From NCBI GenBank assembly GCA_020341815.1, contig CP070837.1, positions 1,108,575 through 1,172,574 on the forward strand: a DNA stretch of 64,000 nucleotides. The letters are read 5' to 3'. A model generated the notes under the pieces. It ran no database searches, was not told where the DNA came from, and saw only the letters and a program-made list of their open reading frames with translations. A program made the translations under genes and the position numbers. Below are positions 1 to 64,000 of this stretch, one piece after another. The DNA comes from Candidatus Omnitrophota bacterium (GTDB taxonomy: Bacteria; Omnitrophota; Gorgyraeia; JAFGHF01). The number at the start of each line of letters is the position of its first letter. Positions within the stretch are counted from its first letter, which is position 1.

Positions 1-1
1 T

Positions 2-784
2 TTAAGGGAAGACTTTGATAAATTTGGGGAGATGTTAATAGGTAAGGTTTATGCCGGGTGGGAAGATTTTCCTGGACTGCAATCGGAATTTAAAAAAAGA
101 GGTATAGAGCCCATTTATGTTCTTACAAAAAGAAGAAGAAAAAGAGAAAATGGAAGCATGGATATTAGAGCTCGGAAAAATAGCGCTGATATTGCACTGT
201 CTTTAGATGCGCAAGATATATTAATGGGCCGAGCAGATATAAATTCCTTTATTTTTGTAACGGGAGACAGAGACTTTTTAGATATCATCTCAAGATGCAA
301 GCAACACGGCAAAACTATAATTATTTATGGTGTAGGATATACTATAAGTAGAGATTTGCAGAGACAAGCAGATAAAGTAGTTCAAATCGAGAAATTGTTT
401 GGGTTATCGCCAACGGGAAAGCCGTCTCCTAGGCTTGATAAACCAGATTCTCCGGATTTTGATTGGGGACCTTTTGTAAAAACTTTAGATCAAATTGAAA
501 AATCAATTCCTTTTGTAGGTCTTAAGTATTTTAGAGATAAAATACTAGGTCCTTCAGTTGGTTCGGAATACGATTTAGCATCTAAAGCGCAGTTATTAAA
601 TGAGGCTATTGCTCAGGAGATAATTATAGTTGGGAAAGTTGCCAATAAAGGGAATATGCCATTTCCGGTTACCGCAATTAAGCTAAATAGAGAATGTCCG
701 GTTGTAAAAAGTATATTATCTGAAGAAATTGTAGTAGAAGCTGAAGAAATTGCCAGGACTGAAGAAACAGAAAATAAGTCTTGA
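2..784 (+). CDS. NYN (LabA-like) domain protein, 5'-partial; C-terminal OST-HTH/LOTUS-like region
   Basis: ORF is open to the window start, with no stop upstream in frame. GDRDF and IIIYGVG motifs are typical of NYN/LabA PIN-like nucleases. The tail is a helical LOTUS-like region. Confidence 0.55.
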   Translation, partial: LREDFDKFGEMLIGKVYAGWEDFPGLQSEFKKRGIEPIYVLTKRRRKRENGSMDIRARKNSADIALSLDAQDILMGRADINSFIFVTGDRDFLDIISRCKQHGKTIIIYGVGYTISRDLQRQADKVVQIEKLFGLSPTGKPSPRLDKPDSPDFDWGPFVKTLDQIEKSIPFVGLKYFRDKILGPSVGSEYDLASKAQLLNEAIAQEIIIVGKVANKGNMPFPVTAIKLNRECPVVKSILSEEIVVEAEEIARTEETENKS

Positions 785-809
785 CAAGCATTGTTTTGTA
801 GTGTATACT
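781..809 (+). promoter_or_regulatory. sigma70-like promoter TTGACA-17bp-TATACT
   Basis: Perfect -35 TTGACA at 781-786, a 17-nt spacer and TATACT at 804-809. Seen directly in the sequence. Confidence 0.45.
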
Positions 810-863
810 TAACAAAGCTGCGGACATTAGTCTGCGGCAGTATTTAATTAGATTAAGTTAGAT

Positions 864-892
864 AAAAGAGCCTCGAATGAGGCTCTTTTACA
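864..892 (+). terminator. Rho-independent terminator (gagcctc-gaat-gaggctc + T-tract)
   Basis: Perfect 7-bp stem at 868-874 pairs with 879-885 across a 4-nt loop, followed by TTTTA. Confidence 0.6.
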
Positions 893-938
893 TTTTAGCA
901 TAGCTAAAGTTAAATAGGAAAACAGATTTAAATAACGC

Positions 939-966
939 TTTACAGACGGTAAAATTTTGGTATAAT
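939..966 (+). promoter_or_regulatory. Promoter for nagA operon: TTTACA-16bp-TGgTATAAT (extended -10)
   Basis: TTTACA at 939-944, a TG at 958-959 and TATAAT at 961-966, about 40 nt upstream of the nagA ATG. Confidence 0.5.
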
Positions 967-1005
967 ATTAAAAATAAGCCCAAGGGGATATAGCCCCTTA
1001 TTTTT

Positions 1006-2100
1006 ATGAACAAACTCTACATTACCAATGCCAGGATTGTTTTGCCGGATAAAGTCATTCCTCGAGGGACGATAATAACCGAAGGCAAAAGGATAACCGG
1101 CATCCGTAGAGGCAAATCCACTCCCCCCGCTTTAGCTAAAAAAATCGATGCCCGGGGGAATTTTGCAGCTCCAGGTTTTATCGACCTGCATATCCACGGC
1201 GATATAGAGAAGATTTCCCGCCAGCAGGTCAAAGGGGGGACAATTGGATTTTTGGCTACGCTGCACCCGGCAAAAGCAAAGGCCCTGCTGGAAAATATTT
1301 CAGAGGCCTTAACCCAAAAAGCCCATGGCGCCAAAGTCTTAGGTATCCGCCTGGAAGGCCCCTTCTTAAACCGCAGCTTTTGCGGAGCCCTGCCGCGCCA
1401 AGCTCTTCGCCCGCCGGATACGAGCGAGATGAAAGCAATCATTAAGCGAGCGCACGGCGCCTTAAAGATGGTAATCCTGGCGCCGGAATTAAAGAATGCG
1501 CTCGAGTTAATCCGCTTATTGAAAAGGAATAATATCGTTCCTTCCATAGGACATACGGGCGCAACCTATGAAGAGGCCGAAAGAGGCATTGATTGCGGCA
1601 TAACGGAGGCTGCGCACACCTTTAATCGTATGCGTGGTTTCGACCACCGCTCCTCCGGGGCTTTAGAGGCGGTATTAATGGATAGCCGTATTGATTGTGA
1701 GGTAATTGCCGACGGGATACATGTTCATCCGGCGCTGCTCGCTTTATTATTAAAGTGCAAGGGCGCAGATAAAGTTTCGCTGATAACCGATTCCACTGCG
1801 GCTCAAAAGTACCCCCTTAAAAAGCGCTCGGGCTCAATATTCAAATTAAAAGACGGCACGTTATACGGGACGGCGCTGACTTTAAATAAAGCCTTGAAAA
1901 ATATCATAAGATTTCTGGATTTAAGTATGCCCGAGGCGGTAAAGATGGTTACGCTTAATCCGGCAAGGATTTTGAAGATAGACAGGAAAAAGGGGAGCAT
2001 CGCCGTCGGCAAAGACGCCGACATCGTTATTTTTGATAAGAACTTTAATGTGAAGATGACTATGGTTGAAGGGGAGGTAAAATACAAATGTGCGGCATAG
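1006..2100 (+). CDS. nagA: N-acetylglucosamine-6-phosphate deacetylase
   Basis: 364 aa. FIDLHIHG metal-binding motif and HTFNRM. The amidohydrolase architecture is typical of NagA. The stop overlaps the glmS start. Confidence 0.85.
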   Translation: MNKLYITNARIVLPDKVIPRGTIITEGKRITGIRRGKSTPPALAKKIDARGNFAAPGFIDLHIHGDIEKISRQQVKGGTIGFLATLHPAKAKALLENISEALTQKAHGAKVLGIRLEGPFLNRSFCGALPRQALRPPDTSEMKAIIKRAHGALKMVILAPELKNALELIRLLKRNNIVPSIGHTGATYEEAERGIDCGITEAAHTFNRMRGFDHRSSGALEAVLMDSRIDCEVIADGIHVHPALLALLLKCKGADKVSLITDSTAAQKYPLKKRSGSIFKLKDGTLYGTALTLNKALKNIIRFLDLSMPEAVKMVTLNPARILKIDRKKGSIAVGKDADIVIFDKNFNVKMTMVEGEVKYKCAA

Positions 2101-3953
2101 TCGGATATATCGGCAAGCGCAATGCCCAGGAAGTCTTGATTAAGGGCTTGCGCCGCCTGGAATATCGCGGTTATGATTCTGCGGGCGTGGCTATCCTTAG
2201 CGATAAAGTCGGCAAAAGGCCGAGTCGCCTCCAGATTGAAAAACGCGCCGGGAAGTTAGGGATTTTGGAGAATATTCTGACCCAGAAGCCCCTTGCGGGA
2301 AATCTGGGTATAAGTCATGTGCGCTGGGCCACGCACGGCATCCCCAATACCAAAAACGCCCATCCTCATTGGTGCTGTGCTAACCGCATCGCCCTGGTGC
2401 ATAATGGGATTATTGAAAATTACGAAGAGCTGAAGGAATCTTTGATAAAAGAAGGGCATAAGTTTCGTTCCCAGACGGATACCGAGGTCCTGGTGCATCT
2501 TGTGGAGAAGTTTTATCAGGCTAATTTAGAGGAAGCCATAAGGCGCGCTTTGAAGCTGGTGCGCGGGGCGTATGCTATTTCGGTAATTTGTAAAGACGAG
2601 CCCGATAAATTGGTAGGCGCCCGATGCGGCAGTCCTTTAATTGCAGGAACAGGCGAGGAGGAAGGTTTTTTGGCCAGTGATATCCCGGCACTTCTGGATT
2701 ATACCAATGAGGTTACTCTGCTGGATGAAGGAGAGATAGCGGTGCTTACTCCCCGAGGATTAGAGGTGCAGAACTTAAAAAAAGACATCCTGAACAAAGA
2801 AAAGATAAAGATAAGCTGGGATGCGGCGCAGGCGGAAAAAGAGGGTTTTCCGCATTTTATGCTTAAGGAAATCCACGAGCAGCCGCGGGCCATCACCAAT
2901 ACCCTGATGGGGCGGATTTCCGAGGATAAGGAAAAGGTCCTTCTTCCGGAGCTCAAATCCTTAGAGAAGTTTTTTGCCTCTATGGAAAAGATAGTAATTA
3001 TCAGCTGCGGCACGGCCTGGCATGCGGGATTAGTAGGTAAATATCTGATTGAAGAATTCGCGCGTATCCCCGTCGAGGTAGATATAGCCAGTGAATTTCG
3101 CTACCGCAATCCTATTCTTAATGATAAAACCTTAGTCGTTGCCATTACCCAGTCGGGTGAGACCGCCGATACCTTAGCCGGCTTGCACGCAGCTAAAAAT
3201 AGCGGCGCAAAGATACTCTCAATCTGTAATGTGTTAGGCAGCTCTATCCCCCGGGAGTCAGATGCGGTAATTTATACCCACGCCGGCCCTGAGATTGCGG
3301 TTGCCTCCACCAAGGCCTACACCTGCCAATTAGCTGTTCTTTATCTTTTTGCATTTTATCTGGCAAGTTTAAAAAATCCCTCATATTTTACCAAACCTCA
3401 TTCGCTAAAGGATTATCTTACGAATTTAGAAAATATCCCCGCAAAGATAGAGGAGTTCTTAAACAATAAAGACAACAAAAAGGTTATTCGGCAGTGTACC
3501 CGTCGCTACCATCGCTCTTTCGGTTTTCTTTATCTGGGGCGCTCTTTAAACTTTCCTACGGCATTGGAAGGGGCTTTGAAGATTAAGGAGATCTCTTATA
3601 TTCACGCCGAAGGTTACGGAGCGGGTGAGATGAAGCATGGGCCCATTGCCTTGATTAATCCGCATCTTCCGGTAGTCTGCATCGCCCCCGGCGACAGTGT
3701 TTATGAAAAGATGCTTTCCAATATCGAGGAGATTAAGGCCCGCAAGGGAATAGTTATTTCTGTGGCCACAGAAGGTGATAAGTTTATCTCTCATCACTCC
3801 AATCATGTTATTTATCTGCCCCGAATAAATCCGGTTTTTTCACCCTTCTTAACAGTAGTGCCGCTTCAGCTCTTAGCTTATTATATCGCCGCAAAACGCG
3901 GCTGTGATATCGACCGGCCAAAGAACCTGGCAAAATCGGTTACCGTTGAATAA
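2088..3953 (+). CDS. glmS: Glutamine--fructose-6-phosphate aminotransferase (isomerizing)
   Basis: 621 aa. N-terminal MCGIVGY Ntn-glutaminase start, two SIS domains and a C-terminal ...KSVTVE. Confidence 0.95.
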   Translation: MCGIVGYIGKRNAQEVLIKGLRRLEYRGYDSAGVAILSDKVGKRPSRLQIEKRAGKLGILENILTQKPLAGNLGISHVRWATHGIPNTKNAHPHWCCANRIALVHNGIIENYEELKESLIKEGHKFRSQTDTEVLVHLVEKFYQANLEEAIRRALKLVRGAYAISVICKDEPDKLVGARCGSPLIAGTGEEEGFLASDIPALLDYTNEVTLLDEGEIAVLTPRGLEVQNLKKDILNKEKIKISWDAAQAEKEGFPHFMLKEIHEQPRAITNTLMGRISEDKEKVLLPELKSLEKFFASMEKIVIISCGTAWHAGLVGKYLIEEFARIPVEVDIASEFRYRNPILNDKTLVVAITQSGETADTLAGLHAAKNSGAKILSICNVLGSSIPRESDAVIYTHAGPEIAVASTKAYTCQLAVLYLFAFYLASLKNPSYFTKPHSLKDYLTNLENIPAKIEEFLNNKDNKKVIRQCTRRYHRSFGFLYLGRSLNFPTALEGALKIKEISYIHAEGYGAGEMKHGPIALINPHLPVVCIAPGDSVYEKMLSNIEEIKARKGIVISVATEGDKFISHHSNHVIYLPRINPVFSPFLTVVPLQLLAYYIAAKRGCDIDRPKNLAKSVTVE

Positions 3954-4615
3954 TGCTCTATATTGTCTCTACGCCTATAGGAAATCTTAAAGATATCACG
4001 CTGCGCGCCTTAGAGGTGCTTAAGGCCGTGCAGCTGATTGCCGCAGAGGATACCCGGCACACCCGCAAGCTCCTTACTCATTACGGGATTCGCACAGCTT
4101 TAACCAGTTATTTTGAGCATAATAAGTTTACCAAGGGGCCGCATCTTGTGCATCTGTTAAAAGAGGGCAAGGATATCGCTTTAGTTACCGATAGCGGCAC
4201 GCCCGGTATCTCCGACCCCGGATACCGGTTGATTCAATTAGCTATCGAAAATGAAGTGCCTATTACCGCTATTCCCGGCCCAACCGCTTTGATTGATGCC
4301 TTGGTCTTATCGGGACTGGCTACCGACAGATTTATCTTTGAGGGGTATCTGCCCGTAAAAGGCGGCGCGCGCAAAAAGAGATTAGAGGAAATCAAGGATG
4401 AGAAAAGGACGGTTATCTTTTATGAGTCACCCCATCGCTTAATCAAATCCTTACAGGATATTCAAGAGGTTTTAGGCCAAAGAGAGATAGTCGTCTTACG
4501 CGAGCTGACCAAAAAGTTCGAACAGATACTTCGGGGGAGTGCTGCTTCTATTTTAGAGCATTTCCAAAAACATCCGATTAAAGGAGAGTTTGTAATTATA
4601 ATAAAGAAAAAATAA
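3953..4615 (+). CDS. rsmI: 16S rRNA (cytidine1402-2'-O)-methyltransferase
   Basis: 220 aa. MLYIVSTPIGNLKDITLRALEVL...AAEDTRHTRKLL is the tetrapyrrole-methylase-like RsmI signature. Confidence 0.9.
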   Translation: MLYIVSTPIGNLKDITLRALEVLKAVQLIAAEDTRHTRKLLTHYGIRTALTSYFEHNKFTKGPHLVHLLKEGKDIALVTDSGTPGISDPGYRLIQLAIENEVPITAIPGPTALIDALVLSGLATDRFIFEGYLPVKGGARKKRLEEIKDEKRTVIFYESPHRLIKSLQDIQEVLGQREIVVLRELTKKFEQILRGSAASILEHFQKHPIKGEFVIIIKKK

Positions 4616-4648
4616 TAATTATCGATTAATAAATATTTTAGACGAGGC

Positions 4649-4676
4649 GGGCTAAAAATATAGCCCTTTTTTATTT
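4649..4676 (+). terminator. Rho-independent terminator (gggcta-aaaata-tagccc + TTTTTTATTTT)
   Basis: Perfect 6-bp stem and a T-run directly after rsmI. Confidence 0.6.
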
Positions 4677-4688
4677 TATAGAAGGCCA

Positions 4689-7600
4689 ATGGGTAAAAAG
4701 AAACATAAAAAACAAGATACGCTCTGGATATGGTTATTGGCGCTAGTAGCGATACTTTTTATCGCTTTTGTTGCTTTGATGCTCTCTGCCAGCTTAAGAC
4801 ACAATGCAGCCTTTGGCTCATTGCATCTTCCCGAACCAAAACTCGCCCAAAGAGAATTTCACCCGCCAATTCTTAAAAGCCTCATTGTCAATCCCGAGTC
4901 CCGAAATAACTATTTTAGCTTTATCCTGGATACGGGAGAGAGGGCTTCATCTGATAAGGCTCAGCTTGAGCCGGAGGTAAGAGATCTTATCCATCACTTT
5001 TTCTTAGGGGTGACCCTGCCTTCGGAAGACTTCTGGGTTAACTTAAACTTCAGCCAGGAGGACAGGATAACCAGCCCCCGCTTAGGCCTGACTGATGCCG
5101 GAAAGATTCTGCTTGAGGCGGACCTGAAGTTAAAGAAGGATGTTGCTTATCTTACCGATCCGCGCCACGCAACAGGGGCGGAATACTGGCGTATTCTTAA
5201 TGAGGAAATCCAAAAATTAAGGCTCGTTAATCCCCGTATCCCTCAGGCGAACCGTGTCTGGATAGTGCCTGATGAGGTAATGGTGGAGGAAGAAAATGAT
5301 ACTTTTACCATAACACGTGCAAGACTCAAAGTCTGCCTGGAATCGGATTATCTGGCCAAATATGAGAATAATTATATCTATCAGAATGAAGAAGAAAAAC
5401 GCCTGATAGATTGCGCCAGAAAGGCAATGGAAGGGGCGGTGTTACCGTTCTTAGAACGGGAAGTCAATTACGGTATTGCTTATGCCCCCTTGCGCCAGGT
5501 GTATCACAGCTTAATCTTAGCGGAGTGTTATAAAAGAAGATATTGGGGTAAAAAGGGATTTTTCCCCAGCACCGTCAATCAAGGTTATTTAGAAGGCCTT
5601 CACTCAAAAACCCCCTGGAGCAAAAAAGGCTATTTTGATGCCTATGTGCGCTCAGTCAGCCAGGGGGAATATTCCTTCCGGCGCACGGAGTTCGACCCCT
5701 ATCAATTTGATATGATAAAGAAGCAGTATGTTTCGGGAGGGATAAAATTGTTTTTCACCAAAGGCTTGAATATTGAGCCAGTTAAACTATCTCCGCAGAA
5801 AAGCCATTCCTCGCCAATTGTATCTGATAATAATGGACTTCTGCAGGCGGTTGCTGTATTCAACGATTGTAATCCTGAAGATATCTGGAAATCAACCATA
5901 GGATTAGCTAAATTAACCCAGTCCGAGGACCCAACTTCAATTGTTTCTTCACCGGCTCTTGGGCGACTAGAAGAAAGATTAGCGAAACGGCTAGAGAAGA
6001 TTCAACCACCAGATCCTCAGCTTAGTGCAGAAGTTCGGAGTTTTCTTGAATCGCAAGCAGTCTTTAATCCAAGCAAACTCATTGCCCAAAAGTTTGATGA
6101 AGGATGCCAAGTTATAATAATGGGCGAATCTCGGCATCTTTCACCAGTTCAACACGGTTATATAGCACAGTTGATTTTGCAACTCGCAGCCAAAGAGCAA
6201 ATTACGCATGTTCTGCTCGAACGACGTAAATGGACGCAAGAGGCCATAGAGCACTATCTTGATACAGGAGAAATTCTCGATTCCCTTAGAGATGATGTGA
6301 ATCGAGAAATATACCGAAATCCATCCTATTACGCAATTCTTGAAGCGATACGACAGGTAAGATTGCAAGAATATGACATTCAAGTAATTGCTTTTGATGT
6401 CCGCAATGAAGAGACCGCCGGTTCGACAGAAGTTGAAAAAGAAATGGCAGACTATATCTTAGAAAAAATCGACTTTAACTCAGGAGTAGTAAAAGCTCTT
6501 ATTCATACAGGAGGAGGGCATGCATGGCTAAACGACAAAGAAGGAAAGTTACTTTTAGCAGGTTGGCTTGATAAATATTTGCCGGGAAAAGTAAGCCGAA
6601 TATTATGCTTGGAGCAAAATGGCTTAGTGCGCTATCGAACCATAGATAGACTATTTGGGCCGCTTGGTCCGCAAGAATTGGATAAAGCTATTGAGGGGTC
6701 TCATTTTGAAAGTCAGCCATTTATAATAGATAATCTTAAGGAATCTCCATTGTCTCAAGTTAGATTTACAATGGATAGGCCTCTATCTCTGGAGAATTCG
6801 CTTGGGGTGTATGATGGCCTCATTTATATTTCTTGGCCTATGGGCTTCGATCTTACTAAATCTCCTTTTGCGCCAGAAAGTCCTTATTTGGGAGCTGAAG
6901 GAGTGCTGGATTGGACAATCCCATCAATCAAGGCCGACTCTTTACCAATAGAGGGGCAAGATTCAGATAGGGGCGGGGTTGATTTTAATAGGATTTCCTC
7001 AATCTATTCCCCTGCAAAGAAAGTAATCCTTGTAGTTGATGATAATGGGAAAGAGCGAAAGAAGTTTGTCGATGCTCTCCAAAAGGAAGGTTACCATACT
7101 TTAACTGCCGGCGGCATGCAAGAGGCTTTAGCTATATTAGAGGAAAAAAGGGTCGATGCGATATTAACCGATATGATCATGTCTAATGGAACAGGTCTTG
7201 AATTAGCGGAAGCCGCAAAAGGGCTTAATCCGGAACTGTTAATTATAATTCATAGCGGAGAAACTGTCGATAACTTGCAAAATATAATTACTAGAAGATC
7301 ACTAGATGTTACGTATTGTAATAAAGGAGATTTCCCGAAGACAGTTGAGCTGATTAAGAAGAAATTAGAAGAGTCTAATGTTTCTTCGCCTTCAATGCAA
7401 GATAGAAGCGTTAAATTGAAAAGGTTTAAGGAAGATTTCAAAAGGGAAATAGATGATTTGCTTAATTCTGTGCGGGCGAATAGTAAGGTTTATCCCTTCT
7501 TAAAGGAAATTGTTGGAAAAATAGATGAAATATATGAAGAAGATACGAAAGATATATTAGATATGGCACTTGAAAAAGTGCTACAGCCCTTTAATATAGG

Positions 7601-8342
7601 TTATCCACCGGATCTTCAGAGGCACGATTGGGAACAATTTTTAACGCTAAAAACGCTGCAAGCCGATAATGATTACGGGCCTATTCAATTAATTACAATG
7701 GTGAAACGCAATGCAGAAGTTAATATCGAAAATCTGGTTGATTGCTTAGAAGAGGGATGGGGGAAAGATAAGACAAAAAAAGCTACAACGCTGGCGCAAG
7801 ATACCTTTGAGCAAGCTTACCTTTTAAGAAAAGTCTTGGGTATAATTGAAAATGAGCCTCTATCTTCCCCTGCCCGGGCTAATGCGAAGAAAACCAGGGA
7901 ATTAGAAGTTGAAGCCTGGCGCCTGGTGGAATCTTTCAAGGAGAACCTACGGCTTTTGATAATAAAGCTTGAGGATCTTGAAGAAGCGTATCGTGATAAT
8001 GAATGGAAGGCCCAAGTCGAACGGATAAACAAGGAGATTTCAGAAATTTATAGCCAGCTTAATACAGCGATGGCCAAATTAATAAACATTATTAAGAGCA
8101 TGGAAGATCCGGGAACGAAAAAGACGTTTATGGAAAAATTAAAAGCGATTAAGGTTGATGTAAATATAGTAAAGCAGCAGTTGACAGAAGATGAAAAGAT
8201 ATCTTTTGTCGAAGAAGCGTTTTATAAGGCTTTAGACGGATATCTGTCTTCGGGTGACTTTGTCGGGGCTAAATCTTCCCCTGTCCAGGATACGGGCGTA
8301 GCCGGAATTGACCTGCGCAGGATGGAGATTAAGGCAAAATAA
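4689..8342 (+). CDS. Large membrane-anchored protein with ChaN/Tiki-like (GE..H..H) domain, internal CheY-like receiver domain and C-terminal coiled coil
   Basis: 1217 aa. N-terminal TM helix LWIWLLALVAILFIAFVALML. IIMGESRHLSPVQHGYIAQLIL resembles the PF04187/ChaN-Tiki GExH...H motif. The receiver domain reads ILVVDDNG...ILTDMIMSNGTG...IIIHSG. The tail is K/E-rich heptad-like. Confidence 0.5.
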   Translation: MGKKKHKKQDTLWIWLLALVAILFIAFVALMLSASLRHNAAFGSLHLPEPKLAQREFHPPILKSLIVNPESRNNYFSFILDTGERASSDKAQLEPEVRDLIHHFFLGVTLPSEDFWVNLNFSQEDRITSPRLGLTDAGKILLEADLKLKKDVAYLTDPRHATGAEYWRILNEEIQKLRLVNPRIPQANRVWIVPDEVMVEEENDTFTITRARLKVCLESDYLAKYENNYIYQNEEEKRLIDCARKAMEGAVLPFLEREVNYGIAYAPLRQVYHSLILAECYKRRYWGKKGFFPSTVNQGYLEGLHSKTPWSKKGYFDAYVRSVSQGEYSFRRTEFDPYQFDMIKKQYVSGGIKLFFTKGLNIEPVKLSPQKSHSSPIVSDNNGLLQAVAVFNDCNPEDIWKSTIGLAKLTQSEDPTSIVSSPALGRLEERLAKRLEKIQPPDPQLSAEVRSFLESQAVFNPSKLIAQKFDEGCQVIIMGESRHLSPVQHGYIAQLILQLAAKEQITHVLLERRKWTQEAIEHYLDTGEILDSLRDDVNREIYRNPSYYAILEAIRQVRLQEYDIQVIAFDVRNEETAGSTEVEKEMADYILEKIDFNSGVVKALIHTGGGHAWLNDKEGKLLLAGWLDKYLPGKVSRILCLEQNGLVRYRTIDRLFGPLGPQELDKAIEGSHFESQPFIIDNLKESPLSQVRFTMDRPLSLENSLGVYDGLIYISWPMGFDLTKSPFAPESPYLGAEGVLDWTIPSIKADSLPIEGQDSDRGGVDFNRISSIYSPAKKVILVVDDNGKERKKFVDALQKEGYHTLTAGGMQEALAILEEKRVDAILTDMIMSNGTGLELAEAAKGLNPELLIIIHSGETVDNLQNIITRRSLDVTYCNKGDFPKTVELIKKKLEESNVSSPSMQDRSVKLKRFKEDFKREIDDLLNSVRANSKVYPFLKEIVGKIDEIYEEDTKDILDMALEKVLQPFNIGYPPDLQRHDWEQFLTLKTLQADNDYGPIQLITMVKRNAEVNIENLVDCLEEGWGKDKTKKATTLAQDTFEQAYLLRKVLGIIENEPLSSPARANAKKTRELEVEAWRLVESFKENLRLLIIKLEDLEEAYRDNEWKAQVERINKEISEIYSQLNTAMAKLINIIKSMEDPGTKKTFMEKLKAIKVDVNIVKQQLTEDEKISFVEEAFYKALDGYLSSGDFVGAKSSPVQDTGVAGIDLRRMEIKAK

Positions 8343-8400
8343 CCCTTGATCCGCCAAAGTGCTACTGCGAGATCTGCGAAAAATTATTACATAATTTTTC

Positions 8401-8429
8401 TTGACAAAAGGGGATAGATGTGGTATAGT
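8401..8429 (+). promoter_or_regulatory. pyr operon promoter TTGACA-17bp-TATAGT (TGg extended -10)
   Basis: TTGACA at 8401-8406 and TATAGT at 8424-8429. Confidence 0.55.
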
Positions 8430-8454
8430 TTAAAGCACAATTTGAGACCCTTTT

Positions 8455-8480
8455 AAGCCCGTCCCGTGAGGCGGGAAAAG
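8455..8480 (+). promoter_or_regulatory. PyrR-binding loop (UCCNGNGAGG-type) in pyr leader
   Basis: agcccGUCCCGUGAGGCGGGa matches the conserved PyrR RNA-binding-loop consensus, and cccg/cggg can form the flanking stem. It lies immediately 5' of the leader-ORF RBS. Confidence 0.6.
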
Positions 8481-8490
8481 GAGTGAAAAA

Positions 8491-10040
<1,550 letters not shown>

Positions 10041-10044
<4 letters not shown>

Positions 10045-11315
10045 AGATACTGATTAAAAACGGGCGCGTAGTTGATCCGGCGAATAATCTGGATAAGGTG
10101 TGTGATATCCTGGTGGATAACGGTAAAATAGCCAGGGTTGCCGCTAAAATTGACTGCGCCGCTGAAAGCGTAATAGACGCTAAAGACAAAATCGTGATGC
10201 CGGGAATTATCGATATGCACGTGCATTTAAGAGAGCCCGGCCGTGAAGATAAAGAGACCGTTCTTACGGCAACGGAGGCGGCTCTGGCAGGAGGCATAAC
10301 CTCAGTTTTGGCTATGCCTAACACTACCCCCGCCATTGATTGTGCGGAAAACGTGAAATTATTAAAGTCTATTATAAAAAAGGATGCCCGCAATTTTGTA
10401 TTTATCGCCGGCGCTATAACGCGCGCTCGCCAGGGAGAAGAGGTAACCGATACGGCTAAATTGAAAAAGGAAGGGGTGCTGGCGCTTACCGATGATGGCT
10501 CATCCGTAGATAAGGATGAGGTTTTTCTTGAGGCCTTAAGAGAGGCCAAAAAGAGTAAATTATTAATAATATGCCACAGCGAGGACAAAACGCTTTCGGC
10601 AGATGGCGCGGTTAATTTAGGGATTACCTCAACGCGTATGGGCTTGCGGGGGATTTCCCGCGAGTCGGAATACAAGCGGGTAGAAAGAGATATTGCATTG
10701 GCTCGCGAGGCCTCCTGCCCGGTTCATATCGCCCATATAAGCTGCAAAGAATCCGTAGAGATAATTCGCCGGGCCAGGAAAAAAGGGATAAAAGTGACCT
10801 GTGAGACCGCCCCGCATTATTTCGCCTTGAATGAAGAGGCGGTTTTGGGATTTGATACAAATATGAAAATGAACCCTCCCCTGCGCGCTCAGGAAGATGT
10901 CCAGGCTATAAAGCAGGGTTTAGCCGACGGAACAATTGATGCGATTGCCTCGGACCACGCCCCGCATACGGAGAATGAAAAAGATATTGAGTTTGAACGG
11001 GCGCAGTTTGGGGTAATTGGCCTTGAGACTGAAGGCGCAGTAGCGATTACGGAGCTGGTGGATAAAGGGATTTTGGATTGGAAAGGTTTAGTGCGCAAGT
11101 TATCCGTTAATCCTGCTAAAATCTTAGGGATAAATAAAGGCAGTTTAGGTAAAGGCAGTGATGCGGATATCGTTATAATTTCACCGCAGAAGAAGTGGAC
11201 GGTTCAGAGGGATAAATTTCTCTCCAAGTCAAAAAATTCACCTTTTATTGGCAGAACGCTCAAAGGTGTAGTAGAATATACTATATGTGGGGGCAAGGTA
11301 GCTTTTAGTCGCTAG
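10041..11315 (+). CDS. pyrC: Dihydroorotase (amidohydrolase, PyrC type)
   Basis: Motifs [10 protein letters not shown] and DHAPH, 424 aa. Its position after pyrB supports the call. Confidence 0.85.
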
Positions 11316-11345
11316 TCGCTTGTATCTAGTATCTTGTGAAAAACA

Positions 11346-11810
11346 ATGTCAAGATCTCAAGGCGATAAGTTTATTCTTACTAAAGAGCTGGGAAGACTGG
11401 CGAAGTGGCTGCGTATCTTAGGATATGACGCCAGCTTTTACCGGCAGGATAATGTAAGCACCCTGATTATCACCGCCTTGCGCGAGGAAAGAATTATCTT
11501 AACGCGCAATTTGCGCATCAGCCGCTTTCCCGGGCCGAAGATAGTAATAGTTAAGTCCGATTTTGTGAATAAGCAGATAAAGCAGGTTATCCGTCAGCTC
11601 AAGCTTAAGCCTAGGCCTAAAGATATGTTCAGGCGCTGCGTCATCTGCAATGTGGAATTGAAAGAGATTGCCAAAACCCGCATCAAGAGTAAGGTTCCCG
11701 AATATGTTTATAAAACCCAGAAGGATTTTACGAATTGCCCTCGTTGTAAAAAAGTTTACTGGCAGGGAACGCACTGGGGCAATGCCAAAAAATACTTAGG
11801 AAAGATTTAG
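11346..11810 (+). CDS. Mut7-C RNase domain (DUF82) protein with C-terminal zinc ribbon
   Basis: 154 aa. PIN-like N-terminal half and C..C...C..C (CVICN...CPRCK) typical of PF01927. Confidence 0.6.
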   Translation: MSRSQGDKFILTKELGRLAKWLRILGYDASFYRQDNVSTLIITALREERIILTRNLRISRFPGPKIVIVKSDFVNKQIKQVIRQLKLKPRPKDMFRRCVICNVELKEIAKTRIKSKVPEYVYKTQKDFTNCPRCKKVYWQGTHWGNAKKYLGKI

Positions 11811-11811
11811 G

Positions 11812-13041
11812 ATGTTCGTTGCCGATTTCCATATCCATTCCAAATACAGCCGGGCCACAAGCAAAGAGATGGAACTAGACCGTCTTGCGCCGTGGGCCAA
11901 GCTCAAAGGCATTTCCCTTTTGGGCACGGGGGATTTTACGCATTATCTATGGCTTCAGGAATTAAAATCAAAGTTGAAGACGGCGGGAGGAGGAATATTT
12001 TCCTATCAGGGGATAAATTTTATCCTCACTGCAGAAGTAAGCAACATCTATTCAAAAAACGGACGGGGCAGGCGTGTGCACAATATTATCTTTGCCCCTG
12101 ACTTTGAGGCGGTGGATAAGATTAACAATGAGCTGGCCGGCTTCGGCAATCTTTCCTCGGACGGACGGCCGATGCTGGGATTGGATTGCGTCTCTCTTGT
12201 AGAGATAGTCAAGGAGGCGCACCCGAAGTGCTTTATCGTGCCTTCACATGCCTGGACGCCCTGGTATAGCGTCTTCGGCTCAAACTCCGGATTTGATAGT
12301 ATTGAGGAGTGTTTTGAGCAATACACTCACGACATATTCGCCATAGAGACCGGTTTATCGTCGGATCCGGCAATGAACTGGCGCCTGAAGAGTTTAGACA
12401 GATTTAGCCTGATAAGCAATTCCGATGCCCACAGCCCTTCCCGCCTGGGCAGAGAAGCAAATGTGTTTGACTGCCCAATGGATTATTATGAAATCCTGGA
12501 TACCTTGAAAAACAAGGATAAAAAGAGATTCCTCTATACAATAGAGTTTTTCCCCGAGGAGGGTAAGTATCATTACGACGGCCACAGGAATTGTAATATC
12601 CTTTATTCTCCCGTTGAAACCAAAAAGAACAATAATATCTGTCCGGTGTGCAAACGTTCATTGACCGTCGGGGTGATGCACAGGGTCGATGTGCTCGCCG
12701 ACAGGCCCGAAGGATTTGTTCTGGAGGGCGCTATTCCCTATAAAAACTTGATTCCTTTGGATGAGATTATCGCCGAGAGCAAAGGGGTAAACAAAACCGC
12801 TCAATCCGTAGAGCAGGAATACCGCCTGTTAACTCAGAAGTTGGGCAGTGAGTTCGATATCTTAAGCAATATTACGGAAGAGGAGCTGCTTAAGGCCTGC
12901 GCTCCCCGCCTGGTGCAGGGCATCTTGAATGTGCGCCGGGGCAAGGTGAAGATTACCCCCGGATACGACGGGGTTTACGGAAAGATAGAAATATTCGGCG
13001 AAGAAGATAAGAAGCCGGAAGAACAGATGACCTTCTTTTAA
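11812..13041 (+). CDS. PHP-domain nuclease, endonuclease-Q-like (PHP + C-terminal zinc finger)
   Basis: N-terminal FHIHSKYSRATS PHP metal-binding start, HAWTPW, SDAH and a C-terminal NICPVCKRSLTVGVMHRVD zinc finger. The ~410-aa architecture matches the EndoQ family. Confidence 0.5.
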   Translation: MFVADFHIHSKYSRATSKEMELDRLAPWAKLKGISLLGTGDFTHYLWLQELKSKLKTAGGGIFSYQGINFILTAEVSNIYSKNGRGRRVHNIIFAPDFEAVDKINNELAGFGNLSSDGRPMLGLDCVSLVEIVKEAHPKCFIVPSHAWTPWYSVFGSNSGFDSIEECFEQYTHDIFAIETGLSSDPAMNWRLKSLDRFSLISNSDAHSPSRLGREANVFDCPMDYYEILDTLKNKDKKRFLYTIEFFPEEGKYHYDGHRNCNILYSPVETKKNNNICPVCKRSLTVGVMHRVDVLADRPEGFVLEGAIPYKNLIPLDEIIAESKGVNKTAQSVEQEYRLLTQKLGSEFDILSNITEEELLKACAPRLVQGILNVRRGKVKITPGYDGVYGKIEIFGEEDKKPEEQMTFF

Positions 13042-13042
13042 G

Positions 13043-13528
13043 ATGAATATCGCAATAGTCTATTATTCTTATAGCGGCAACACCCATAAGGCCGCAGGAG
13101 TTCTGGAAGAAATCCTGAAAGAGCGCGGCAATTCCGTAAGGCGCCTGAGGCTTGAGGCCTCCGGTGAATCCAGGAACTTCTTTGTTCAGGTCGTGCGCAG
13201 CCTGTTCAGGAGAAAAGCGGAAACCGCTCCTATAGAGAGAGATTTTTCCGGGTACGATTTGGTGATTTTCGCCACGCCTGTATGGGCCAGGGAAATGGTT
13301 CCGGCAATGCGGGAGTTTTTAGGGAAGATCGAAGGATTAAGCGGCAAAAAGGCCATAACCTTTGTTACCTACGGCAGCGGATTCGGCAAGGAGCATTGCC
13401 TGGATTCTCTGGAGAGCGTCCTGCAACAAAAGGGTGCAGCTTGCCTGGGGAGGTTTTCCATTAGCCAGGATAAGGTAGGCGACAAAGCACTAATCGAAGA
13501 TTCACTTAATAAAATTATGCGCCTGTAG
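13043..13528 (+). CDS. Flavodoxin-family protein
   Basis: MNIAIVYYSYSGNTHKAA is the flavodoxin FMN-binding signature. Confidence 0.7.
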   Translation: MNIAIVYYSYSGNTHKAAGVLEEILKERGNSVRRLRLEASGESRNFFVQVVRSLFRRKAETAPIERDFSGYDLVIFATPVWAREMVPAMREFLGKIEGLSGKKAITFVTYGSGFGKEHCLDSLESVLQQKGAACLGRFSISQDKVGDKALIEDSLNKIMRL

Positions 13529-13594
13529 CTCAGTTGGATAGAGCACCGGCCTCCGGAGCCGGGTGGATGGGTTCGAGTCCCCTCAGGCGCGCCA
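13519..13594 (+). tRNA. tRNA-Arg (anticodon CCG)
   Basis: Cloverleaf folds by eye: acceptor gcgcctg/caggcgc, anticodon loop cuCCGga, T-loop gttcgag, 3' CCA encoded. It overlaps the flavodoxin stop. Confidence 0.85.
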
Positions 13595-13725
13595 GATTAT
13601 ATTCTTTCGAGGGGACGAGAGGGGAGCGAACGCCGACCAAGGGGAGGAAAAACGAGCACCACGATAGTGGTGCGAAGTGACAGTGAGCGGGTGGCCGACC
13701 TTTTTCGACGATAGGAGAAAAAGGC

Positions 13726-13747
13726 GCCGAGTTCCCTCAGGCGCGCT
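13726..13747 (+). repeat. Direct repeat of tRNA-Arg 3' end (gagtTccctcaggcgcgc), att-like scar
   Basis: 19/20 nt identical to tRNA positions 13575-13594, located 135 bp downstream. Confidence 0.5.
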
Positions 13748-13767
13748 GTATAATCCAAGGAGTGTTA

Positions 13768-14211
13768 ATGAACATAGCGGTAATCGGCGGGCATAGCTGT
13801 TCAAAAGATATGGCTAGGATTGCTGAGGAAATAGGTAAGGCAATCGCTCAATTGGGCGCTACCTTAATCTCCGGGGGATTAACAGGCGTAATGGAGGCCT
13901 CCTGCAAAGGAGCAAAGTCCGCCGGGGGAAAGACTATCGGGATTTTGCCCGGACATGACAAAGCCGAGGCCAATCCTTATGTGGATATCCCCATTGTTAC
14001 GGGCTTAGGCTATATGCGCAATAACCTGGTGGTAAAGAACGCCGATATTATCATTGCTATCGACGGCAAAGAGGGTACGCTTTCGGAAATAGCCTTTGCC
14101 CTGCAGATGAAAAAGCCGGTCTTGGGTATCGATAGCTGGAATATCCCCGGCGTAATTAAGGTGAAGGATGCCCCTTCAGTAATTGACTGGATAAAAAAGA
14201 GGAGAAAATAG
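13768..14211 (+). CDS. LOG/TIGR00725-family Rossmann-fold nucleotide-binding protein
   Basis: ISGGLTGVMEA and IAIDGKEGTLSEIAFAL resemble the LOG/SLOG GGxGxM...PGGxGTxEE motifs. The ORF track starts at GTG 13762, but ATG 13768 has a better RBS. Confidence 0.5.
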   Translation: MNIAVIGGHSCSKDMARIAEEIGKAIAQLGATLISGGLTGVMEASCKGAKSAGGKTIGILPGHDKAEANPYVDIPIVTGLGYMRNNLVVKNADIIIAIDGKEGTLSEIAFALQMKKPVLGIDSWNIPGVIKVKDAPSVIDWIKKRRK

Positions 14212-14212
14212 A

Positions 14213-15022
14213 TTGCCGGAATTACCCGAAGTTGAAACTATCCGACGGGATTTAATCAGAGATGTTAAGGGCAAAAAAGTCAAAGATGTAGAAATCTTAA
14301 ATCCCCGGGTGATTAAGGAGCCCTCTCCGTCAGAGTTTAAGAGGCGTATTAAAGGCAGCTCTTTTCGTGATTTCTTACGCCGGGCAAAGGTTTTGGCTAT
14401 TAAGCTTTCCAGCGGCGATTATCTGGTCGTGCATTTGCGCATGACGGGGCAGCTGGTATATTCCGCAAAAAAAGAAGAAAAGGCGCGGGTAATTTTTGAT
14501 TTGTCCGGCGGCAAATATTTAAGCTTTAACGACCAGCGCCTGTTTGCCGAGCTGCGTTTAGTTCGCGACTGGCAGAAAATGAAGTTTGTAAAGGGATTGG
14601 GCCCCGAGCCCTTAGAGAAAAGCTTTACCGCTGGCAAGTTCGGGGACATATTGAAGAATAAAAAGACCAAAATCAAACCGCTTTTAATGGATCAGACCTT
14701 TATCGCCGGGATTGGTAATCTCTATGCCCAGGAGGCGCTATTTCAGGCGGGTATTTCACCGGGGCGCGCGGCCAATAAATTAAATGATGCAGAAGTTAAG
14801 AAACTATACACCGCCATTCAGAAAGTCCTGCACGATGCCATTCGGTATCACGGCTCATCCGTCGATGAATATGTAAACGGCCGGGGCGAAAAAGGGGAAT
14901 ATCATTTGCGTCTTAAGGTCTATGGCCGAGAGGGTAAGCCTTGCTCAAGATGTAAGAGCAAAATAAAGAAGGTTAGTATGGGTGGCAGGGGAACCTGCTT
15001 TTGTCCAAAATGTCAAAAATAA
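14213..15022 (+). CDS. mutM: Formamidopyrimidine-DNA glycosylase
   Basis: N-terminal MPELPEVE catalytic proline, H2TH region and a C-terminal CxxC...CxxC zinc finger. Confidence 0.9.
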   Translation: MPELPEVETIRRDLIRDVKGKKVKDVEILNPRVIKEPSPSEFKRRIKGSSFRDFLRRAKVLAIKLSSGDYLVVHLRMTGQLVYSAKKEEKARVIFDLSGGKYLSFNDQRLFAELRLVRDWQKMKFVKGLGPEPLEKSFTAGKFGDILKNKKTKIKPLLMDQTFIAGIGNLYAQEALFQAGISPGRAANKLNDAEVKKLYTAIQKVLHDAIRYHGSSVDEYVNGRGEKGEYHLRLKVYGREGKPCSRCKSKIKKVSMGGRGTCFCPKCQK

Positions 15023-15807
15023 TTCAGGGAAAGTTTAAGATAGTATCCAACAAAAAAGCAGGCTGCGATTATTATAAAATGACAATTTCGGCTCGGGAAG
15101 TTGTTAAGGCAGCCTCTCCCGGTCAATTTGTACACCTGCGTTGTATAGAGGGTAATCAACCTTTGTTGAGGCGCCCTTTCAGCTTTCACCGCCTCAATAG
15201 TGATAATTTTGAAATCCTCTATGAGGTTGTCGGCCAGGGCACGCGCCTTTTGACAAAAAGAAAAAAGGGTGAAAAAATAGATGTTTTGGGCCCCTTAGGC
15301 AACGGCTTTGATGTAAAAGGGGCGAATATAATTTTAGTCGCCGGTGGCATGGGTGTTGCCCCCCTTTTTGCCCTGGCAGAACATATAGTTCACAGTTCAC
15401 AGTTCATAGTTCATAGTAAAAAGAAAAAACTATACGTGTTAATTGGCGCAAGAAAGAAGAACCATATTCTTTGCGAAAGAGATTTTAGAAGATTAGGGAC
15501 AGAGGTTTTGGTTTCTACCGAAGACGGCTCTAAAGGTAGGAGAGGTCTAATTACAGATTCTTTGAAGTCTTTACTATCGACTATCGACTATCGACTATCG
15601 ACTATTTACGCCTGCGGCCCCAAAGAGATGCTTAAGGAATTGAGCAATATAAGCGCCCGTTTTAATATATCCGCTTACGGCTCTTTGGAGGAGAATATGG
15701 CCTGCGGCGTGGGCGCTTGTTTAGGTTGCGCCGTAGAAACAAAGCGGGGATATGAGCGCATCTGCAAAGAGGGGCCGGTGTTTAATCTTAAGGATATTAA
15801 ATGGTAA
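15001..15807 (+). CDS. pyrK: Dihydroorotate dehydrogenase electron-transfer subunit
   Basis: FAD/NAD-binding fold and a C-terminal CGVGACLGCAV 2Fe-2S cluster. Sits immediately upstream of pyrD. Confidence 0.8.
   Translation: MSKMSKIIQGKFKIVSNKKAGCDYYKMTISAREVVKAASPGQFVHLRCIEGNQPLLRRPFSFHRLNSDNFEILYEVVGQGTRLLTKRKKGEKIDVLGPLGNGFDVKGANIILVAGGMGVAPLFALAEHIVHSSQFIVHSKKKKLYVLIGARKKNHILCERDFRRLGTEVLVSTEDGSKGRRGLITDSLKSLLSTIDYRLSTIYACGPKEMLKELSNISARFNISAYGSLEENMACGVGACLGCAVETKRGYERICKEGPVFNLKDIKW
15387..15417 (+). repeat. Heptanucleotide tandem repeat (agttcac/agttcat)x4 inside pyrK
   Basis: Seen directly. Encodes VHSSQFIVHS. Confidence 0.8.
15574..15608 (+). repeat. Heptanucleotide tandem repeat (ctatcga)x4+ inside pyrK
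   Basis: Seen directly. Encodes LSTIDYRLSTIY. Confidence 0.8.
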
Positions 15808-16721
15808 AGAAAAAAACTAAAAGCCGTCTTTCGGTCTCAATTGGAAAATTAAAGCTGAAGAATCCAGTACTCGTAGCCTCGGGCACATTCGGCTACGGCC
15901 AGGAATATAAAGACTTAGTTCCCCTTAAAAAATTAGGCGGCATAATCACCAAGACTATTACCCTTAAGCCGCGCAAAGGAAATCCTCCTCCGCGCATTGC
16001 CGAGACCTATTTAGGCATGATTAATGCTATCGGCCTGGAAAACCCGGGCCTGGAGGTATTTCTCAAGGAGAAATTGCCCTTTCTGCAAAAACTCGGTATC
16101 CCTGTAATTGTCAGTATCGCCGCAGAAACCCCTGAGGAGTTTTCCGAGATGGCTGAGCGATTAAGTAAAGTAAAATCTGTTTCCGCCCTGGAATTAAATA
16201 TCTCCTGCCCGAACCTGGGTAAAAAGGGGTTGATTTCCCAAGATGCAGAAGCTACTTACGAGATAGTTCGCGCGGTAAAAAAGGCAGCGGGATTAACCAT
16301 AATTACCAAGTTGTCCCCGAACGTAACCGATATTACCGAGATTGCCCGTGCAGCAGAGGAGGCAGGGAGCGATTGCTTGTCTTTAGTAAATACATTTTTT
16401 GCCATGGCCGTGGATATAAAAACACGAAAGCCAAAATTGGCCAATGTCACCGGCGGATTAAGCGGGCCGGCGATAAAGCCGCAGGCCCTCTGGATGGTCC
16501 GAGAGGTGTATCAGGCAGTAAGTATACCTCTTATCGGTATGGGCGGGATTATGAATGCTCGCGACGCCTTGGAGTTTATTATCTGCGGGGCGAATGCCAT
16601 AGCAGTTGGCACAGGCAATTTTGTCAATCCCCGCGCCGGCATAGAGATTGTTGAGGGTATCGAAAGATACCTGAAGGAAAACAAAATCAAAAACATTAAG
16701 GAGCTGATGGGAAAATTATGA
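15801..16721 (+). CDS. pyrD: Dihydroorotate dehydrogenase catalytic subunit (class 1B)
   Basis: NPVLVASGTFGYG and a TIM-barrel FMN signature. Confidence 0.9.
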   Translation: MVKKKTKSRLSVSIGKLKLKNPVLVASGTFGYGQEYKDLVPLKKLGGIITKTITLKPRKGNPPPRIAETYLGMINAIGLENPGLEVFLKEKLPFLQKLGIPVIVSIAAETPEEFSEMAERLSKVKSVSALELNISCPNLGKKGLISQDAEATYEIVRAVKKAAGLTIITKLSPNVTDITEIARAAEEAGSDCLSLVNTFFAMAVDIKTRKPKLANVTGGLSGPAIKPQALWMVREVYQAVSIPLIGMGGIMNARDALEFIICGANAIAVGTGNFVNPRAGIEIVEGIERYLKENKIKNIKELMGKL

Positions 16722-17422
16722 GCGCTAAATTAATCGTTGCCTTAGATGCCGATGAGTTAAAGGCCGCGGAAGAATTGGTGGATGTGCTTATCTCAAAAGT
16801 AAAAATCTTTAAGGTGGGCAGCCAGCTCTTTACTGCCGCAGGACCTGAAGTTTTAGAGATGATTCGGCAAAAGGGGGCTGAGGTATTTCTGGATTTAAAG
16901 TTTCACGATATCCCCAATACCGTTGCCCGCGCCGTAGAGGCCGCCTGCCGACATAATCCGCTTTTGCTTACCGTGCATACCTTAGGCGCCAGCCGGATGT
17001 TGGCTGCGGCTGTTGAGGGACGTAACAAGGCAGGTACTGAGACAAAGATATTAGGCGTGACCATCCTTACCAGTATGGACAAGGGCCAGCTGGAGGAAAT
17101 AGGCCTATCCGCCAGTGTAAATGAAGAAGTATTGTGTCTGGCCAATATGGCTAAAGGAGTAGGATTAGATGGGGTTGTGGCCTCGCCTCAAGAGGTGGGA
17201 ATTCTGCGCCAGGCTACAGGAGAAGACTTTATTATCGCCACTCCGGGGGTGCGCCCGGTGAGGCCCTTACAGGATGACCAGAGACGGACAATGCAGGCAA
17301 AGGAGGCGGTTTTAGCCGGGGCTAATTATCTGGTAGTGGGCCGGCCGATTACTCAAAATGCCGACCCTCTTGCCGCCGCAGAAAAAATGATAGAGGAGAT
17401 AGAAGATGCCTCAGGTGCTTAA
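16718..17422 (+). CDS. pyrF: Orotidine 5'-phosphate decarboxylase
   Basis: LIVALD...FKVG...DLKFHDIPNTV motifs. Confidence 0.9.
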   Translation: MSAKLIVALDADELKAAEELVDVLISKVKIFKVGSQLFTAAGPEVLEMIRQKGAEVFLDLKFHDIPNTVARAVEAACRHNPLLLTVHTLGASRMLAAAVEGRNKAGTETKILGVTILTSMDKGQLEEIGLSASVNEEVLCLANMAKGVGLDGVVASPQEVGILRQATGEDFIIATPGVRPVRPLQDDQRRTMQAKEAVLAGANYLVVGRPITQNADPLAAAEKMIEEIEDASGA

Positions 17423-17966
17423 GATATTTAAAGATGCCGGTGCACTTTTAGAGGGGCATTTTCTCCTTTCCAGTGGCCTGCACAGCAGGCAGTATCTGCA
17501 GTGTGCCAGGGTATTGGAAAATCCGCAAATTACAGCCAGGCTTTGCGAGCAATTGGCCCGGGGCTTTAAAAAAGATAAAATCAGCGCTGTTATCGGCCCG
17601 GCAATGGGCGGGATTATCCTGGCCTATGAGCTGGCCCGCGCCTTGGGCGCGCGCGCCCTTTTTGCCGAAAGAGAATCGGGGAAGATGCGTCTTAGGCGGG
17701 GATTTTCGCTTTCCCCCAAAGATAATGTCTTAATCTGCGAAGATGTAATTACGACGGGTGGCTCGGTTAGTGAAGTGATTGAGGCAGTAAAAGCCACGGG
17801 TGCTGAGATAAGGGCTGTTTGTTCCCTGGCCGATAGAAGCCGGGATAAAATAGACTTTGGCGTGAGATTGGTGAGCCTGATTAAATTGGAGTTCGAAACT
17901 TACCGCTCCGATGAGTGCCCGCTTTGCAAACAAAAAATAGCATTAACAAAGCCCGGCAGCCGATAA
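17406..17966 (+). CDS. pyrE: Orotate phosphoribosyltransferase
   Basis: GHFLLSSGLHS... and the PRPP-binding motif VLICEDVITTGGS. Confidence 0.9.
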   Translation: MPQVLKIFKDAGALLEGHFLLSSGLHSRQYLQCARVLENPQITARLCEQLARGFKKDKISAVIGPAMGGIILAYELARALGARALFAERESGKMRLRRGFSLSPKDNVLICEDVITTGGSVSEVIEAVKATGAEIRAVCSLADRSRDKIDFGVRLVSLIKLEFETYRSDECPLCKQKIALTKPGSR

Positions 17967-17967
17967 T

Positions 17968-18216
17968 ATGAAAAAAGAAATTTTTAGCAATCTGCAGTTA
18001 ATTAGCGAATTAGGCCTGGCCATAGCCATCCCGGTAATTATTGCGGTTTTAGTCGGAGCGTATCTGGACAGAAAATTTGCCTTATCGGGCATATTCACTT
18101 TGATTTTTCTTATTTTCGGCCTCGGCGGCGGATTCCTGGGGGCTTATCGCCTGATTAAAAAGGCGGCGCAGGCGGGTAATAAGGATGCAGAGATTAAAGA
18201 GAAGAATAACAATTGA
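17968..18216 (+). CDS. atpZ: AtpZ/AtpI-family small membrane protein (ATP synthase protein I-like)
   Basis: 82 aa, two TM helices, located at the head of the atp operon. Confidence 0.6.
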   Translation: MKKEIFSNLQLISELGLAIAIPVIIAVLVGAYLDRKFALSGIFTLIFLIFGLGGGFLGAYRLIKKAAQAGNKDAEIKEKNNN

Positions 18217-18550
18217 GACCCTGATTTTGGCGGGTATTTTGAGCTTTCTATTTCTGGCCTGGGGCAGAGCTATTATAGCTTTGGGAATTTCGATCGGTGT
18301 TTTTACGGGGATAGGGTGCTTTAGGCTTTTAGCTAAGCATATTTCCGCAAGCGCCTCCCGCAACTTACAGAAAATTAAAGCTTATTTTTTTCTCAAATAT
18401 TTAACCAGATATGCTATAATGGGAACAATTCTTTTTTTGTGCGCAAAGTTTAGCTTAAAACTTTTTTTAGGCGTCTCGGCGGGATTGTTACTTATTCCGA
18501 TTGCAGTTTTTAAAACCACATATAAAGAATGCAAAACCCAGGTCAAATAA
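18185..18550 (+). CDS. atpI: ATP synthase subunit I
   Basis: 121-aa multi-TM protein between atpZ and atpB. Confidence 0.5.
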   Translation: MQRLKRRITIETLILAGILSFLFLAWGRAIIALGISIGVFTGIGCFRLLAKHISASASRNLQKIKAYFFLKYLTRYAIMGTILFLCAKFSLKLFLGVSAGLLLIPIAVFKTTYKECKTQVK

Positions 18551-19236
18551 TTACCAGAACAGTCGGTATTCCCGGAACGGATTTTTCTCTCGGCTTTAAT
18601 CCGCAGACCGTAATAATGAGCTGGTGGGTAATTTCGGCTATTATTTTGCTTATCTTTATTCTAACCAGGCCCTTAAAGCTCCTTCCCGGACGGCGTCAGG
18701 TCGTTATGGAAGCTTTAATTGCCTGGTTTGACGGGATGGCAAAAGAGGCTCTGGGTAAAGACGGGCGCGCCTTTTTGCCGCTGATTTTGACCTTGTTTCT
18801 GTTTGTCCTTATCTCTAATTGGTGTTCGGTTGTTCCCGGACTCACCTCCCCGACCCGTGATTTGAATACCTGCCTGGGCCTGGGCCTTCTGGTGTTTTTC
18901 ACCAGCCATATCTGGAGCATCAGAATAAACGGCCTGCGCCGATATCTTGCCCGGTATTTTCAGCCCTACTGGTTTATGTTTCCTTCAAATATCTTTTCCG
19001 AAATCGGCAAGCTTCTTTCGCATTCATTTCGTCTTTTTGGTAATATTTTTGCCGGCGGGATAATTATCGCCGTTATTCCGTTAATCTTAGTTCAGCTTTT
19101 TAAGACTTTAGGTATTCCTTTAGGTGTTTTAACAATGCCTGTGGTTAAGGCCTTCTTTGGTTTGTTTATCGGCGGCATTCAGGCTTTTGTCTTTTCTATG
19201 CTGGCGTTGACATATATTGCAGTGTTAAAAGAATAA
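18529..19236 (+). CDS. atpB: F0F1 ATP synthase subunit a
   Basis: Conserved LSHSFRLFGNIFAGG with the essential Arg. Confidence 0.9.
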   Translation: MQNPGQIITRTVGIPGTDFSLGFNPQTVIMSWWVISAIILLIFILTRPLKLLPGRRQVVMEALIAWFDGMAKEALGKDGRAFLPLILTLFLFVLISNWCSVVPGLTSPTRDLNTCLGLGLLVFFTSHIWSIRINGLRRYLARYFQPYWFMFPSNIFSEIGKLLSHSFRLFGNIFAGGIIIAVIPLILVQLFKTLGIPLGVLTMPVVKAFFGLFIGGIQAFVFSMLALTYIAVLKE

Positions 19237-19563
<327 letters not shown>

Positions 19564-19569
19564 TTAAAA

Positions 19570-20043
19570 ATGAACTTAAACGCTACGTTAATTATCGAAG
19601 TCTTAAGTTTTTTAATTTTACTGGGACTTTTAGTTAAGTTCCTCTATCGGCCTGTATTAGGCGTACTGGATAAAAGAGCCGATGAGATTAGGCAGAAAAA
19701 TCGCCAAATCCAGGAGAGTCTCTCTCGGGCAGAAGACCAGCGTCTTAAGGCCGAGGAAATTCTGGCAGAATCTAAAAATGAGGCTTTACAGATAAGAGAG
19801 AGAATAAGTCTTGACGCCGAAGAGTTGCGCCATAAGATTATAAACCAAGCCAAGGAAGAGGCGGATAAAGTTTTGAGCTCCTGCCGTGAAGAGATTTTCA
19901 GGGAAACGCAGAAGCTGAAAGAAAAGATTAAAGATGAGGCGGTGGATTTATCAATTAAAGCAGCCGAGCAGATTCTGCGTCGGGAGTTTTCTCCTAAAGA
20001 CCAGAAGCGCCTGATCGAAGAGCTGACCGAGGATATAAAGTGA
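19570..20043 (+). CDS. atpF: F0F1 ATP synthase subunit b
   Basis: N-terminal TM helix followed by a long charged helix. Confidence 0.85.
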   Translation: MNLNATLIIEVLSFLILLGLLVKFLYRPVLGVLDKRADEIRQKNRQIQESLSRAEDQRLKAEEILAESKNEALQIRERISLDAEELRHKIINQAKEEADKVLSSCREEIFRETQKLKEKIKDEAVDLSIKAAEQILRREFSPKDQKRLIEELTEDIK

Positions 20044-20582
20044 GAGAGACGGTTTTAGCGGAAAAATATGCCAAGGCCTTAATCGCCTGTGCTCAAGAGG
20101 CAAATATAATTGACCAGCTGGAGGTGGAGCTTGTAATGTTTGAGGGCATCCTCACCAAGCAAACATCCTTACAGGAGCTCCTGCGCAGCCCCCTCGTTCC
20201 TCTCAGAGAAAAAACAGGGCTTTTGCAAACCATATTTAAATCACAATGGATATCGTCTGAATTAAAAGGCTTTTTGCTGCTTTTGTTAGAGGCAGGGCGC
20301 TTTAATCTATTTAGCCAGATTTATCAGATTTATAAAGATTTGATTTATTCCCTGCGCAGAAGATTAAAGGTTATTGCGGAGAGCGCTTTTCATTTAAGTA
20401 CAAATCAGAAAAGCGTGCTTAAACAAAAGCTCGCCCGGATTTATCGAAGAAAGATTGACCTTCTTGAGCGCTTAAACCCTGAGCTTGTCGGGGGCGCGCG
20501 CATTTATGTCGGCCACACACGCTTCGATAGCACACTCCAGAGGCAGCTTGCGCTGTTAGGGGCTCAGATGAAGGGGGCTTGA
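20040..20582 (+). CDS. atpH: F0F1 ATP synthase subunit delta (OSCP)
   Basis: Its position and YAKALI start fit the OSCP family. Confidence 0.8.
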
Positions 20583-20610
20583 CCAAAAAAGGGAGTCAGA
20601 CACTTTTGAT

Positions 20611-22125
20611 ATGGAAAAAATAAAACCGGAAGAAATAAGCGCTATTATTGCCCGAAGAATAAAATCTTTTAAAGAAAAGCTGGACATTGCCGAAGTAGGC
20701 GAGGTTGTAGAAGTGGGCGACGGGATTGCCAAAATCTACGGCCTGCGCCGGGCAATGGCCTCGGAAATTGTAGAGTTTCCTCATAAGATTTTCGGGCTGA
20801 TTTTGAATCTGGAGGAGGAGATCGTTGCCGCAGCTATTTTCGGCCCTACGGAAAGGATTAAAGAGGGCGACCAGGTAAGATTGACCGGCGAAATCCTGCG
20901 TGTGCCCACAGGCGAGGCCTTAATCGGGCGGGTGGTTAATGCACTGGGTGAGCCCCTGGACGAAAAAGGCAAAATCCAGACCGTAAAGACCCGCCCCATA
21001 GAGCGGATTGCCCCCGGAGTAGTCAAGCGCGAGCCCGTAAAAAAACCTCTGCAGACCGGGATTAAGGCTATTGACGCGATGATTCCTATCGGACGCGGGC
21101 AGAGAGAGCTGATTATCGGTGACAGGCAAACCGGTAAGACCGCAATTGCTCTGGATGCGATAATTAACCAGAAAGGCAAGGACATTATTTGTATTTATGT
21201 GGCTATTGGCCAGAAAAATTCTTCCGTTGCCAGTATCGTAAAAACCCTGCAAGATTACGGGGCAATGGATTACACTATTGTAGTATCCGCCTCCGCCAGC
21301 GAGCCGGCGCCGATGCAATACATCGCCCCTTACAGCGCCTGTGCAATGGGAGAGGAGTTTATGGAGGCAGGAAAGGACGCCCTGGTAATTTACGACGATT
21401 TAACCAAACACGCCGCCGTGTATCGGCAATTATCTTTACTTTTGCGCCGCCCGCCGGGAAGAGAGGCTTTTCCCGGAGACATATTTTATACCCACTCGCG
21501 GCTTTTAGAGCGGGCAGCGAAATTAAGCCAGGCCCAAGGGGGCGGTTCCTTAACGGCCATACCGATTATTGAAACCCAGGCAGGTGACGTAACCACCTAT
21601 ATCCCCACTAATGTCATTTCTATCACCGACGGACAGATTTATCTGGAAAGCGGACTTTTCTTTCAGGGGATACGGCCGGCGATTAATGTGGGACTTTCCG
21701 TCTCCCGCGTAGGCGGGGCAGCCCAGATTAAGGCAATGCGTCAGGTAGCCGGCACTTTACGATTGGATTTGGCTCAATTCAGAGAACTGGAAATCTTTGC
21801 CCAATTCGGCACGGAATTGGATAAAGCCACCGTTGCCCAGCTTGAGCGGGGCAGGCGATTAGTCGAATTGCTTAAGCAGCCGCGCTACCGGCCTCTGGAT
21901 ATAGGCCTGCAGGTTGCCGTAATCTTTGCGGCGGCGAACGGCTATTTAGACAGCGTGGCGATTTCGGATATCGGCAGATTTAAAGAAGAGCTGATAGGTT
22001 ATTTAGAAAAAGAAAAAAAAGACATAGTCAGAGACATCGAGTTTCAGGGTGAGCTGACAGAAAAGATAAAGCAGTCTCTGGCAAAAGCAATAGAAGAGTT
22101 TAAGGGGCGCTTTATCGCCTCTTGA
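20611..22125 (+). CDS. atpA: F0F1 ATP synthase subunit alpha
   Basis: P-loop [12 protein letters not shown]. 504 aa. Confidence 0.95.
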
Positions 22126-22142
22126 ATATAGTGGCCTGCGAG

Positions 22143-24397
<2,255 letters not shown>

Positions 24398-24405
24398 ATA
24401 CGGTA

Positions 24406-24642
24406 ATGTTATCTTTACAGATAGTCTCTCCCGCAAAAGTTATTTTTGAAGGCGACTGCAGTTTTGTGGTCTTACCCGGGGCCGAAGGCCAATTAGGTAT
24501 TTTACCTCGCCACGCGCCGCTTTTATCTATTTTGAGAAAGGGGACAATTACGGCAAGGCAAAAAGGCAGCAAAAAGACTTTCGAAATCGCAGGTGGATTT
24601 GTCGAAGTCTTAAAAAACAGGGTAATAGTGTTAGCAAGTTAA
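24406..24642 (+). CDS. atpC: F0F1 ATP synthase subunit epsilon (short form, beta-sandwich only)
   Basis: 78 aa. LSLQIVSP...GILPRHAPL. It lacks the C-terminal helical hairpin. Confidence 0.8.
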   Translation: MLSLQIVSPAKVIFEGDCSFVVLPGAEGQLGILPRHAPLLSILRKGTITARQKGSKKTFEIAGGFVEVLKNRVIVLAS

Positions 24643-24646
24643 GATT

Positions 24647-25171
24647 ATGGCAGAGGCAATAAAGCCTTCGCCGGTAAAGCTGATTATCGGAGCAATCTTT
24701 GCCAGCGAAGGCATTTTAATTAAGGCAAGACAAAGACTGGAAAGGAAGTTCGGCCCCGTCGATTTCCAGAGCCCGGCCATTCCCTTTGATTTTACCGACT
24801 ATTACAGGCAAGAGATGGGTCCGAATCTCACCCGTCGATTTTTCAGCTTTCAAAGGCTGATTAAACCTGATGAATTGGCGGCAATTAAGCTATATACCAA
24901 TCGCCTGGAGGCGCAATTCAGCCGCCGCCAGGAAAAATCTTCCCGAAGCATCAATCTGGATCCCGGCTATATTTCCCAGGCAAAGCTGGTATTGGCCAGT
25001 TGCAAGAATTATTACCATCGAATTTATCTGGGAAAAGGCGTTTTTGCCGAGATAGCTTTATATTTTCAGGAAGGCAGCTTCAAATTCCATCCCTGGACAT
25101 ATCCCGATTATAAAAGCGCGAGTTATATAAAAAGTTTTACGGCTATCAGAGAGATATATCGCAGACAGTAG
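24647..25171 (+). CDS. Hypothetical protein (DUF4416-like)
   Basis: 174-aa conserved-hypothetical look. The family assignment is from memory only. Confidence 0.3.
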   Translation: MAEAIKPSPVKLIIGAIFASEGILIKARQRLERKFGPVDFQSPAIPFDFTDYYRQEMGPNLTRRFFSFQRLIKPDELAAIKLYTNRLEAQFSRRQEKSSRSINLDPGYISQAKLVLASCKNYYHRIYLGKGVFAEIALYFQEGSFKFHPWTYPDYKSASYIKSFTAIREIYRRQ

Positions 25172-25205
25172 GGGGTCTATTGCAATAGACCCCCTACTTA
25201 AGTAT
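25171..25205 (+). terminator. Rho-independent terminator (gggggtctattg/caatagaccccc + T-rich tail)
   Basis: Perfect 12-bp inverted repeat at the end of the atp operon. Confidence 0.75.
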
Positions 25206-25211
25206 TTTTCT

Positions 25212-25240
25212 TTGACAGTTTGGGCTTTTTATGTTATTTT
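25212..25240 (+). promoter_or_regulatory. Candidate promoter for tRNA cluster (TTGACA-17-TATTTT)
   Basis: Seen directly. The -10 is weak. Confidence 0.35.
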
Positions 25241-25267
25241 AGAGGTCATTATAGCGTTCTTTAAAAT

Positions 25268-25345
25268 GGGGCGGTTAGTTCAGTTGGCTAGAACGCTTGA
25301 TTTACATTCAAGAGGTCAGAGGTTCAAGTCCTCTACCGCCCACCA
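25268..25345 (+). tRNA. tRNA-Val (anticodon TAC)
   Basis: Acceptor gggcggt/accgccc, anticodon loop tt-TAC-at and T-loop ggttcaagtcc. CCA is encoded. Confidence 0.8.
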
Positions 25346-25355
25346 GAAGATATTT

Positions 25356-25433
25356 GGGGACGTCGTCTAGTTTGGATAAGGCCCCGGACTGTCGATCCGG
25401 TGATCGCGGGTTCGAGCCCCGTCGTCCCCGCCA
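25356..25433 (+). tRNA. tRNA-Asp (anticodon GTC)
   Basis: Acceptor ggggacg/cgtcccc, anticodon loop ct-GTC-ga and T-loop gggttcgagcccc. CCA is encoded. Confidence 0.8.
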
Positions 25434-25480
25434 TTATATTTTGTCGTTAAAATTTGAAAAGTCAATAAATAGATAGTTTT

Positions 25481-25556
25481 GCCGGGATAGCTCAGGTGGT
25501 AGAGCGCGGCCCTGAAAAGGCCGGCGTCCCCAGTTCAACTCTGGGTCCCGGCACCA
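25481..25556 (+). tRNA. tRNA-Phe (anticodon GAA)
   Basis: gccgggatagctcag start, anticodon loop ct-GAA-aa and 3' tcccggcacca. Confidence 0.85.
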
Positions 25557-25577
25557 TTTTTATCACCTGCCTAATGT

Positions 25578-25649
25578 GCTGGCGTAGCTCAGTGGTAGAG
25601 CAGCGGTTTCGTAAACCGCAGGTCGTCAGTTCAATCCTGACCGCCAGCT
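25578..25649 (+). tRNA. tRNA-Thr (anticodon CGT), CCA not encoded
   Basis: gctggcgtagctcagtggtagagc start, anticodon loop tt-CGT-aa, T-loop gttcaatcc and acceptor cgccagc. Confidence 0.8.
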
Positions 25650-25720
25650 TTGTTTTTCCCTCGGAAGTTCCTAGAAATCCCCTCAGGGAATCCATTAAAT
25701 ACAAAAAATCAAAAAAATAC

Positions 25721-25749
25721 TTGACAAAGTATGAATAGTTGTTTATACT
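25721..25749 (+). promoter_or_regulatory. sigma70-like promoter TTGACA-17bp-TATACT
   Basis: TTGACA at 25721-25726 and TATACT at 25744-25749, upstream of the MerR-like gene. Confidence 0.5.
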
Positions 25750-25800
25750 TATGCTTGAGTGGTGTTATACGCATAAGTGGAAGTTTACACTTATGCTTAA
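25747..25800 (+). promoter_or_regulatory. Operator-like repeats (acttatgcttga ... gcataagt ... cacttatgcttaa) overlapping -10/+1
   Basis: A direct repeat of 12 nt plus the inverted pair cttatgc/gcataag. Confidence 0.35.
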
Positions 25801-25835
25801 ATGTAGATATTAGCTTGCGCTAAAAGGGTGTTGGG

Positions 25836-26066
25836 ATGAGCACAGGAGAAGTCCTGAACAAAATTCAGAACCTGACCAAGGACCTCCTCTATTATTGGGA
25901 GGCCAGGGGATACATCCACCCCCGCAAGTATCAGCGCGGCCGCGTCGATAAGCGCGACTATTCCGACAAGGACTTTCAGGTCATTGCGACAATGTTTAAA
26001 TATTACGAGAAAGGCTTTCCTCCCAAGCGTTGTTACCAGAAAACAATAGAAGAGCTGCACAGGTAG
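25836..26066 (+). CDS. MerR-family HTH mini-protein (HTH only; excisionase/AlpA-like size)
   Basis: 76 aa. ...LTKDLLYYWEARGYIHP...R..Y...D matches the MerR N-terminal HTH pattern, with no effector domain. Confidence 0.5.
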   Translation: MSTGEVLNKIQNLTKDLLYYWEARGYIHPRKYQRGRVDKRDYSDKDFQVIATMFKYYEKGFPPKRCYQKTIEELHR

Positions 26067-26071
26067 AAGGG

Positions 26072-26389
26072 ATGCGAGAGCAAATAGCATGTCTAATATG
26101 CAAAGAGAAATTTTCACCGAACAAATACAGGAAAAATCAAAAGGTCTGTTCGCGTCCGGAATGCCAGCGCGAAAGACAGATAAGAAATCAGGCGGCCTGG
26201 CGGCAGAGAAACCCGGGGTATTTTAAGGTAAGCGGGCATGATTCTTCCTGGGCTAAACTCTATCGACAACGTTCACGGATGTGGAGAAAGAAGCACCCCG
26301 ATAAAGTGAAAAAATATAAAAAGGCGCACAAGGAAGAACAAAAAGAATACATGCGTGAATATATGCATAGATTACGTGGAGGGATATAA
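26072..26389 (+). CDS. Basic zinc-ribbon protein (CxxC-x15-CxxxxC), hypothetical
   Basis: Very basic (R/K-rich) and contains CLICKEKFSPNKYRKNQKVCSRPEC. The start is placed at ATG 26072 after the upstream stop. Confidence 0.35.
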   Translation: MREQIACLICKEKFSPNKYRKNQKVCSRPECQRERQIRNQAAWRQRNPGYFKVSGHDSSWAKLYRQRSRMWRKKHPDKVKKYKKAHKEEQKEYMREYMHRLRGGI

Positions 26390-27380
26390 TTTGGGCAAAT
26401 CTTTTATTTCTTTATTGTTGTTTTTAAGTTTTACAATGCTTTGTGGTTGCGGCGAAGGAAAGACTCCCGATTGGTTTAAATTTACCAAACCAAAGTTCAA
26501 GAAAAAAGTCAAAATAGAGCCTACAATAAGGAGAGAGCCCGAAATTGAATATGAAGTTGAAGGCACGCCTCTTGTTTCCGTTAACGGAAGAATAATTACC
26601 CTGGAGGATTTCAACGGCCGCATCCAGGCATATAATAAGGAAATCGAAGCCTCCAAAGATATTCCCGAATCGATGAAAAAGGATTACTTGATTAAAGCTT
26701 TGGAGGACAAGAAAAAACTGCTTGATGAAATGGTGGAGAGAGAGCTGCTTATCGTCGAGGCAATTGAGCGGGGTCTGGATAGGGATCAGGATATTGTCCA
26801 GGCAGTCAGGGCCTTAAAAGGACAGCTATTGTTTGTCAAATTAATTGAGGCGGAAAAGGATAAAGTGAATATTACCGATGCGGAAGTAGAAAGCTATTAT
26901 AATCTCTATAAAGATGCTTTCAAAATTCCCGAAGAAAGAAAAGTAAGCATGATCACAGTATCTACAGAACAAAAAGCCAAGGAGCTTTTGATTGCCCTTC
27001 TGCAGGGCGGAGATTTTGCTGCCCTGGCCAGGGCCAATTCTACCGACAAAAGCGCAGCGCAGGGGGGAGATGTTGGCTTCATTGTGAGGCAGCTGCCTTT
27101 TCCTCAGCCTGAAAAAAAGACGATGTTTGAAAAATTTGAAGAAGTGGCCTTTTCTCTGGAATTAAACAAACCCAGCGCAATATTTCAGGGGCCGAGCGGT
27201 TATTATATAATTAAAGTAAGAGAAATAAAGCCCGCCCGCCAGATGGTGCTTTCGGAAGTTTATAATGATATCGAGCAGGGGCTTTTGATTAAGAAACAAG
27301 AAGACGGTTTAAGGACTTTAATCGGCAATTTGCGCAAGAGCGGTAATATCGTTGTGCATGAGGAGCTATTAAGAAAATAA
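26355..27380 (+). CDS. Peptidyl-prolyl cis-trans isomerase, SurA/PrsA-like (parvulin domain), probable lipoprotein
   Basis: Signal/lipobox-like ...FTMLCGC and a PpiC-type rotamase region ...GDFAALARANSTD...GGDVGF...GYYIIKV. Confidence 0.6.
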   Translation: MNICIDYVEGYNLGKSFISLLLFLSFTMLCGCGEGKTPDWFKFTKPKFKKKVKIEPTIRREPEIEYEVEGTPLVSVNGRIITLEDFNGRIQAYNKEIEASKDIPESMKKDYLIKALEDKKKLLDEMVERELLIVEAIERGLDRDQDIVQAVRALKGQLLFVKLIEAEKDKVNITDAEVESYYNLYKDAFKIPEERKVSMITVSTEQKAKELLIALLQGGDFAALARANSTDKSAAQGGDVGFIVRQLPFPQPEKKTMFEKFEEVAFSLELNKPSAIFQGPSGYYIIKVREIKPARQMVLSEVYNDIEQGLLIKKQEDGLRTLIGNLRKSGNIVVHEELLRK

Positions 27381-27381
27381 T

Positions 27382-28221
27382 ATGGGCTTGGGCAGGAAGT
27401 GGACGATTATAATAGCGGTAATTCTGGGACTTTCGGCCGTAATTCTGACTAATATCTATTTAGAGCAGAGCAGGAGAGAAATAGTGGTCGAGGAGGCCCG
27501 GATTTTAATTGCAGCCAGAGATATAACCAAAGGTTCGGTGATTGATTATGATATGCTGGCTTTTAAGACTATGCCGCTTACATTTATCCAGCCGGGGGCC
27601 TTCGCCTCTAAAGAAGGTGCCGTAGGCAAGACTGCAGCGATTACGATTATAGCAGGAGAACAGATTTTAAGTAGCAAATTGGCCGCTCCGGAGACAGGAC
27701 TGACTCTGGCCGGCAAGACCCCTCCCGGCAAAAGGGCGATAACTATCGGGTTGGATGCGGCTTCGGCGGTAGGGGGGATGGTTGGGCCCGGAGACCATGT
27801 CGATGTCCTGGCTATCTTTACCGCTCCTTCGATAACCGTAACTTTATTTCAGGATATCCTGGTTCTGGCGGTGGGACAGAGAATAGTGGCTGAGGCCGAG
27901 GAAAGAAGGCCCCGCAGAGAAGAGGTTTTGGGAACAGGCAGGGAGACCGTTACTTTGGCTCTCACTCCCCAGGAAGTGCAGATTCTTATTCTGGCAACGG
28001 AACAGGGAAAGATTCGCCTGACTCTCAGGCCGCGCATGGAAACGGGTGAAGTCTTGCCACAAGTGGATTTGACTAATTTACCGCCGGTGATTGAGCTGAA
28101 TACATTATTGCAGTTATATATCAGGAGGCCTCCTGCCGAAATGGTGGAGCCTAAGGCGCAAGTTGAAATCATTCGTGGCCTAAAAAAGGAAGTTACGCCC
28201 GTTCCGGAAAACAATAAATGA
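27382..28221 (+). CDS. cpaB: Flp pilus assembly protein CpaB/RcpC
   Basis: N-terminal TM, then a SAF-like domain (ITKGSVIDYDML...). Sits in a tad cluster. Confidence 0.75.
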   Translation: MGLGRKWTIIIAVILGLSAVILTNIYLEQSRREIVVEEARILIAARDITKGSVIDYDMLAFKTMPLTFIQPGAFASKEGAVGKTAAITIIAGEQILSSKLAAPETGLTLAGKTPPGKRAITIGLDAASAVGGMVGPGDHVDVLAIFTAPSITVTLFQDILVLAVGQRIVAEAEERRPRREEVLGTGRETVTLALTPQEVQILILATEQGKIRLTLRPRMETGEVLPQVDLTNLPPVIELNTLLQLYIRRPPAEMVEPKAQVEIIRGLKKEVTPVPENNK

Positions 28222-29786
28222 AACTTAAAACTTTAATTCTGACAATTTGTCTTGCCCTGTTGACCCAGAGATTAGCTTTCACCTGGACAGAAGAGGTGCA
28301 GCTTGTTACCAACGAATTAAAGATAATTCCGGTTCAGGAGCTAAAGAGGGTAGCCATAGGAGACCCTGCCGTAGCCGATATGACCATATTGAGCGCTCGG
28401 GAAGTAATGCTGATGGCCAAGAGTTCAGGTACCACCAGTCTGATTATCTGGGATGCATCAGGCCAGCGTTCCTTTAACATTACTGTCCTGGGTAAGGATC
28501 TGGAAAAAATTGCCCAGAAAATCAGGGAATTACTTGTTTCCTCGGATATTCAGGGGGTGACGGTTAAGGCGCAAGAGGACGGCGTTTATGTGACGGGAGA
28601 GGTGTTAACCCAGTACGAACTGGATAAAGTTAAGAGCGTTTTAGCTCCTTTTGCTACTAATACGACAAATTTAGTCAGACTCAAAGAGCGCCAGCCTCTG
28701 GTGGAAATAGATGTAAATGTCTTAGAGGTTGCCTGCGATGACGTAAAGAGGCTGGGTTTTGACTGGTCAAATCTTTTACCAATCACATACACCGAGCCCT
28801 CAGGGACGCGCACTGCCGGCAGCTCTTATGACCCCAAAAGCCATATTACCGGCAAGGCTCCCAAGCTCTGGAGGACATTCAAGTGGGACCGCAGCACCAT
28901 TGACGCCAGACTGAATTTTTTAATAGAGGAGGGCAAGGCGCGCACTTTGTCTAATCCCAAATTAGTAACCTTAAGCGGTAAGGAGGCATCCTTTTTGGTG
29001 GGCGGAGAAACGCCTTATGTTACGGTGGAGACCGAAGGCAGGACAAAAGTGGAATGGAAAGAGTACGGGATAAATTTAAAGATACTTCCGGAAGTCAATA
29101 CTAAAAATGAGATAAGAATCGTGATGAATGCCGAAGTTTCTGACTTGGGCTCAAGTGTTTTAGAACAGGGATATTCTATCCCTTCCGTCACGACGAGAAA
29201 AGCCCAGACCGAGCTTTTTCTCAACGAAGAAGATACGATTTTTCTCGCCGGCCTGATTAGGAATAGAGATAGCGAAAATATAGATAGGCTTCCCTGGCTA
29301 AGCAAGGTTCCTATTTTAGGCGAGATGTTCAAATATAATAACCTTACTGATACGCGCACAGAGCTGGTAATCTCTTTGACACCGAGAATTATCGGCGAGA
29401 AAGCCGATTTCGAATACATCGCCAGCGAGATGCTCAAGCAGGAAGCAATTTTGGCGGCGCGCTCAGCCTATACCGAGGAAGTTTCTCCGCTCGATTCTTA
29501 CAATCAAATGATAGAGGATATTATTACCAATGCGGTTGTTTATCCCGAGGCGGCTCGCGAGGTGGGGCTTGAAGGTATGGTCAAGATTGAATTGCGCCTT
29601 TTGTCCGACGGCCGGCTGAAAGAGGCTAAAATCAGGGAATCCTCCGGATTCAGCACCTTAGACAGGGCTGCGCTTGCCGCAGTGCAGGCTGTTGATGCCT
29701 ATCCTTCATTTCCATCGCAGATTGCAGAAGAGGAGCTTCTGCTTTCCGTGCCGGTAGTATTCGAAAGTTATACGAAAGGTGAATAA
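28218..29786 (+). CDS. cpaC: Flp pilus secretin CpaC/RcpA with C-terminal TonB_C-like domain
   Basis: Signal peptide, N-terminal BON-like domains and a secretin core (...LVGGETPYV...VPILGEMF...). The last ~90 aa, YPEAAREVGLEGMVKIELRLLSDGRLKEAKIRESSGFSTLDRAALAAVQ, match the TonB C-terminal domain pattern. Confidence 0.7.
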   Translation: MKLKTLILTICLALLTQRLAFTWTEEVQLVTNELKIIPVQELKRVAIGDPAVADMTILSAREVMLMAKSSGTTSLIIWDASGQRSFNITVLGKDLEKIAQKIRELLVSSDIQGVTVKAQEDGVYVTGEVLTQYELDKVKSVLAPFATNTTNLVRLKERQPLVEIDVNVLEVACDDVKRLGFDWSNLLPITYTEPSGTRTAGSSYDPKSHITGKAPKLWRTFKWDRSTIDARLNFLIEEGKARTLSNPKLVTLSGKEASFLVGGETPYVTVETEGRTKVEWKEYGINLKILPEVNTKNEIRIVMNAEVSDLGSSVLEQGYSIPSVTTRKAQTELFLNEEDTIFLAGLIRNRDSENIDRLPWLSKVPILGEMFKYNNLTDTRTELVISLTPRIIGEKADFEYIASEMLKQEAILAARSAYTEEVSPLDSYNQMIEDIITNAVVYPEAAREVGLEGMVKIELRLLSDGRLKEAKIRESSGFSTLDRAALAAVQAVDAYPSFPSQIAEEELLLSVPVVFESYTKGE

Positions 29787-29789
29787 AAT

Positions 29790-31928
29790 ATGTGTCGGAC
29801 AATTTCTATATTTGGTACCAAGGGCGGGGTAGGCAAGACCGTTATTGCCGCTAACCTTGCTGTGAGCCTGACCCAGATGGGGAAAAAAGTAGCCCTGCTC
29901 GATCTGGACTTACAGTTTAGCGGTGACATAGCCAAGATATTGGATGTCAAGCCGAAAGAGACCATTTTTTCTCTTATCCCTCACCTGCCGAAATTAGATA
30001 AGGCCGGCTCCCTCAAGAGACATATGACCAGCCATGCTTCCGGTTTGGATATCCTCTCGGCTGTAAGTAGCCCTAAGGAAATTCCTCAGATTATTCCTTC
30101 CCGCCTGGAGCCAATTTTGAATTTGCTTAAGGCGGAATATGAATTTATCATTATTGACGCCGGCAGTTTCTTTACCGATAGCTTAATTTATTTATTTGAT
30201 AACTCTAATCTTATCCTTGAAGTAAGCACTCCGGATGTGCTTTCTGTGTATCAGACCGAATGGAGTGTGGATACGCTGGAGAACCTGCATTTTCCTTTAA
30301 GTATGGTTAAGTTAATCCTTAATCGCGCCGAAAGCCGGGGAGGGGTACGCTGGGAAGACGTAAAATCTGCCCTGAGGTGTGAGGTAATTGCTCATATTCC
30401 CAGTGATGGGCGCACGGTAGGCCTGGCAGTTAACCGGGGCGTGCCTTTTGTGACAGATACCCCGCGCGCAAAAATCAGCGAGGCCGTAAGAAAGCTGGCC
30501 CAGACCTTAATCAGTCAGGACAGGCTTTATATTGAGAAATTAAAACGTCCGCGTATAGCTGAAGAGCCCGCTCGCGTGGGCCAATTCTGGGAACATTACG
30601 GCCTGGCAGCTCCCTTAACTGTTCTTGGCGCAGAGGAAAAGGACGAAATTATTCTGCTTAAGCAGGCGGTGCATAGCCGATTGATCGATGAACTGGATTT
30701 GAAAACGCTGGATGTAGTAGCCTTAAGCCGCAATCCAGAGAAGGCAAAGCAACTCAGAGAAAGGACAGAGAAGGCTATTGCCAATATTTTGGTGGAAAAA
30801 GGCTCCGGTCTAATCTCTTCTTATGAAGTGCGTAAGGAATTAGTGAAAGAGATTGCCGATGAGGTCCTGGGTCTTGGGCCTCTGGAAGATTTATTAAGGG
30901 ATCCGGAAATAACGGAAGTAATGGTAAATAATAAAGACCAGGTTTATGTAGAGCGCCACGGGAAAATAGAGCTTACCAATAAAAAATTCATCAATAATGA
31001 ACAGGTGCGGGCAGTGATTGAGCGTATTGTTGCGCCTCTGGGCCGAAGAGTTGATGAAAGCGTGCCTATGGTGGATGCGCGTCTTCCCGATGGCTCGCGC
31101 GTAAATGCGATTATCCCTCCCCTGTCTATTAAAGGCCCGACATTGACTATCCGCAAGTTTGCCCGCGAGCGCTATACGATGGAAGACCTGGTTAAGTTCG
31201 GCACCTTAAGTCCGGCGATGGTGGAATTTCTCAAGACCTGTATCCTGGTGCGCCGAAATATGATTGTCTCCGGAGGCACGGGTAGCGGCAAGACCACACT
31301 GCTTAATGCCCTCTCTCGTTTTATTCCCGAACAGGAAAGGATTATCACTATTGAAGATGCCGCAGAACTTAAACTGCATCAGAGACATTGGATATCTCTG
31401 GAGGCGCGCATGCCCAATATTGAAGGAAAGGGCGCTATTCCCATCAGAGAACTTTTTCGTAATTCCTTGCGTATGCGTCCCGACCGTATTATTATCGGTG
31501 AATGCCGCGGCAATGAAACTCCGGATATGCTGCAAGCAATGAATACAGGACATGACGGTTCCTTAACTACTATTCATGCCAATTCTACTCATCATGTTCT
31601 GACACGTCTGGATGCAATGGTTTTAATGAGCGGAATAGAGCTTCCTGTGCGCACTATTCGTGAACAGATAGCCGGAGCAATTAATCTTATCATTCACACT
31701 GCCCGTTTAAGTGACGGTTCAAGGAAAGTAATGTGTATTACCCAAGTCTTAGGCCTTAAAGAGCCGATGGGAATTGAAATGAAAGATATTTTCATCTTTA
31801 AGCAAACCGGCACCGGAAAAGACGGAAAAGTCTTGGGCACATTTAAGCCCACGGGTTTTGTGCCTACTTTCCTGGAAGACATACATCTCAAAGGCATTAA
31901 GCTTTCTCCTTCCATATTCAAATCCTAA
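29790..31928 (+). CDS. Fused CpaE/TadZ-like ParA/MinD ATPase :: CpaF/TadA secretion ATPase
   Basis: N-terminal deviant Walker A GTKGGVGKT (ParA/MinD type). C-terminal half carries SGGTGSGKTT with Asp box and His box, typical of CpaF/TadA. A single 712-aa ORF. Confidence 0.75.
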   Translation: MCRTISIFGTKGGVGKTVIAANLAVSLTQMGKKVALLDLDLQFSGDIAKILDVKPKETIFSLIPHLPKLDKAGSLKRHMTSHASGLDILSAVSSPKEIPQIIPSRLEPILNLLKAEYEFIIIDAGSFFTDSLIYLFDNSNLILEVSTPDVLSVYQTEWSVDTLENLHFPLSMVKLILNRAESRGGVRWEDVKSALRCEVIAHIPSDGRTVGLAVNRGVPFVTDTPRAKISEAVRKLAQTLISQDRLYIEKLKRPRIAEEPARVGQFWEHYGLAAPLTVLGAEEKDEIILLKQAVHSRLIDELDLKTLDVVALSRNPEKAKQLRERTEKAIANILVEKGSGLISSYEVRKELVKEIADEVLGLGPLEDLLRDPEITEVMVNNKDQVYVERHGKIELTNKKFINNEQVRAVIERIVAPLGRRVDESVPMVDARLPDGSRVNAIIPPLSIKGPTLTIRKFARERYTMEDLVKFGTLSPAMVEFLKTCILVRRNMIVSGGTGSGKTTLLNALSRFIPEQERIITIEDAAELKLHQRHWISLEARMPNIEGKGAIPIRELFRNSLRMRPDRIIIGECRGNETPDMLQAMNTGHDGSLTTIHANSTHHVLTRLDAMVLMSGIELPVRTIREQIAGAINLIIHTARLSDGSRKVMCITQVLGLKEPMGIEMKDIFIFKQTGTGKDGKVLGTFKPTGFVPTFLEDIHLKGIKLSPSIFKS

Positions 31929-31948
31929 TTTAAATCCTAAACAACCAT

Positions 31949-31995
31949 CACTTACACCTACGAGGTGTAAGTGGGGATTAGGTTTGATCTTTTTG
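31949..31995 (+). terminator. Terminator-like hairpin (cacttacacct-acg-aggtgtaagtg) with downstream T-rich stretch
   Basis: Perfect 11-bp inverted repeat. The T-tract is not immediately adjacent. Confidence 0.45.
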
Positions 31996-32018
31996 TATTG
32001 ACAAAGGGCAAGGGGATA

Positions 32019-32387
32019 ATGTATATTAGGGCTATTATGGAAACGGTAGAAGTCCTTAATGCTACCAAAAGTATAGTCGTAGCCACGCAGGCTGAACTTG
32101 CTGTTTCGTTAGGACAAAGGATGAAGGGCCTGATTGGACGCAGCAGCCTCCCCTTTAACGAAGCCCTTATCCTTAAGCCTTGCTCTTCCATCCATACCTT
32201 CTTTATGCGCTTTGCCATAGATGTGCTGTTCCTGAATAAAGAGATGCGGATAATCAGGATGCTCCAGAATATGCCACCCAACCGTCTTGGCCCCATAGTC
32301 TGGACAAGTATAATGGCAATAGAGCTGTCTGCCGGAAAGATAGGCCAGACCAATACCCAGCCAGGTGATTTAATTGAGCTTAGATAA
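32019..32387 (+). CDS. DUF192 (COG1430) domain protein
   Basis: ...MKGLIGRSSLPFNEALILKPCSSIHTFFMRFAIDVLFLNKEMRII matches the DUF192 pattern. The start is chosen at ATG 32019, which has a GGGGA RBS. Confidence 0.55.
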   Translation: MYIRAIMETVEVLNATKSIVVATQAELAVSLGQRMKGLIGRSSLPFNEALILKPCSSIHTFFMRFAIDVLFLNKEMRIIRMLQNMPPNRLGPIVWTSIMAIELSAGKIGQTNTQPGDLIELR

Positions 32388-32486
32388 AAAGATTTACCTC
32401 GCCAATTGTTAGGCGGGCCTGCCCACAAGCTGTAAAGACGCTTTAATCTTACTAATTTAGACTTCTTATGTAACTTCTTGATACTA

Positions 32487-32517
32487 TTATGTTAATGTTG
32501 CAAATAAATGTTTACTT
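32487..32517 (+). repeat. 31-bp direct repeat copy 1 (ttatgttaatgttgcaaataaatgtttactt)
   Basis: Identical to copy 2 at 32597-32627. Overlaps a TTGACA(32515)-17-TAAAAT promoter. Confidence 0.8.
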
Positions 32518-32596
32518 GACATAAGGGAAAAAATAGGGTAAAATCAAAGATAGTATAATGTTTCTAAACAATAATCGACATAAGCTATTGAAATAG

Positions 32597-32627
32597 TTAT
32601 GTTAATGTTGCAAATAAATGTTTACTT
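32597..32627 (+). repeat. 31-bp direct repeat copy 2
   Basis: Identical to copy 1, 110 bp downstream of it and 30 bp upstream of the ATG at 32658. Confidence 0.8.
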
Positions 32628-32657
32628 TTGAGCAAATGGCCATAAATAGGTAGGATA

Positions 32658-34244
32658 ATGAAACTAAGCCCGGAAATAAAGGCTTTTATTGATGATCAAA
32701 TCAGAACTAAGAAACCATCCCTTACTTACAACAAATTAAGGCAAAAGGTGGCCCAGAGATACAATGTGCGTATCTCCAAGGCAACAATCAGTAAAAGGGC
32801 CAGTGCCTTAAATGTCCGGTTTCGGCCGGGTCGCAGGCGTGCAGGTACCGTTGAGAAGCGGCCGGCGCACAGCACGGCCTTAGACTGCGCCGGGGGCTTT
32901 TTCCTGAAGGGCGCAGAGCTGGAAATAGGCCTATTATCCGCCCTAAATAACTCACTTAAGGTGCGCAGCGATTCCGGGCAGGCTCGACGGGTACTGATGC
33001 TTGCCCGGCAGCTTAACGCCATATTGCTATATGCGCCTGTATTTGGCCTTAAAACCGTGGGTGAAATTGCCTCTTATCAAGGGCAGGGCCTGCTTTACCT
33101 TGCCGAGCAAAAGGATATCCCCGCTGAGAAGGAAATCGAGCAATATCTGCAATTCCTGATTAAACAAAAGTTGTTACTGCCTGCCATTAAGGAAGTTACA
33201 AGGATTTCTCAGGAGGCCCTGTTTGTGTATGCAGAGCTTGCCGGCCGAAAGTTCTATCTGGATGCCCAGTTGCGCTCAGTCTGGCCAAAGCCGAAAATCC
33301 CCCAATATTTTACTGCAACTCTAAATAAGACAAGTAGTTACGTCAAAGATATCTTCCAAAACCCTTCCCCGCAGCAACCGCTGATCTTACAGGCTTGTCC
33401 GGGTTATGCCTTTTTGCCCGGAGAGATGTTCGACCTAATCCAGTGCTTTGAAGAGGCCGGCGAGAAGCCCATTTTACGCCTTGTTATTGGGGGTAAGGCC
33501 GGAGAAGTCCTCAACTGTTGGGAGAGCCTTAAGCCAGGGCAAAAATGCTACTTTTTGGCTCCGTTAAGCCCCTGGCAGTATGCAAAGCTCCAGGGCAGCA
33601 AAATCATCAAAGATTTTAAGCCGTATCTCATTGGGCCGCAGAAAGAGCCGATGTCTGTGGCAGAGGCAGAAGTAAACCTCTTTAATCCACAACTCAATGA
33701 AAACGTTAGAGTTAGGGCAGCAATGGTAAGGAGGCAGGGGGAGCGCCTGGTGTTGGTTACCAATATTTCTCGCCGCGAAGAGCGCTATATCCGCAGGATA
33801 GTTGAAGCCTATTTCTGCCGCTGGCCAAACAGGAAAATGCCCAGCTATTACGACCTGTTAGAGCAGGGGCATGAAGAAGTGCTGGCCCGTTCAGACAAAC
33901 TCTATCGCACAACTCCTTTATTGACAATTGGTTACGACAAAGATGTCCTGAACGGATTTAGGTATCTCCTTGCGCAGCTTAATCGTTATGCCCAGGAACA
34001 CTTTTTCCCGTCGGAGTACAGGAAAGAGGACTTAGACTCTATGTGCAAGAAGTTTTACCGCCAGGATGGATACCTGAAAATGAAACAAGATTGCTGCGAG
34101 GTAACCCTGCGCTCTTTCGCGCAAGATGTCCTTCAGGAGGCCGTTCAGATTGCCCGCCAAAAAATCAATCAAAACGGCATAAAATTCCCTGCCTCGCGGC
34201 AAGGCGGGCCTACCCAGACCCAACCCCAGCTACGTATAAAATAA
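32658..34244 (+). CDS. Hypothetical 528-aa protein with N-terminal HTH; possible regulator or degenerate transposase-like protein
   Basis: N-terminal ...LTYNKLRQKVAQRYNVRISKATISKRA is HTH-like. The C-terminal Y..RW fragment is reminiscent of DDE transposases, but it is incomplete. Confidence 0.3.
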   Translation: MKLSPEIKAFIDDQIRTKKPSLTYNKLRQKVAQRYNVRISKATISKRASALNVRFRPGRRRAGTVEKRPAHSTALDCAGGFFLKGAELEIGLLSALNNSLKVRSDSGQARRVLMLARQLNAILLYAPVFGLKTVGEIASYQGQGLLYLAEQKDIPAEKEIEQYLQFLIKQKLLLPAIKEVTRISQEALFVYAELAGRKFYLDAQLRSVWPKPKIPQYFTATLNKTSSYVKDIFQNPSPQQPLILQACPGYAFLPGEMFDLIQCFEEAGEKPILRLVIGGKAGEVLNCWESLKPGQKCYFLAPLSPWQYAKLQGSKIIKDFKPYLIGPQKEPMSVAEAEVNLFNPQLNENVRVRAAMVRRQGERLVLVTNISRREERYIRRIVEAYFCRWPNRKMPSYYDLLEQGHEEVLARSDKLYRTTPLLTIGYDKDVLNGFRYLLAQLNRYAQEHFFPSEYRKEDLDSMCKKFYRQDGYLKMKQDCCEVTLRSFAQDVLQEAVQIARQKINQNGIKFPASRQGGPTQTQPQLRIK

Positions 34245-34272
34245 GCATGCCTGCCTCGCCCTCAGGCGGGCC

Positions 34273-34311
34273 TGTTAAGAGTTACAAAAGGTGTGTTAAG
34301 CGTTACAAAAG
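34273..34311 (+). repeat. Tandem 21-bp direct repeat (tgttaagAgttacaaaag / tgttaagCgttacaaaag)
   Basis: Seen directly. Candidate protein-binding site upstream of the flp promoter. Confidence 0.6.
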
Positions 34312-34325
34312 TCAGTTTTTCTCCC

Positions 34326-34354
34326 TTGCCAAATCCCCCTTGATATGCTATACT
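34326..34354 (+). promoter_or_regulatory. sigma70-like promoter TTGCCA-17bp-TATACT for flp leader/array
   Basis: TTGCCA at 34326-34331 and TATACT at 34349-34354. Confidence 0.5.
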
Positions 34355-34360
34355 TAGGGT

Positions 34361-34500
34361 GCAGGTAAACAAGGTTACTCGAAAACGCAACCTCGCACTA
34401 ATTTTTCAAAAAATTAGTGCTGGGGCGCAAAGCCACGGGCCCCGAGATTTTGGGGCAGCCGGGCTGCCGAAAGTAACGGCGGTCCGGCTTTTTATTTGAG
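34361..34500 (+). ncRNA. Candidate structured leader / riboswitch-like element (multiple hairpins, GGGGCGCAAAGCC motif, ends in T-tract)
   Basis: Hairpins gcactaattttt/aaaattagtgc (34395-34420), gccccgagattttggggc and ggcagccgggctgcc, then ccggcTTTTTATTT (34485-34497). The GGGGCGCAAAGCCaCGGGcC stretch resembles the c-di-GMP-I (GEMM) GGGACGCAAAGCC core. Confidence 0.3.
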
Positions 34501-34601
34501 GAATTATTAAGACTTTTAAAAAGTAATTATAAAGAGGCGGCAAAATGACAACAAATGGTGCAACAAAAAACCTGCATAGCAAAAAATTGAGGGTAAGATC
34601 A

Positions 34602-34637
34602 GCAGACCTTTCTAATAAGGGGTCTGCTTTTTTATTT
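34602..34637 (+). terminator. Terminator/attenuator hairpin (gcagacc...ggtctgc + TTTTTTATTTT) immediately upstream of flp1
   Basis: 7-bp stem at 34602-34608 pairs with 34621-34627, followed by a T-run at 34628-34637. Confidence 0.55.
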
Positions 34638-34667
34638 TCGTTTTCCATAAATCAGGGAGGCGGTAAA

Positions 34668-34847
34668 ATGAGGCGGCTACTTAAGAGAGGTCAGAGTGTA
34701 TTGGAATACGTTCTGGTCTTGAGCGCGATTGTCGCGGCTATCCTGGCAGTAGCATCTACAATAAAAGGTAATGTAAAAAGTTCTGTAGAGCATGCAGCCG
34801 GGGAAATGTACGATGTTATAGACACAAGATTTCTACCGCAAAAATAA
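34668..34847 (+). CDS. flp: Flp-family type IVb pilin 1
   Basis: MRRLLKRGQSVLEYVLVLSAIVAAILAV is a class III signal peptide with the G/xxxxEY motif and a hydrophobic helix. RBS GGGAGG. Confidence 0.75.
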   Translation: MRRLLKRGQSVLEYVLVLSAIVAAILAVASTIKGNVKSSVEHAAGEMYDVIDTRFLPQK

Positions 34848-34881
34848 TTGCAATAAAGGGAAAGGATGCAGGAGGAATAAA

Positions 34882-35055
34882 ATGAGGCGGCTAAATAAAA
34901 GAGGACAGAGCATATTGGAATACGTGATAATTTTGACTGCGATTATTGCAGGCATTATTTTGGCAACGCCGGAAGTGAAAACTAAGGTTACAGATCTTCT
35001 GACAAGAGCAGGCAACAGAATGCAAACTGAAGTAACAACAAAATTGAATTTTTAA
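34882..35055 (+). CDS. flp: Flp-family pilin 2 (57 aa; below ORF-track cutoff)
   Basis: MRRLNKRGQSILEYVIILTAIIAGIILA... found by manual translation. RBS AGGAGG. Confidence 0.7.
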   Translation: MRRLNKRGQSILEYVIILTAIIAGIILATPEVKTKVTDLLTRAGNRMQTEVTTKLNF

Positions 35056-35074
35056 TGATTGCAGGAGGAATAAA

Positions 35075-35422
35075 ATGAGGCGGCTAAATAAAAGAGGACA
35101 GAGTACCGGAGAATATGCAATAGTTATCGGCTTGATTGTTGCCGCAGCAATTGCCATGCAGACCTATGTAAAAAGAGGAATGCAGGGAAAGATAAGGAAA
35201 GCCGTAGATAATATCAGTGAAGCCACCCGAGGCACAACCTTGCAATATGAGCCTTACTATTCCCACTCGGACTTTGAAACCAACACTCAGGAATATACAA
35301 TGACAGAAGCAACCACAGAGGGTGGAGGCTATGAGAAGCACATGGGTGAGGCGGGAGGATCAACAAAAACATCTCATCGAACCGGAACTCGAGGCATCCG
35401 GGCTGCGTCTGAAGCAGATTAA
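35075..35422 (+). CDS. flp: Flp-family pilin 3 with extended C-terminal tail
   Basis: MRRLNKRGQSTGEYAIVIGLIVAAAIAMQTYVKRG... followed by a T/G/E-rich tail. Confidence 0.7.
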   Translation: MRRLNKRGQSTGEYAIVIGLIVAAAIAMQTYVKRGMQGKIRKAVDNISEATRGTTLQYEPYYSHSDFETNTQEYTMTEATTEGGGYEKHMGEAGGSTKTSHRTGTRGIRAASEAD

Positions 35423-35454
35423 TTGAAACACACAAAGACATAACGAGGTGAAAA

Positions 35455-35805
35455 ATGAGGCGGCTAAATAAAAGAGGACAAAATACTATAGAATATGCAG
35501 TGCTTGTCGCTGTGGTGGTATCGGCTTTATTGGCAATCCAGACCTATTTAAACAGAGGGGTCAAGGGCAGGCTGAGAAGCTCCGTTGATAGCATAGGGCA
35601 GCAGTATTCTGCCGGGAATATGACCAGCTCCTCTACAACTACCGTTGCACCGCAAAAAAATGAGGAGGAATTTGGTACTGATACTTTAGGAAGAGGCTAT
35701 ACTAAGTCAAAAAGTACAGGCGGCACGACTACTGTACAGACTACAGGTGAGGGTGAGAAGACTACTTTGGGCTTGAGCGAAGAGACGTTATGGGAGGGAC
35801 AATAA
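35455..35805 (+). CDS. flp: Flp-family pilin 4 with extended Thr/Gly-rich tail
   Basis: MRRLNKRGQNTIEYAVLVAVVVSALLAIQTYLNRG... Confidence 0.7.
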   Translation: MRRLNKRGQNTIEYAVLVAVVVSALLAIQTYLNRGVKGRLRSSVDSIGQQYSAGNMTSSSTTTVAPQKNEEEFGTDTLGRGYTKSKSTGGTTTVQTTGEGEKTTLGLSEETLWEGQ

Positions 35806-36284
35806 TGAGGCGGCTAAATAAAAAAGGACAGAGCACGGCGGAATATGCGATAGTTATCGGTCTGATTATCGGCGCAGTAATTGGTATGCAGACCTATGTA
35901 AAAAGAGGGGTGCAGGCCAGAGTCAAAGACGCTGTTGATGGTTTTGCTACTCGCGCAGACCATAAGGCTAATTTCGGCGCCGGGGATATTAGTTATAACT
36001 TTACTGACTATAAAAATGCCCAGATTGGAGAAACTGCGCAGGGAGACGTAAAATACTTAAAATCAAGAGACACCACCAGCACCATTGGAACCGGCACTAC
36101 TGCAACCGAGCAGATGGAAAAAGGCGGAAAGGTAACAAGGACATCAACGACAATCCAGACTCGGGAAGTGGATGAAACCTATGATTACCAGAAAGTCCTA
36201 AGAGGACAAGCAGCAGGAGGAGGACAAGCAGGAGCAGGAGCAGGACAAACAGGAGAGCAAACAGGAGGAGGAGGAGGAGGATAA
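35805..36284 (+). CDS. flp: Flp-family pilin 5 with long tail ending in Gly/Gln/Ala low-complexity
   Basis: MRRLNKKGQSTAEYAIVIGLIIGAVIGMQTYVKRG... and a C-terminal GGGQAGAGAGQTGEQTGGGGGG. The ATG overlaps the flp4 stop (taATG). Confidence 0.7.
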   Translation: MRRLNKKGQSTAEYAIVIGLIIGAVIGMQTYVKRGVQARVKDAVDGFATRADHKANFGAGDISYNFTDYKNAQIGETAQGDVKYLKSRDTTSTIGTGTTATEQMEKGGKVTRTSTTIQTREVDETYDYQKVLRGQAAGGGQAGAGAGQTGEQTGGGGGG

Positions 36285-36289
36285 TAAAG

Positions 36290-36652
36290 ATGCGCTGGTT
36301 ATCTAGTAAAAAAGGACAAAATACGTTGGAATACGCTCTTCTTATAGCTACGGTCGTTGGTGCCGTTGTGGGTATGCAGATTTATGCTAAAAGAGGGGTT
36401 GAGGGAAAGCTGAAAAGCGCCACGGATGATATCGGCGCGCAGTTTGACCCCTTGAATACAGCGTACAGCTGGACCAATACACAAGAAAGCACAACGAAAA
36501 CGGTAACCAATGCCAGTGGCGTTAGCAATACCTATATGGGCGTTCCGGGTGGTGGCGTGCAAGAAACAACTACAAGAAGCGGCTATGAGAGCGTTAGCCC
36601 GTGGCGAGTACAGCCAGAGCCACAGACAGAGACAAAGCCACCGCAGAAATAA
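36290..36652 (+). CDS. flp: Flp-family pilin 6
   Basis: MRWLSSKKGQNTLEYALLIATVVGAVVGMQIYAKRG... Confidence 0.65.
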   Translation: MRWLSSKKGQNTLEYALLIATVVGAVVGMQIYAKRGVEGKLKSATDDIGAQFDPLNTAYSWTNTQESTTKTVTNASGVSNTYMGVPGGGVQETTTRSGYESVSPWRVQPEPQTETKPPQK

Positions 36653-36692
36653 ACTATCTATATTGTTTTGAATAGATGAGGTATTTATTAAA

Positions 36693-36848
36693 ATGTTTAC
36701 CGACGGACAGAGCGTAGTAGAATATATGGTTTTATTTGCGATAGTTGCTGCCTTTACTTTGCTGAGCGTATGCAGTTTATTTCCTCCCCTGAGGCAAAGT
36801 TGCCAGATCGCTTTTCAAGGCGCAATGGAGGAGATCTTAGAATGCGAA
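36693..36848 (+). CDS. Small Flp-like protein 7 (51 aa, divergent N-terminus MFTDGQSVVEY...)
   Basis: Found by manual translation. It has the GQSVVEY motif and a hydrophobic helix, and is Cys-rich. Confidence 0.4.
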
Positions 36849-36997
36849 TAAATCACCGCGCGCAAACCACATTGGAATATGCGATTTTAATTGCCGTTGT
36901 CGCAGCCGCATGTGCGGCAATGACTACTTATGTGCAGCGGGCGGTGCGGGCCAATCTGAAAGTGATTGAGGAGCAGATAAATGCAGAACCCGATTAA
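36842..36997 (+). CDS. flp: Flp-family pilin 8 (51 aa)
   Basis: MRINHRAQTTLEYAILIAVVAAACAAMTTYVQRAV... The ORF track's longer 36770 start is probably a spurious extension. Confidence 0.6.
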   Translation: MRINHRAQTTLEYAILIAVVAAACAAMTTYVQRAVRANLKVIEEQINAEPD

Positions 36998-37046
36998 TTA
37001 TTATAATATATTATTAAGGCTCTATATAGTCAGGATAATAGGCAGG

Positions 37047-37496
37047 ATGAATATAAGAAATAAGGGACAGGTTCTTCTAAGAACCGGCGGGCAGGTATTG
37101 CTGGAATACGGCCTTATTTTAGTTTTAATAGCAACTACTATAATTGGCATACAATTATATGTTAGAAGAGGCTTGCAGGCCAGGCTCAAAGACGCAGTTG
37201 ATGGGACAATCGAAAGGATTTATATAACCGCCAAATCCAAGCCTAAGGTAGAATTGCCTACCGGTGAGATACCCCCTATTGTTATTTATTCCCCAGCAGA
37301 TCTTCAATACGAACCTTATTATGAGCAGTCAGATATTACCACCACAAGCAACTCCAACATTACCAATTCTTATTCGCCCGGTGGAGCAAGCAGTAAAGCG
37401 ATAGAGAGTGAGAAAACTATGCGCACAGGCAGCCGTCTTGAGTTGCCTTATTCAGATAAGGCAGGCCCGCCTACCAGCGGCGAGGCAGGAGAATAA
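37047..37496 (+). CDS. flp: Flp-family pilin 9 with extended tail (start uncertain, 36981 possible)
   Basis: MNIRNKGQVLLRTGGQVLLEYGLILVLIATTIIGIQLYVRRGLQARLKDAVDG... Confidence 0.55.
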   Translation: MNIRNKGQVLLRTGGQVLLEYGLILVLIATTIIGIQLYVRRGLQARLKDAVDGTIERIYITAKSKPKVELPTGEIPPIVIYSPADLQYEPYYEQSDITTTSNSNITNSYSPGGASSKAIESEKTMRTGSRLELPYSDKAGPPTSGEAGE

Positions 37497-37497
37497 A

Positions 37498-38013
37498 ATG
37501 GGTAAATTAATTTCATCCAAGAGAGCTCAGGCTGTTTTAGAATATGCAGTTGTTTTGGGTATTGTTGCCCTGGCCCTGGGGATGATGCAGGTATATCTGA
37601 TGCGGGGCATTCAGGCCGGGGTTAAGATTGCCGCGGACGAAATAGGCCTGCAGGAGGATTCGGTAGAGTTGTCTGTGGAATTGAACTCGGCAAAGGAATT
37701 GGATTCGGCAAAGGAATTCGATGTCGCTGAAGTCAACAAGCAGAGATCCGTAGTGCGCAGCGAAAGTGCCAGCACGCACACTATTACGCATGGCGCCGGT
37801 GGCGGCCAGACAGCAGCAGAAACTTATAGTAATGAAATTATCAAAGTGGATGAAACTAATCCCAGTTGCAGCAAATCCTGGTATGGTTGGAGGAAGAAGC
37901 ACGAAAAGCCGGATGAGGCCGAAACTTCTTTGACGGTATTGGGTCCGGGAGGATCCCCGGATACGCCGTTTTCCGGAGAGGCCTACTCTCCCGATAAAGA
38001 ATACGGGGAATAA
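37498..38013 (+). CDS. flp: Flp-family pilin 10 with extended tail and internal short repeat
   Basis: MGKLISSKRAQAVLEYAVVLGIVALALGMMQVYLMRG... with an ELNSAKELDSAKEFD repeat at 37679-37722. Confidence 0.6.
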   Translation: MGKLISSKRAQAVLEYAVVLGIVALALGMMQVYLMRGIQAGVKIAADEIGLQEDSVELSVELNSAKELDSAKEFDVAEVNKQRSVVRSESASTHTITHGAGGGQTAAETYSNEIIKVDETNPSCSKSWYGWRKKHEKPDEAETSLTVLGPGGSPDTPFSGEAYSPDKEYGE

Positions 38014-38014
38014 A

Positions 38015-38371
38015 ATGTTAACAGGACTGATGAAGAAAAAAGCTCAAACCTTACTTGAATATGCGCTGGTAATAGCCTGCGTTGCGGCAGCTTTAATGGC
38101 AATGCAGTTTTATGTCAAGCGCGCTGTGCAGGGAAGGCTGCGCACTGCCGCCGACCAGATTGGCGAGCAATATGAGCCGGGTGACGTAACAGGCGGCTTT
38201 ACCGTAACAGTAGACAGGGATATTACTACAAATGTAGAGCCGGAGCAGGAATTAATCATAGAAGGTGAAGATGGATATGCGACGCTTAGGACGGATACAT
38301 TTACCAAAGATGAGTTTGAGCGCACAGGCACAGAAACCCTGGGCGCATTCGGCTCATCGCTTTGGGAATAA
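38015..38371 (+). CDS. flp: Flp-family pilin 11
   Basis: MLTGLMKKKAQTLLEYALVIACVAAALMAMQFYVKRAVQG... Confidence 0.65.
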   Translation: MLTGLMKKKAQTLLEYALVIACVAAALMAMQFYVKRAVQGRLRTAADQIGEQYEPGDVTGGFTVTVDRDITTNVEPEQELIIEGEDGYATLRTDTFTKDEFERTGTETLGAFGSSLWE

Positions 38372-39719
38372 GAAAGCACAGTCATTGGTAGAATTGGCTA
38401 CTTTTGGCACGGTGCTGCTTTTTGCCCTGACCCTGCTTTTGCGCTACGGGATGAGTGCCAATCAGCAGCAGAATATGAGAATGCAGACTTTCCGCAAGGC
38501 CTTTGTCCGCGCGCGTTCTTATGATTATAAAGCTCGTTATTCGCGCTATTCCGAGGGAGATAAAAATGATCCGCTTTTTCAATTTCATCAGAGTGATATC
38601 TGGTGGCAGCAGGCAATAGCAGCGCAAAACCCCATGAATTTCGTTTCTTCGGATGAATGTTTAGACCCGGGCTGGGAATACGAAAATAAGATTTTAACCG
38701 ACAGCGGCGAATTGGTCAATCCGCCCCTGCCCAGCAATCACTGGCGCACCGTAAATTACGCAGTAGTTGAAGACAAGCCTGTTTTTTCCGCTTCGGGGAT
38801 TTTGCCCATTGCCGAGCGTGCTCCGGCGATGGCGATTACGGAGGCCACCTGCAGCATCGATCTGTTTATGAATCCAGGCTATGGCGACAAAAGGGCCCTG
38901 TCGCGCGCAGAATATGAAATTAACGGCAAGAGATATTCTTTTACCGCAGCCGGGTACAAGGAAGTTACGCTGACTAACGGCAAACTTGAAAACGGAAGCC
39001 CTATTATCATAAAAGAGGACATTGAGGATTGGAACGGACAAGGCAAATGCTGGAGACCGAAAGAGGTAAAAGTCCTTAAGGCAGGAGACATCGCAAATGT
39101 GGATGACGACCCTTATGAGGAAACCGTCATGGAAGCCAAGACAAGTGTTCTTGAAGTAATTGACGATGAGGGTAATCAGGTAAAAGTAGTAAATTCTGAA
39201 AAAAATATTATTGAACTCTACTTCAGCATTGACTATGTGGATGAGAACGGGTCTTACGCCGGGACTGGACACCGTAAAGGCAGATATACGCTTAGTGAGG
39301 AAGAGATAGGTGCAGCTGCGAAAGACTTTATAGAAATTAATGTATGCCTTGGCAGCGTTTATGATGGCGCCGATGCCGATGAGAAGTATATGTATAGAAA
39401 AGAAAAAATAAAGGTTATTGGATGGAAAAATGAATTAAAGGTGCTGGACCAGCAAGAGGGTGAGGTTTTCGCAGAAAGAATTAACCCTATAACAGGCGAA
39501 GAGGAAAAAGGCGGGCTCTTGGGCAGTTACAATAAAAAAACAGAAGTGAACGCATCTACTTTGGAGCGCAAAGAGAACGCTTTGGGCATCGAGACCATCG
39601 AAGATATCAATGCCCGGGAAATATTCAACCGCACAATTAAAACCCGAGATGGAGATCACAATGTACAGAGCAGCTTCTCCACACAAAAAACAACGACCTG
39701 GGATACGCCCCATAAATAA
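38265..39719 (+). CDS. TadE-like pseudopilin with large C-terminal domain (start uncertain; overlaps flp11 3' end)
   Basis: ...GNKKAQSLVELATFGTVLLFALTLLLRYG is a TadE-like N-terminal domain. No in-frame ATG lies downstream of 38310, so the gene must overlap the flp11 3' end. Confidence 0.5.
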   Translation: MKMDMRRLGRIHLPKMSLSAQAQKPWAHSAHRFGNKKAQSLVELATFGTVLLFALTLLLRYGMSANQQQNMRMQTFRKAFVRARSYDYKARYSRYSEGDKNDPLFQFHQSDIWWQQAIAAQNPMNFVSSDECLDPGWEYENKILTDSGELVNPPLPSNHWRTVNYAVVEDKPVFSASGILPIAERAPAMAITEATCSIDLFMNPGYGDKRALSRAEYEINGKRYSFTAAGYKEVTLTNGKLENGSPIIIKEDIEDWNGQGKCWRPKEVKVLKAGDIANVDDDPYEETVMEAKTSVLEVIDDEGNQVKVVNSEKNIIELYFSIDYVDENGSYAGTGHRKGRYTLSEEEIGAAAKDFIEINVCLGSVYDGADADEKYMYRKEKIKVIGWKNELKVLDQQEGEVFAERINPITGEEEKGGLLGSYNKKTEVNASTLERKENALGIETIEDINAREIFNRTIKTRDGDHNVQSSFSTQKTTTWDTPHK

Positions 39720-39963
39720 GTCGAGGGCTCAGGCGACAATAGAGGCAACAATATCCATCATTGCCGTGTTTATCTTTCTTCTGGGGGCAATGCAGATCTT
39801 TCTCTGGATGAACCGCAATATTATTGACCGGCAGAAGGCCTATCAGGAAAGCAGGCTGTCATTGGGCGATTTCACAAGGAAGCCGGGAAAAAATGACGAA
39901 ATAAAGTCAATAGATTTTTACCAGCCTACAGAGTTCTCTGTTTTTTCGCAAGAGGGTGAATAA
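39661..39963 (+). CDS. TadE-like protein (start uncertain; overlaps upstream gene)
   Basis: ...SRAQATIEATISIIAVFIFLLGAMQIFLWMN is a TadE-family N-terminal motif. Confidence 0.5.
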   Translation: MYRAASPHKKQRPGIRPINKSRAQATIEATISIIAVFIFLLGAMQIFLWMNRNIIDRQKAYQESRLSLGDFTRKPGKNDEIKSIDFYQPTEFSVFSQEGE

Positions 39964-41590
39964 GACTATGTATCAGGGAAATGTGTTTATAAACTGGCAG
40001 TATTTTCGCAAGGATAAAAAGAGCGGCCAGGTAGCCACCTTGATTACCCTGGCTATTGCCATAATCTTTTTATTCGTGGCGGTTACCCTGAATATCAGCC
40101 GCGTTGCCGAGAAAAAGACCGCTACCGCCAATGCCGCTGATGCAGCCGCAATGAAGCTGGCCTCTTATCTGGGCAGTTACGCCAATACATTGAGCTGGCA
40201 TGCTGTTGACGGCAAGACATTCAACGAAACAAGGCACTATACGCCGGCATGGAAAATAGTGACTGTGGTAACATTAACAATAGTTGCCGTTATTGCTTCA
40301 GGAGGAACGGCATTAGCAGCGGCATTAGGAGGAACGAGCACAGCATTAGCTGCCGGCATCGGCGCAGGCATCACCGGTCTTGGTTATGCATATGATCAGT
40401 TTATCGGGCTTCCGGAATTTGAAGAAGAACTGCAGAAGGAGCTGAAGAAGTTAGAATTGGAAGACAATCTCAGCGAGCAGGCAATAAAATATGCCCTGGA
40501 AAATTGCGTAGATGACCCGGTAATGGTAATCGATGTTCATGACTACAATAAAGACGATGATGTGACCGATGAGATTCCCCGTTTTTATAAATGGTATATG
40601 GAAAGAGTTAAGATGTTAAGCAAGGCGGCCGCAGGCAAAAGAGCACAGATAGATAGCTTTGTTGGCCGGATAGAAACCTTTGCCAGAGATGATGATAGTT
40701 TCAGCCGGAGAATCAGCGGAGAGTTTATTCCCTTGTTCGAGGAATTAGAGGCAATAGAGCTTGACCTTTCTTTCTGGGAGGCAGGGCCTACGGATCCGGA
40801 AGAATCGCTTTGCGGCTGGGATGAGGTGGATGACCTAAAATTACATCTGGATAACTTTTATCAGTGGGCCCTGGGCGAAGATGGGCTTTGTGTGCAGGAT
40901 TTTGATAGCATAGTAATGTTGTATAATAGCTGGATGCTCGACTTGCTCAGGGATGAAGAGGAGCCCTGGTATGATGTATGGGAAGAGGATATTGTAAAAA
41001 TAGAAAACTGGTGCCGGGAGTTATACGATGTATATGCCCAGCTTGAAGGAATGATTGCCAAGGAGACCGATGCTGAGCAAAAGGCCAGTCTTCTGGAGTT
41101 GCAAGAGCGCCTTGCCCCAACGATTGGCGCTTTTGTTAAGATGAGGGATAAATTGAGAGGATTTAATAACGAAGTTTTGGTATTCGATCTTCAGAGCAAA
41201 GACGAAAACTTTGCTTCCGAGAATGAGGCTACCTATTCCTGGTATGATTCTTTGGGCTGGCACCATGTGCGCGTAGAGGTTTCTGCTTTTACTATGCCCT
41301 GGGTTAAACCGGACACAGACAGACATGTCCACAGGACCGATTTTGAAGTTTGGCTGAAGAATTACAGGGGGACGGTAACTGTGACGGTAACCCGCTATGA
41401 TGAGTCAAACAGCGCTTCTTTTGCCCGGGAAGGCACTCCCTTATGGAAGTTTCGTTATGTAAAGGATGCCCAGGCCGAGCAGAAAATTAAACCCGAAGAT
41501 CCCGAATCAGCCTTGCCTTACGGGATTAAAAGTGAAGCTACGGCCTCCTACACTTTCAACGAATTACCTAAATTGGTGGATGTGAAATAA
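39956..41590 (+). CDS. TadG-like pilus assembly protein
   Basis: ...KKSGQVATLITLAIAIIFLFVAVTLNISRVAEKKTATANAADAAAMKLASYL matches the Tad/TadG-like N-terminal domain pattern (PF13400). Large C-terminal domain. Confidence 0.6.
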   Translation: MNKTMYQGNVFINWQYFRKDKKSGQVATLITLAIAIIFLFVAVTLNISRVAEKKTATANAADAAAMKLASYLGSYANTLSWHAVDGKTFNETRHYTPAWKIVTVVTLTIVAVIASGGTALAAALGGTSTALAAGIGAGITGLGYAYDQFIGLPEFEEELQKELKKLELEDNLSEQAIKYALENCVDDPVMVIDVHDYNKDDDVTDEIPRFYKWYMERVKMLSKAAAGKRAQIDSFVGRIETFARDDDSFSRRISGEFIPLFEELEAIELDLSFWEAGPTDPEESLCGWDEVDDLKLHLDNFYQWALGEDGLCVQDFDSIVMLYNSWMLDLLRDEEEPWYDVWEEDIVKIENWCRELYDVYAQLEGMIAKETDAEQKASLLELQERLAPTIGAFVKMRDKLRGFNNEVLVFDLQSKDENFASENEATYSWYDSLGWHHVRVEVSAFTMPWVKPDTDRHVHRTDFEVWLKNYRGTVTVTVTRYDESNSASFAREGTPLWKFRYVKDAQAEQKIKPEDPESALPYGIKSEATASYTFNELPKLVDVK

Positions 41591-41591
41591 A

Positions 41592-41846
41592 ATGAAAAAC
41601 AGAGGCAGTTTAATTTTGGAATACAGTCTTTTGATTGCGGTGGCAGTGGCGGCCTTGCTCTGCATGCAGTTTTATGTGAAACGGGCTGTCTGCGGGCGCT
41701 TTCGTCAGGCCGCAGATGCCTTTGGTTACGGCCGGCAGTTTGAACCTGGTGTAACGAAGGTAACAAAAAAAGAACCGGTTGGACCATTGACAGTATCGGC
41801 TCCGGTGAAATCACCGGTAACGCCGGTTGACGTAATTGCATATTAA
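41592..41846 (+). CDS. flp: Flp-family pilin 12
   Basis: MKNRGSLILEYSLLIAVAVAALLCMQFYVKRAVCGRFRQAADAFG... Confidence 0.65.
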   Translation: MKNRGSLILEYSLLIAVAVAALLCMQFYVKRAVCGRFRQAADAFGYGRQFEPGVTKVTKKEPVGPLTVSAPVKSPVTPVDVIAY

Positions 41847-41856
41847 GGGGGAATAA

Positions 41857-42705
41857 ATGTTATTAGTGTTAATCTTTACATTGGCATTTGCTTCGATAGC
41901 GCTTCTTGCCTGGCAGCTTTATCCTGCCGGGGCGCGCATAATCGGGGCGTATCACGCCAAGAGGGTTAAGCGCGACAGCAAAAGATTGGAGAGGATGTTT
42001 CTGGAAGTGCCTCATAAGAAACTGATTTTAGTTTACGGGCTTTCTCCGGTGATTACAGGTATCGGCGGCTTTATTCTTACCCAGACTTTAGCAGGCGGAT
42101 TAATCGCCGCGGCCTTCGGCATAATTTTACCTAATACAGCGCTCAAGATAATGGAGAAAAACCGCATCAGAAAATTCCGTCAGCAATTAATTGACGGCCT
42201 GATGATTATTTCCAGCTCCTTAAAAGGGGGCTTGAGTCTTTTGCAGTCTATAGAAGTATTGGTTGAGGAGATGCCTGCGCCTATCAAACAGGAGTTTGCC
42301 CTTATCCTGCGCGAAAATAAGATGGGCGCCTCATTAAGTGAATCCTTGGCCAGACTAAACAAGCGCATCAAGAGCGAGGAATTAAACTTAGTGGTTACGG
42401 CCATTGACATTGCCCGGGAGACAGGGGGAAATTTAACCGAACCCCTTAAGAAATTAATGCTTACCATCAGGGAAAGAGACAAGCTCCTGGGCAAACTGAA
42501 GACCCTGACCATGCAGGCAAAGCTGCAGGGACTAATTATGAGTTTTATGCCGATTATTTTTGGAATTGTAGTTTATTATTTGAATCCGGGATTCTTTAAG
42601 ATTATGCTGGTTGTCCCTACCGGCCGCATGCTTTTAGTGATAGCAGGCGTTTTGCAAATGGTAGGCGCATTCTTACTCTGGAAGCTCAGCCAGGTGGAGG
42701 TGTAA
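41857..42705 (+). CDS. tadB: Flp pilus assembly protein TadB (T2SS-F family)
   Basis: Multi-TM protein with a GspF-like domain, following the pilin array. Confidence 0.75.
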   Translation: MLLVLIFTLAFASIALLAWQLYPAGARIIGAYHAKRVKRDSKRLERMFLEVPHKKLILVYGLSPVITGIGGFILTQTLAGGLIAAAFGIILPNTALKIMEKNRIRKFRQQLIDGLMIISSSLKGGLSLLQSIEVLVEEMPAPIKQEFALILRENKMGASLSESLARLNKRIKSEELNLVVTAIDIARETGGNLTEPLKKLMLTIRERDKLLGKLKTLTMQAKLQGLIMSFMPIIFGIVVYYLNPGFFKIMLVVPTGRMLLVIAGVLQMVGAFLLWKLSQVEV

Positions 42706-42709
42706 CAGG

Positions 42710-43606
42710 ATGATAAACTTTTTACCCTATATAATTCTTCTGCTTGCCTTCAGCTCCATATTCATTTTGGTGAGCCAGTATTTCTCCCATAGAGAAAGAC
42801 AAAAGCTTATCAAAGAACGTTTTGCTTCTGCGCAGAAAAAGGAATTAGAGAAGCCTTTCTGGATGGAGCCCTTGCTTAAACCTTTGGCCCCTATTAATGA
42901 ACATATAGGCAATAAAAGATTTCGTGAGCATATCAGGCAACGCCTCTTGGGAGCCGGCTCTCCTTTGAGCGTGAATGAATATTTTGTATTTAAAGAAGTT
43001 ATGGTTTTGTTTATGCCGCTCATTTTAGCTATTGTAATCGGCTGGGATAATCTGCTTAGCATTCCGATACTTGTAGTGGCTGCCTGCGGATTTGGTTTTA
43101 TTTACCCCGATTTTTGGTTAAAGGTCAGAACCCAGAAGCGCCGAAAGGATGTCTTGCGCGCCCTGCCGAGCATCATCGATTTATTGACCCTGGCTGTAGA
43201 TGCCGGGCTTGACTTTATGATTGCCGTGCGCCGTGTGGTGGAGCATTCGCGTCCCGGGCCGATGGTGGATGAGCTTTCCTTTCTCTGGCAGGAGGTGCAG
43301 ATGGGGCGCGTGCGGCGCGATGCCTTAAGGAGTATGGCGAAAAGATTAGACCTTGCCGAGGTGCACTCCTTTACCCGTACGCTTATTCAGGCAGAGAGAA
43401 TGGGTACGCCTATGGGTGAGGCCCTGCGGACTTTAAGCGATGAGATTCGTATGCGTCAGTTTCAAAGGGGAGAGCAGCAGGCTCTCAAGGCTCCGATTAA
43501 GATGCTATTTCCTCTTCTGTTTTGCATTCTGCCGGTAGTATTGATTTTGGTCGGAGGCCCGGTAATTTTACAGTTTTTCCAGACCAGTTTTCAATTTTTT
43601 AAATAA
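42710..43606 (+). CDS. tadC: Flp pilus assembly protein TadC (T2SS-F family)
   Basis: Second GspF-like membrane protein. Confidence 0.75.
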   Translation: MINFLPYIILLLAFSSIFILVSQYFSHRERQKLIKERFASAQKKELEKPFWMEPLLKPLAPINEHIGNKRFREHIRQRLLGAGSPLSVNEYFVFKEVMVLFMPLILAIVIGWDNLLSIPILVVAACGFGFIYPDFWLKVRTQKRRKDVLRALPSIIDLLTLAVDAGLDFMIAVRRVVEHSRPGPMVDELSFLWQEVQMGRVRRDALRSMAKRLDLAEVHSFTRTLIQAERMGTPMGEALRTLSDEIRMRQFQRGEQQALKAPIKMLFPLLFCILPVVLILVGGPVILQFFQTSFQFFK

Positions 43607-43615
43607 GGAAGAAAA

Positions 43616-46600
43616 ATGAAAGCGTCTTGCGCTAAGACAATCTGGTTTAAGCTTGCAAGCATCCTGACGATAGGACTTTTTCTATTGCAGGGCAGCGCTT
43701 TCGGCGAATTCGACCCTATCGAAAAAAATAGGTATAATAAGCAGAGCGTCGCGCCGGAGTATGACTGGCGGCAGGATGCTATCGGATTTGCAACTACGGT
43801 TGCAATGCCTTTTGTGCCCTCGGCTGCCGGGGGAATCGGAGGCGCCTTTGGCCTGGGCACAGGATGGACAACTGCTATTGGCGTGGGATTGGGCGCAGGT
43901 GTAGGCGCAACCCCGGGTTTGGTTGCCAATAATGATACTGCTACAGGCATCGGTGCTGTATGTGGCGGCCTTACCGGGGGGCTTGGCACTTATAATCAGG
44001 TTTCTAATTTTAATACCGGAATAAATGAAGTTGGGCGAGTGAGCGATGAACTAAAGACCGTTAATGATATGGTGGAAAATGCTAAGCTGCTTAAAGCGGC
44101 AGGCTATCTTAACGAAGCCAACTTTAATATCTCGCAAGCTAGCAGCATAGTCTCCGGCGGCACAGAAACAGCGATGTCAATAGGAGAATTAACCAGGATA
44201 AGTGAAACAATGGGGACGATGATAAATAGCGCCGATAGCCTGGGCCAATTAGGTTATTATAATGAAGCGGCATTCAATCTTTCCCAGGCAGCTAAGATAG
44301 TTCCCGATGTATGTTCACTAACCACGGCGAGTAATTTAATTGCTATGAGCAATGCGATTAATCCCCTTCCTCAGGTTATTGAGAAAATGTCCATAAGCTT
44401 TGCCACCCAGGAGGCCAGCTCGATATTGGTAAAAGCAGCTGTGTCTAAATGGAATTGGAACCCCAGGAATGCCCAGGCATTGGGGATGATTGGCGGCTCT
44501 ATGACCGGCTGGACTATGGGTTCACTCACTACCGGCGGGCAGAATATGATGTATGGGATGTATAAAGACAGCTGGCCCGGCTTAGCTGACTGGGCTACCT
44601 CAGACTCTACCTGGAAAAATGTAGGCGCAGGAGCAGTTACCGGTTTAGGGTTGGGAGGCTTGCAGACCCTTGCTACTATGGAATTATACGATGCCCTGGA
44701 GTCTCATAACAATAAAATGCCCGATACAACTAAGATGCAGGTGGCTTCTCTTGGCGGCCAGGCTTTAGGAAGTCTTGGCTGGGGCGGCCTGGTAGGCGGA
44801 TTTGGCAGCTTAGGGAAAGACCATATGCCTACTTACGATGAATATATAGCCGGCGGCGGCAAAGTTAACAAGGGCTCTCTTAGCGGTCAAGGGGCCGGTC
44901 CGCTTTCAAAGAAAGGGTTTGAGAATTGGGTTGCAACTGCGCAGCCTGTAGCTGTAGCGGATAAAGGCAACTGGCTTACGGGCATAAAAGATGGAGCCGG
45001 CAATTTTGGCAGTGGTATGTGGCAGGGCATTAAAACAACCGCCAATGAGCCGTTCTGGAAGGGTATCGGACAGAGGACGCTTTCCATCGGTATCGAATGG
45101 GCAGCCTTACACAATGAAATGGATCCGGAGGATGCTTCCAATCTTGCCTCAAGCACTTCAATGCTTTTAGCTAACACAGTGCCTATGTATCCGCATCGGC
45201 CCGATCCCCAACAGGCAGAACGTCTTAAAGAAGGCGCCAGAGCCCTGGAGGCGCAAGCGGATAATTTAAGAAAAGGTCATAGTGAGGTTAAGGAACATTT
45301 TGGAGAGCTCCTGGTGGGCGATCCTCTTTTAGCTATGGAGATAGACAATACATTTGAAAATAAAATAAAGGCCTTTGAGAATCGGGCAGAAAAAACAAAG
45401 GCGCAGGCAGAGAGGGTAGAAGGCTGGCATGTGAGTACTTTACGCGAGCCCACACCTATTACTAAATATAGAATGTTAAATGCATTCCTGGAACCGGTTA
45501 CTTCCGGCCTGCTTACCTTAGCTGCGGATAACTTGCGTAAGGGCAAGGTAGAAGCGTTTTATGATGCCCCGGGCGCAAAAGAGAGAAATGACGCCCGGAT
45601 TGATTTGCTGGTGCACGATTTAACCGCAATGAATGTAGCCAGCCTCACTCATTCCGGAATAGTTGCCCTGTTTAATCAGAAAGGCTGGGGAGAAGGCTTT
45701 GATGAGTTTGGTCAAATCTATCTGGCCAAACAGTGCGATTTTTCCGGTGATATGCTTTCTTTTGGCAGTCAGGCCTTTGGGGCAAAGACTGGCGGAAGAA
45801 GGGATGAAACAGCAGGTGGTTATAGTATATATGGCGCTGCCCAGAGAAATAGCCAGATGTGGGATTTTGCCGGTTTGAATAATTTTGCTGCCCAGGCAGA
45901 AGAAGTTGCCGATGCCGGCGGCAGGTGGCAGCGGCAGATGACAGAAGGCTTGTTTGCCAGTCCTTTTCCCGCTGTTTCAAGGAGTCTTAGCAGTCCTTCA
46001 GGTGGGTTAGCTTATAGTCACACTATCAGAAATGCGGAAGGTTTGGTATATACAGGGATTAAGAATAGCAAACTTATAGCGCCTTATGAGCTTGAGCATA
46101 TTAGTCCTCAGTATGCTTTTAAGTTAGAGCACGGGAATCTTAAACAGCAAGCAATGCTTACTGAAATAAATCGTTGGATTAAGGAATCATCCTATCCTGT
46201 AGCTTTTGGCAAAGAAGGTGTTAATTTTCAATATTGGTCTATTGGGGAAATTGCTCCAAATAGTGAAAAGTTAATGCTAGAGAATGCATTTACAAAAGTT
46301 GAATACAAAGATGAAGACCAGATAATGCTTAAGGCATTAAAGAAGTTTGATGTCAATAAACCTTTTAAGCTTGCCTTTATCGGTCCTGATAGATATAAAC
46401 AGACACCGCTTATTGAAAAGGAAAAGATTGTGCCGCCACAACCTAAAAAGATTGTGCCGCCATCCCCGCCAGTTGAAGAAGTTAAACCATCTGCGAAGAA
46501 AGAAGAAGTGTTGCCGCCAAAACCTCCGGCTCCTGTTGTTGCGCCTTCTCGCGAGGGTTATCCTATAGAAGGAGGGTGGTTTCGTCCGAATGATCCTCCT

Positions 46601-48058
46601 AAGTATCCGGCAAACGGGGTAGGCTGGCATGAAGAGCTTAAGGAGGAGGACATCACATCACCTCCGTCAAGAAAGGGCATAGTATTCGATGGGAATGATG
46701 ACCCTTCGCTATATATAGGTATGGAAGATTATCCAACTTCTCCTAAAGATGATGCTTATAACATGGGAGCGGGAACCGTTTTTCCAAAGGGAGATATCGA
46801 GAATCCCGGTCAAATAGTTACTTGTCCAGAGCCAGATATTACAGAGTTGCCCGCTGTGCAAAAGAGCAATGAGATAAATCGCTATATGCCTCCTAAACAT
46901 AATAAAAAGTATTTTGAGAATATAAATTCCGAAGAGAGTAAGCCTATACAGCAGACACCAGTTGAGATAGAGACTCGTTCACTTCCCACAATGGGCACTT
47001 CAGAAATACCAACTTCTTTGGAAATACCAAGAGAGCCAGCTAGAGAAAGTGTACTCTTTCGGTTGGGAAGTATTTCTCCAACTACATCTTCAGTAGTTGC
47101 TTCTCCCGCAAAAGAAAAGTCTATTGAAACCAAGAGCATAGGTAATTCCACGTTATTGCTTAATAAAGATGGCTTGCAGGAATTTGCCCTGAAGCACAAT
47201 ATTCCTATTGCAGAATTAAATGAAGTCGCTATAAATGCAGCAGGCACAACACCCGAAGAAATGTTATTATCTATGGAAACATACGCCATTGTAAAAAATG
47301 CTGTTGAGAAAAAATTTCTTAGCGAAGGAGTGAGGGATCTGACTGCAGAACATATCTTGCCGGCTCTTAAATCAGGACAAATACTCATTATGAAGGATGA
47401 TGTACAAAATAGCATAGTAAAGGCAAGGTATTTTCCGCAATCGGATCGCGTTGAATTTGTAATAGGAATGACAGATTTGGAGAATTTAGACAATCGCGAG
47501 AATGTTATCCATGAGCTTGTGGCACATGGTTTACAGGATGCCCTGACGCTGTTCCAAAGAAGAGATGATGTGGAAAGAAACGCAGACTTTATAGCAGCAG
47601 AATATAGATTAAGAACTAAAGGCCTATTGCGGGAAGATGTGCAGGGGGATGTTAAAATTTCTATTGCTAATAAGGATGAATTTGCAGGGCTGCGCTATGA
47701 TGAGAAAGCGGTTGTTTACCAATATGCCTTAAGAAATCTAAGACAGGGAAGAAACGATCTTAACGATTTTCCTGGCACAGAAAAAGGTAGTTTTGCTCTC
47801 TTGTCAGCAAAGGAAGCCGAAGAAATTAATCTGCATGAATATTTTCAAGAAGACCTGAAGAATTACATAAGCTTATATGATAGTGAATTAGCGATGGCCC
47901 TTATGTTTAGAAAAACAAAACGCGACTTATCGGAAGTTATTGAGGTAGACGGATTCAACAGAGAAGGCAAAAACTTTGGGATTGAGCCTTCTCCATTACC
48001 GGCAATAGCACCAACTGCTTTACCAAACTCGTATATAATGCCGGGACTAAGTGATTAA
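43616..48058 (+). CDS. Large secreted protein (1480 aa): signal peptide, Gly-rich segment, Pro-rich PPxP linker, HEXXH motif
   Basis: Signal peptide MKAS...LLQGSAFG. Gly-rich run ...AAGGIGGAFGLGTGWTTAIGVGLGAGVGA.... KIVPPQPKKIVPPSPPVEEVKP...LPPKPPAPVVAPS at 46420-46560 and IHELVAHG at 47507-47530. Sits immediately after tadC. Confidence 0.6.
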   Translation: MKASCAKTIWFKLASILTIGLFLLQGSAFGEFDPIEKNRYNKQSVAPEYDWRQDAIGFATTVAMPFVPSAAGGIGGAFGLGTGWTTAIGVGLGAGVGATPGLVANNDTATGIGAVCGGLTGGLGTYNQVSNFNTGINEVGRVSDELKTVNDMVENAKLLKAAGYLNEANFNISQASSIVSGGTETAMSIGELTRISETMGTMINSADSLGQLGYYNEAAFNLSQAAKIVPDVCSLTTASNLIAMSNAINPLPQVIEKMSISFATQEASSILVKAAVSKWNWNPRNAQALGMIGGSMTGWTMGSLTTGGQNMMYGMYKDSWPGLADWATSDSTWKNVGAGAVTGLGLGGLQTLATMELYDALESHNNKMPDTTKMQVASLGGQALGSLGWGGLVGGFGSLGKDHMPTYDEYIAGGGKVNKGSLSGQGAGPLSKKGFENWVATAQPVAVADKGNWLTGIKDGAGNFGSGMWQGIKTTANEPFWKGIGQRTLSIGIEWAALHNEMDPEDASNLASSTSMLLANTVPMYPHRPDPQQAERLKEGARALEAQADNLRKGHSEVKEHFGELLVGDPLLAMEIDNTFENKIKAFENRAEKTKAQAERVEGWHVSTLREPTPITKYRMLNAFLEPVTSGLLTLAADNLRKGKVEAFYDAPGAKERNDARIDLLVHDLTAMNVASLTHSGIVALFNQKGWGEGFDEFGQIYLAKQCDFSGDMLSFGSQAFGAKTGGRRDETAGGYSIYGAAQRNSQMWDFAGLNNFAAQAEEVADAGGRWQRQMTEGLFASPFPAVSRSLSSPSGGLAYSHTIRNAEGLVYTGIKNSKLIAPYELEHISPQYAFKLEHGNLKQQAMLTEINRWIKESSYPVAFGKEGVNFQYWSIGEIAPNSEKLMLENAFTKVEYKDEDQIMLKALKKFDVNKPFKLAFIGPDRYKQTPLIEKEKIVPPQPKKIVPPSPPVEEVKPSAKKEEVLPPKPPAPVVAPSREGYPIEGGWFRPNDPPKYPANGVGWHEELKEEDITSPPSRKGIVFDGNDDPSLYIGMEDYPTSPKDDAYNMGAGTVFPKGDIENPGQIVTCPEPDITELPAVQKSNEINRYMPPKHNKKYFENINSEESKPIQQTPVEIETRSLPTMGTSEIPTSLEIPREPARESVLFRLGSISPTTSSVVASPAKEKSIETKSIGNSTLLLNKDGLQEFALKHNIPIAELNEVAINAAGTTPEEMLLSMETYAIVKNAVEKKFLSEGVRDLTAEHILPALKSGQILIMKDDVQNSIVKARYFPQSDRVEFVIGMTDLENLDNRENVIHELVAHGLQDALTLFQRRDDVERNADFIAAEYRLRTKGLLREDVQGDVKISIANKDEFAGLRYDEKAVVYQYALRNLRQGRNDLNDFPGTEKGSFALLSAKEAEEINLHEYFQEDLKNYISLYDSELAMALMFRKTKRDLSEVIEVDGFNREGKNFGIEPSPLPAIAPTALPNSYIMPGLSD

Positions 48059-48059
48059 A

Positions 48060-51000
48060 ATGGAAAAAGACAAACCTGACGCACAATTGAATAGAAGGCG
48101 CAAAAAAGGCGAAAAGGCCGAAGGCCGGAGTCTGCGCGATACGGGCTTAAGCTTATGGTTTGACCCGTATCACAAGAAATGGCTCAAGATTGTGGCCTGT
48201 ATCGTGATAGCGGCCTTTTTGCATCAGGATATCGTCTGGGCTGCCGGGCCTGAGGGCATAGAAGACTTAAAGCTGATGTTTGAGCGGCCTGCGCGCAGGG
48301 TAATGGAGCGTATAGCTTCCCTCTTTACTATCAAAGATGCTTATGCCTTTGATTGTAATTATCGCGATAATGCTCCAACTTCAACAAGTGGTTGGGGTGG
48401 TACCGATTACGGATTTGCGGTTCAACAAATAAGAAACAATCCCCAATACAATCAAGTCTCAATGCCTGATAATTTCCCCGTGATTAGTCCTTCCTTGGGA
48501 TTTCTCGGCATGAGTAAAGACCTGATGAACCCAAGCGGATATTATCCAGGGATATCTCCGGATCCTTCAAGTGGGCCGTTGTTGCCTCTTTCGATTCCGC
48601 ACCAGGTAATCACTCAAAATGGATATATTTTTAATTGTCAGGTACCATATCCCGGTACAAATGGTCCAGTGAAACTAGAATCAATTGAAAAATGGACATC
48701 CGGCTTAGGTAAGATAAATTATTTTCCTTCTGCCGGTATAGGTAAAGTTTATAATATCAGTCAAGAAGAAATAGGAAAGTTTAATACATTTGAAAAAATC
48801 TGTAATGTATATGATGGTAATGAGTATGGCGGTTTTAATTCATCTTATCTAACTCAATCTCTTTATAATTATTACCCTGTAGCCTCTGCCTATAATTTTG
48901 CGGATAGCCATCTCAACAATCCTTTCACCCAAATGAATTTTTATAATAACAATAATGAATGGCGGGCATCTCTTACAAGAGACAATACGAAATCTTTCTT
49001 GTGGCAAGGGCAGGGTCTTTTAAATAATCATTCGGCCGTAATGGACGTATTTGGGAAGACTTCCAATGTCTGTGTTGCGCCCAATGAAAAAATCGATTGG
49101 CATGCCAATCGGGCAACCGTGTCTTTCTCTGACGGGGGCAGCTGGAAACAAGAGATTAATCTGGGGGCGCGCTATAAGGAAGCAAGAGGTGGTTTCTTAG
49201 GTATCGGCAGAGAGCACATAAAGACCGAGATTTCCTCTGGCATAGCAGCAGGCAGCTATTACAATCCGCAGGGTAAATTTGAATTCGGTAGTTTAGTGAG
49301 TCCTTATGCTTCCAGTAATCAAGCCATAGATGCACTGGCGTCCTATTCACAAAGACAGACCAAAGGCAAAAAGACAATCTTTGAACAGGAAAATCGCCCG
49401 GGCAGAATGTATGTTGAGTTTGATGGGCGGGGCAATATCAAAGCATACGCAAAAATTAATGATGCCCAATTCCGCACTTTTGAAAAATTCTCTCCTAATT
49501 TAATTGCAACCGGCTCAGGCGGGGGCGGCATTAGCAATAAACAGCTTCCTTATACAGTTGCCTCATATGCCAGAGAGAATAAAACCAATATCTTCAATGC
49601 CGAAGGCAATAATATCGGTGAGTTTTCCCGACAATTAGTATTCGAGCTTAAAGGATTAAACAGCACCAGGAAAAATACGCTTGAGTTTAACGCCGAATCC
49701 GGCGTATTTGCCTTAGAGCGCGGCTTATCCGGAAAAAATTATATATTTGACAAAGGCAATGCCGTAGTGCTGAACAATAACAATATTATCGGAGGGTTTA
49801 ATCTTTCAGAAAAAGCGCCTGAGGTAATAGGCGTAATTACAAAAGATATTCGCTTTAACGGCTTTGATTTGGCTTCTCCCGGATTGTTGCCCGATTCATG
49901 GAAACAGAAGCTTACGGCAGAAAAAGACGCCGGCCTATTCTTAGGTGAAGACTTAGGCCACGGCGTCAAACGCATAGGGGTAGCGGGCCTGACTGACGAG
50001 AGAGGCTTAGTCGGTATTTCTACCCCCGAAAGCACTACTTTCTCTGCTCCGACCCCTCAAGCCCCAGGCGGTTTTGCTTCTCTTTCTCCTCAGAGAAAAA
50101 TTGCCGAAGTAATAGAAAACGCAAGAGCCGGAAAGAGTGACGTTACTTTAAATGTTACACCCGATAGCGGCCTGAAATTACCTTTCGAATCAACGCTTTA
50201 CTTTCCTCTTTCCGGAGGCAATCCTTTTGAACAGGGCAACGTAACTTTTGCCAATCCTTCCAACTTGAGCAACGATATTATCGCCGGTGTCAAGGTAATG
50301 GATGCCCTGAAGGTCGATACCTTAACCATAAAGACAGGTTTTGAACCCGACTTTTTAGCCGAAAATCCTTTAGTTTACGAAGCCAAATACCAGCTTAAGG
50401 ACCCAGGCATCGGGCTGTTGCAGAGAACTTATACAAAAGAAGGCCTGTATTTTGCCCCGAAAAAGAAGGGGGATAGCATAACGGTTTCCAACCGCCGCAA
50501 ATTCCAGGGTGAAGGTGCCTTGGTCTGGGATGTAAATGGAGAGTTCTCCGCTACGTTCCAAAAGATGGATTCCGATGAAATTATAAAGAAGACTTTGCCC
50601 CATGGCTTTGTTTCCGTGAAGGAATTGGGCGAGAAGGCCTCTTATCTTCAGGACATGGTGCCTTTAAGCGCAGACTTGTCGAAATCCCTGCAGAAGCCGG
50701 TTCTTTCCGATGCCTATAATGCCAAGGGTGAAAAAGTCGGGCCGCAAGGTGTGGGAAACATAACTGCCCAGTTAGTAAATAGCCAGAAGGAAGCCGTCTA
50801 CAGGGCAGAGTTTGTTGAAAATAAAGAAGGATATCTGATTTCGCCCCGGCTTGAAGAAAAAGGCGCCTCTCCTTTAGCTGCCTCTTCGCAAGAGACCCCT
50901 TATCTTGAAAATATGCCTACAATAGAGGTGGCCTCTGCCCTGAAATTTAATCCCGATGATGAACACGCTTCGATAATGGCGGTAGATAAGCTCTATATGC

Positions 51001-54000
51001 AGCTCGGCTTTAATCAATTCGGAGAATTCTTCGCCCGCCCATTCTTGAATAACGTGGCCATTGCCAATAAAACGGATGAAAAGATTCTCTGGGCAAACAG
51101 AGAAATAGAGGGCAAGAAAGAAAAGCTCCTCTGGCTGCCTGCGGACGAATATAAGGTTACAAATAAAAAGGAAAATGTCTCCGACGACGATGAATATTCT
51201 ATAAAAGCGGAAAACGAAACAATAAATATAACCAATCCTCTAATCCACTTCGGCCCCGACGGAAGCGAGCACACTTCTCTCACCGAGAAAATGAGCCTTT
51301 TTGAGAGAACGCTAAGCGGGGAATTTAGCGCAATTACCCCTATTAAGGAGATGAGTTTGGTTGTGGGCGAGGAAGAAGGAATACAGCAGCTGGAAGAAGA
51401 GATTAGTTATTCAGAAAATGGAATTAAACGCACTTATTCTTCCGAAGAGATAGAGGTATATGCCAAACTCACCCCCGGCGGAGGATTCTACCATTATCTC
51501 AAAGGGCACGATGCCAAAGGAGAATTAGGCAAAGGAACATACACAGAGAGCTATAACAATAAGACCCTGGAAAATGAAGGCGCCTATACTACCATAGTCG
51601 AAGGCGACTTAAGGATTCAGGGAATAGATGAGGCCTTCAGGGTGCTGCCTGAGAAAGGCTCCGGCGGCCAGGGCAAGCCTATCGTAGAAAGAGTAGAGGT
51701 AGAAGTAACCAAAGCATTTGCGGAAATAGACAATGTGCTTATCGGCCGCGCAACCAGCGGTAAGCTTTCCGCAGATTTCAAACCCTTTATGGGTGCCAAT
51801 GGCGAAGATTACCTCAATCCTTTATTTGACGCCCGAGGGGTAACGGAAAAGATAATTATTGGGGCGAAAGATAAGCTTTTCCATTATCTCAGAGAAGAAG
51901 AGGAAACAGGGTTCGTAGGCAATCCTTATGATGAGGAAGTAAGCTTTGTTGTCAATCATCCCTATGATACAAATGCTATAGAGATAAGCAATATTCAAAA
52001 GGGCGAAACAGATGACCTTGAGCTTTATCAAATCAGGACTTCCTTAATATATGGGCCGGTTACCCAGGCCACACGTAATTTAGTGGTAAAAGGTGGCTTG
52101 ATAGATGACAAGGAAAGCAAGACCTATATTAAAGCCCAGGAGCGTGAGGATACTGTTGTTGACGGCGTAGCCAAAGAGCATAACTTTGCCCCGGATAAAT
52201 GGCATGAGCTTATCTCACAAGACACCTATTCGACATCTCCTTTATGGCTAAGCATTAAAGACCCCGACTCAGAAGAAGTCTTCTTATTGGAATATCCTTT
52301 TTCAAAGGTCTATTCTGCAAGGTCGGTGCCTGTTGGCGAAGCAGAGAGGATTGTAATAGATTTTTCCGAAGTGGAAAAGGCAGCTGGCCAGAAAGATGCA
52401 AGCCTTGCCCTGATTAACTATATTAAGGCAAAGGTAGCAAATGTTGCCGATAAGGCATTGGAAGAGTGCTCCAAGGATTTGCCTCTTTCCGTTCGTCAGG
52501 AAATCGCCCAATATTTAAGAAAAGCTGTAGCAGAACTGCCCACAGTTCTAAATGACTTTATCCAGCAGCGCGCTCATCTGCAGCTTTTTGCAAAAGTCAT
52601 TGAAGCGAAAAATCCCGACTTTGCTAAGTGGCTGCTTAATAATAAATTCGGCGCCGAACTGAGAGAAAAGCTTCTGACCCTTACGCTTTTGGCGCAGACT
52701 CCGTATCTTAGGCCTTCTCCGGATAATAGCTGCGTGGCAATTACCGCTTTATTTGCCGTCCTTGATGAGAAGCTCGGCCCCGCCAACTTATTGTTTAACG
52801 GCGCAGTTATATGGGATTCGCCCAATCCGGAAAAAGACCAGCCCGGCCACATTGCTCCTCAATTTGCTAATTTCTTCAAACCCGGCTCGCCGATATTTGT
52901 CTTTGAGGGCGCTTACAGAAAGAGCGGCAACTTCAATTTGATTCATCCGGTAACGGGCAATTATTACGGCAAGAAGTTCGGGCCGGCCTGGGTGCTGAAC
53001 GAAAACGGTGAGCAGGTCTTTATTACTGCCGGCACTACTTATGCCCAGGGCTTAAAAGGTGTGCCTTACTATTGGGGCCTGACCAATAACTTCTTTGGCG
53101 AGAAAGCCTTAGGCATTGTGGCGGAAAGATTAAAGACAAAAGAAAACAGAGAAAGCGCCGTAAGCGCCCTTTATTATTTAGCCCTTAACTCCCCGATGAG
53201 CGCAAGCAATAAGAAGGGAATCGAGATTTTACTCGAGGCAAAGGACGCAAGCCCAGCTAAATTAAACAGGTTCTTCGTAAGCACATTCCGCGGAAAATAC
53301 TCCTTCGGTTTTATGGGCTTACCGGATAAATCCACTTCCTTCAGCTCTTACGGCTCGCCTGTGGTGCATACAGATGAAAACGGCGTGATTATAGATAAGG
53401 AGACAATGGCCTTTATCTTTACCTGCAAAGAGGCAGAGAGATATTCAAAAGAAATCCTCTATATGCAGCTTTCCGGAGTTAAAAAACAATTAGGCGAAGC
53501 GCTTGAAGATATGTCTGTGGAAGAGCAGACAGAGGCAATTAGAGAAAAGATAACCGAATATTATGTAGTTGGGCCCGAAGACAATGAGGTATTAGAAGCA
53601 ATAACGCCTGATATTACGGATTTCTTAAGAGCAGAAGGCTCAGAAGAAAAAGAATGGGATGCGGTTTCTGAGATGGTCGGGAAAATAGACGGCCCTCTCT
53701 TTGACTTCAAGCAGATAGTGATGCATGCTACCAGAGAAGGCAACGAAGGAAAAGTAGTTGCTTCTCTGGAAAAAGACGGCAATAAGCACATTACAGAAGA
53801 TTATGTTGTCACCCTTACGGAAGGCCTGATTAATCCTTCGGCGGAGTCGAAATTGCCCGCCTTTAACATGTCTAAATTCGAGACGGCCTCAGGCAGTCTG
53901 CCGGCCCCTACAAAGAGCAAAGAAGGCAAGCAGGGTAAAGAAAACCGTCCGGAAGGGGATTATGAACTTGCTGTTCAGAAGTTGTTCTTTGGTGAAGAGA

Positions 54001-57000
54001 CCTCACCCTGGACCAATCTTTACACGCTCCTTAAAGGAAAAGTAGCTTTTGGGCCGGAATGGTTTTATGTTGCCTCCGGTTATTTAGACGAAGGAAGCTC
54101 GATAACCTATAAGGCCGCCAAGGGTACGACCTTTGCCCATCCTTTCTTAGGGCCTGTGGCCTTAGAGAAGGCAAACAAGATAAAAGTAACTTATGCCAAA
54201 GAAGAAGGCAATATTGTCCCCACCACCTTATTCTCAAAGAAGGGAGAAATTGCCCCATACCTTCCTTTAATAGAGCTTGCCCAGAGCCAGCCTCGCGAAG
54301 GAGAATCTCAAAAAGAATTCTACCTCAGGGCCTGGCATGGCGGCAAATGGACAGTGGACAAAGAAAAACAGGACGGCAAGGACTACAACGTCTATTATCC
54401 AAAGAAGGATGTCTCTCTTGGCGTCTCCGGGGCAATGGTCTTATCTAACGAAGGCCCGGTATATTACAGCCCCGAAAAGGTTTATTATCACAAGTCAAAC
54501 ATTAAAGGATTAGAGGGCATGATTGCCACCTTTAAGGCGGATTCGGTATGGGATGAGGGCAGTTTCAATTTGGTTGATGCTAATCTTAAGAATCTACCTT
54601 CTATGAAATTTGACGTCTTCCTGCCCCAGTTTGATAAAAATTCAAAGCCGGCATTATCAGTAGAAGAGAGAGACCTGAGATTAATCGGCCTCACCTTTGA
54701 AGAATATGATGCAAACCCCACTCACGGCCCGCGCACAGAAATGGGCTTTAACGACCTGCAGGAAGAAATATTTGCGCGTTTATGCGCTTCTGCTTCTATA
54801 GAAAAAAGAGATCTGGACTTAATCGGCCTCACCTTTGAAGAATATGATGCAAACCCCACTCACGGCCCGCGCACAGAAACGGGCTTTAAAGCTCTGCAGA
54901 TGGAAACTTTTGCGCGTTTGTATGCGCTTATTCAACCTCCTTCTGTTTCTATTCCAGAGCAGACAGGTAAGAGGCCATACACAGATGAGGCCCTTGAGTT
55001 TGCAGCCGAGCAGGTAACCTTCTTGAACTTATCAAGCAATCCTGCGCGCGCTCACGGAAAAGTATCCCGCGCTGCCTTTATCAACCGCCCGCTTAGCTAT
55101 CTGATAAGCGCTGCCGGTGTGGTTCCTACAAGTTTGAATTTTATAATGAAAGGCCCGCTTAATGACCAGGGCAGGCACCGCTATAGCTTCTCTAAAATTG
55201 CGCCTAATTACAATCAGCACAGCGGCGCTGCTGTAATATATACTTATATTTACCCTGTCGACGCCAACGGCAATAGGGTTGAGAATATGGAAGACTGGTA
55301 TCCTCAAGTTTATCCCGGGTTTTACGCTTCCTCAGGAAAGTTCTATTTTGGGAATGGACAATGGACAGGAAATGAAGGCAATGCGAGAGGGTTCCATTAT
55401 ACTTATTCTAAAGAAAATAATTTTGAGAGCATAGTCGGGCTTAAATATGTTCAGCAGCTGGACGGCCTTCCTGTAACAGGGGCTTACCGCATGCAAGAGC
55501 ATGATGTGCCCATTGTTAAGGGTATGCCGGTTTCTGTAAAAGGGGATGAGATCTATTATAATGGCGCAGGCGATGTTTATCTAAATGCCAATAAGACGCA
55601 CTTTGACCTATATGCCCAAGGCGAGCAAACAGGTTTCAGCGGGATTGTTGTTACAGAAAATAAGACGCTTAGTGAAGCAGACGAAGAAAGAATCCGCGGA
55701 GCTTTGATAAATGCCGCAATCTTCCCTAAAGATGGTGGTTTCTTTTCCCAGGCCCTGCTTAATTTCGGCGAAGGCGGAATATATCACCCTGTTGTCAATG
55801 TAAAAGGCGAGAGTAAGAATATTTATCCTGAGCTAACACTTGGTGAAATAGCCGCAGGCTTCAGCGAGAACGGAGTTTACAATTTTACCGGCTTAAAGGA
55901 TTACCGAACCCAGACCGGCTTTGCCTTTACCTCACCTATTGCTACAGGCACTCCCAGGCAGCATGCTCTTAGCCCATACTTTAAATCCCTGGCAATAAAT
56001 ATCCCCGGCGGAAAAACCCTTGAAGTCGGCGATAATACTCTTGTTGGCAAGGTTGTGTTTGATGAAGATGGGAAGATTACAGATGGCGTGTTAATGAATA
56101 AAGCTTCCGATGCCTCCGTCTTATATCAATATCTTTGCGATGAACTTGTTGCAGAACTCGCTCCTAAAATAGGCACAAGATTTGAAGATTTAATGGATGA
56201 AAAAACATTTTCAGAAGAGTTAAAACGGCAATTAGGTTATAAGGAAAATAAATTAATTTCTGCATTCTTATATATACCTCGCTTTTTAGGATATGCTCCT
56301 TCCAGAAAAGATATCCTGGATGCAAAATATGTCGGCCCGTTGGCAAATGGCATAAATAATATTTTAGTCTTCAGAGAAGATGCTATTTTCGATAAGCAGT
56401 TTATAGTTGTAATTGGCCAGGATTCCAAGATAATGGTCAGAGAAATATTCGGTGAGATAAAGCCAGGGATACTTACCCCCAGCCTTTTACGTATTGTTGA
56501 TGAATGGAATCTTTCGCCAGACAGGCATCATATTATTGACGTAACGAAGGGTGATTTTATCTATGTGCCTGAAGAGGGCATAGATTTGGGAGACGGCTAC
56601 CGGCTTTTCCCCGATACCCTTTTCTCCGATGAGAAGATATTGGCGCCTACAGCCGATGGGGTAGAAGAAGTGGAGTATTTAGGGGGTAAATATTATTTTG
56701 CCGGACATAAACTCTCTGAGCTAGGCCCGGCCTACTATTATGATTATGCAATACGTCCTCGGGATAAGACGACGGCAAGACTGTTGGGGAGAATAATAAA
56801 GAAAGGCGATCCCGACTTTGAATTGGTAATGGGTGAAAGCAAAACCATAGACGGCGTTGAGTTTAGCCTCGATATGGAAAACAATTTCCTCCTTAAAAAA
56901 GGAGAAAAGACTTACAGAGTTGCAAACGGCGGTATTAATCTTTATAAAATCGAGGATAAGAAGATAAAACAAGATTATGCCTTAAAGTCTGGCTCGAAAA

Positions 57001-60000
57001 TGCTGGTTACCGAGGAAAGCAACGTATATTTGATGGACGAAAAAGGCGATATCGAATATTACGGCAATCTTGCCAATTTGCCGGACGGAACTATCCTTTA
57101 TTCCCCGGATAATATCTTTAAATTTGAAGTAGAACAGCATGGCTCCTGGTTCGGCGGACCGGAGTTAATATTCGCAGGGATTAACAGACCGGATAAATTA
57201 AAATCCGAGATGGACGGCTACACATTCTTAAATGTGGCAGGTATTTTCAAAAACGATGCGCACAGAGCTTTATACAAATATATGCAGGTCAAGAATAAGA
57301 CCGTCTTCAAATCCGATAACCTTGCCAGATACAAATGGTTTTTACAGGGTGACGAAGGTGAGGAAACAGGGTTTAAGATTGAATCCGAGTCTATGCTCAC
57401 ACAGATAAACTCTTCAGCCTATTTGATAGCTTCCTTGGAAAAAGCGGTTAAGGCCGGCAAGATTGACGGGGCCACGGCTTATAAAGTATTATACAATACC
57501 TTGCCCGAAGGCGTAGTTAGAGCGGCGTTTTCTCCTTCCGATTTAAAAGTTATTGACCGGGGAGATTATATAGATATGGGAGTTAAGCTTGGCGTAACCG
57601 CGCTTGTTTTACTCCCCGGTATGGCAGCTCAGCATGTTATGGCTGCTAAATTACTTTCTATCGGGAAGGCAGCAGCAAAGGAAACAGCCGCCACCGTATT
57701 TGCCCAGCAGGCTTTAACTCCAACAGCCCTGGCTTTTCAAACCTTAGGCGTCTTAGGCGCCGGCGGAGCAATCTTCTTTACGGCAGACAATGTCCTGAGC
57801 CTGTCTTTCCGGGGCAGACTGCTGCGCGGAAAAGAAGCGGCCCAGTCCGTTGTGGATGGTATTGGGGCAGCAGGACTTACGCTTGGCATATCGCAGCTTG
57901 CAGGCGCAGCTTACCTTAACAGATACGTGCTCGGCCTCGGCGGCGTAGAAGCGTTGGCGGAAAATCAACAGGCGGCAAATCAATTGGCCGAATTCCTGTA
58001 TTCTCATACCACCAAAGCAGCAGGCACCAATAAAGTAGCAACTATGATTGGAGATAAGCATTTCGCCAATGTCTTATTTGGCGATGGCCTGTGCGGTTCG
58101 CTTGCCCAGAGCTTCAGCAATACATGGTTAGGCAAATATACCATGTTAAGCATTCCTAAGATCTTGGCTAACTCGGTCGTCTTTTCTACCTCATTCTTCA
58201 AAAACACAGCTTATGAAGGCCCGGCTGTCTTTGCCGCCATGGTAGGGCCTTCGTTCACTTTAATAGGAGCGCCGTTTAATTACGTAAGGAACAGGCCTAT
58301 CTGGGGTGTTAATCCATATACGGGCGCCCCGCAGAGCTTGGCGCCGGCATTATGGCGTAGTTTCTGGAGCAGCGGTAAACATGGTATATATGGCGGACAC
58401 CTCATTACTGCATTATGGAATCCGGGCATAAACTCCGGCGGATATTTTGAGTGGTTAGGCTATCATATGGGTCTGTTTGAGCGCACTTACAAGCACTTAG
58501 AATTGCTCGGCAGCCCAATGAACGTTAAGGAGTTTATAGCAAAAGACTTAGCCACTCTTGCTAAGGATGCATTGGCCGTAAATAGGTTTATTACCCTGCC
58601 CGGAACATTTTCTGGCTTCCTCAGCAGTATGGATAAGTTCGCAATGTTCGCTTTTAATACCACGTTAGGAGAAATTGCAATAAATGAGCTATTGCAGAAC
58701 GTAGTTCCCTTGCATAAGTGGTATTATAAATGGGCGCATGGTAAAGACCTTCCTTATTATGAGGAAGCCCAAGTAAGGGATGTATGGGCTTCTGCCGGAG
58801 GCTACTGGCTTGCTTTATTATTCCCGCATGGACCCAATGACCCTGTATTTGCCGCCTACAATAAACCCGCCTTAAAACCTATGAAGAAAGGCCTTAAGGC
58901 ATTAAATCAAAAGGACTATTCGAAAGCGGAGAAGTATTTTTCCGAGGCCGCAAAATGGAGCCCTCTTAATGCCCAAATCCATAATTATTTAGGTGCGGCC
59001 CAGCAGGGCGCAGGCTATACAGATCAAGCCATCGGTTCATTTAACACGGCGGCAAAATTAGCCGCCAAGAGCACCCAGCCGGGCAGCGCGAAACTGCAGG
59101 ATAACGCCGAATATGCCAGATTGAACCTGAGGGCCCAAAATGCGCTGAAGGATGGGAAATTTAAACAGGCAGAAAGATTATATCAGAAAGCAATAAAGAA
59201 AAATCCTGAGGCAGGCGAGAATCACTATAACTTAGCTATAGCTCAGATGAATTTACATCGGCCTGCGGATGCCGTAAAGGATTCGTTTGCCAAGGCGGCT
59301 CAGTTGGCATATAAGGCAGGAAATAAAGAATTAAGAGACGGCGCGATTTCTAATTATTTGAAGGTAAAAGCAAGCGCTGATTATGCAGGAGCGGAAAAAT
59401 GGTTGACTAAAGCAGCCAGGATTAGCCCTACGGCAGAGAATTATGAGCTGTTGGGAGATATACAATTAGGAGCCGAGAAGATTAAGGAAGCAAAGGCTTC
59501 ATATACTATGGCCCTGGAAATTTTAAGACGCACAAACGGCAAGGGTGATTTCGGGTTAAGACTTAAAGGAAAAGTGCTTTTGGTTGGAAACATAAATCCT
59601 TCAGACTCATCGCCGCTTGGTAAGAAAATTAAAAAAGCTAAAATTGACTTACATAAGGCAAATACGCAGGGTAATCCTGCTGTGGTAGGCGATAAAGGCA
59701 TAGGCAAAGGCGATAAAGGTAGTCAAGATATACTTCAGGCTATAGAATTTGCTTATAAGCATTTAGATGACACAATCTTGAATCCTCAAGGTTCAAATTA
59801 TACCCCAAAGATGAAAATCTTCGGAGGAATAAATCCTCAACAGGCCAAGGATAATCCAGCGCTTGTCGCAAAAGAAAAGAAAGCAGTTGCTGCTGCAGGT
59901 TTGCGAAATAGAGTTACGCAGGGGCTTCAAGTAACAAATACCCAACCAATCATCATCCTGCCTAATTATAACCCGCTAACCAAAATCCTCGGCGGAATAA

Positions 60001-63000
60001 ATGGCAATGATGCGCAGAAAAATCCGGAGCTCGCCAGAAAAGAAAAGGAATTAGCGGCCAGGGAAGAGGCAAGAAGATTCTTCCAATCTTGCCATAACTT
60101 GATGGGAGATAAAACTAAGAAGTATAGTGTGGATATGGAAAAAGTGCAGATAGAAGCTGCACTTATTTTGACAAAACCTATTGGCGAGAACAACAGAGGC
60201 CCTTATACAAATGTAAATAATGCCGGAGGAAAGACGTTTATTGTTACCGAATCACAGCTGTATTTGATGCTCCGTTATGGATATAATGCAATAATATTGA
60301 CAGCAAACGATACATTGTCTCCTGCTTACACTGACGAGGACTCTGCACCTGGCATGAGATATTCTCAAAGAGACTTTGTGCAAAAAATCGGTGAACAATT
60401 TGGCCGTAATATAAGTATTGAGGATTTAGATGTATTATATAAAAAGATACATATGCTGGAAAGCAAAGGGGATATTAAAGGTGCTAAGGAAGCAGTTAAG
60501 CAAATGGCAGAAATCTTGGCAAATAGAGATATATTGAAGGTTATATCAACAACAACCAGAGGATACTTAGAGCATATGGCAGAAGGATATCTTGGAGAGA
60601 TCCCGGGATTATCGGATGCCCTTAATATGCTAAAAAATCCTGACAATAGCACCAGTATAATGGTTGATGAGATTGATCAAATTGGAACGGAAAACAGACA
60701 ATTTACGGTTTCTTCCAAAAGCAATCCACTTAAGGAGGGTACTGCTGAACAATTGCGCACTAAAGAATTGACAGAGCAAGCCTTTAATTTAGCGCAAGAG
60801 AGCATTAAAGCTAATGAATTTAAAATGGTAAATCTTCTCGAATCTCAGGAAGGCCAGGAGAGTTATGAAGAATTAGCATCTAAAGGAATCCTGACGGGGT
60901 ATATGGACGGGATGGCAGGAACAGGAAATATTACCAGCGGCAGGCTACTTTTATCAAAGGCTGTTTTTGAGAAGTTTAATCAGTATCCCAAGGGATTAGT
61001 GCAAAGTGTGTTTGAAGGGATATTTTATACATTTGGTTCCAAAGATTTCTTGACTCTACATCAGGATGCCGACGGGGCATTGAGATTGGTTGCGGCGGTA
61101 GAGCAAGGAAAAGCAGATTCCAACCTTATTCAATCAAACCTTGCCAGAACAATAGCGGCTACATTGCAATATAATGCTGAGCACGGGGATTATCTATTGA
61201 ATAGATATGGAAAATTACTAGAGGTCGATGATATAAATATAACTACTCAGACAAGTCGCCGTAGCTCTGCCTTGGTGCAGTTTCACGGAGCAAGAGTAGC
61301 CGGCATTACGGCTTCACCTCGGAGTGCGGGACCTGTCTTAGAGTCGAAATTAGGGTTGCAATATATAGGACAGGAAGCCGTATCTGCTGAAGGGACGCCG
61401 CTTCCCGATAATATTAAATTCAAGGTTGTCGGTAAAATAGATGCAGAAACACTTGCAGATGAAATCCAAACTTTAAGTGACGCAAGAGGGACTTTAATAC
61501 TTTTCCCTGAGACCAATTCTGTAAATCATACAAACCACGAATTTAACAAGTTAGGCAAAGAAACAAAAATCTTTAATAGTGAACAAGCAAAGGAAATGAG
61601 GAGAAGTAAAGGAGACATTATTATATCAGGACCAGAAGCCGGACGAGGTGTTGACTTTACAGATAACCCCGATGTTATTATTAATAATGGACATTTGGTG
61701 CCGAGAGAAGAAATTACCCATTGGGTATACAGGACTAATAGGAATCAAGAATTGTTGCAGCAAGGCCAAAAAGGTAAAGTCATTATTATAATGGAAAAAG
61801 ACAGTTTGGAGGAAATGTTTTCTAAGGGCGAAGCAAAACTTAAAGAATTAGCTAAAAATGGCGAGGGTGCAGACTTATTCCCTAGCGATTTATTTGATGG
61901 TGTAGAAAAAGGAGTAAGCACAAAAGATACTTTAACCAAGATACAGAATAATCCTGATAGTGCAGAATCGCAAAAGTTAGCGCGTGCATTATGGGAAAAG
62001 GCAGGTCGATATGCCGAAGCTATAAAAGTTTCTCAAAGTGCCGATAAAGCAATCGCTAATCAATATTATGAATCAAGGATATCCGAGCCCTTACAGTTTT
62101 ATAGAAGTGAAGGGTTTAGTGAAGGGGATGTTAAATTTGCCGTACATATGATTAATCGGATCGAAAGAGGAGAATATTCAGATGTGCCAGAGCTAAAAGA
62201 CAGTCTTCTGTCGCGAGCAGAAAGAATACGCTTGCTTTCCGAAGCATCCTGGAAACAGACAGTGAGACTGTTTCAGGATATGCTAGCCTTACAAATAGGA
62301 GGTAAAGGCTTAAGTGATGAAGGGAAGCTTTTGATAGAAGCCGAATTGACATTTGCTGAGCAGCAAATGTCGAATGAAGCAACGCAATATGGACATTTAT
62401 CTTTGGTGCCAAAAGATTGGAATGCCTGGCGTAGCCCCGTACCGCGGGCAAGTCAATTTAGAACACCGGACGGAGCAGTTGATATAGATAAGTTTATTCA
62501 GGCAAGTTCCCTTATTCACAATGACATTTTAATTATTGCTAAAAACCTTGGGAAGAAAGTTGTTCCTTCTCGAATTGTAGAGAGCAATTTGGGGGACAAT
62601 GTTTCTTCTGCAATAGGCAATTCTGCAGAAAAAGTGATGCCGGAACTCCGTTCAAATGCAGACCAGCCAAAGATTCCTACGCAGAGCGAAGACTTATTAA
62701 GGCGTATGGATAAAGCTATGGTGAAGAATAGACCGGCCGATTACGACCAGAAGAAAGCAGACATTAAAGAATGGCTTGATAAGAGTGGTTCAAGCGATGA
62801 TATAGTTTTTCCGGGTATTGTAAGAGGCGTTGCAGCCTTAACCCGCGCCAGCAAAGAAGAACGCAAAGATATAAATAAAGGGCTAAAGGAAATAGATCCT
62901 TTGACAGGAATTACTCCTCTTTCCGAAGACGGGCGGGTAACAATGCTTGAGGCCTTTGAATTTATGAAAGGGCTAATGGATGCAGGCACATTGAATATGA

Positions 63001-64000
63001 GTGAGATTAATTCGGGAATGTCCGGAGGCCTGGATATTTTACAACATATAGGGACCAGTACTGCATTGTTACGAAAACATATGGGTGATGCTCAAGTAGG
63101 GCATTTTTCGAAAGATAACTTTAAAGGGTATAAACTTGCCTACATAACAGATAATCGTGAAAAGATGTTGCAATTAATTACTGATTTATTAATAGGACAA
63201 GACGGAAGAACAGCCGCTGTCCGTTCTATAATGGAAAATATTCTGGATCAAAGACGTAAAGCAAAAGTAGAGTTTGTAAGTTGTAATGACAATCCATCTT
63301 CATATGAATATAAGAGGGGATGGATGAGGGCCAATAGCGTGACTGTAGCGCAATTATTTAATTTGAGTTCGGCATTAGGTATTGATGCGGAGCAGGGGTT
63401 AAATCAGGAAATTTTGAAGTTACTTGCATTATTTTCTCCTGTTTCTTCTTTTGATTTGGAAAACTGGAGAAGGTATGCGCGAGAAGTAAACAGGATGTAC
63501 CATAACGTTTCTTTAGGTGTTAATGAAGATTTTGCTCAATCTTTGACAATTGCTGAATATAGTCCTGAAATGCTTTGGTCGACATTAATCCATGAGGTAA
63601 AATTAGAAAAAGGTATTAATGCGCCGATTTTTAAACACACTTTAAAACAGGCGCAAAATAAAAAATATTTAGATTCTCCCTTAGCTTTTCCTATGGATTC
63701 CTTATTGTTGGAGCTAAAAAGAGAGGAAGACGGGCGCTTGCATAAATCTCCAAACAGAATGGCAAAGCGCGCTTTATTTGAAATAATGGTAGGACATTCT
63801 TTAACCAACATAAAATATAGAGAGTATTTGCAGGTTTACGAAAGCATAAGTAATGTTTCTCCTATATATAAAAGAGCAATTAAAAAGATGCCTATTTCGG
63901 TCTTGCTGGCAGGAGATATTTCTAACACTTATCATTACCTATTAAATTCAAATTATCTTCCTAAGAGAAGCAAAGAGTATAAAGCATTGCAAGAAGCTAT
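48060..64000 (+). CDS. Giant protein, 3'-partial (>5300 aa in window): N-terminal signal-anchor, internal hydrophobic segments, TPR repeats
   Basis: ATG lies 1 nt after the upstream stop. The frame (pos mod 3 = 0) is uninterrupted to the window end. The ORF track shows only out-of-frame small ORFs here. N-terminal TM WLKIVACIVIAAFL, a TPR-like region at ~58900-59530 and hydrophobic stretches at ~57550-57800. Confidence 0.7.
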   Translation, partial: MEKDKPDAQLNRRRKKGEKAEGRSLRDTGLSLWFDPYHKKWLKIVACIVIAAFLHQDIVWAAGPEGIEDLKLMFERPARRVMERIASLFTIKDAYAFDCNYRDNAPTSTSGWGGTDYGFAVQQIRNNPQYNQVSMPDNFPVISPSLGFLGMSKDLMNPSGYYPGISPDPSSGPLLPLSIPHQVITQNGYIFNCQVPYPGTNGPVKLESIEKWTSGLGKINYFPSAGIGKVYNISQEEIGKFNTFEKICNVYDGNEYGGFNSSYLTQSLYNYYPVASAYNFADSHLNNPFTQMNFYNNNNEWRASLTRDNTKSFLWQGQGLLNNHSAVMDVFGKTSNVCVAPNEKIDWHANRATVSFSDGGSWKQEINLGARYKEARGGFLGIGREHIKTEISSGIAAGSYYNPQGKFEFGSLVSPYASSNQAIDALASYSQRQTKGKKTIFEQENRPGRMYVEFDGRGNIKAYAKINDAQFRTFEKFSPNLIATGSGGGGISNKQLPYTVASYARENKTNIFNAEGNNIGEFSRQLVFELKGLNSTRKNTLEFNAESGVFALERGLSGKNYIFDKGNAVVLNNNNIIGGFNLSEKAPEVIGVITKDIRFNGFDLASPGLLPDSWKQKLTAEKDAGLFLGEDLGHGVKRIGVAGLTDERGLVGISTPESTTFSAPTPQAPGGFASLSPQRKIAEVIENARAGKSDVTLNVTPDSGLKLPFESTLYFPLSGGNPFEQGNVTFANPSNLSNDIIAGVKVMDALKVDTLTIKTGFEPDFLAENPLVYEAKYQLKDPGIGLLQRTYTKEGLYFAPKKKGDSITVSNRRKFQGEGALVWDVNGEFSATFQKMDSDEIIKKTLPHGFVSVKELGEKASYLQDMVPLSADLSKSLQKPVLSDAYNAKGEKVGPQGVGNITAQLVNSQKEAVYRAEFVENKEGYLISPRLEEKGASPLAASSQETPYLENMPTIEVASALKFNPDDEHASIMAVDKLYMQLGFNQFGEFFARPFLNNVAIANKTDEKILWANREIEGKKEKLLWLPADEYKVTNKKENVSDDDEYSIKAENETINITNPLIHFGPDGSEHTSLTEKMSLFERTLSGEFSAITPIKEMSLVVGEEEGIQQLEEEISYSENGIKRTYSSEEIEVYAKLTPGGGFYHYLKGHDAKGELGKGTYTESYNNKTLENEGAYTTIVEGDLRIQGIDEAFRVLPEKGSGGQGKPIVERVEVEVTKAFAEIDNVLIGRATSGKLSADFKPFMGANGEDYLNPLFDARGVTEKIIIGAKDKLFHYLREEEETGFVGNPYDEEVSFVVNHPYDTNAIEISNIQKGETDDLELYQIRTSLIYGPVTQATRNLVVKGGLIDDKESKTYIKAQEREDTVVDGVAKEHNFAPDKWHELISQDTYSTSPLWLSIKDPDSEEVFLLEYPFSKVYSARSVPVGEAERIVIDFSEVEKAAGQKDASLALINYIKAKVANVADKALEECSKDLPLSVRQEIAQYLRKAVAELPTVLNDFIQQRAHLQLFAKVIEAKNPDFAKWLLNNKFGAELREKLLTLTLLAQTPYLRPSPDNSCVAITALFAVLDEKLGPANLLFNGAVIWDSPNPEKDQPGHIAPQFANFFKPGSPIFVFEGAYRKSGNFNLIHPVTGNYYGKKFGPAWVLNENGEQVFITAGTTYAQGLKGVPYYWGLTNNFFGEKALGIVAERLKTKENRESAVSALYYLALNSPMSASNKKGIEILLEAKDASPAKLNRFFVSTFRGKYSFGFMGLPDKSTSFSSYGSPVVHTDENGVIIDKETMAFIFTCKEAERYSKEILYMQLSGVKKQLGEALEDMSVEEQTEAIREKITEYYVVGPEDNEVLEAITPDITDFLRAEGSEEKEWDAVSEMVGKIDGPLFDFKQIVMHATREGNEGKVVASLEKDGNKHITEDYVVTLTEGLINPSAESKLPAFNMSKFETASGSLPAPTKSKEGKQGKENRPEGDYELAVQKLFFGEETSPWTNLYTLLKGKVAFGPEWFYVASGYLDEGSSITYKAAKGTTFAHPFLGPVALEKANKIKVTYAKEEGNIVPTTLFSKKGEIAPYLPLIELAQSQPREGESQKEFYLRAWHGGKWTVDKEKQDGKDYNVYYPKKDVSLGVSGAMVLSNEGPVYYSPEKVYYHKSNIKGLEGMIATFKADSVWDEGSFNLVDANLKNLPSMKFDVFLPQFDKNSKPALSVEERDLRLIGLTFEEYDANPTHGPRTEMGFNDLQEEIFARLCASASIEKRDLDLIGLTFEEYDANPTHGPRTETGFKALQMETFARLYALIQPPSVSIPEQTGKRPYTDEALEFAAEQVTFLNLSSNPARAHGKVSRAAFINRPLSYLISAAGVVPTSLNFIMKGPLNDQGRHRYSFSKIAPNYNQHSGAAVIYTYIYPVDANGNRVENMEDWYPQVYPGFYASSGKFYFGNGQWTGNEGNARGFHYTYSKENNFESIVGLKYVQQLDGLPVTGAYRMQEHDVPIVKGMPVSVKGDEIYYNGAGDVYLNANKTHFDLYAQGEQTGFSGIVVTENKTLSEADEERIRGALINAAIFPKDGGFFSQALLNFGEGGIYHPVVNVKGESKNIYPELTLGEIAAGFSENGVYNFTGLKDYRTQTGFAFTSPIATGTPRQHALSPYFKSLAINIPGGKTLEVGDNTLVGKVVFDEDGKITDGVLMNKASDASVLYQYLCDELVAELAPKIGTRFEDLMDEKTFSEELKRQLGYKENKLISAFLYIPRFLGYAPSRKDILDAKYVGPLANGINNILVFREDAIFDKQFIVVIGQDSKIMVREIFGEIKPGILTPSLLRIVDEWNLSPDRHHIIDVTKGDFIYVPEEGIDLGDGYRLFPDTLFSDEKILAPTADGVEEVEYLGGKYYFAGHKLSELGPAYYYDYAIRPRDKTTARLLGRIIKKGDPDFELVMGESKTIDGVEFSLDMENNFLLKKGEKTYRVANGGINLYKIEDKKIKQDYALKSGSKMLVTEESNVYLMDEKGDIEYYGNLANLPDGTILYSPDNIFKFEVEQHGSWFGGPELIFAGINRPDKLKSEMDGYTFLNVAGIFKNDAHRALYKYMQVKNKTVFKSDNLARYKWFLQGDEGEETGFKIESESMLTQINSSAYLIASLEKAVKAGKIDGATAYKVLYNTLPEGVVRAAFSPSDLKVIDRGDYIDMGVKLGVTALVLLPGMAAQHVMAAKLLSIGKAAAKETAATVFAQQALTPTALAFQTLGVLGAGGAIFFTADNVLSLSFRGRLLRGKEAAQSVVDGIGAAGLTLGISQLAGAAYLNRYVLGLGGVEALAENQQAANQLAEFLYSHTTKAAGTNKVATMIGDKHFANVLFGDGLCGSLAQSFSNTWLGKYTMLSIPKILANSVVFSTSFFKNTAYEGPAVFAAMVGPSFTLIGAPFNYVRNRPIWGVNPYTGAPQSLAPALWRSFWSSGKHGIYGGHLITALWNPGINSGGYFEWLGYHMGLFERTYKHLELLGSPMNVKEFIAKDLATLAKDALAVNRFITLPGTFSGFLSSMDKFAMFAFNTTLGEIAINELLQNVVPLHKWYYKWAHGKDLPYYEEAQVRDVWASAGGYWLALLFPHGPNDPVFAAYNKPALKPMKKGLKALNQKDYSKAEKYFSEAAKWSPLNAQIHNYLGAAQQGAGYTDQAIGSFNTAAKLAAKSTQPGSAKLQDNAEYARLNLRAQNALKDGKFKQAERLYQKAIKKNPEAGENHYNLAIAQMNLHRPADAVKDSFAKAAQLAYKAGNKELRDGAISNYLKVKASADYAGAEKWLTKAARISPTAENYELLGDIQLGAEKIKEAKASYTMALEILRRTNGKGDFGLRLKGKVLLVGNINPSDSSPLGKKIKKAKIDLHKANTQGNPAVVGDKGIGKGDKGSQDILQAIEFAYKHLDDTILNPQGSNYTPKMKIFGGINPQQAKDNPALVAKEKKAVAAAGLRNRVTQGLQVTNTQPIIILPNYNPLTKILGGINGNDAQKNPELARKEKELAAREEARRFFQSCHNLMGDKTKKYSVDMEKVQIEAALILTKPIGENNRGPYTNVNNAGGKTFIVTESQLYLMLRYGYNAIILTANDTLSPAYTDEDSAPGMRYSQRDFVQKIGEQFGRNISIEDLDVLYKKIHMLESKGDIKGAKEAVKQMAEILANRDILKVISTTTRGYLEHMAEGYLGEIPGLSDALNMLKNPDNSTSIMVDEIDQIGTENRQFTVSSKSNPLKEGTAEQLRTKELTEQAFNLAQESIKANEFKMVNLLESQEGQESYEELASKGILTGYMDGMAGTGNITSGRLLLSKAVFEKFNQYPKGLVQSVFEGIFYTFGSKDFLTLHQDADGALRLVAAVEQGKADSNLIQSNLARTIAATLQYNAEHGDYLLNRYGKLLEVDDINITTQTSRRSSALVQFHGARVAGITASPRSAGPVLESKLGLQYIGQEAVSAEGTPLPDNIKFKVVGKIDAETLADEIQTLSDARGTLILFPETNSVNHTNHEFNKLGKETKIFNSEQAKEMRRSKGDIIISGPEAGRGVDFTDNPDVIINNGHLVPREEITHWVYRTNRNQELLQQGQKGKVIIIMEKDSLEEMFSKGEAKLKELAKNGEGADLFPSDLFDGVEKGVSTKDTLTKIQNNPDSAESQKLARALWEKAGRYAEAIKVSQSADKAIANQYYESRISEPLQFYRSEGFSEGDVKFAVHMINRIERGEYSDVPELKDSLLSRAERIRLLSEASWKQTVRLFQDMLALQIGGKGLSDEGKLLIEAELTFAEQQMSNEATQYGHLSLVPKDWNAWRSPVPRASQFRTPDGAVDIDKFIQASSLIHNDILIIAKNLGKKVVPSRIVESNLGDNVSSAIGNSAEKVMPELRSNADQPKIPTQSEDLLRRMDKAMVKNRPADYDQKKADIKEWLDKSGSSDDIVFPGIVRGVAALTRASKEERKDINKGLKEIDPLTGITPLSEDGRVTMLEAFEFMKGLMDAGTLNMSEINSGMSGGLDILQHIGTSTALLRKHMGDAQVGHFSKDNFKGYKLAYITDNREKMLQLITDLLIGQDGRTAAVRSIMENILDQRRKAKVEFVSCNDNPSSYEYKRGWMRANSVTVAQLFNLSSALGIDAEQGLNQEILKLLALFSPVSSFDLENWRRYAREVNRMYHNVSLGVNEDFAQSLTIAEYSPEMLWSTLIHEVKLEKGINAPIFKHTLKQAQNKKYLDSPLAFPMDSLLLELKREEDGRLHKSPNRMAKRALFEIMVGHSLTNIKYREYLQVYESISNVSPIYKRAIKKMPISVLLAGDISNTYHYLLNSNYLPKRSKEYKALQEA
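54672..54930 (+). repeat. Near-perfect 138-bp tandem duplication inside the giant gene (RDL(R/D)LIGLTFEEYDANPTHGPRTE(M/T)GF...)
   Basis: ~120 nt are nearly identical between 54672-54790 and 54810-54928. The copies are in frame, so 46 aa are repeated. Confidence 0.85.

Follow-up and report, generated by a model that had tools for sequence, protein, structure and literature searches.

The window, by which we mean the whole 64-kb stretch of DNA analysed here, comes from an uncultured Candidatus Omnitrophota bacterium and carries a structured leader at the front of its Flp/Tad pilin genes. The gene order is constant (a TadZ/TadA fusion, DUF192, a 528-aa HTH protein, the leader and then the Flp pilin array; the Tad-locus genes around the leader are named by Pfam), and the same element is found in the same place in every related Omnitrophota locus that reaches far enough, with strict synteny in all relatives. 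A metagenome homologue search yielded four loci only, two of them of use, and an exact-match look-up of flp1 did not turn up a second, independent contig with the window leader. The main features are as follows.

34273..34315, + strand: tandem 22-nt repeats TGTTAAGAGTTACAAAAGGTGT and TGTTAAGCGTTACAAAAGTCAG, at 21-nt spacing, with about 10 nt between their end and the -35 box
34326..34354, + strand: sigma-70-type promoter, with -35 TTGCCA at 34326..34331, a 17-nt spacer and the -10 hexamer at 34349..34354
34375..34476, + strand: c-di-GMP-I (GEMM-I) aptamer, matching RF01051, with all listed pairs canonical
34457..34497, + strand: terminator 1, the expression platform, with a 13-bp stem (34457..34469/34477..34489) and a U-tract to 34497
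34498..34544, + strand: AT-rich spacer with a conserved TTAAGaCTTTTAAAAAG string that is kept in most related leaders
34534..34540, + strand: Shine-Dalgarno-like GAGGCGG sequence of the upstream ORF
34545..34667, + strand: upstream ORF, 41 codons from the ATG at 34545, in frame with flp1 and stop-free
34601..34638, + strand: terminator 2, an 11-bp stem (34601..34628) followed by TTTTTTATTTT, about 30 nt upstream of the flp1 ATG
34655..34847, + strand: flp1, with Shine-Dalgarno GGGAGG at 34655..34660 and ATG at 34668, encoding 59 aa

The promoter, TTGCCA-17-TATACT, is as described in the initial annotation of this DNA, with the addition that its -10 is of the extended type (TGcTATACT). It matches 10 of 12 consensus positions, both hexamers are invariant or nearly so across all related leaders (at least 13), and from its spacing transcription is predicted to start near 34361. 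The 22-nt repeats adjoin the -35 box and lie near the gene for the transposase-like HTH protein (p528, 528 aa). They are the only matches to this motif in the 64-kb window, with none expected from shuffles; one copy is position-invariant in every related locus, and the motif is duplicated in L018, L022, L023, L030 and L031. The repeats are probably a protein-binding site, either operator or activator. A transposase origin for the 528-aa protein is likely. The idea that its ORF is an active insertion sequence whose end provides the promoter is rejected for an intact element, because at least 13 loci have it as a single-copy, syntenic gene and because upstream there is no inverted copy of the 22-nt motif.

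Within the leader, a string that had been likened to the core of GEMM riboswitches, GGGGCGCAAAGCCACGGGCC at 34422..34441, proves to be the J2/3-P3 core of a match to RF01051 (c-di-GMP-I). This match occupies 34376..34471 (+ strand), spans model positions 1-87, the full length, and scores 47.8 bits where the gathering score is 35 (E=2.9e-6 when the whole 64-kb window is searched, 2.7e-8 when only the local region is). The covariance-model check that had been suggested for the locus extends to the relatives: 13 of 14 distinct full-length leaders exceed the gathering score, these being the window and 12 related Omnitrophota leaders with 35.1-55 bits. Against RF03167, the c-di-GMP-I-GGC variant, the relatives score 33.7-51.2 bits, below the gathering score of 59, and the window leader fits RF01051 better. 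A permissive Rfam scan of 34200..34800 gave sub-threshold noise only for a second RNA family between the terminators. The parts of the aptamer are these.

34375..34381 with 34468..34476, + strand: P1, in the window 3 bp, a 2-nt bulge and 4 bp
34382..34386, + strand: J1/2, with C34386 at the G20 position
34387/34428, + strand: equivalent of G21-C46, a canonical pair
34388/34427, + strand: equivalent of C22-G45, a canonical pair
34392..34423, + strand: P2, a long stem with a non-GNRA loop
A34429, + strand: equivalent of A47, in a column invariant in 13 leaders
34431..34465, + strand: P3, with the upper P3 hairpin at 34439..34456
C34467, + strand: equivalent of C92, in a column invariant in 13 leaders

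The hairpins are conserved in related genomes, and the helices are kept by compensatory changes. Across 13 leaders 97.3% of the cells in the aptamer helices are paired, and double (both-side) changes are seen at six aptamer pairs, namely all four tested P2 pairs and two upper-P3 pairs; none of 500 shuffles reaches the observed score. P2, P3 and the equivalents of G21-C46 and C22-G45 are supported by covariation among the homologues. When the pairing is slid by 1-3 columns only 28-45% is paired, and an unbiased RNAalifold consensus recovers P2, upper P3 and terminator 1. P1 is kept at 2-3 bp among the relatives, its three tested pairs being 87% paired with covariation absent. No GNRA tetraloop caps P2 in the window, and GAAA loops are found in L006 and L021 only; docking of such a tetraloop into a receptor in P3 is optional in this family and belongs to some of its members only (reportedly types 1 and 2 of Weinberg 2007). 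A transcript ending at 34476 folds unaided into the aptamer secondary structure, and the RNA from 34361 to 34668 folds at -108.1 kcal/mol (z = -6.0 versus dinucleotide shuffles), with the predicted set of at least four stable hairpins represented by P2, upper P3, terminator 1 and terminator 2. A chance match, or a run of generic hairpins, is rejected by the Rfam score, synteny and covariation. We take the leader for a genuine class-I cyclic-di-GMP riboswitch, predicted to be of the "on" type; RNA switches of this kind are known, but the host and the genes behind it are new.

When all 19 kb of the Tad locus were scanned, no other terminator-like site was as strong as terminators 1 and 2, and the T-tracts given in the initial annotation follow them, one reaching 34497 and the other 34638. 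The leader length of about 140 nt given there holds for the structured part up to terminator 1 (about 137 nt from 34361), but as far as the ATG at 34668 the leader measures about 307 nt in all. The stem of terminator 1 has 10 GC among its 13 bp and is followed by TTTTTATTT; 95.5% of its cells are paired across the 13 leaders, with compensatory change at two pairs, including a swap of C-G to U-A. Its 5′ arm (34457..34469) is made of the P3 3′ strand, the ligand-pairing C34467 and the first bases of P1. Terminator 1 overlaps the 3′ half of the aptamer and is therefore a real expression platform, and since it re-uses the P3 3′ strand, the ligand-pairing C and the top of P1, the arrangement is that of an ON switch. 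All 13 full-length leaders fold to give terminator 1 and none retains lower P3; the aptamer fold has an energy of -36.2 kcal/mol, as against -46.1 kcal/mol for the terminator fold. In these modelled structures the aptamer and terminator 1 are mutually exclusive. The original suggestion of a riboswitch or attenuator gating the pilin array is thus supported by the RF01051 match, the conserved helices and the overlap of terminator 1 with the aptamer.

The ligand pocket departs from the family at one position. C34386 aligns with high posterior probability to RF01051 model position 11, the equivalent of G20, and here the window and L018, its closest relative, have C, whereas the 14 other related leaders that were examined, representing 13 distinct sequences, have G; the A at this position that defines GEMM-Ib is thus seen in neither group. 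In Vc2, G20 recognises the Hoogsteen edge of one c-di-GMP guanine (PMC6140456), C92 forms a Watson-Crick pair with the other ligand guanine, and A47 stacks between the ligand bases (PMC6140456, PMC3764141). The remaining pocket nucleotides (A47-A49, C92, the G21-C46 pair and the equivalents of C44 and G83) are unchanged. A sequencing error is rejected as the source of C20, which is also present in L018, from an independent sequencing run. The two C20 copies score 47.8 and 52.7 bits with RF01051, as high as the G20 relatives, and outside the P2 tip the leaders of the window and L018 differ by 1-2 changes in about 106 nt (about 99% conserved), compared with 88-89% identity for the upstream tadA and p528 and 63% for flp1. 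As the leader is more conserved than the two upstream genes compared, we take it that the C20-bearing leader is functional. With G20 replaced by C34386, binding of c-di-GMP by the window copy is not assured, and c-di-GMP is the presumptive ligand of the C20 copy. The substitution lowers confidence in the ligand but leaves confidence in the fold, and natural variation at position 20 is known (A20 in GEMM-Ib). Neither the change from G20 to C nor the placement of the second terminator within a conserved ORF had featured in the initial annotation.

The second terminator that had been placed directly before flp1 is present, but it lies inside an ORF that runs from the ATG at 34545 in frame into flp1, itself the first of about 11 Flp-type pilin genes extending to about 38371, with a product beginning MRRLLKRG/QSVLEY.... 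The ribosome-binding region of this upstream ORF (GAGGCGGCAAAATGA) and that of flp1 (GAGGCGGTAAAATGA) are alike at 14 of 15 positions, and the ORF would amount to an extended prepilin leader peptide. It is open and in frame with flp1 in five loci (the window, L018, L020, L022 and L027), with no stops in frame 0 versus 1-8 in the other frames across the same stretch; the product of P(open) over four independent loci is 8.6e-6, and an indel between the window and L018 within the ORF leaves the reading frame intact. In L019 and L023 it stands apart from the pilin gene as a small ORF, 23 or 53 aa long. Terminator 2 is kept in most relatives; it has a predicted energy of -14.2 kcal/mol in the window and -13.5 to -22 kcal/mol in the relatives, and is uncoupled from the aptamer. 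A terminator at this position is found in the window, L018, L019, L020, L022, L023 (which has two), L027 and L006, and in all eight of these loci the upstream ORF spans it or stops within it; in L008, L021, L025 and L030 the second terminator is absent and the pilin gene comes right after terminator 1. The layout is that of leader-peptide attenuation, an ORF with a predicted ribosome-binding site overlapping an intrinsic terminator, and the in-frame fusion to flp1 in five loci suggests translation-coupled attenuation. We infer this role of terminator 2 from the reading-frame statistics; alternatively, duplication of a pilin 5′ end could have left the upstream ORF behind as a relic. Neither the AT-rich spacer nor the stretch before flp1 has an acceptable -10 hexamer, and a sigma-70 promoter at either place is rejected.

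The reading that we favour, and hold to be probable, is a c-di-GMP-I ON riboswitch followed by a second, translation-coupled terminator before the Flp/Tad pilin operon. The sigma-70-type promoter would give a transcript whose first 115 nt or so fold as a class-I cyclic-di-GMP aptamer. As polymerase proceeds, 34477..34489 could pair with the aptamer's own 3′ strand to form an intrinsic terminator with its U-tract; without ligand this fold would be the more stable and transcription would end near 34497, whereas a bound cyclic dinucleotide would hold P1 and P3, block the terminator and let RNA polymerase continue. Because of this ON-switch layout, high c-di-GMP is expected to turn the pilin genes on, the direction of regulation predicted in vivo, and high c-di-GMP is the usual signal for attachment. 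The read-through RNA would then meet terminator 2 inside the ORF that leads from 34545 into flp1, where a ribosome following close behind the polymerase on the extended leader would stop the hairpin from forming. Terminator 2 would most likely serve as a second checkpoint, such that finishing the pilin mRNA requires both the nucleotide signal and active translation. Counting against the reading are C34386 in the ligand pocket, the short P1, the absence of GGDEF, EAL and HD-GYP proteins among the window ORFs scanned, and the example of Bc1, whose second terminator masked the ligand response (PMC11218506).

Several other readings have to be weighed against this. The fold and the switch may be as proposed and the ligand another, C20 having retuned the window/L018 lineage to a different cyclic dinucleotide, for example 3′,3′-cGAMP, or given it a dual specificity. 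With its amino donor and ring-N acceptor, C presents a Watson-Crick face like that of the A at position 20 in the cGAMP-sensing GEMM-Ib, and there is precedent in that G20A alone makes Vc2 accept cGAMP (PMC6140456) and natural A20 variants sense cGAMP (PMC7266159). The confident alignment of C34386 to G20, its occurrence in L018 from an independent run and the near-identity of the C20 leader in the two genomes, which is hence not decaying, also fit such a shift. However, the G20 relatives share exactly this genetic context, the other pocket nucleotides are all unchanged and C20 is confined to two closely related sequences. Moreover, c-di-GMP could stay the ligand if C paired with the guanine, either directly or as a protonated C+.G Hoogsteen pair, and Smith and co-workers are said to have found in 2010 that pocket mutants often retain usable c-di-GMP affinity. 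We consider a changed ligand unlikely. The same substitution of a ligand-contacting nucleotide might instead mark a crippled relic, in which the loss of G20 has abolished the ligand response and the two terminators act as constitutive attenuators, with pilin expression kept low or left to other factors, for example the promoter repeats and the HTH protein. Bc1 shows that a two-terminator c-di-GMP-I riboswitch may give no response in vivo (PMC11218506), and no GGDEF, EAL or HD-GYP proteins, and so no c-di-GMP enzymes, were found among the window ORFs scanned. Against this, the window and L018 differ far more in the flanking coding genes than in the aptamer core and terminator, their P2 stems are remodelled with pairing kept, and the bit scores of the C20 copies match those of the G20 relatives, all of which makes a relic quite improbable.

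The extent of the regulated unit might also be smaller than we propose, the riboswitch governing no more than a short RNA or a small ORF, with its end at terminator 2, and a separate downstream promoter serving the pilin array. Terminator 2 is a good intrinsic terminator unlinked to the aptamer, and in L019 and L023, where the upstream ORF is a separate one, the DNA after the last terminator is AT-rich and conserved over about 70 nt and holds TTGnnn-16-TATAAA-like strings. In the window, however, the flp1 ATG comes only about 30 nt after the terminator-2 U-tract, and the sole promoter-like match (TTTCCA-16-TAAAAT, 9/12) would start transcription inside flp1. The in-frame fusion of the upstream ORF to flp1 in five loci, and the pilin gene directly after terminator 1 in four others, likewise speak against this reading, and a separate promoter seems very improbable. 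A more elaborate scheme may be imagined as a two-input gate on host-attachment pili in an Omnitrophota nanobacterium, combining a C20 GEMM-I shifted to 3′,3′-cGAMP or to dual recognition with a translation-coupled attenuator in a long prepilin leader ORF, and with p528, as a domesticated Tn5-like transposase binding the 22-nt repeats, for a third layer; taken as a whole it is speculative and unlikely.

A c-di-GMP ON riboswitch with a translation-coupled second terminator, our preferred reading, bears on how these organisms may attach. Omnitrophota are uncultured, mostly ultra-small and thought to be predators or parasites, and their Tad pili are one leading candidate for host attachment, in an account that mentions neither c-di-GMP nor riboswitches (PMC10066038). 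A conserved c-di-GMP riboswitch directly before the pilin array would point to a specific signal that switches attachment on, and the RNA can be tested in vitro without culturing its Omnitrophota host. The C20 pocket variant offers a small and concrete test case for ligand-specificity rules, as does the terminator within a reading frame for the combination of riboswitch and translation-coupled control. Among the open-access papers searched we found no report of a GEMM riboswitch linked to Flp pili; the precedent for c-di-GMP riboswitch control of pili invoked in the initial annotation holds for type IV pili (C. difficile pilA1, Geobacter pilM) and not for Tad/Flp.

The leader has the same three-helix aptamer as Vc2 of Vibrio cholerae (RF01051), and shares with that class the GCAA...CGCAAAGCC core, the A47-A49 junction, C92 and both partners of the inter-helix C44-G83 contact, which keeps P2 and P3 parallel (PMC3764141). 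It differs in having C rather than G at position 20, in a long P2 without a GNRA tetraloop, in its Omnitrophota host and in the genes controlled, Flp/Tad pilins; it is also a predicted transcriptional ON switch, whereas Vc2 has been described as an off switch (bioRxiv 10.1101/617340). A class-I aptamer with two rho-independent terminators in one leader is otherwise represented by Bc1 (Bacillus cereus group), the one dual-terminator c-di-GMP-I riboswitch that has been studied. Its authors call the arrangement rare, and in Bc1 the second terminator masked the ligand response (PMC11218506). The terminators of Bc1 are 28 bp apart and those of the Omnitrophota leader about 110 nt, and no translated ORF across the second terminator is reported for Bc1, whereas terminator 2 here is inside an ORF with its own predicted ribosome-binding site. 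In leaders of the E. coli pyrBI type, an ORF crosses an intrinsic terminator and stops at, or close to, the beginning of the structural gene, and a ribosome that keeps up with the polymerase would prevent the terminator hairpin from forming. The Omnitrophota ORF through terminator 2 resembles these in possible mechanism, not in membership: neither a UTP-sensitive pause nor another sensing step was identified, and the ORF is fused to the pilin in five loci.

Among pilus systems, pilA1 of Clostridioides difficile is preceded by a c-di-GMP-II riboswitch (Bordeleau et al. 2015, as cited in PMC13234629). Going by that citation, it is similar in that a cyclic-di-GMP riboswitch switches a pilin gene on, and differs in its class II aptamer, type IVa pili and Gram-positive host. 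The pilM GEMM-Ib riboswitch of Geobacter metallireducens has A at position 20, senses cGAMP and serves genes for type IVa pilus assembly rather than for Flp pilins, and neither a second terminator nor an upstream ORF is described for it. Nonetheless, like the Omnitrophota leader it combines a homologous aptamer fold with a transcriptional ON switch and pilus genes, and its terminator, which excludes the aptamer and sequesters the ligand-pairing C, has the same layout as terminator 1 (PMC9262584).

A scan of the 64-kb window at the Rfam gathering threshold reveals a c-di-GMP-I riboswitch aptamer (RF01051) in the leader between a sigma-70-like promoter and flp1, the first pilin gene of a Tad/Flp pilus locus. 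The features concerned are:

28218..29786, + strand, secretin with a C-terminal TonB_C domain
29790..31928, + strand, 712-aa fusion of a ParA/TadZ-like ATPase with the TadA/CpaF T2SSE ATPase
32658..34244, + strand, p528, a 528-aa HTH protein
34326..34354, + strand, sigma-70-like promoter read from the sequence (TTGCCA, 17 nt, TATACT, TG extended -10)
34376..34471, + strand, c-di-GMP-I riboswitch aptamer
34668..38371, + strand, about 11 Flp-type pilin genes

The initial annotation had described a promoter, a structured leader with a GEMM-like string, and two terminators, and all of these are present. The promoter hexamers are as proposed, with a TG extended -10 in addition; RNA folding of 34361..34668 (-108.1 kcal/mol; z = -6.0 against dinucleotide shuffles) gives four clear hairpins; the string GGGGCGCAAAGCCACGGGCC lies at 34422..34441; and terminator-like hairpins with U-tracts are found at 34457..34489 (terminator 1) and 34601..34628 (terminator 2), the two strongest such sites in a 19-kb scan of the whole Tad locus.

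Judged by the family's own curated threshold, the leader element belongs to the c-di-GMP-I class. The match reaches 47.8 bits, where the curated cut-off is 35 bits, and covers model positions 1–87. Twelve related leaders also pass the threshold (35.1–55 bits), and that of L030 (L numbers denote related Omnitrophota loci), which has a very large P3 insertion, falls below it with the same core sequence. The aptamer is located 3′ of p528 in every related locus reaching far enough. The named aptamer structure was examined on a MAFFT alignment in which 13 leaders extend from just past the -10 box as far as the U-tract: pairing holds in 97.3% of cells, and changes on both sides are seen in six pairs (all four P2 pairs tested, and two in upper P3). 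None of 500 shuffles matches the observed pairing score, and sliding the structure by 1–3 columns reduces pairing to 28–45%. RNAalifold, with no structure given, recovers the G21C22/G45C46 pairs (Vc2 numbering), P2, upper P3 and the terminator. The covariance model and hairpin conservation are thus both positive, and because of the RF01051 matches, the helix covariation and the RNAalifold consensus the attempt at refutation comes out in favor of the riboswitch that had been suggested.

In the Vc2 structure, one guanine of the ligand is recognized at its Hoogsteen edge by G20, the second guanine pairs with C92, and A47 is stacked between the two (PMC6140456; PMC3764141). The junction in the window is AAAAC ahead of the G21-C22 pair, and the G20 equivalent is therefore C34386. 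The same C is present in L018, the closest relative of the window, which comes from a different sequencing run and has a p528 gene 88% identical to the window's; G occupies this position in the 14 other related leaders examined, which represent 13 distinct sequences. The L031 junction is AAAAG, so position 19 is free to vary. The remaining pocket and tertiary-contact nucleotides are intact in the window aptamer. Over the leader between transcription start and U-tract, the window and L018 differ at just 1–2 of about 106 positions outside the P2 tip, which is replaced with its pairing retained; the tadA and p528 genes are 88–89% identical and flp1 63%. Since the leader is far better conserved than these genes, sequence comparison indicates that the G20-to-C change is not decay. 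Many pocket mutants of the class are reported to keep useful affinity. The ligand of the C20 aptamer is most likely c-di-GMP, given the genetic context that it has in common with its G20 relatives. Altered specificity is conceivable, because the donor/acceptor pattern of C is that of A in cGAMP-sensing variants, and recognition may have shifted or broadened.

Terminator 1 has 95.5% of cells paired among the 13 leaders, with C-G to U-A and G-C to A-U swaps. Its 5′ arm (34457..34469) consists of the lower P3 3′ strand, the unpaired C34467 and the first P1 3′-strand bases, and C34467 is the equivalent of C92, whose pairing partner is one of the ligand guanines (PMC6140456). Aptamer and terminator 1 are mutually exclusive and cannot coexist. 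The window folds have energies of -36.2 kcal/mol for the aptamer versus -46.1 kcal/mol for the terminator; a transcript stopped at 34476, when the terminator 3′ arm has yet to be made, folds unaided into the aptamer secondary structure, and all 13 full-length leaders adopt the terminator fold, with lower P3 kept in none. In these models the layout is that of an ON switch: ligand would stabilize the aptamer, terminator 1 would be blocked, and transcription would proceed. From this layout a high cyclic-dinucleotide level is predicted to turn the pilin operon on, a direction that agrees with what c-di-GMP generally does in attachment.

A second intrinsic terminator lies downstream of terminator 1, ahead of the first canonical pilin start, in the window, L018, L019, L020, L022, L027 and L006, and L023 has two; the L016 sequence is cut by Ns at this position. 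These hairpins have stabilities of -13.5 to -22 kcal/mol and T5–7 tracts. Terminator 2 is absent in L008/L014, L021, L025 and L030, where the pilin gene directly follows terminator 1. Every locus with terminator 2 has an ORF that starts 15–37 codons 5′ of the hairpin, has its own GAGGCGG-type ribosome-binding site, and spans the hairpin or ends within it. In the window, L018, L020, L022 and L027 this upstream ORF runs stop-free in the flp1 frame; it stops 12 nt ahead of the flp1 ATG in L006, within the hairpin 5′ arm in L019, and, having passed through one terminator, inside the next in L023. The fused loci have no stops in frame 0 versus 1–8 in other frames. The probabilities of an open frame in dinucleotide shuffles of four independent loci are 0.114, 0.012, 0.36 and 0.017, with a product of 8.6e-6 that does not yet count the frame match with flp1. 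The window and L018 differ here by an indel that leaves the reading frame intact, and there is no peptide conservation in the ORF save for codons dictated by the hairpin and Shine-Dalgarno sequence. The simplest reading is that translation itself, not the peptide, matters. In pyrBI-type leader-peptide attenuation, a ribosome behind the polymerase stops the terminator hairpin from forming, and the upstream ORF and terminator 2 may be likened to it: a ribosome trailing polymerase on the ORF would keep terminator 2 from forming, and the extra N-terminal residues would be removed along with the prepilin leader peptide. We regard such translation-coupled prevention as possible rather than probable. 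Terminator 2 could also blunt rather than refine the switch, because in Bc1, the only dual-terminator c-di-GMP-I riboswitch studied, the second masked the ligand response (PMC11218506).

The upstream-ORF ribosome-binding region GAGGCGGCAAAATGA almost duplicates that of flp1. A conserved AT-rich TTAAGcACTTTTATAAAG-like string follows terminator 1 in most loci (window 34498..34530), with a similar string after the last terminator in L019, L020, L023 and L027; it contains no acceptable -10 hexamer. The first five pilin paralogues (34668..36300, + strand) have identical opening nucleotides, ATGAGGCGGCTA (MRRL), and such nucleotide-level conservation of pilin starts and ribosome-binding regions suggests either duplication or a role for GAGGCGG in translation.

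The locus order is RcpC/CpaB, secretin with TonB_C tail, ATPase fusion, DUF192, p528, leader, pilin genes, a TadG-like protein and two TadB/C proteins; the secretin and ATPase are unusual domain fusions in Tad machinery. Relatives of the ATPase fusion and p528 are all from Candidatus Omnitrophota MAGs or metagenomes, an NCBI Omnitrophota MAG encodes a protein identical to the window's p528, and the order from ATPase fusion to pilin array is kept in every sufficiently long related locus. In L019, L020, L022, L027 and L031 an IS200-type Y1 transposase gene occupies one common site on the opposite strand, with the ATPase fusion on one side and DUF192 on the other; the window lacks it.

p528 was found nowhere but in this Omnitrophota Tad locus (37 homologues, each flanked by DUF192 and the riboswitch). 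Transposase-type HTH matches occur in 16–18 of 27 family members, and the only significant PDB match of the AlphaFold model (pLDDT 86) is Tn5 transposase (E = 4.6e-4, probability 0.96, with a low TM-score of 0.21–0.23). In this model p528 looks like an IS4/Tn5-like transposase, domesticated since the gene is single-copy and syntenic. Every locus has a 22-nt motif, TGTTAAGAGTTACAAAAGTTAG, about 10 nt 5′ of the -35 box. The motif is doubled in the window (34273..34315, + strand; starts 34273 and 34294, 21-nt spacing) and also in L018, L022, L023, L030 and L031, with no further copy in the 64-kb window and no inverted partner found upstream of p528. The repeats may descend from a transposon end, left as a relic, that now serves as an operator, and, as a lead, p528 may bind them and regulate the pilin promoter. 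A GC-rich hairpin (CCTGCCTCGC...GGCGGGCCT) without a U-tract, common to the window and L018 only, occurs twice, at the p528 end (34186..34212, + strand) and just past its stop codon (34248..34272, + strand).

Elsewhere in the window are the following:

4689..8342, + strand, 1217-aa protein, sole Pfam match a response-regulator receiver domain
8445..8546, + strand, PyrR binding site (RF00515; 56.6 bits versus GA 54), an ordinary pyrimidine attenuator upstream of a pyrR-like phosphoribosyltransferase and pyrB/pyrC genes
25269..25649, tRNA cluster
43616..48058, 1480-aa ORF with no Pfam or NCBIfam match
48051..63998, + strand, frame open for at least 5316 codons and continuing past the window end, immediately 3′ of the Tad locus and the 1480-aa ORF, in agreement with the 'very long proteins' reported for Omnitrophota

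GGDEF, EAL and HD-GYP domains were not detected in the ORFs scanned, which cover parts of the window. The literature searched makes no connection between GEMM riboswitches and Flp pili, and neither c-di-GMP nor riboswitches come up in the main Omnitrophota paper (PMC10066038). New here are Omnitrophota as host phylum of a c-di-GMP-I riboswitch, its tie to Flp/Tad pilin arrays, the C20 pocket variant, and a terminator that lies within a reading frame; we infer the mechanism wherever it goes further than sequence, structure and conservation. By analogy, the leader element appears to work like ON-type relatives of the c-di-GMP-I class: the pilM cGAMP riboswitch is homologous and has the same ON layout, and there too the terminator sequesters the ligand-pairing C (PMC9262584).

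Follow-up and report, generated by a model that had tools for sequence, protein, structure and literature searches.

Classical tad loci possess one to three Flp genes. Among archaea, the multi-pilin Epd pili of Methanococcus are an example of pilins with a class III signal peptide (PF04021), and archaeal pilins normally possess a larger beta-sandwich domain. The four flp genes of Bdellovibrio have been called the largest complement known: in Bdellovibrio and like organisms (BALOs), the number of flp genes is 4-6, of which no more than three lie in the tad locus, and their Flp pilins are not interchangeable and are required for predation but not for adhesion (Avidan 2017, PMC5430801). A Tad complex is expressed in the predator V. 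archaeovorus, and the TadB/TadC proteins of Omnitrophota are placed near Bdellovibrionales (Seymour 2023, PMC10066038). In the accessible text of West-Roberts 2023 (10.1101/2023.11.21.568195), the giant genes of Omnitrophota are accompanied by PilZ genes and GGDEF domains, and a PPIase is counted within a conserved locus upstream of them.

We analyzed a 64 kb stretch of DNA (64,000 nucleotides; the window) from a Candidatus Omnitrophota MAG, in which an array of pilin genes is found at locus tags JSV30_06150-06195. The gene set described in the same text of West-Roberts 2023, namely gspD/E/F-like genes, rcpC, a Rotamase_2 PPIase, many small class III signal peptide genes and a giant gene, is present in the window.

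A Tad-type locus ahead of a giant gene

The order of the locus is PPIase, RcpC, secretin, TadZ-TadA fusion, DUF192, HTH protein, pilins, TadE/TadG-like proteins, TadB and TadC, followed by a 1480-aa ORF and a giant ORF. Thus, in a Pfam scan of the window, the pilin array was co-encoded with counterparts of TadA, TadB/C, RcpA, RcpC and TadZ. The genes around the array are as follows.

26355..27380, + strand: SurA-like PPIase (Rotamase_2, Pfam), first gene of the conserved locus
27382..28221, + strand: RcpC/CpaB (PF16976, 89.9 bits)
28218..29786, + strand: secretin (RcpA/CpaC-like) with C-terminal TonB_C (PF00263, 145 bits; PF13629; PF03544)
29790..31928, + strand: TadZ-like (ParA/CbiA) domain fused to a TadA/CpaF-type ATPase (PF01656; PF00437, 210 bits)
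31971..32387, + strand: DUF192 protein (PF02643), at the same place in all related loci compared
32658..34244, + strand: 528-aa protein with a weak N-terminal HTH (HTH_32, 20.9 bits, below cut-off)
41857..42705, + strand: TadB (T2SSF; PF00482, 60 bits)
42710..43606, + strand: TadC (T2SSF; PF00482, 61 bits)
43616..48058, + strand: 1480-aa ORF, starting 9 nt past TadC
48060..63998, + strand: giant ORF of more than 5300 aa, starting 1 nt past the preceding stop codon and running off the window

For comparison, we used 33 related loci with the same gene order (9 genome or assembly loci and 24 metagenome loci). The position of the PPIase is kept in L016 and L021, and the secretin-TonB_C fusion is also found in five loci (L001, L016, L019, L021 and L022). 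TadZ-TadA is 72-80% identical in the closest relatives and 54-55% identical in L007 and L009. The 528-aa protein has full-length counterparts in L008 (54% identity) and L006 (46%), with weaker matches in L014, L016 and L018. It belongs to the conserved locus and is not an IS insertion; it is possibly a regulator. The 1480-aa ORF had no family match, and the first 4900 aa of the giant ORF gave TPR matches only. Giant genes encoding 3874-12939 aa occupy the same position in relatives. Between pilin 1 and the giant ORF, neighboring genes are separated by 49 nt or less and no strong internal terminator was found. A TadV/CpaA peptidase gene is absent from the locus, and no Peptidase_A24 prepilin peptidase was found among the window ORFs of at least 120 aa or in the gene lists of the related loci.

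Twelve pilin genes and their types

The 12 pilin ORFs are all encoded on the + strand, eleven of them in 34668-38371 and one at 41592-41846.

34668..34847, + strand: pilin 1, type C, 59 aa (mature, about 51)
34882..35055, + strand: pilin 2, type C, 57 aa
35075..35422, + strand: pilin 3, type D, 115 aa, QYEPYY tail
35455..35805, + strand: pilin 4, type E, 116 aa
35805..36284, + strand: pilin 5, type D, 159 aa, Gly/Gln-rich end
36290..36652, + strand: pilin 6, type E, 120 aa (P0089)
36693..36851, + strand: pilin 7, type A, 52 aa, contains Cys
36842..36997, + strand: pilin 8, type B, 51 aa, most conserved type
37047..37496, + strand: pilin 9, type F, 149 aa (171 aa from the NCBI start at 36981)
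37498..38013, + strand: pilin 10, type G, 171 aa
38015..38371, + strand: pilin 11, type H, 118 aa (113 aa from 38030)
41592..41846, + strand: pilin 12, type I, 84 aa, CGRFRxxADxFGxGRQ

All 12 ORFs end with TAA, and a clear GGAGG/GAGG-type site is located 5-12 nt 5' of the ATG in ten of them (the site is weak in those at 36693 and 37047). Pilin 7 is apparently skipped in the NCBI locus-tag series, judging from the tag numbering, and the same protein sequence was called from a Logan assembly (P0078). Pilin 8 is named "class III signal peptide-containing protein" by NCBI. The leader of pilin 9 contains an internal GQVLL duplication. The original prediction of a tandem array of 12 pilin-like ORFs with G-xxxxEY inside a tad locus was confirmed by the ORFs, the alignment, the HMM search described below and the neighboring Tad genes; it had counted two pilins of less than 60 aa, of which there are in fact four.

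The 12 pilins possess a common domain of about 48 residues, which consists of K/R-G/A↓Q-x-x-x-E-Y (the arrow marks the predicted processing site), a hydrophobic helix and a YVKRGxQGRLK motif. In the alignment, E at +5 and Y at +6 are invariant and Q is at +1 in 11 of the 12; residue -1 is G in nine and A in three, and about 20 hydrophobic residues follow the motif. Because the common sequence extends beyond the hydrophobic helix (MQxYVKRGVQxxLxxAxDxI), the N-terminal similarity is not a low-complexity coincidence, which settles a concern raised with the prediction. A profile HMM of 62 N-terminal alignment columns, which was run against all six-frame ORFs of the window, matched exactly the 12 pilins (E 9e-18 to 4e-26) and no further ORF.

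The assignment to a Pfam family was less simple. The gathering score of Flp_Fap (PF04964, 32.2 bits) was reached by none of the 12 pilins: the best was pilin 4 (20.0 bits), and the others gave 13.7-19.1 bits or no match. For Class_IIIsignal (PF04021, gathering score 23.7 bits), pilin 8 was at the cut-off (23.8 bits), pilins 4 and 6 scored 16.7-16.9 bits and the rest had no match. Measured by the refuting condition given with the prediction, the ORFs fall short of the Flp_Fap and TadE gathering scores, although the sub-threshold matches went to the right families. Among 83 homologues at E <= 0.01, Class_IIIsignal was matched by 40 and Flp_Fap by 17. The description of PF04021 gives a QxSxE motif with Q at +1 and E at +5, and this combination is present in the pilins of the window (11 and 12 of the 12, respectively). 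The only solved structures matched by the family profile were Caulobacter Tad pilins, over nearly the whole 45 residues but non-significantly (E 0.38 and 1). Judged from these sequence comparisons, the pilin family appears to be intermediate, with Flp on one side and the archaeal class III signal peptide family on the other.

Four of the 12 pilins have no tail (mature lengths, 44-51 aa) and the other eight are extended by 34-116 aa beyond a helical core of about 45 aa. Tails of up to 171 aa had been expected; extension is indeed common, but 171 aa is the length of a whole protein. The expected richness in Thr, Gly and Glu was borne out, with T/S/G/E/D/N/Q making up 52-73% of the seven long tails. 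The tails are the fastest-evolving parts (22-48% identity between orthologues). In the AF2 model of type H (pilin 11), which was made from a 48-sequence alignment, residues 2-46 form a helix and residues 53-104 a beta-hairpin (mean pLDDT 76; about 80 in the hairpin). This hairpin had no significant structural neighbor (best Foldseek E 0.1), and its model may be distorted by the modelling of a monomer. The segment after the helix, YVKRGxQGRLKxAxDxIGxQYEP, is common to the tailed and short type I pilins. In three relatives (L022, L084 and L099), the same N-terminus bears C-terminal regions of 380-430 aa.

Three further proteins have prepilin-like N-termini, so that the window encodes 15 prepilin-like proteins in total.

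38265..39719, + strand: large TadE-like minor pilin, 484-aa ORF, N-terminus A↓QSLVEL, start uncertain (best ATG 38310)
39610..39963, + strand: small TadE/TadF-like minor pilin, N-terminus A↓QATIEA, start uncertain
39956..41590, + strand: TadG-like protein, 544 aa, N-terminus G↓QVATLI

The first had no Pfam match, the second was below the gathering score of TadE (PF07811; 16.1 against 22.9 bits) and the third was below that of Tad (PF13400; 21.5 against 22.3 bits). These calls, which agree with the predicted two TadE-like genes and one TadG-like gene, are based on sub-threshold Pfam matches, the prepilin-like N-termini and the conserved position in relatives: the large protein is conserved in five loci (L006, L008, L014, L016 and L018) and the other two are also conserved.

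With type HMMs, about nine recurring pilin types (A to I) were distinguished. The related loci possess 7-13 pilin genes each (n = 33), with a median of 10 among the 24 metagenome loci; two related loci hold 13. The order A-B-C-D-E-(F)-G-H...I recurs in these loci and is mostly kept, type I being the last pilin before TadB in 29 of the 33; copy number changes mainly in types C, D and E. In the window, none of the nine is missing, and C, D and E are present twice. Compared with L006, identity is 82% for type B, 74% for TadZ-TadA, 63% for TadB and 36-58% for the other pilins. Therefore, the word "expanded" holds in relation to classical tad loci and their one to three Flp genes, which 12 pilins far exceed, but not in relation to the kin of this locus: the array size is normal for the pilus-plus-giant-gene locus of the lineage and is not peculiar to the genome examined.

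The conserved set and order, together with the presence of all types in the window, argue for a fixed set of specialized major and minor pilins rather than a repertoire for antigenic variation; of the two functions suggested in the original prediction, the mixed set is the one that accords with more than 30 related loci. Expression or recombination of one pilin at a time, by which the fibre surface would change, is very improbable: the tails evolve fastest, the copy number of types C, D and E differs between genomes and the 5' ends of pilins 1-5 (SD site and leader MRRLNKRGQ) are homogenized, with pilins 2 and 3 identical over 44 nt, which points to recombination or conversion between copies, but all 12 genes are complete, form one co-directional string and have individual ribosome-binding sites, start codons and leaders, the duplicates in the window are only 36-52% identical and thus old, and the window contains neither inverted repeats flanking a promoter nor truncated silent cassettes.

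A c-di-GMP-I riboswitch upstream of the array

The array lies behind a putative c-di-GMP-I riboswitch, for which binding of c-di-GMP and control of the array are predicted. Neither the riboswitch nor the giant gene at the far end of the locus had been noticed in the original prediction.

34376..34471, + strand: c-di-GMP-I riboswitch aptamer (RF01051, 47.8 bits against a gathering score of 35)
34457..34489, + strand: intrinsic terminator, 13-bp stem and T-run
34601..34628, + strand: second hairpin and T-run between the riboswitch and pilin 1, conserved in L006 and L020

The aptamer match is full-length (RF01051 model positions 1-87) and the core is conserved. Compensatory changes were observed in 8 of 18 aptamer pairs. 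In all eight instances checked, the 5' arm of the terminator is the 3' strand of the aptamer. Therefore, the terminator forms the expression platform. An SD-ATG at 34533-34547 precedes the second hairpin. The riboswitch is present at the syntenic position upstream of the array in 21 related loci. Rfam matched it in nine (L006, L008, L014, L018, L020, L021, L029, L033 and L056), and a model of our own added more. About 13 of 35 array-bearing loci had no upstream riboswitch at E <= 0.01. A second riboswitch is located ahead of the giant gene in 21 relatives and is absent in the window; Rfam names this copy in relatives as the c-di-GMP-I-GGC variant (RF03167). Riboswitches of the c-di-GMP-I class are known to regulate genes for pili and adhesion, and in the literature searched we found no link of this riboswitch to Tad/Flp operons or to Omnitrophota.

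Proposed working and comparison with known systems

We propose, with a probability of roughly 0.6, that the region is the riboswitch-gated pilin operon of a Tad-type (type IVc-like) machine ahead of the Omnitrophota giant genes and that the nine pilin types are co-assembled. A prepilin peptidase encoded outside the window would cut after G/A of the common motif, and the TadZ-TadA ATPase, the TadB/TadC platform, RcpC and the secretin would assemble the subunits into one fibre. The shaft would consist of the short helix-only types, above all B but also C and A; from its size and conservation, type B (pilin 8) is the candidate major subunit. The tailed types, in which a helix would be extended by a beta-hairpin, and the TadE/F/G-like proteins would be low-abundance specialized subunits for priming, tip or surface decoration. 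The riboswitch would gate transcription of the array, and the gating may reach TadB/TadC, the 1480-aa ORF and the giant gene via the near-zero intergenic gaps. Because bound ligand would hold the 3' strand of the aptamer and thereby block the overlapping terminator, high c-di-GMP is predicted to switch the operon on. The fibre may have a role in attachment to prey or hosts.

More tentatively, the locus may encode a distinct apparatus, namely a heteropolymeric fibre of about nine obligatory types, several with a beta-hairpin extension unknown in Tad pilins, whose production, together with that of the adjacent giant membrane protein, is turned on by c-di-GMP riboswitches. If this doubtful proposal is true, the fibre and the giant protein work as a single device, triggered by c-di-GMP, that attacks prey or attaches to it.

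A secretion device, in which a short periplasmic pseudopilus of one major and several minor pseudopilins pushes the giant protein or other cargo through the secretin, is unlikely. Type II secretion systems (T2SS) have five pseudopilins, which the many distinct pilin types recall; the giant ORF is in the same gene string with gaps of 1-9 nt, relatives have riboswitches ahead of the pilin array as well as ahead of the giant gene, and the accessible text of West-Roberts 2023 likens the locus, which is conserved ahead of giant genes, to a type II secretion system. However, the parts are of Tad-type and not of Gsp-type (split TadB/TadC platform, RcpC, TadZ domain and short E5-Y6 pilins), GspC/L/M-like genes were not seen in the locus, and four pilins match the shaft subunit of solved Tad pili in size. 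Moreover, giant proteins with many transmembrane regions, as given in that text, fit poorly with folded export through a secretin.

It is more unlikely still that only the short types are fibre subunits and that the long-tailed ones are surface proteins anchored or exported via the class III signal peptide. Some archaeal substrate-binding proteins use this peptide as an anchor or export tag, and the more frequent Class_IIIsignal matches and the 380-430 aa regions of three relatives would suit such a use. However, the tailed pilins share the segment after the helix with the short type I pilins, and their tails are small, the prediction for them being one beta-hairpin instead of a binding domain.

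As in the classical Flp/Tad systems (Aggregatibacter flp-tad and Caulobacter pilA-cpa), the locus possesses a TadA/CpaF ATPase, a TadZ/CpaE-like domain, TadB/TadC, RcpC/CpaB, a secretin and TadE/F/G-like minor pilins, and its short pilins have E at +5 as well as Y at +6. In contrast to these systems, there are 12 pilin genes, whose products all stay below the Flp_Fap gathering score; their leaders are very short (5-15 aa), and Q follows at +1. TadZ and TadA form one fusion protein, the secretin has a TonB_C fusion, and eight of the 12 pilins have a C-terminal extension; Tad pilins lack a beta domain, according to the accessible text of PMC11067988. The short basic leader, Q at +1, E at +5, several pilin genes per locus and the sub-threshold to threshold PF04021 matches are shared with archaeal class III pilins, but here the machine is of the Tad type and belongs to a bacterium that possesses a secretin, RcpC and an F-type ATP synthase. 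In BALOs, which are also predatory or parasitic bacteria, the number of Flp pilins is likewise above the usual, but here 12 are in one operon. The aptamer resembles known RF01051 riboswitches in its score above the gathering cut-off, its conserved core, its covarying stems and the terminator overlapping its 3' strand. Compared with the Omnitrophota locus upstream of giant genes in the accessible texts of West-Roberts 2023 and Seymour 2023 (Velamenicoccia, including V. archaeovorus LiM), nothing essential is different, except that a 1480-aa ORF lies between TadC and the giant ORF and the second riboswitch is missing; in those texts, the small genes are neither counted nor typed and no riboswitch is mentioned. 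Thus, the window is another instance of a known Omnitrophota locus, to which the riboswitch is an addition.

Pilin genes and their setting in the Tad locus

Eleven consecutive ORFs on the + strand (34668-38371) and a twelfth at 41592-41846 (pilins 1-12, in gene order) encode a basic short leader, K/R-G/A, Q-x-x-x-E-Y and about 20 hydrophobic residues. In the alignment of the 12 pilins, the E and Y are invariant, and 11 of the sequences have the Q; the similarity extends beyond the helix, with a common MQxYVKRGVQxxLxxAxDxI segment. When a profile of the N-terminal domain was searched against all six-frame ORFs of the 64-kb window, exactly these 12 pilins were retrieved (E 9e-18 to 4e-26) and no other ORF matched. 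A clear GGAGG/GAGG-type site lies a few bases 5′ of the ATG in 10 of the 12 ORFs, often in the context AATAAA-ATG; the ORFs at 36693 and 37047 have weak ribosome-binding sites only. All 12 ORFs end in TAA, and neighbors are spaced by -10 to +49 nt. Together, the shared motif, the profile search, the upstream sites, the stop codons and the spacing indicate that the 12 ORFs are real and are related beyond chance, and the alignment, profile search and ribosome-binding sites bear out the original prediction of 12 pilin-like ORFs in an array. Two of its details were corrected. Four products, not two, are shorter than 60 aa, and the 171 aa given as the longest tail is a full protein length: the mature pilins have 44-161 aa, with extensions of 34-116 aa past a helical core of about 45 residues.

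The leader of pilin 9 (37047-37110) is MNIRNKGQVLLRTGGQVLLEY, in which the G-Q-V-L-L cleavage-site segment is duplicated internally. This duplication, which gives two possible processing sites, is absent in the orthologous proteins P0015, P0070 and P0075.

Genes around the pilin array (PPIase to DUF192, TadB and TadC identified by Pfam)
26355-27380, SurA-like PPIase, upstream of the array
27382-28221, RcpC, upstream
28218-29786, secretin with a TonB_C end, upstream
29790-31928, ParA/TadZ-like domain fused to the T2SSE/TadA ATPase in one 712-aa protein, upstream
31971-32387, DUF192 protein, upstream
32658-34244, 528-aa protein with a weak N-terminal HTH_32 match only, between DUF192 and the riboswitch
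41857-42705, TadB (T2SSF), downstream
42710-43606, TadC (T2SSF), downstream
43616-48058, + strand, 1480-aa ORF without a family match, beginning 9 nt after TadC
48060 to beyond 63998, + strand, giant ORF of more than 5300 aa, open past the window end, beginning 1 nt after the stop codon of the 1480-aa ORF

The predicted tad setting is upheld by the Pfam identification of RcpC, secretin, TadZ-TadA, TadB and TadC. Two fusions, secretin with C-terminal TonB_C and TadZ-like ParA domain with TadA ATPase, are lineage-wide. Three larger genes between pilins 11 and 12 had been called two TadE-like genes and one TadG-like gene. Their position is conserved in relatives and their N-termini are prepilin-like (A↓QSLVEL, A↓QATIEA and G↓QVATLI), but their TadE and TadG Pfam matches are below threshold. 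TPR repeats are the only domains detected in the giant ORF over its first 4900 aa, and a search of its window part for GGDEF or other domains gave nothing else. No prepilin peptidase was found among all window ORFs of at least 120 aa. The 528-aa HTH protein is 54% identical to its counterpart in the related locus L008 and 46% to that in L006. Because it keeps the same position in relatives, the idea that it is a transposase interrupting the locus was dropped; a role in regulating the pilin operon is possible.

Identical public proteins, with NCBI names and locus tags JSV30_06150 to 06195, come from a 1.55-Mb contig of a Candidatus Omnitrophota MAG. Directly upstream of the Tad locus are the F-type ATP synthase operon (18185-24397), DUF4416 and a cluster of four tRNAs (25269-25649); tRNAs also flank the Tad locus in L004, L006 and L008. 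Elsewhere in the window, there are a further tRNA (13519-13591), a PyrR binding site (8445-8546; RF00515, 56.6 bits) upstream of a cluster of pyrimidine biosynthesis genes (8558-17966), and a 1217-aa protein (4689-8342), the one recognized domain of which is a response-regulator receiver (residues 780-860).

The family of the 12 pilins was examined with Pfam. The best Flp_Fap score was 20.0 bits (gathering score 32.2), and for the archaeal Class_IIIsignal family pilin 8 alone reached the cut-off (23.8 versus 23.7). The Flp, TadE and Tad HMM matches that the original prediction called for are all sub-threshold; the N-terminal alignment confirms the homology. An NCBIfam scan of the 12 ORFs gave nothing useful (best TIGR04205, E 0.012). 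Among 83 homologues, matches at E <= 0.01 were to Class_IIIsignal (40), Flp_Fap (17) and DUF4244 (11). The sole PDB matches of the family profile were two Caulobacter Tad pilins, which aligned over nearly the whole 45 residues, non-significantly (E 0.38 and 1). An exhaustive HMMER search retrieved 6701 cluster representatives with E <= 1e-3, of which 2865 also passed E <= 1e-10; therefore, the pilin family is a large environmental family. On the Pfam, homologue, PDB and HMMER results, we label the 12 ORFs Flp-like, class III signal peptide pilins of a Tad-type machine and not Pfam Flp_Fap members. They would be expected to work like Flp pilins, yet they fail curated Flp_Fap membership.

Pilin number and pilin types in related loci

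Related loci were obtained in three ways: via the ATPase, via contigs encoding homologous pilins and via TadB alignment in metagenomes. They follow a common plan, (PPIase, RcpC, secretin, TadZ-TadA), DUF192, a weak-HTH protein of about 290-580 aa and the small-pilin array, followed by a pair of TadE-like genes, a TadG-like gene, a further small pilin, TadB, TadC and a giant gene (3874 to 12939 aa in the annotated cases). Pilin-domain ORFs number 8-10 in eight genome or assembly loci and at least six in the truncated L008; 24 metagenome loci with the same layout hold 7-13 (median 10). The idea that twelve is a record count was rejected, because two metagenome loci (L033 and L084) have 13 pilin ORFs, as checked by eye. 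The window's 12 pilins are thus a high number, yet inside the family range, and the pilin expansion is a trait of the lineage and not of this genome. The array, described as expanded in the original prediction, is ordinary for its lineage. In some relatives, a pilin N-terminus is joined to a C-terminal region of 380-430 aa (L022, 7124-8386; L084, 4538-5821; L099, 383-aa match; L048, 415-aa match), a combination expected to give a large pilin or tip protein. No gene of this kind is present in the window.

Clustering of the mature pilin sequences from six loci gave about nine groups, which we call types A-I.

Pilin types
A (pilin 7), short, FPP/Cys motif
B (pilin 8), short, QRAVRANLK...INAEP
C (pilins 1 and 2), short, IKPAVN
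D (pilins 3 and 5), tailed, QYEPYY
E (pilins 4 and 6), tailed, QNT...IGxQFDP
F (pilin 9), GQVLLEY
G (pilin 10), RGIQAGVKIAAD
H (pilin 11), ADQIGEQYEPG...RxGTE...LWE
I (pilin 12), CGRFRxxADxFGxGRQYEP, last pilin before TadB in 29 of 33 related loci

When HMMs of the types were applied to 30 further loci, the order A-B-C-D-E-(F)-G-H...I recurred, and copy number changed mainly in C, D and E. The array of the window runs C C D E D E A B F G H ... I; it contains every one of the nine types, with C, D and E in two copies each. The identity of the duplicates is 36% (C-C), 52% (D-D) and 38% (E-E). When the window is compared with L006, identity reaches 82% for type B, 74% for the ATPase, 63% for TadB and 55% for the secretin; the other pilin types are 36-58% identical, and their tails diverge fastest.

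Two uses of such an array had been proposed, a mixed set of major and minor pilins and a repertoire for antigenic variation. The conserved types and order, the old duplicates and the lack of relevant inverted repeats able to mark an invertible promoter favor a fixed kit of specialized subunits and argue against the variation repertoire; a mixed set of major and minor pilins is the best reading. Recent tandem amplification was rejected because the duplicates are only 36-52% identical, although their 5′ ends are homogenized; by this divergence, the doubled C, D and E copies are judged to be old. The 5′ ends of pilins 1-5 (34653-35940; SD site, leader MRRLNKRGQ and helix start) have 65-84% DNA identity, and the remainder is far more diverged. 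Pilins 2 and 3 are identical in DNA over 44 nt at their 5′ ends, and the sequences suggest local gene conversion that was limited to this part of the five genes.

Candidate c-di-GMP riboswitches

An Rfam c-di-GMP-I riboswitch (RF01051) was detected on the + strand at 34376-34471 (47.8 bits; gathering score 35), 197 nt upstream of pilin 1. A terminator at 34457-34489 (13 bp and a T-run) uses the 3′ strand of the aptamer as its 5′ arm (AGCCGGGCUGCCG). The aptamer upstream of the array has the identical terminator overlap in L006, L008, L014, L018, L020 and L021, and compensatory changes occur in 8 of its 18 consensus pairs. We made a covariance model from the array-upstream aptamers of the window and its relatives, and searched 40 sources. 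The 43 matches are all on the + strand and at two syntenic places, namely directly upstream of the array (the window and 21 loci) and right after TadC, upstream of the giant gene (21 loci). Among sampled matches, Rfam assigned the array copies to c-di-GMP-I and most giant-gene copies to c-di-GMP-I-GGC (RF03167; 61-67 bits, gathering score 59). The window carries the array-side riboswitch only. Loci with the giant-gene-side riboswitch include L019, L021 (18218-18335), L022, L026, L029, L031, L033, L034, L043, L054, L056 (12193-12276), L077, L082, L084, L086, L087, L090, L093, L094 and L099.

From the mutually exclusive pairings, we infer ON logic: the ligand would hold the aptamer folded, the terminator would be blocked and transcription would go on. 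Because the gaps from pilin 1 to the giant ORF are 49 nt or less and no strong terminator was found among them, a single riboswitch may govern the entire string. Between the riboswitch terminator and pilin 1 (34533-34628) is a conserved SD-ATG (GAGGCGGCAAAATGA), with a second hairpin and T-run about 55 nt on (34601-34628); the short frame from this ATG extends across the hairpin in the same frame as pilin 1. L006 and L020 have the same layout, and in L008 the same SD-ATG directly starts the first pilin. This element may be what is left of a first gene that was lost, or it may be a second attenuator. The riboswitch is not mentioned by West-Roberts et al. (10.1101/2023.11.21.568195) or in a 2026 complete-genome preprint, and our literature search found no paper that connects a c-di-GMP riboswitch with either Tad/Flp or Omnitrophota.

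Predicted tail structure and comparison with known Tad systems

Most pilins had been described as having Thr/Gly/Glu-rich tails, and the composition agrees: the seven long tails contain 52-73% T/S/G/E/D/N/Q. They nevertheless have recognizable features: types E and H have conserved IGxQ(Y/F)xP, RxGxE and W-E motifs in common. A first AlphaFold2 model of type H, from an alignment of 22 sequences, was unusable in the tail (pLDDT about 50). With 48 sequences from a second homologue search, a helix (2-46) and one long beta-hairpin (53-77/80-104) were predicted, with a mean pLDDT of 76 and about 80 in the hairpin. Foldseek of this model against the PDB gave no significant neighbor; the top matches were long beta-hairpins of ring and pore proteins.

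Omnitrophota are widespread, uncultured and ultra-small, and are thought to be predators or parasites. The giant genes and the pilus locus preceding them provide the chief genomic hint of how these bacteria attack other cells. Tad complexes occur in most Velamenicoccia species, and that of V. archaeovorus is expressed in co-culture (Seymour et al. 2023, PMC10066038); the same study noted giant ORFs and did not address pilin number. PilZ genes after giant genes and GGDEF domains within giant genes were described by West-Roberts et al., and a 2025 limonene paper does not mention pili. The window's array is a normal member of the locus type already described for Omnitrophota. The original prediction is partly right: the locus is of tad type, and its many pilin paralogues are best interpreted as a set of major and minor pilins. 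New here are the range of 7-13 genes per locus, the grouping into nine types that recur in a conserved order, the finding that type B is very highly conserved, the predicted beta-hairpin extension of the tailed types, and the predicted control by c-di-GMP riboswitches, which would act on the array and, among relatives, on the giant gene as well. The locus is now easier to test, with a kit of about nine types instead of random duplicates, a type B that exceeds the motor ATPase in conservation and a c-di-GMP riboswitch.

Solved Tad pilins have no beta domain (PMC11067988). Therefore, with their predicted beta-hairpin, the tailed types would depart from canonical Flp in a defining respect. In predators related to Bdellovibrio, at most three tad-linked flp copies were found (Avidan et al. 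2017, PMC5430801). Among known Tad-type machines, the pilin complement described here would rank as the most complex by a wide margin.

Follow-up and report, generated by a model that had tools for sequence, protein, structure and literature searches.

Short-tract gene conversion as the probable source of a 5' block shared by Flp-type pilin genes in a Candidatus Omnitrophota genome

Introduction

How do neighbouring genes whose mature products have long since diverged come to begin with the same nucleotides? The question is raised by g1-g5, five consecutive pilin genes in a metagenome-assembled genome (MAG) of Candidatus Omnitrophota, which belong to an array of 11-13 pilin-like genes inside a Tad pilus locus. 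(The window, below, is the whole stretch of 64,000 nucleotides that was analysed.) A sequence-only reading had put the shared gene starts down to gene conversion or cassette recombination of the kind found in pilin-variation systems, with shuffling of C-terminal modules as something it would permit, and had named purifying selection on the signal peptide and ribosome-binding site as the alternative.

The shared 5' block

The block is the ribosome-binding site together with the cleaved leader peptide (MRRLNKRG; class-III prepilin) of Flp-type pilins. Its four closest copies are:

34867..34910, + strand: copy 1, exact 44 nt, gene g2; a Logan unitig ends 30 nt into the block
35060..35103, + strand: copy 2, exact 44 nt, gene g3; a Logan unitig starts at 35074
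35452..35480, + strand: copy 3, a 29-nt exact run common to g2/g3, in g4 from -3 to +26 of the ATG; the Shine-Dalgarno sequence (SD) differs
35804..35835, + strand: copy 4, 32 nt with one mismatch (35824 A, not G), gene g5; the SD differs

Copy 1 is made up of the SD AGGAGG, the spacer AATAAA, the ATG, the leader MRRLNKRG and the first 5 nt of mature g2. The perfect 44-nt repeat, for which the chance expectation is 0, had been recognized previously and does occur twice, each copy lying one nucleotide away from the coordinates first assigned to it. A 26-nt core of the block is present in exact copies at 34882, 35075 and 35455; at 35805, where it had also been said to recur, a single mismatch (AAAAGAGG to AAAAAAGG) replaces Arg by Lys. 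A diverged fifth copy, overlooked in the sequence-only reading, lies at 34668, at the start of g1, where the leader matches those of g2 and g3 at 25/29 positions. All copies are on the + strand, and a search for reverse-strand copies at up to 3 mismatches yields none. The start region is purine-rich (35/44, 80%) and is predicted to be unstructured, with minimum free energies between -0.9 and -3.0 kcal/mol near the starts of g2-g4. An Rfam search for an RNA element within the block gave no match. A CsrA-type double-GGA site was considered and rejected: its second GGA is the Gly codon at -1, for which g1 and other arrays have variants (GGT, GGC, GGG). JGI metagenome contigs contain 0 exact matches to the 26-mer (R at the variable base).

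Where the block ends, g2 and g3 part abruptly: 44/44 identical positions are followed by 42/100. The statement that the downstream coding sequences are unrelated is true of g2, which matches the others at 42-47/100 positions in the 100 nt that follow, and fails for g3, g4 and g5, which remain 61-74% identical over that span because they have a conserved pilin N-terminal helix in common.

Since the window comes from a MAG, and short-read assemblers can mis-join at repeats, the identical block might be an artefact of reads collapsed or mis-joined at similar gene starts. This is scarcely credible: an independent Logan assembly (SRR14739666) is identical over 32764-34896 and 35074-38785, and it holds the shorter g4 and g5 copies within one unbroken unitig. 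One of its unitigs ends at 34896 and another starts at 35074, which are precisely the breakpoints that a repeat of 44 nt imposes on a k=31 graph, so the repeat did not arise in MAG assembly. Such repeats explain the breaks that short-read assemblies show inside arrays of this kind. A protein look-up of g2 matched no record, as is to be expected of a gene whose unitig sits between two repeat copies; a metagenome scan with the g4 alignment retrieved only distant arrays (L086-L094).

The array within its Tad locus

The genes of the locus are arranged as follows:

27382-28221, + strand: RcpC/CpaB, upstream of the array (Pfam, RcpC 90 bits)
28218-29786, + strand: secretin with a C-terminal TonB_C domain, upstream of the array (Pfam, Secretin 145 bits)
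29790-31928, + strand: TadZ-TadA fusion ATPase, upstream of the array (Pfam, T2SSE 210 bits)
34668..34847, + strand: g1, short Flp-type pilin (MRRLLKRG/QSVLEY), with a diverged 5' block and its own SD
34882..35055, + strand: g2, Flp-type pilin of 57 aa (short), with a body similar to that of the 'A' gene of L003-L005
35075..35422, + strand: g3, 115-aa Flp-type pilin, QYEPYY class, with orthologues across Omnitrophota
35455..35805, + strand: g4, 116-aa Flp-type pilin
35805..36284, + strand: g5, 159-aa Flp-type pilin with a Gly/Gln/Ala-rich tail
36290..38371, + strand: g6-g11, six Flp-type pilin or pseudopilin genes, each with its own unconverted leader
36290-36652, 36693-36851 and 36842-36997, + strand: g6, g7 and g8
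37047-37496, 37498-38013 and 38015-38371, + strand: g9, g10 and g11
38265-39719, 39610-39963 and 39956-41590, + strand: TadE/TadG-like pseudopilins
41592-41846, + strand: thirteenth pilin-like gene
41857..43606, + strand: TadB-like and TadC-like platform proteins (two proteins with T2SSF domains, Pfam)

A T2SSE domain, two T2SSF domains, a Secretin, an RcpC and a TadE/G-like Tad domain identify this as a tad locus. A prepilin peptidase (TadV/CpaA, Peptidase_A24) was not found among the ~30 ORFs scanned in the window. Flp/Fap (type IVc) pilins are recognized by their start, in which a short basic leader with a terminal Gly or Ala precedes XXXXEY and a hydrophobic helix (~20 residues); a [G/A]-Q-x-x-x-E-Y motif with a hydrophobic stretch is present in 11/11 genes. 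The corresponding Pfam profiles are less responsive: PF04021 (Class_IIIsignal) reaches its cut-off with g8 only (23.8 against 23.7 bits), PF04964 (Flp_Fap) scores g4 and g9 weakly (19-20 bits against a cut-off of 32.2), and g2, g3 and g10 match neither Flp_Fap nor Class_IIIsignal. All copies of the block belong to complete genes, each with its own SD and ATG, in direct orientation and in one operon.

Old bodies, probably with new leaders

A single genome of this lineage is in the databases, and its nearest relatives are at ~50-67% protein identity. The arrays compared most closely are those of L003, L004 and L005. Mature g3, g4, g5 and g6 have one clear orthologue each in L003 and L005 (107-137 bits on the diagonal of the comparison versus 43-65 off it), and the body order g3-g4-g5-g6-g7 is kept, with one-to-one pairing to orthologues in L003-L005. 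For the short genes g1 and g2 orthology is weak, and the two are possibly swapped in order relative to L003-L005.

These relationships bear on the notion that g2-g5 arose by recent tandem duplication and that positive selection then drove fast divergence of their 3' parts, the 5' end being as yet unchanged. Pilins are surface-exposed and often evolve fast, and tandem duplicates are known in these arrays, but the separate orthologues of g3, g4, g5 and g6 in L003-L005 and in more distant arrays imply that the duplications predate the split of the lineages, and the helix adjoining the block is already 26-58% diverged in nucleotide sequence among g2-g5. Recent birth of the genes is thus most improbable.

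The leaders tell a different story from the bodies. In the relatives they are paralogue-specific (MMRLLGRRG, MMRLLNKKG, MRRKFSKKG and MRWLLNKKA, for example), whereas g2-g5 of the window all have MRRLNK(R/K)G. The MMRLFG.. leader of the more distant array L027 also occurs in the g3 orthologues of L003-L005, and the leaders of the g5 orthologues in L003-L005, like most distant g5-type leaders, have a Phe that window g5 lacks; the change of leader is therefore polarized to the lineage of the window. What the window block resembles in the relatives is both their A-type (MRR..KRG) and their g4-type (..LNKKG) leaders.

The pattern of conservation is reversed. Between orthologues the 5' block is identical at 23-31/44 positions (52-70%) and the adjacent helix at 70-82/100; between window paralogues g2-g5 the leader is identical at 26-29/29 positions and the helix at 42-74/100. 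The L003 and L005 paralogues among themselves share 8-25/29 leader positions. The segment that evolves fastest between orthologues is, in other words, the one most alike between paralogues of the window, and it is on this ground, likeness among paralogues combined with divergence among orthologues, that the earlier attribution of the block to gene conversion is upheld as the best explanation.

The alternative named alongside it, strong constraint on the signal peptide and translation start with no recombination, fares badly on the same comparison. The block is certainly functional sequence (SD, ATG, a basic leader, Gly at -1), and its purine-rich (35/44), unstructured character is typical of efficient start regions; yet orthologous leaders differ freely in sequence and in length across 90 arrays, the block is less conserved between orthologues than the helix next to it, and g6-g11, in the same operon, use quite different leaders. 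No particular leader is required, and purifying selection as the sole cause is contradicted and very unlikely.

Identity at silent and non-coding sites

Selection on the encoded leader also fails to account for the nucleotides that do not affect it. The block copies agree in their Arg codons, of which there are three different ones, and in a CTA codon for Leu, which is rare (4% of Leu codons); the chance of sharing all 7 degenerate codons is ~1.6e-4 for two genes and ~2e-11 for four. In g2 and g3 the 15 nt on the 5' side of the ATG, which are non-coding, are identical as well. Among 20000 column permutations a 44-nt run was reached 0 times, the longest run being 22. Reversed conservation and identity at synonymous and non-coding sites, taken together, point to conversion and not to purifying selection, and lineage-specific gene conversion over short tracts is the explanation of the shared 5' block in which we have considerable, if not complete, confidence.

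A second, independent and polarized conversion event is found in another array, L063. The body of its g2 is identical to g2 of L031 and L045 at 123-125/144 positions, but its 5'-terminal 43 nt match those genes at only 27-31/43 and instead match its own g3, and g3 of L031, at 40/43. Pairs with leaders identical at 22/24 positions or better and helices below 70% number 7/2889 within genomes versus 4/265107 between genomes; at a threshold of 20/24 the window gives 8/17 of the within-genome pairs. Across 91 arrays the mean leader identity within genomes is 0.40-0.44 versus 0.38-0.42, and this small excess (~2 percentage points) implies that conversion is sporadic rather than general in Omnitrophota. 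That several events cluster in the array of the window may also be a sign of selection for leader uniformity.

The case for programmed pilin variation

The 5' blocks might instead be recombination sites for frequent exchange, deletion or duplication of pilin bodies, in the manner of Neisseria, Moraxella or Mycoplasma. The setting is suggestive: direct repeats of 26-44 nt, spaced 193-380 nt apart, in an array encoding a surface structure of a probably host-attached bacterium, with recent whole-gene tandem pilin duplications in arrays L020, L026, L032 and L052, and with two short pilins that may have exchanged places relative to L003-L005. The searches, however, speak against it. When the 64 kb of the window were searched with the variable parts (tblastn and blastn), the matches were limited to the genes themselves and to weak paralogue-to-paralogue similarity, and neither silent donor or 5'-truncated cassettes nor additional copies of variable parts turned up. 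Inverted block copies flanking an invertible segment, as needed for inversion-type switching (Piv, vis/Xer), are absent; a G-quadruplex (G4) motif (G3+N1-7 x4) occurs on neither strand of the window; and the neighbouring genes encode no recognizable recombinase domain, a 528-aa ORF at 32658-34244 having only a weak HTH_32 match and no match in NCBIfam. Moreover, direct repeats can only delete or duplicate, and a swap at identical leaders between complete genes leaves the mature proteins unaltered.

As for C-terminal shuffling, it is the conserved 5' block that has been copied and not the variable part, and the g3-g7 bodies remain syntenic with, and orthologous to, their L003-L005 counterparts. 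Given unshuffled C-terminal bodies and the lack of silent cassettes, inverted copies and G4 motifs, the analogy with pilin variation is unsupported; we regard it as a poor prospect, if a slightly better one than constraint alone.

A model for the copying

We infer that 5' segments of 20-44 nt were copied between neighbouring paralogues by non-reciprocal homologous recombination (gene conversion or template switching), and that the copying overwrote paralogue-specific leaders of the kind still present in these genes in related genomes. The genes g2 and g3, with start codons 193 nt apart, would have the longest tract (-15 to +29), presumably also the youngest; g4 and g5 would have shorter ones, and the copy in g1 would be older or partial. 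All tracts stop near the cleavage site, and the flanking homology was possibly provided by the purine-rich SD upstream and by the G/Q-x-x-x-E-Y codons downstream. The leader is removed by prepilin peptidase, and the mature pilins would therefore be unchanged. The likely consequence is that the converted genes begin with identical codons and have one leader in common, g2 and g3 being alike in SD and spacer as well. The direct repeats of 26-44 nt that result could, in addition, lead to entire pilin genes being lost or duplicated.

It is conceivable, although we would not count on it, that the homogenized blocks are kept by selection, either as a common translational or processing module that governs how much is made of a subset of the pilins downstream of a c-di-GMP riboswitch (see below) or as direct repeats for the rapid loss or gain of single pilin genes. 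If the latter were true, it would constitute a simple mechanism of pilin-repertoire variation, new for Tad pili, in the host-attachment pilus of an ultra-small, probably parasitic bacterium.

Relation to known systems

The babA/babB genes of Helicobacter pylori (at their 5' and 3' ends), other hop genes, and tufA/tufB of Salmonella undergo segmental gene conversion. As in babA/babB and tufA/tufB, paralogues of the window that are older than the species are identical over a limited segment with sharp boundaries and silent-site identity, probably through non-reciprocal recombination, the rest having diverged; unlike those cases, the tract is very short (20-44 nt), covers the SD and a cleaved leader, and is found in four or five neighbouring genes of a single operon with no phenotype switch implied. 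In Neisseria a single expression locus receives the variable 3' part from pilS copies that are silent, promoterless and 5'-truncated, with help from a G4 element. What the window probably has in common with pilE/pilS is gene conversion in pilin genes with conserved 5' and variable 3' parts, but here the copies are complete and co-transcribed, it is the conserved part that is copied, and silent copies and G4 are absent. The vsp/vlp/vsa families of Mycoplasma, with genes in mixed orientation, switch by site-specific inversion or by slippage in promoter tracts. They, too, are tandem surface-protein genes in which a near-identical 5' block (there, the 5' UTR and signal peptide) precedes unrelated mature parts; the window genes differ in being all directly oriented, with neither an inverted repeat nor a recognizable recombinase. 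Identical 5' ends in surface-protein arrays, then, need not mean antigenic variation.

Tandem flp paralogues are known as flp-1/flp-2 of Aggregatibacter actinomycetemcomitans and flp1-3 of Haemophilus ducreyi. For the comparison of whole loci the Tad loci of Omnitrophota serve (PMC10066038). Like known tad loci, that of the window has several Flp pilin genes at its head or inside it and the G/XXXXEY processing motif; unlike known tandem flp loci, its array is much larger (11-13 pilin-like genes). Literature searches combining Flp pilins with gene conversion or leader homogenization found no prior description. The array thus offers a clean instance of concerted evolution on a small scale, in which a 20-44-nt tract comprising a ribosome-binding site and a cleaved leader has probably been copied among old paralogues, and in which the comparison with relatives places the change in the lineage of the window.

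The region upstream of the array

The following elements precede g1:

34326..34354, + strand: putative pilin-operon promoter, TTGCCA-17-TATACT plus an upstream TG, inferred from a consensus scan (10/12)
34376..34471, + strand: c-di-GMP-I riboswitch aptamer (Rfam RF01051, 47.8 bits against a gathering score of 35)
34457..34497, + strand: hairpin and T-run resembling an intrinsic terminator, a candidate expression platform, overlapping the 3' side of the aptamer
34531..34667, + strand: conserved SD-ATG (GAGGCGGCAAAATGA; ATG 34545) and 41-codon frame

Judged by a score above threshold and by the candidate expression platform downstream, a c-di-GMP-I riboswitch is predicted to precede the array. 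The terminator-like hairpin (a 13-bp stem with 10 GC pairs, followed by TTTTTATTT) is conserved in L003-L005 and L015, and the arrays of L004 and L015 are likewise preceded by a member of the RF01051 family. The riboswitch is absent from 14 more distant arrays and is therefore limited to a clade. A central part in the attached or predatory life of Omnitrophota is ascribed to Tad pili, and the structure of the array, together with the riboswitch, provides leads on the regulation of attachment in these uncultivated bacteria. Literature searches pairing c-di-GMP riboswitches with Flp or Tad likewise found no prior description. The frame that opens at 34545 crosses a second hairpin and T-run (34601-34637) and then enters g1 with no intervening stop codon; the same in-frame succession of SD-ATG, hairpin and pilin gene is found in L003, L004, L005 and L015.

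The Flp pilin array

Eleven small tandem genes, all co-oriented, occupy 34668-38371 of the window (g1 to g11, numbered 5' to 3'). Their products all combine a hydrophobic helix with a short basic leader and the processing motif [G/A]-Q-x-x-x-E-Y, a signature by which they are predicted to be Flp-type (type IVc) pilins. Their Pfam matches are weak, as is usual for proteins as short as Flp pilins. The g3 protein has an exact match recorded from a Candidatus Omnitrophota MAG, and 7-13 such genes are typical of 90 further arrays, which with few exceptions come from Omnitrophota MAGs. The array lies within a Tad locus:

5' of the array: RcpC, a secretin with a TonB_C tail, and a TadZ-TadA fusion ATPase
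34668-38371: the eleven pilin genes
3' of the array: TadE/G-like pseudopilins, a thirteenth pilin-like gene (41592-41846), TadB and TadC

A block repeated at the 5' ends of the pilin genes

The 44-nt sequence TGCAGGAGGAATAAAATGAGGCGGCTAAATAAAAGAGGACAGAG is present in two exact copies, where chance would provide none, at 34867-34910 and 35060-35103; the sequence-only reading had recognized this perfect repeat, with coordinates one base too far to the left. Recurrence of the core at 35455 and 35805 was also proposed: the 26 nt from the ATG are exact at 34882, 35075 and 35455, but carry 1 mismatch at 35805. A fifth, more diverged copy of the block stands at the start of the gene at 34668. Within the block, a spacer of 6 nt separates the Shine-Dalgarno (SD) sequence AGGAGG from the ATG that begins the leader MRRLNKRG, and the first few bases for the mature pilin come next; the block is 80% purine and predicted to be unstructured (MFE -0.9 to -3.0 kcal/mol), and an Rfam search with it matched no family. 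An assembly artefact is ruled out as the source of the repeat: the Logan unitigs of run SRR14739666, an independent assembly, are identical in sequence to the window, stopping at 34896 and restarting at 35074, where a k=31 graph must break at a true 44-nt repeat.

The g2/g3 boundary is sharp, with 44/44 identical positions followed by 42/100 in the next 100 nt; in 20000 column permutations a 44-nt run arose 0 times, and the longest run was 22. The further claim that the sequence downstream of the block is unrelated applies to g2 only, since g3, g4 and g5 still share 61-74% identity across the 100 nt that follow the block.

Origin of the block likeness

Three contigs from JGI metagenomes (L003-L005) carry syntenic arrays. 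For the mature part of each of g3, g4, g5 and g6, these relatives contain a single clear orthologue (107-137 bits on the diagonal versus 43-65 off it). The paralogues therefore predate the split of these lineages, and the possibility that g2-g5 resemble one another as young duplicates is excluded. Leaders in the relatives are paralogue-specific (MMRLLGRRG, MMRLLNKKG, MRRKFSKKG, MRWLLNKKA and others), whereas g2-g5 of the window have MRRLNK(R/K)G in common. The change is assigned to the window's lineage because L027, an outgroup, has the MMRLFG.. leader type found in the g3 orthologues of L003-L005, and because window g5 lacks a Phe that is present in the g5-orthologue leaders of L003-L005 and in the majority of g5-type leaders from more distant arrays.

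Identity of 5' segments and of the adjacent helix-coding 100 nt
Orthologues, window versus L003-L005: 5' block 23-31/44; helix 70-82/100
Paralogues g2-g5 within the window: leader 26-29/29; helix 42-74/100
Paralogues within L003 or L005: leader 8-25/29

Purifying selection on the signal peptide and ribosome-binding site, the alternative named by the sequence-only reading itself, would also keep 5' ends alike, but on its own cannot generate this pattern. Between orthologues the block is less alike than the helix; leaders of orthologues vary freely across the 90 arrays, and those of g6-g11, in the same operon, are unrelated to the block leader. Silent positions are identical too: 15 non-coding bases, Arg codons of three kinds and a Leu codon, CTA, that accounts for only 4% of the window's Leu codons. 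Two genes would share all seven degenerate codons by chance with a probability of ~1.6e-4. With selection and young duplication removed, what is left is gene conversion, as the sequence-only reading had offered, with short tracts: the 5' segment would have been copied among neighbors in this way or by an equivalent template switch. This accommodates likeness among the window's paralogues, divergence between orthologues, the sharp boundary and the identical silent sites. The block likeness is a real feature; it is explained by concerted evolution through gene conversion, a process already known, of which this is a further example, and is not a new kind of system. A full-text literature search found no report tying Flp pilins to gene conversion.

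Conversion tracts would end near the cleavage site, and homology could be anchored by the SD on the upstream side and by the G-Q-x-x-x-E-Y codons on the downstream side. The longest tract is that of g2 and g3, whose starts are the nearest to each other at 193 nt, which fits a distance-dependent process. By such copying the first codons and the leader would have become common to g2-g5, and the SD and spacer to g2 and g3 as well. The leader of Flp pilins is the part cut off by prepilin peptidase, so the mature pilins would be unaffected; the array would also gain direct repeats that could delete or duplicate whole genes. Homogenization of leaders over several genes could be either neutral or selected.

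Recent whole-gene tandem duplicates occur in other Omnitrophota pilin arrays (L020, 4692/5789; L026, 4693/5368; L052, 3294/3651 and 4035/4799), as does recent tandem duplication of a two-gene unit (L032, 3882/4651/5358 and 4256/5025). Their identity continues through leader and helix, indicating active birth of copies.

Probable conversion in other arrays

In locus L063, a g3-type gene is directly preceded by a short pilin gene whose body agrees with the orthologues in L031 and L045 at 123-125/144 positions. The 43 nt at the 5' end of this short gene agree at 40/43 both with L063's own g3 and with the g3 of L031, and at only 27-31/43 with g2 of L031 and of L045. L063 reads as a polarized g3-to-g2 conversion of the same kind as in the window, and lends it independent support; the same pair is partly homogenized in L056 and L044. 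In a survey of 738 pilin starts from 91 loci, a leader identity of at least 22/24 with a helix below 70% was found in 7 of 2889 within-genome pairs versus 4 of 265107 between-genome pairs. The mean within-genome leader excess is small (~2 points), so that events are sporadic; the window is the most extreme array of the survey, contributing 8 of the 17 pairs that reach 20/24 within genomes.

Pilin variation

The analogy with pilin-variation systems, and with it the shuffling of C-terminal modules, fares less well. Repeated 5' blocks could in principle serve such a system, but the evidence is against it: every copy heads a complete gene in direct orientation; the variable parts have no silent or truncated copies within 64 kb; there is no block copy on the reverse strand, no G4 motif and no recognizable recombinase domain among the neighboring genes; and the bodies of g3-g7 show synteny with the L003-L005 orthologues. 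The order of the short pilin genes does seem opposite to that in relatives (window 34668-35055 versus L003 275-707), g1 resembling their second gene in body and upstream sequence and g2 their first, in each case by small similarity margins; this may hint at rearrangement at the 5' blocks.

The region ahead of the array

34376-34471: c-di-GMP-I riboswitch (RF01051, 47.8 bits), directly 5' of the array; with an overlapping terminator-like hairpin as its platform, 34376-34497
34531-34667: frame from a conserved SD-ATG, GAGGCGGCAAAATGA (ATG at 34545), between riboswitch and g1

The riboswitch is kept in two related arrays (L004, 5-121; L015, 1650-1753) and missing from 14 Omnitrophota arrays that are more distant, and it suggests control of Tad pilin expression by c-di-GMP in the window's clade; the literature search found no report tying c-di-GMP riboswitches to Flp/Tad loci. 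By eye, the SD-ATG at 34545 looks like g1's own. Its frame of 39-56 codons passes through a second hairpin and T-run (hairpin at 34601-34637 in the window) and then runs, without a stop, into the first pilin gene in three lineages, represented by the window, L003 (140-274), L004 (254-370), L005 (140-274) and L015 (1800-1967). Candidate roles are those of a long prepilin leader, a leader-peptide attenuator or a relic 5' block.

The surrounding DNA

8445-8546: PyrR binding site (RF00515, 56.6 bits versus 54), upstream of ORFs at 8558-10044
19570-24397: F-type ATP synthase cluster (b, delta, alpha, gamma, beta), just upstream of the Tad locus
25269-25649: four clustered tRNA genes, also just upstream
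28218-29786: Tad secretin, TonB_C domain C-terminal
29790-31928: TadZ (ParA/MinD-like ATPase) and TadA/CpaF fused in a single 712-aa protein
32658-34244: 528-aa ORF between a DUF192 gene and the riboswitch; sole match a weak HTH_32
43616-48058: 1480-aa ORF directly 3' of tadB/tadC, with no Pfam or NCBIfam match
48051-64000: giant open frame of at least 5316 codons, running past the window end

An Omnitrophota survey reports Tad complexes, giant ORFs and ATPase clusters co-located with pilus genes, and does not mention pilin arrays, leader homogenization or a riboswitch (PMC10066038). The 1480-aa ORF and the giant frame, which both stand directly 3' of tadB/tadC, agree with reports of giant ORFs beside Omnitrophota pilus/secretion genes. 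Independent unitigs break at 32516 and restart at 32764, around the 5' end of the 528-aa ORF, which may therefore be repeated elsewhere in the genome; this ORF may be a mobile element.
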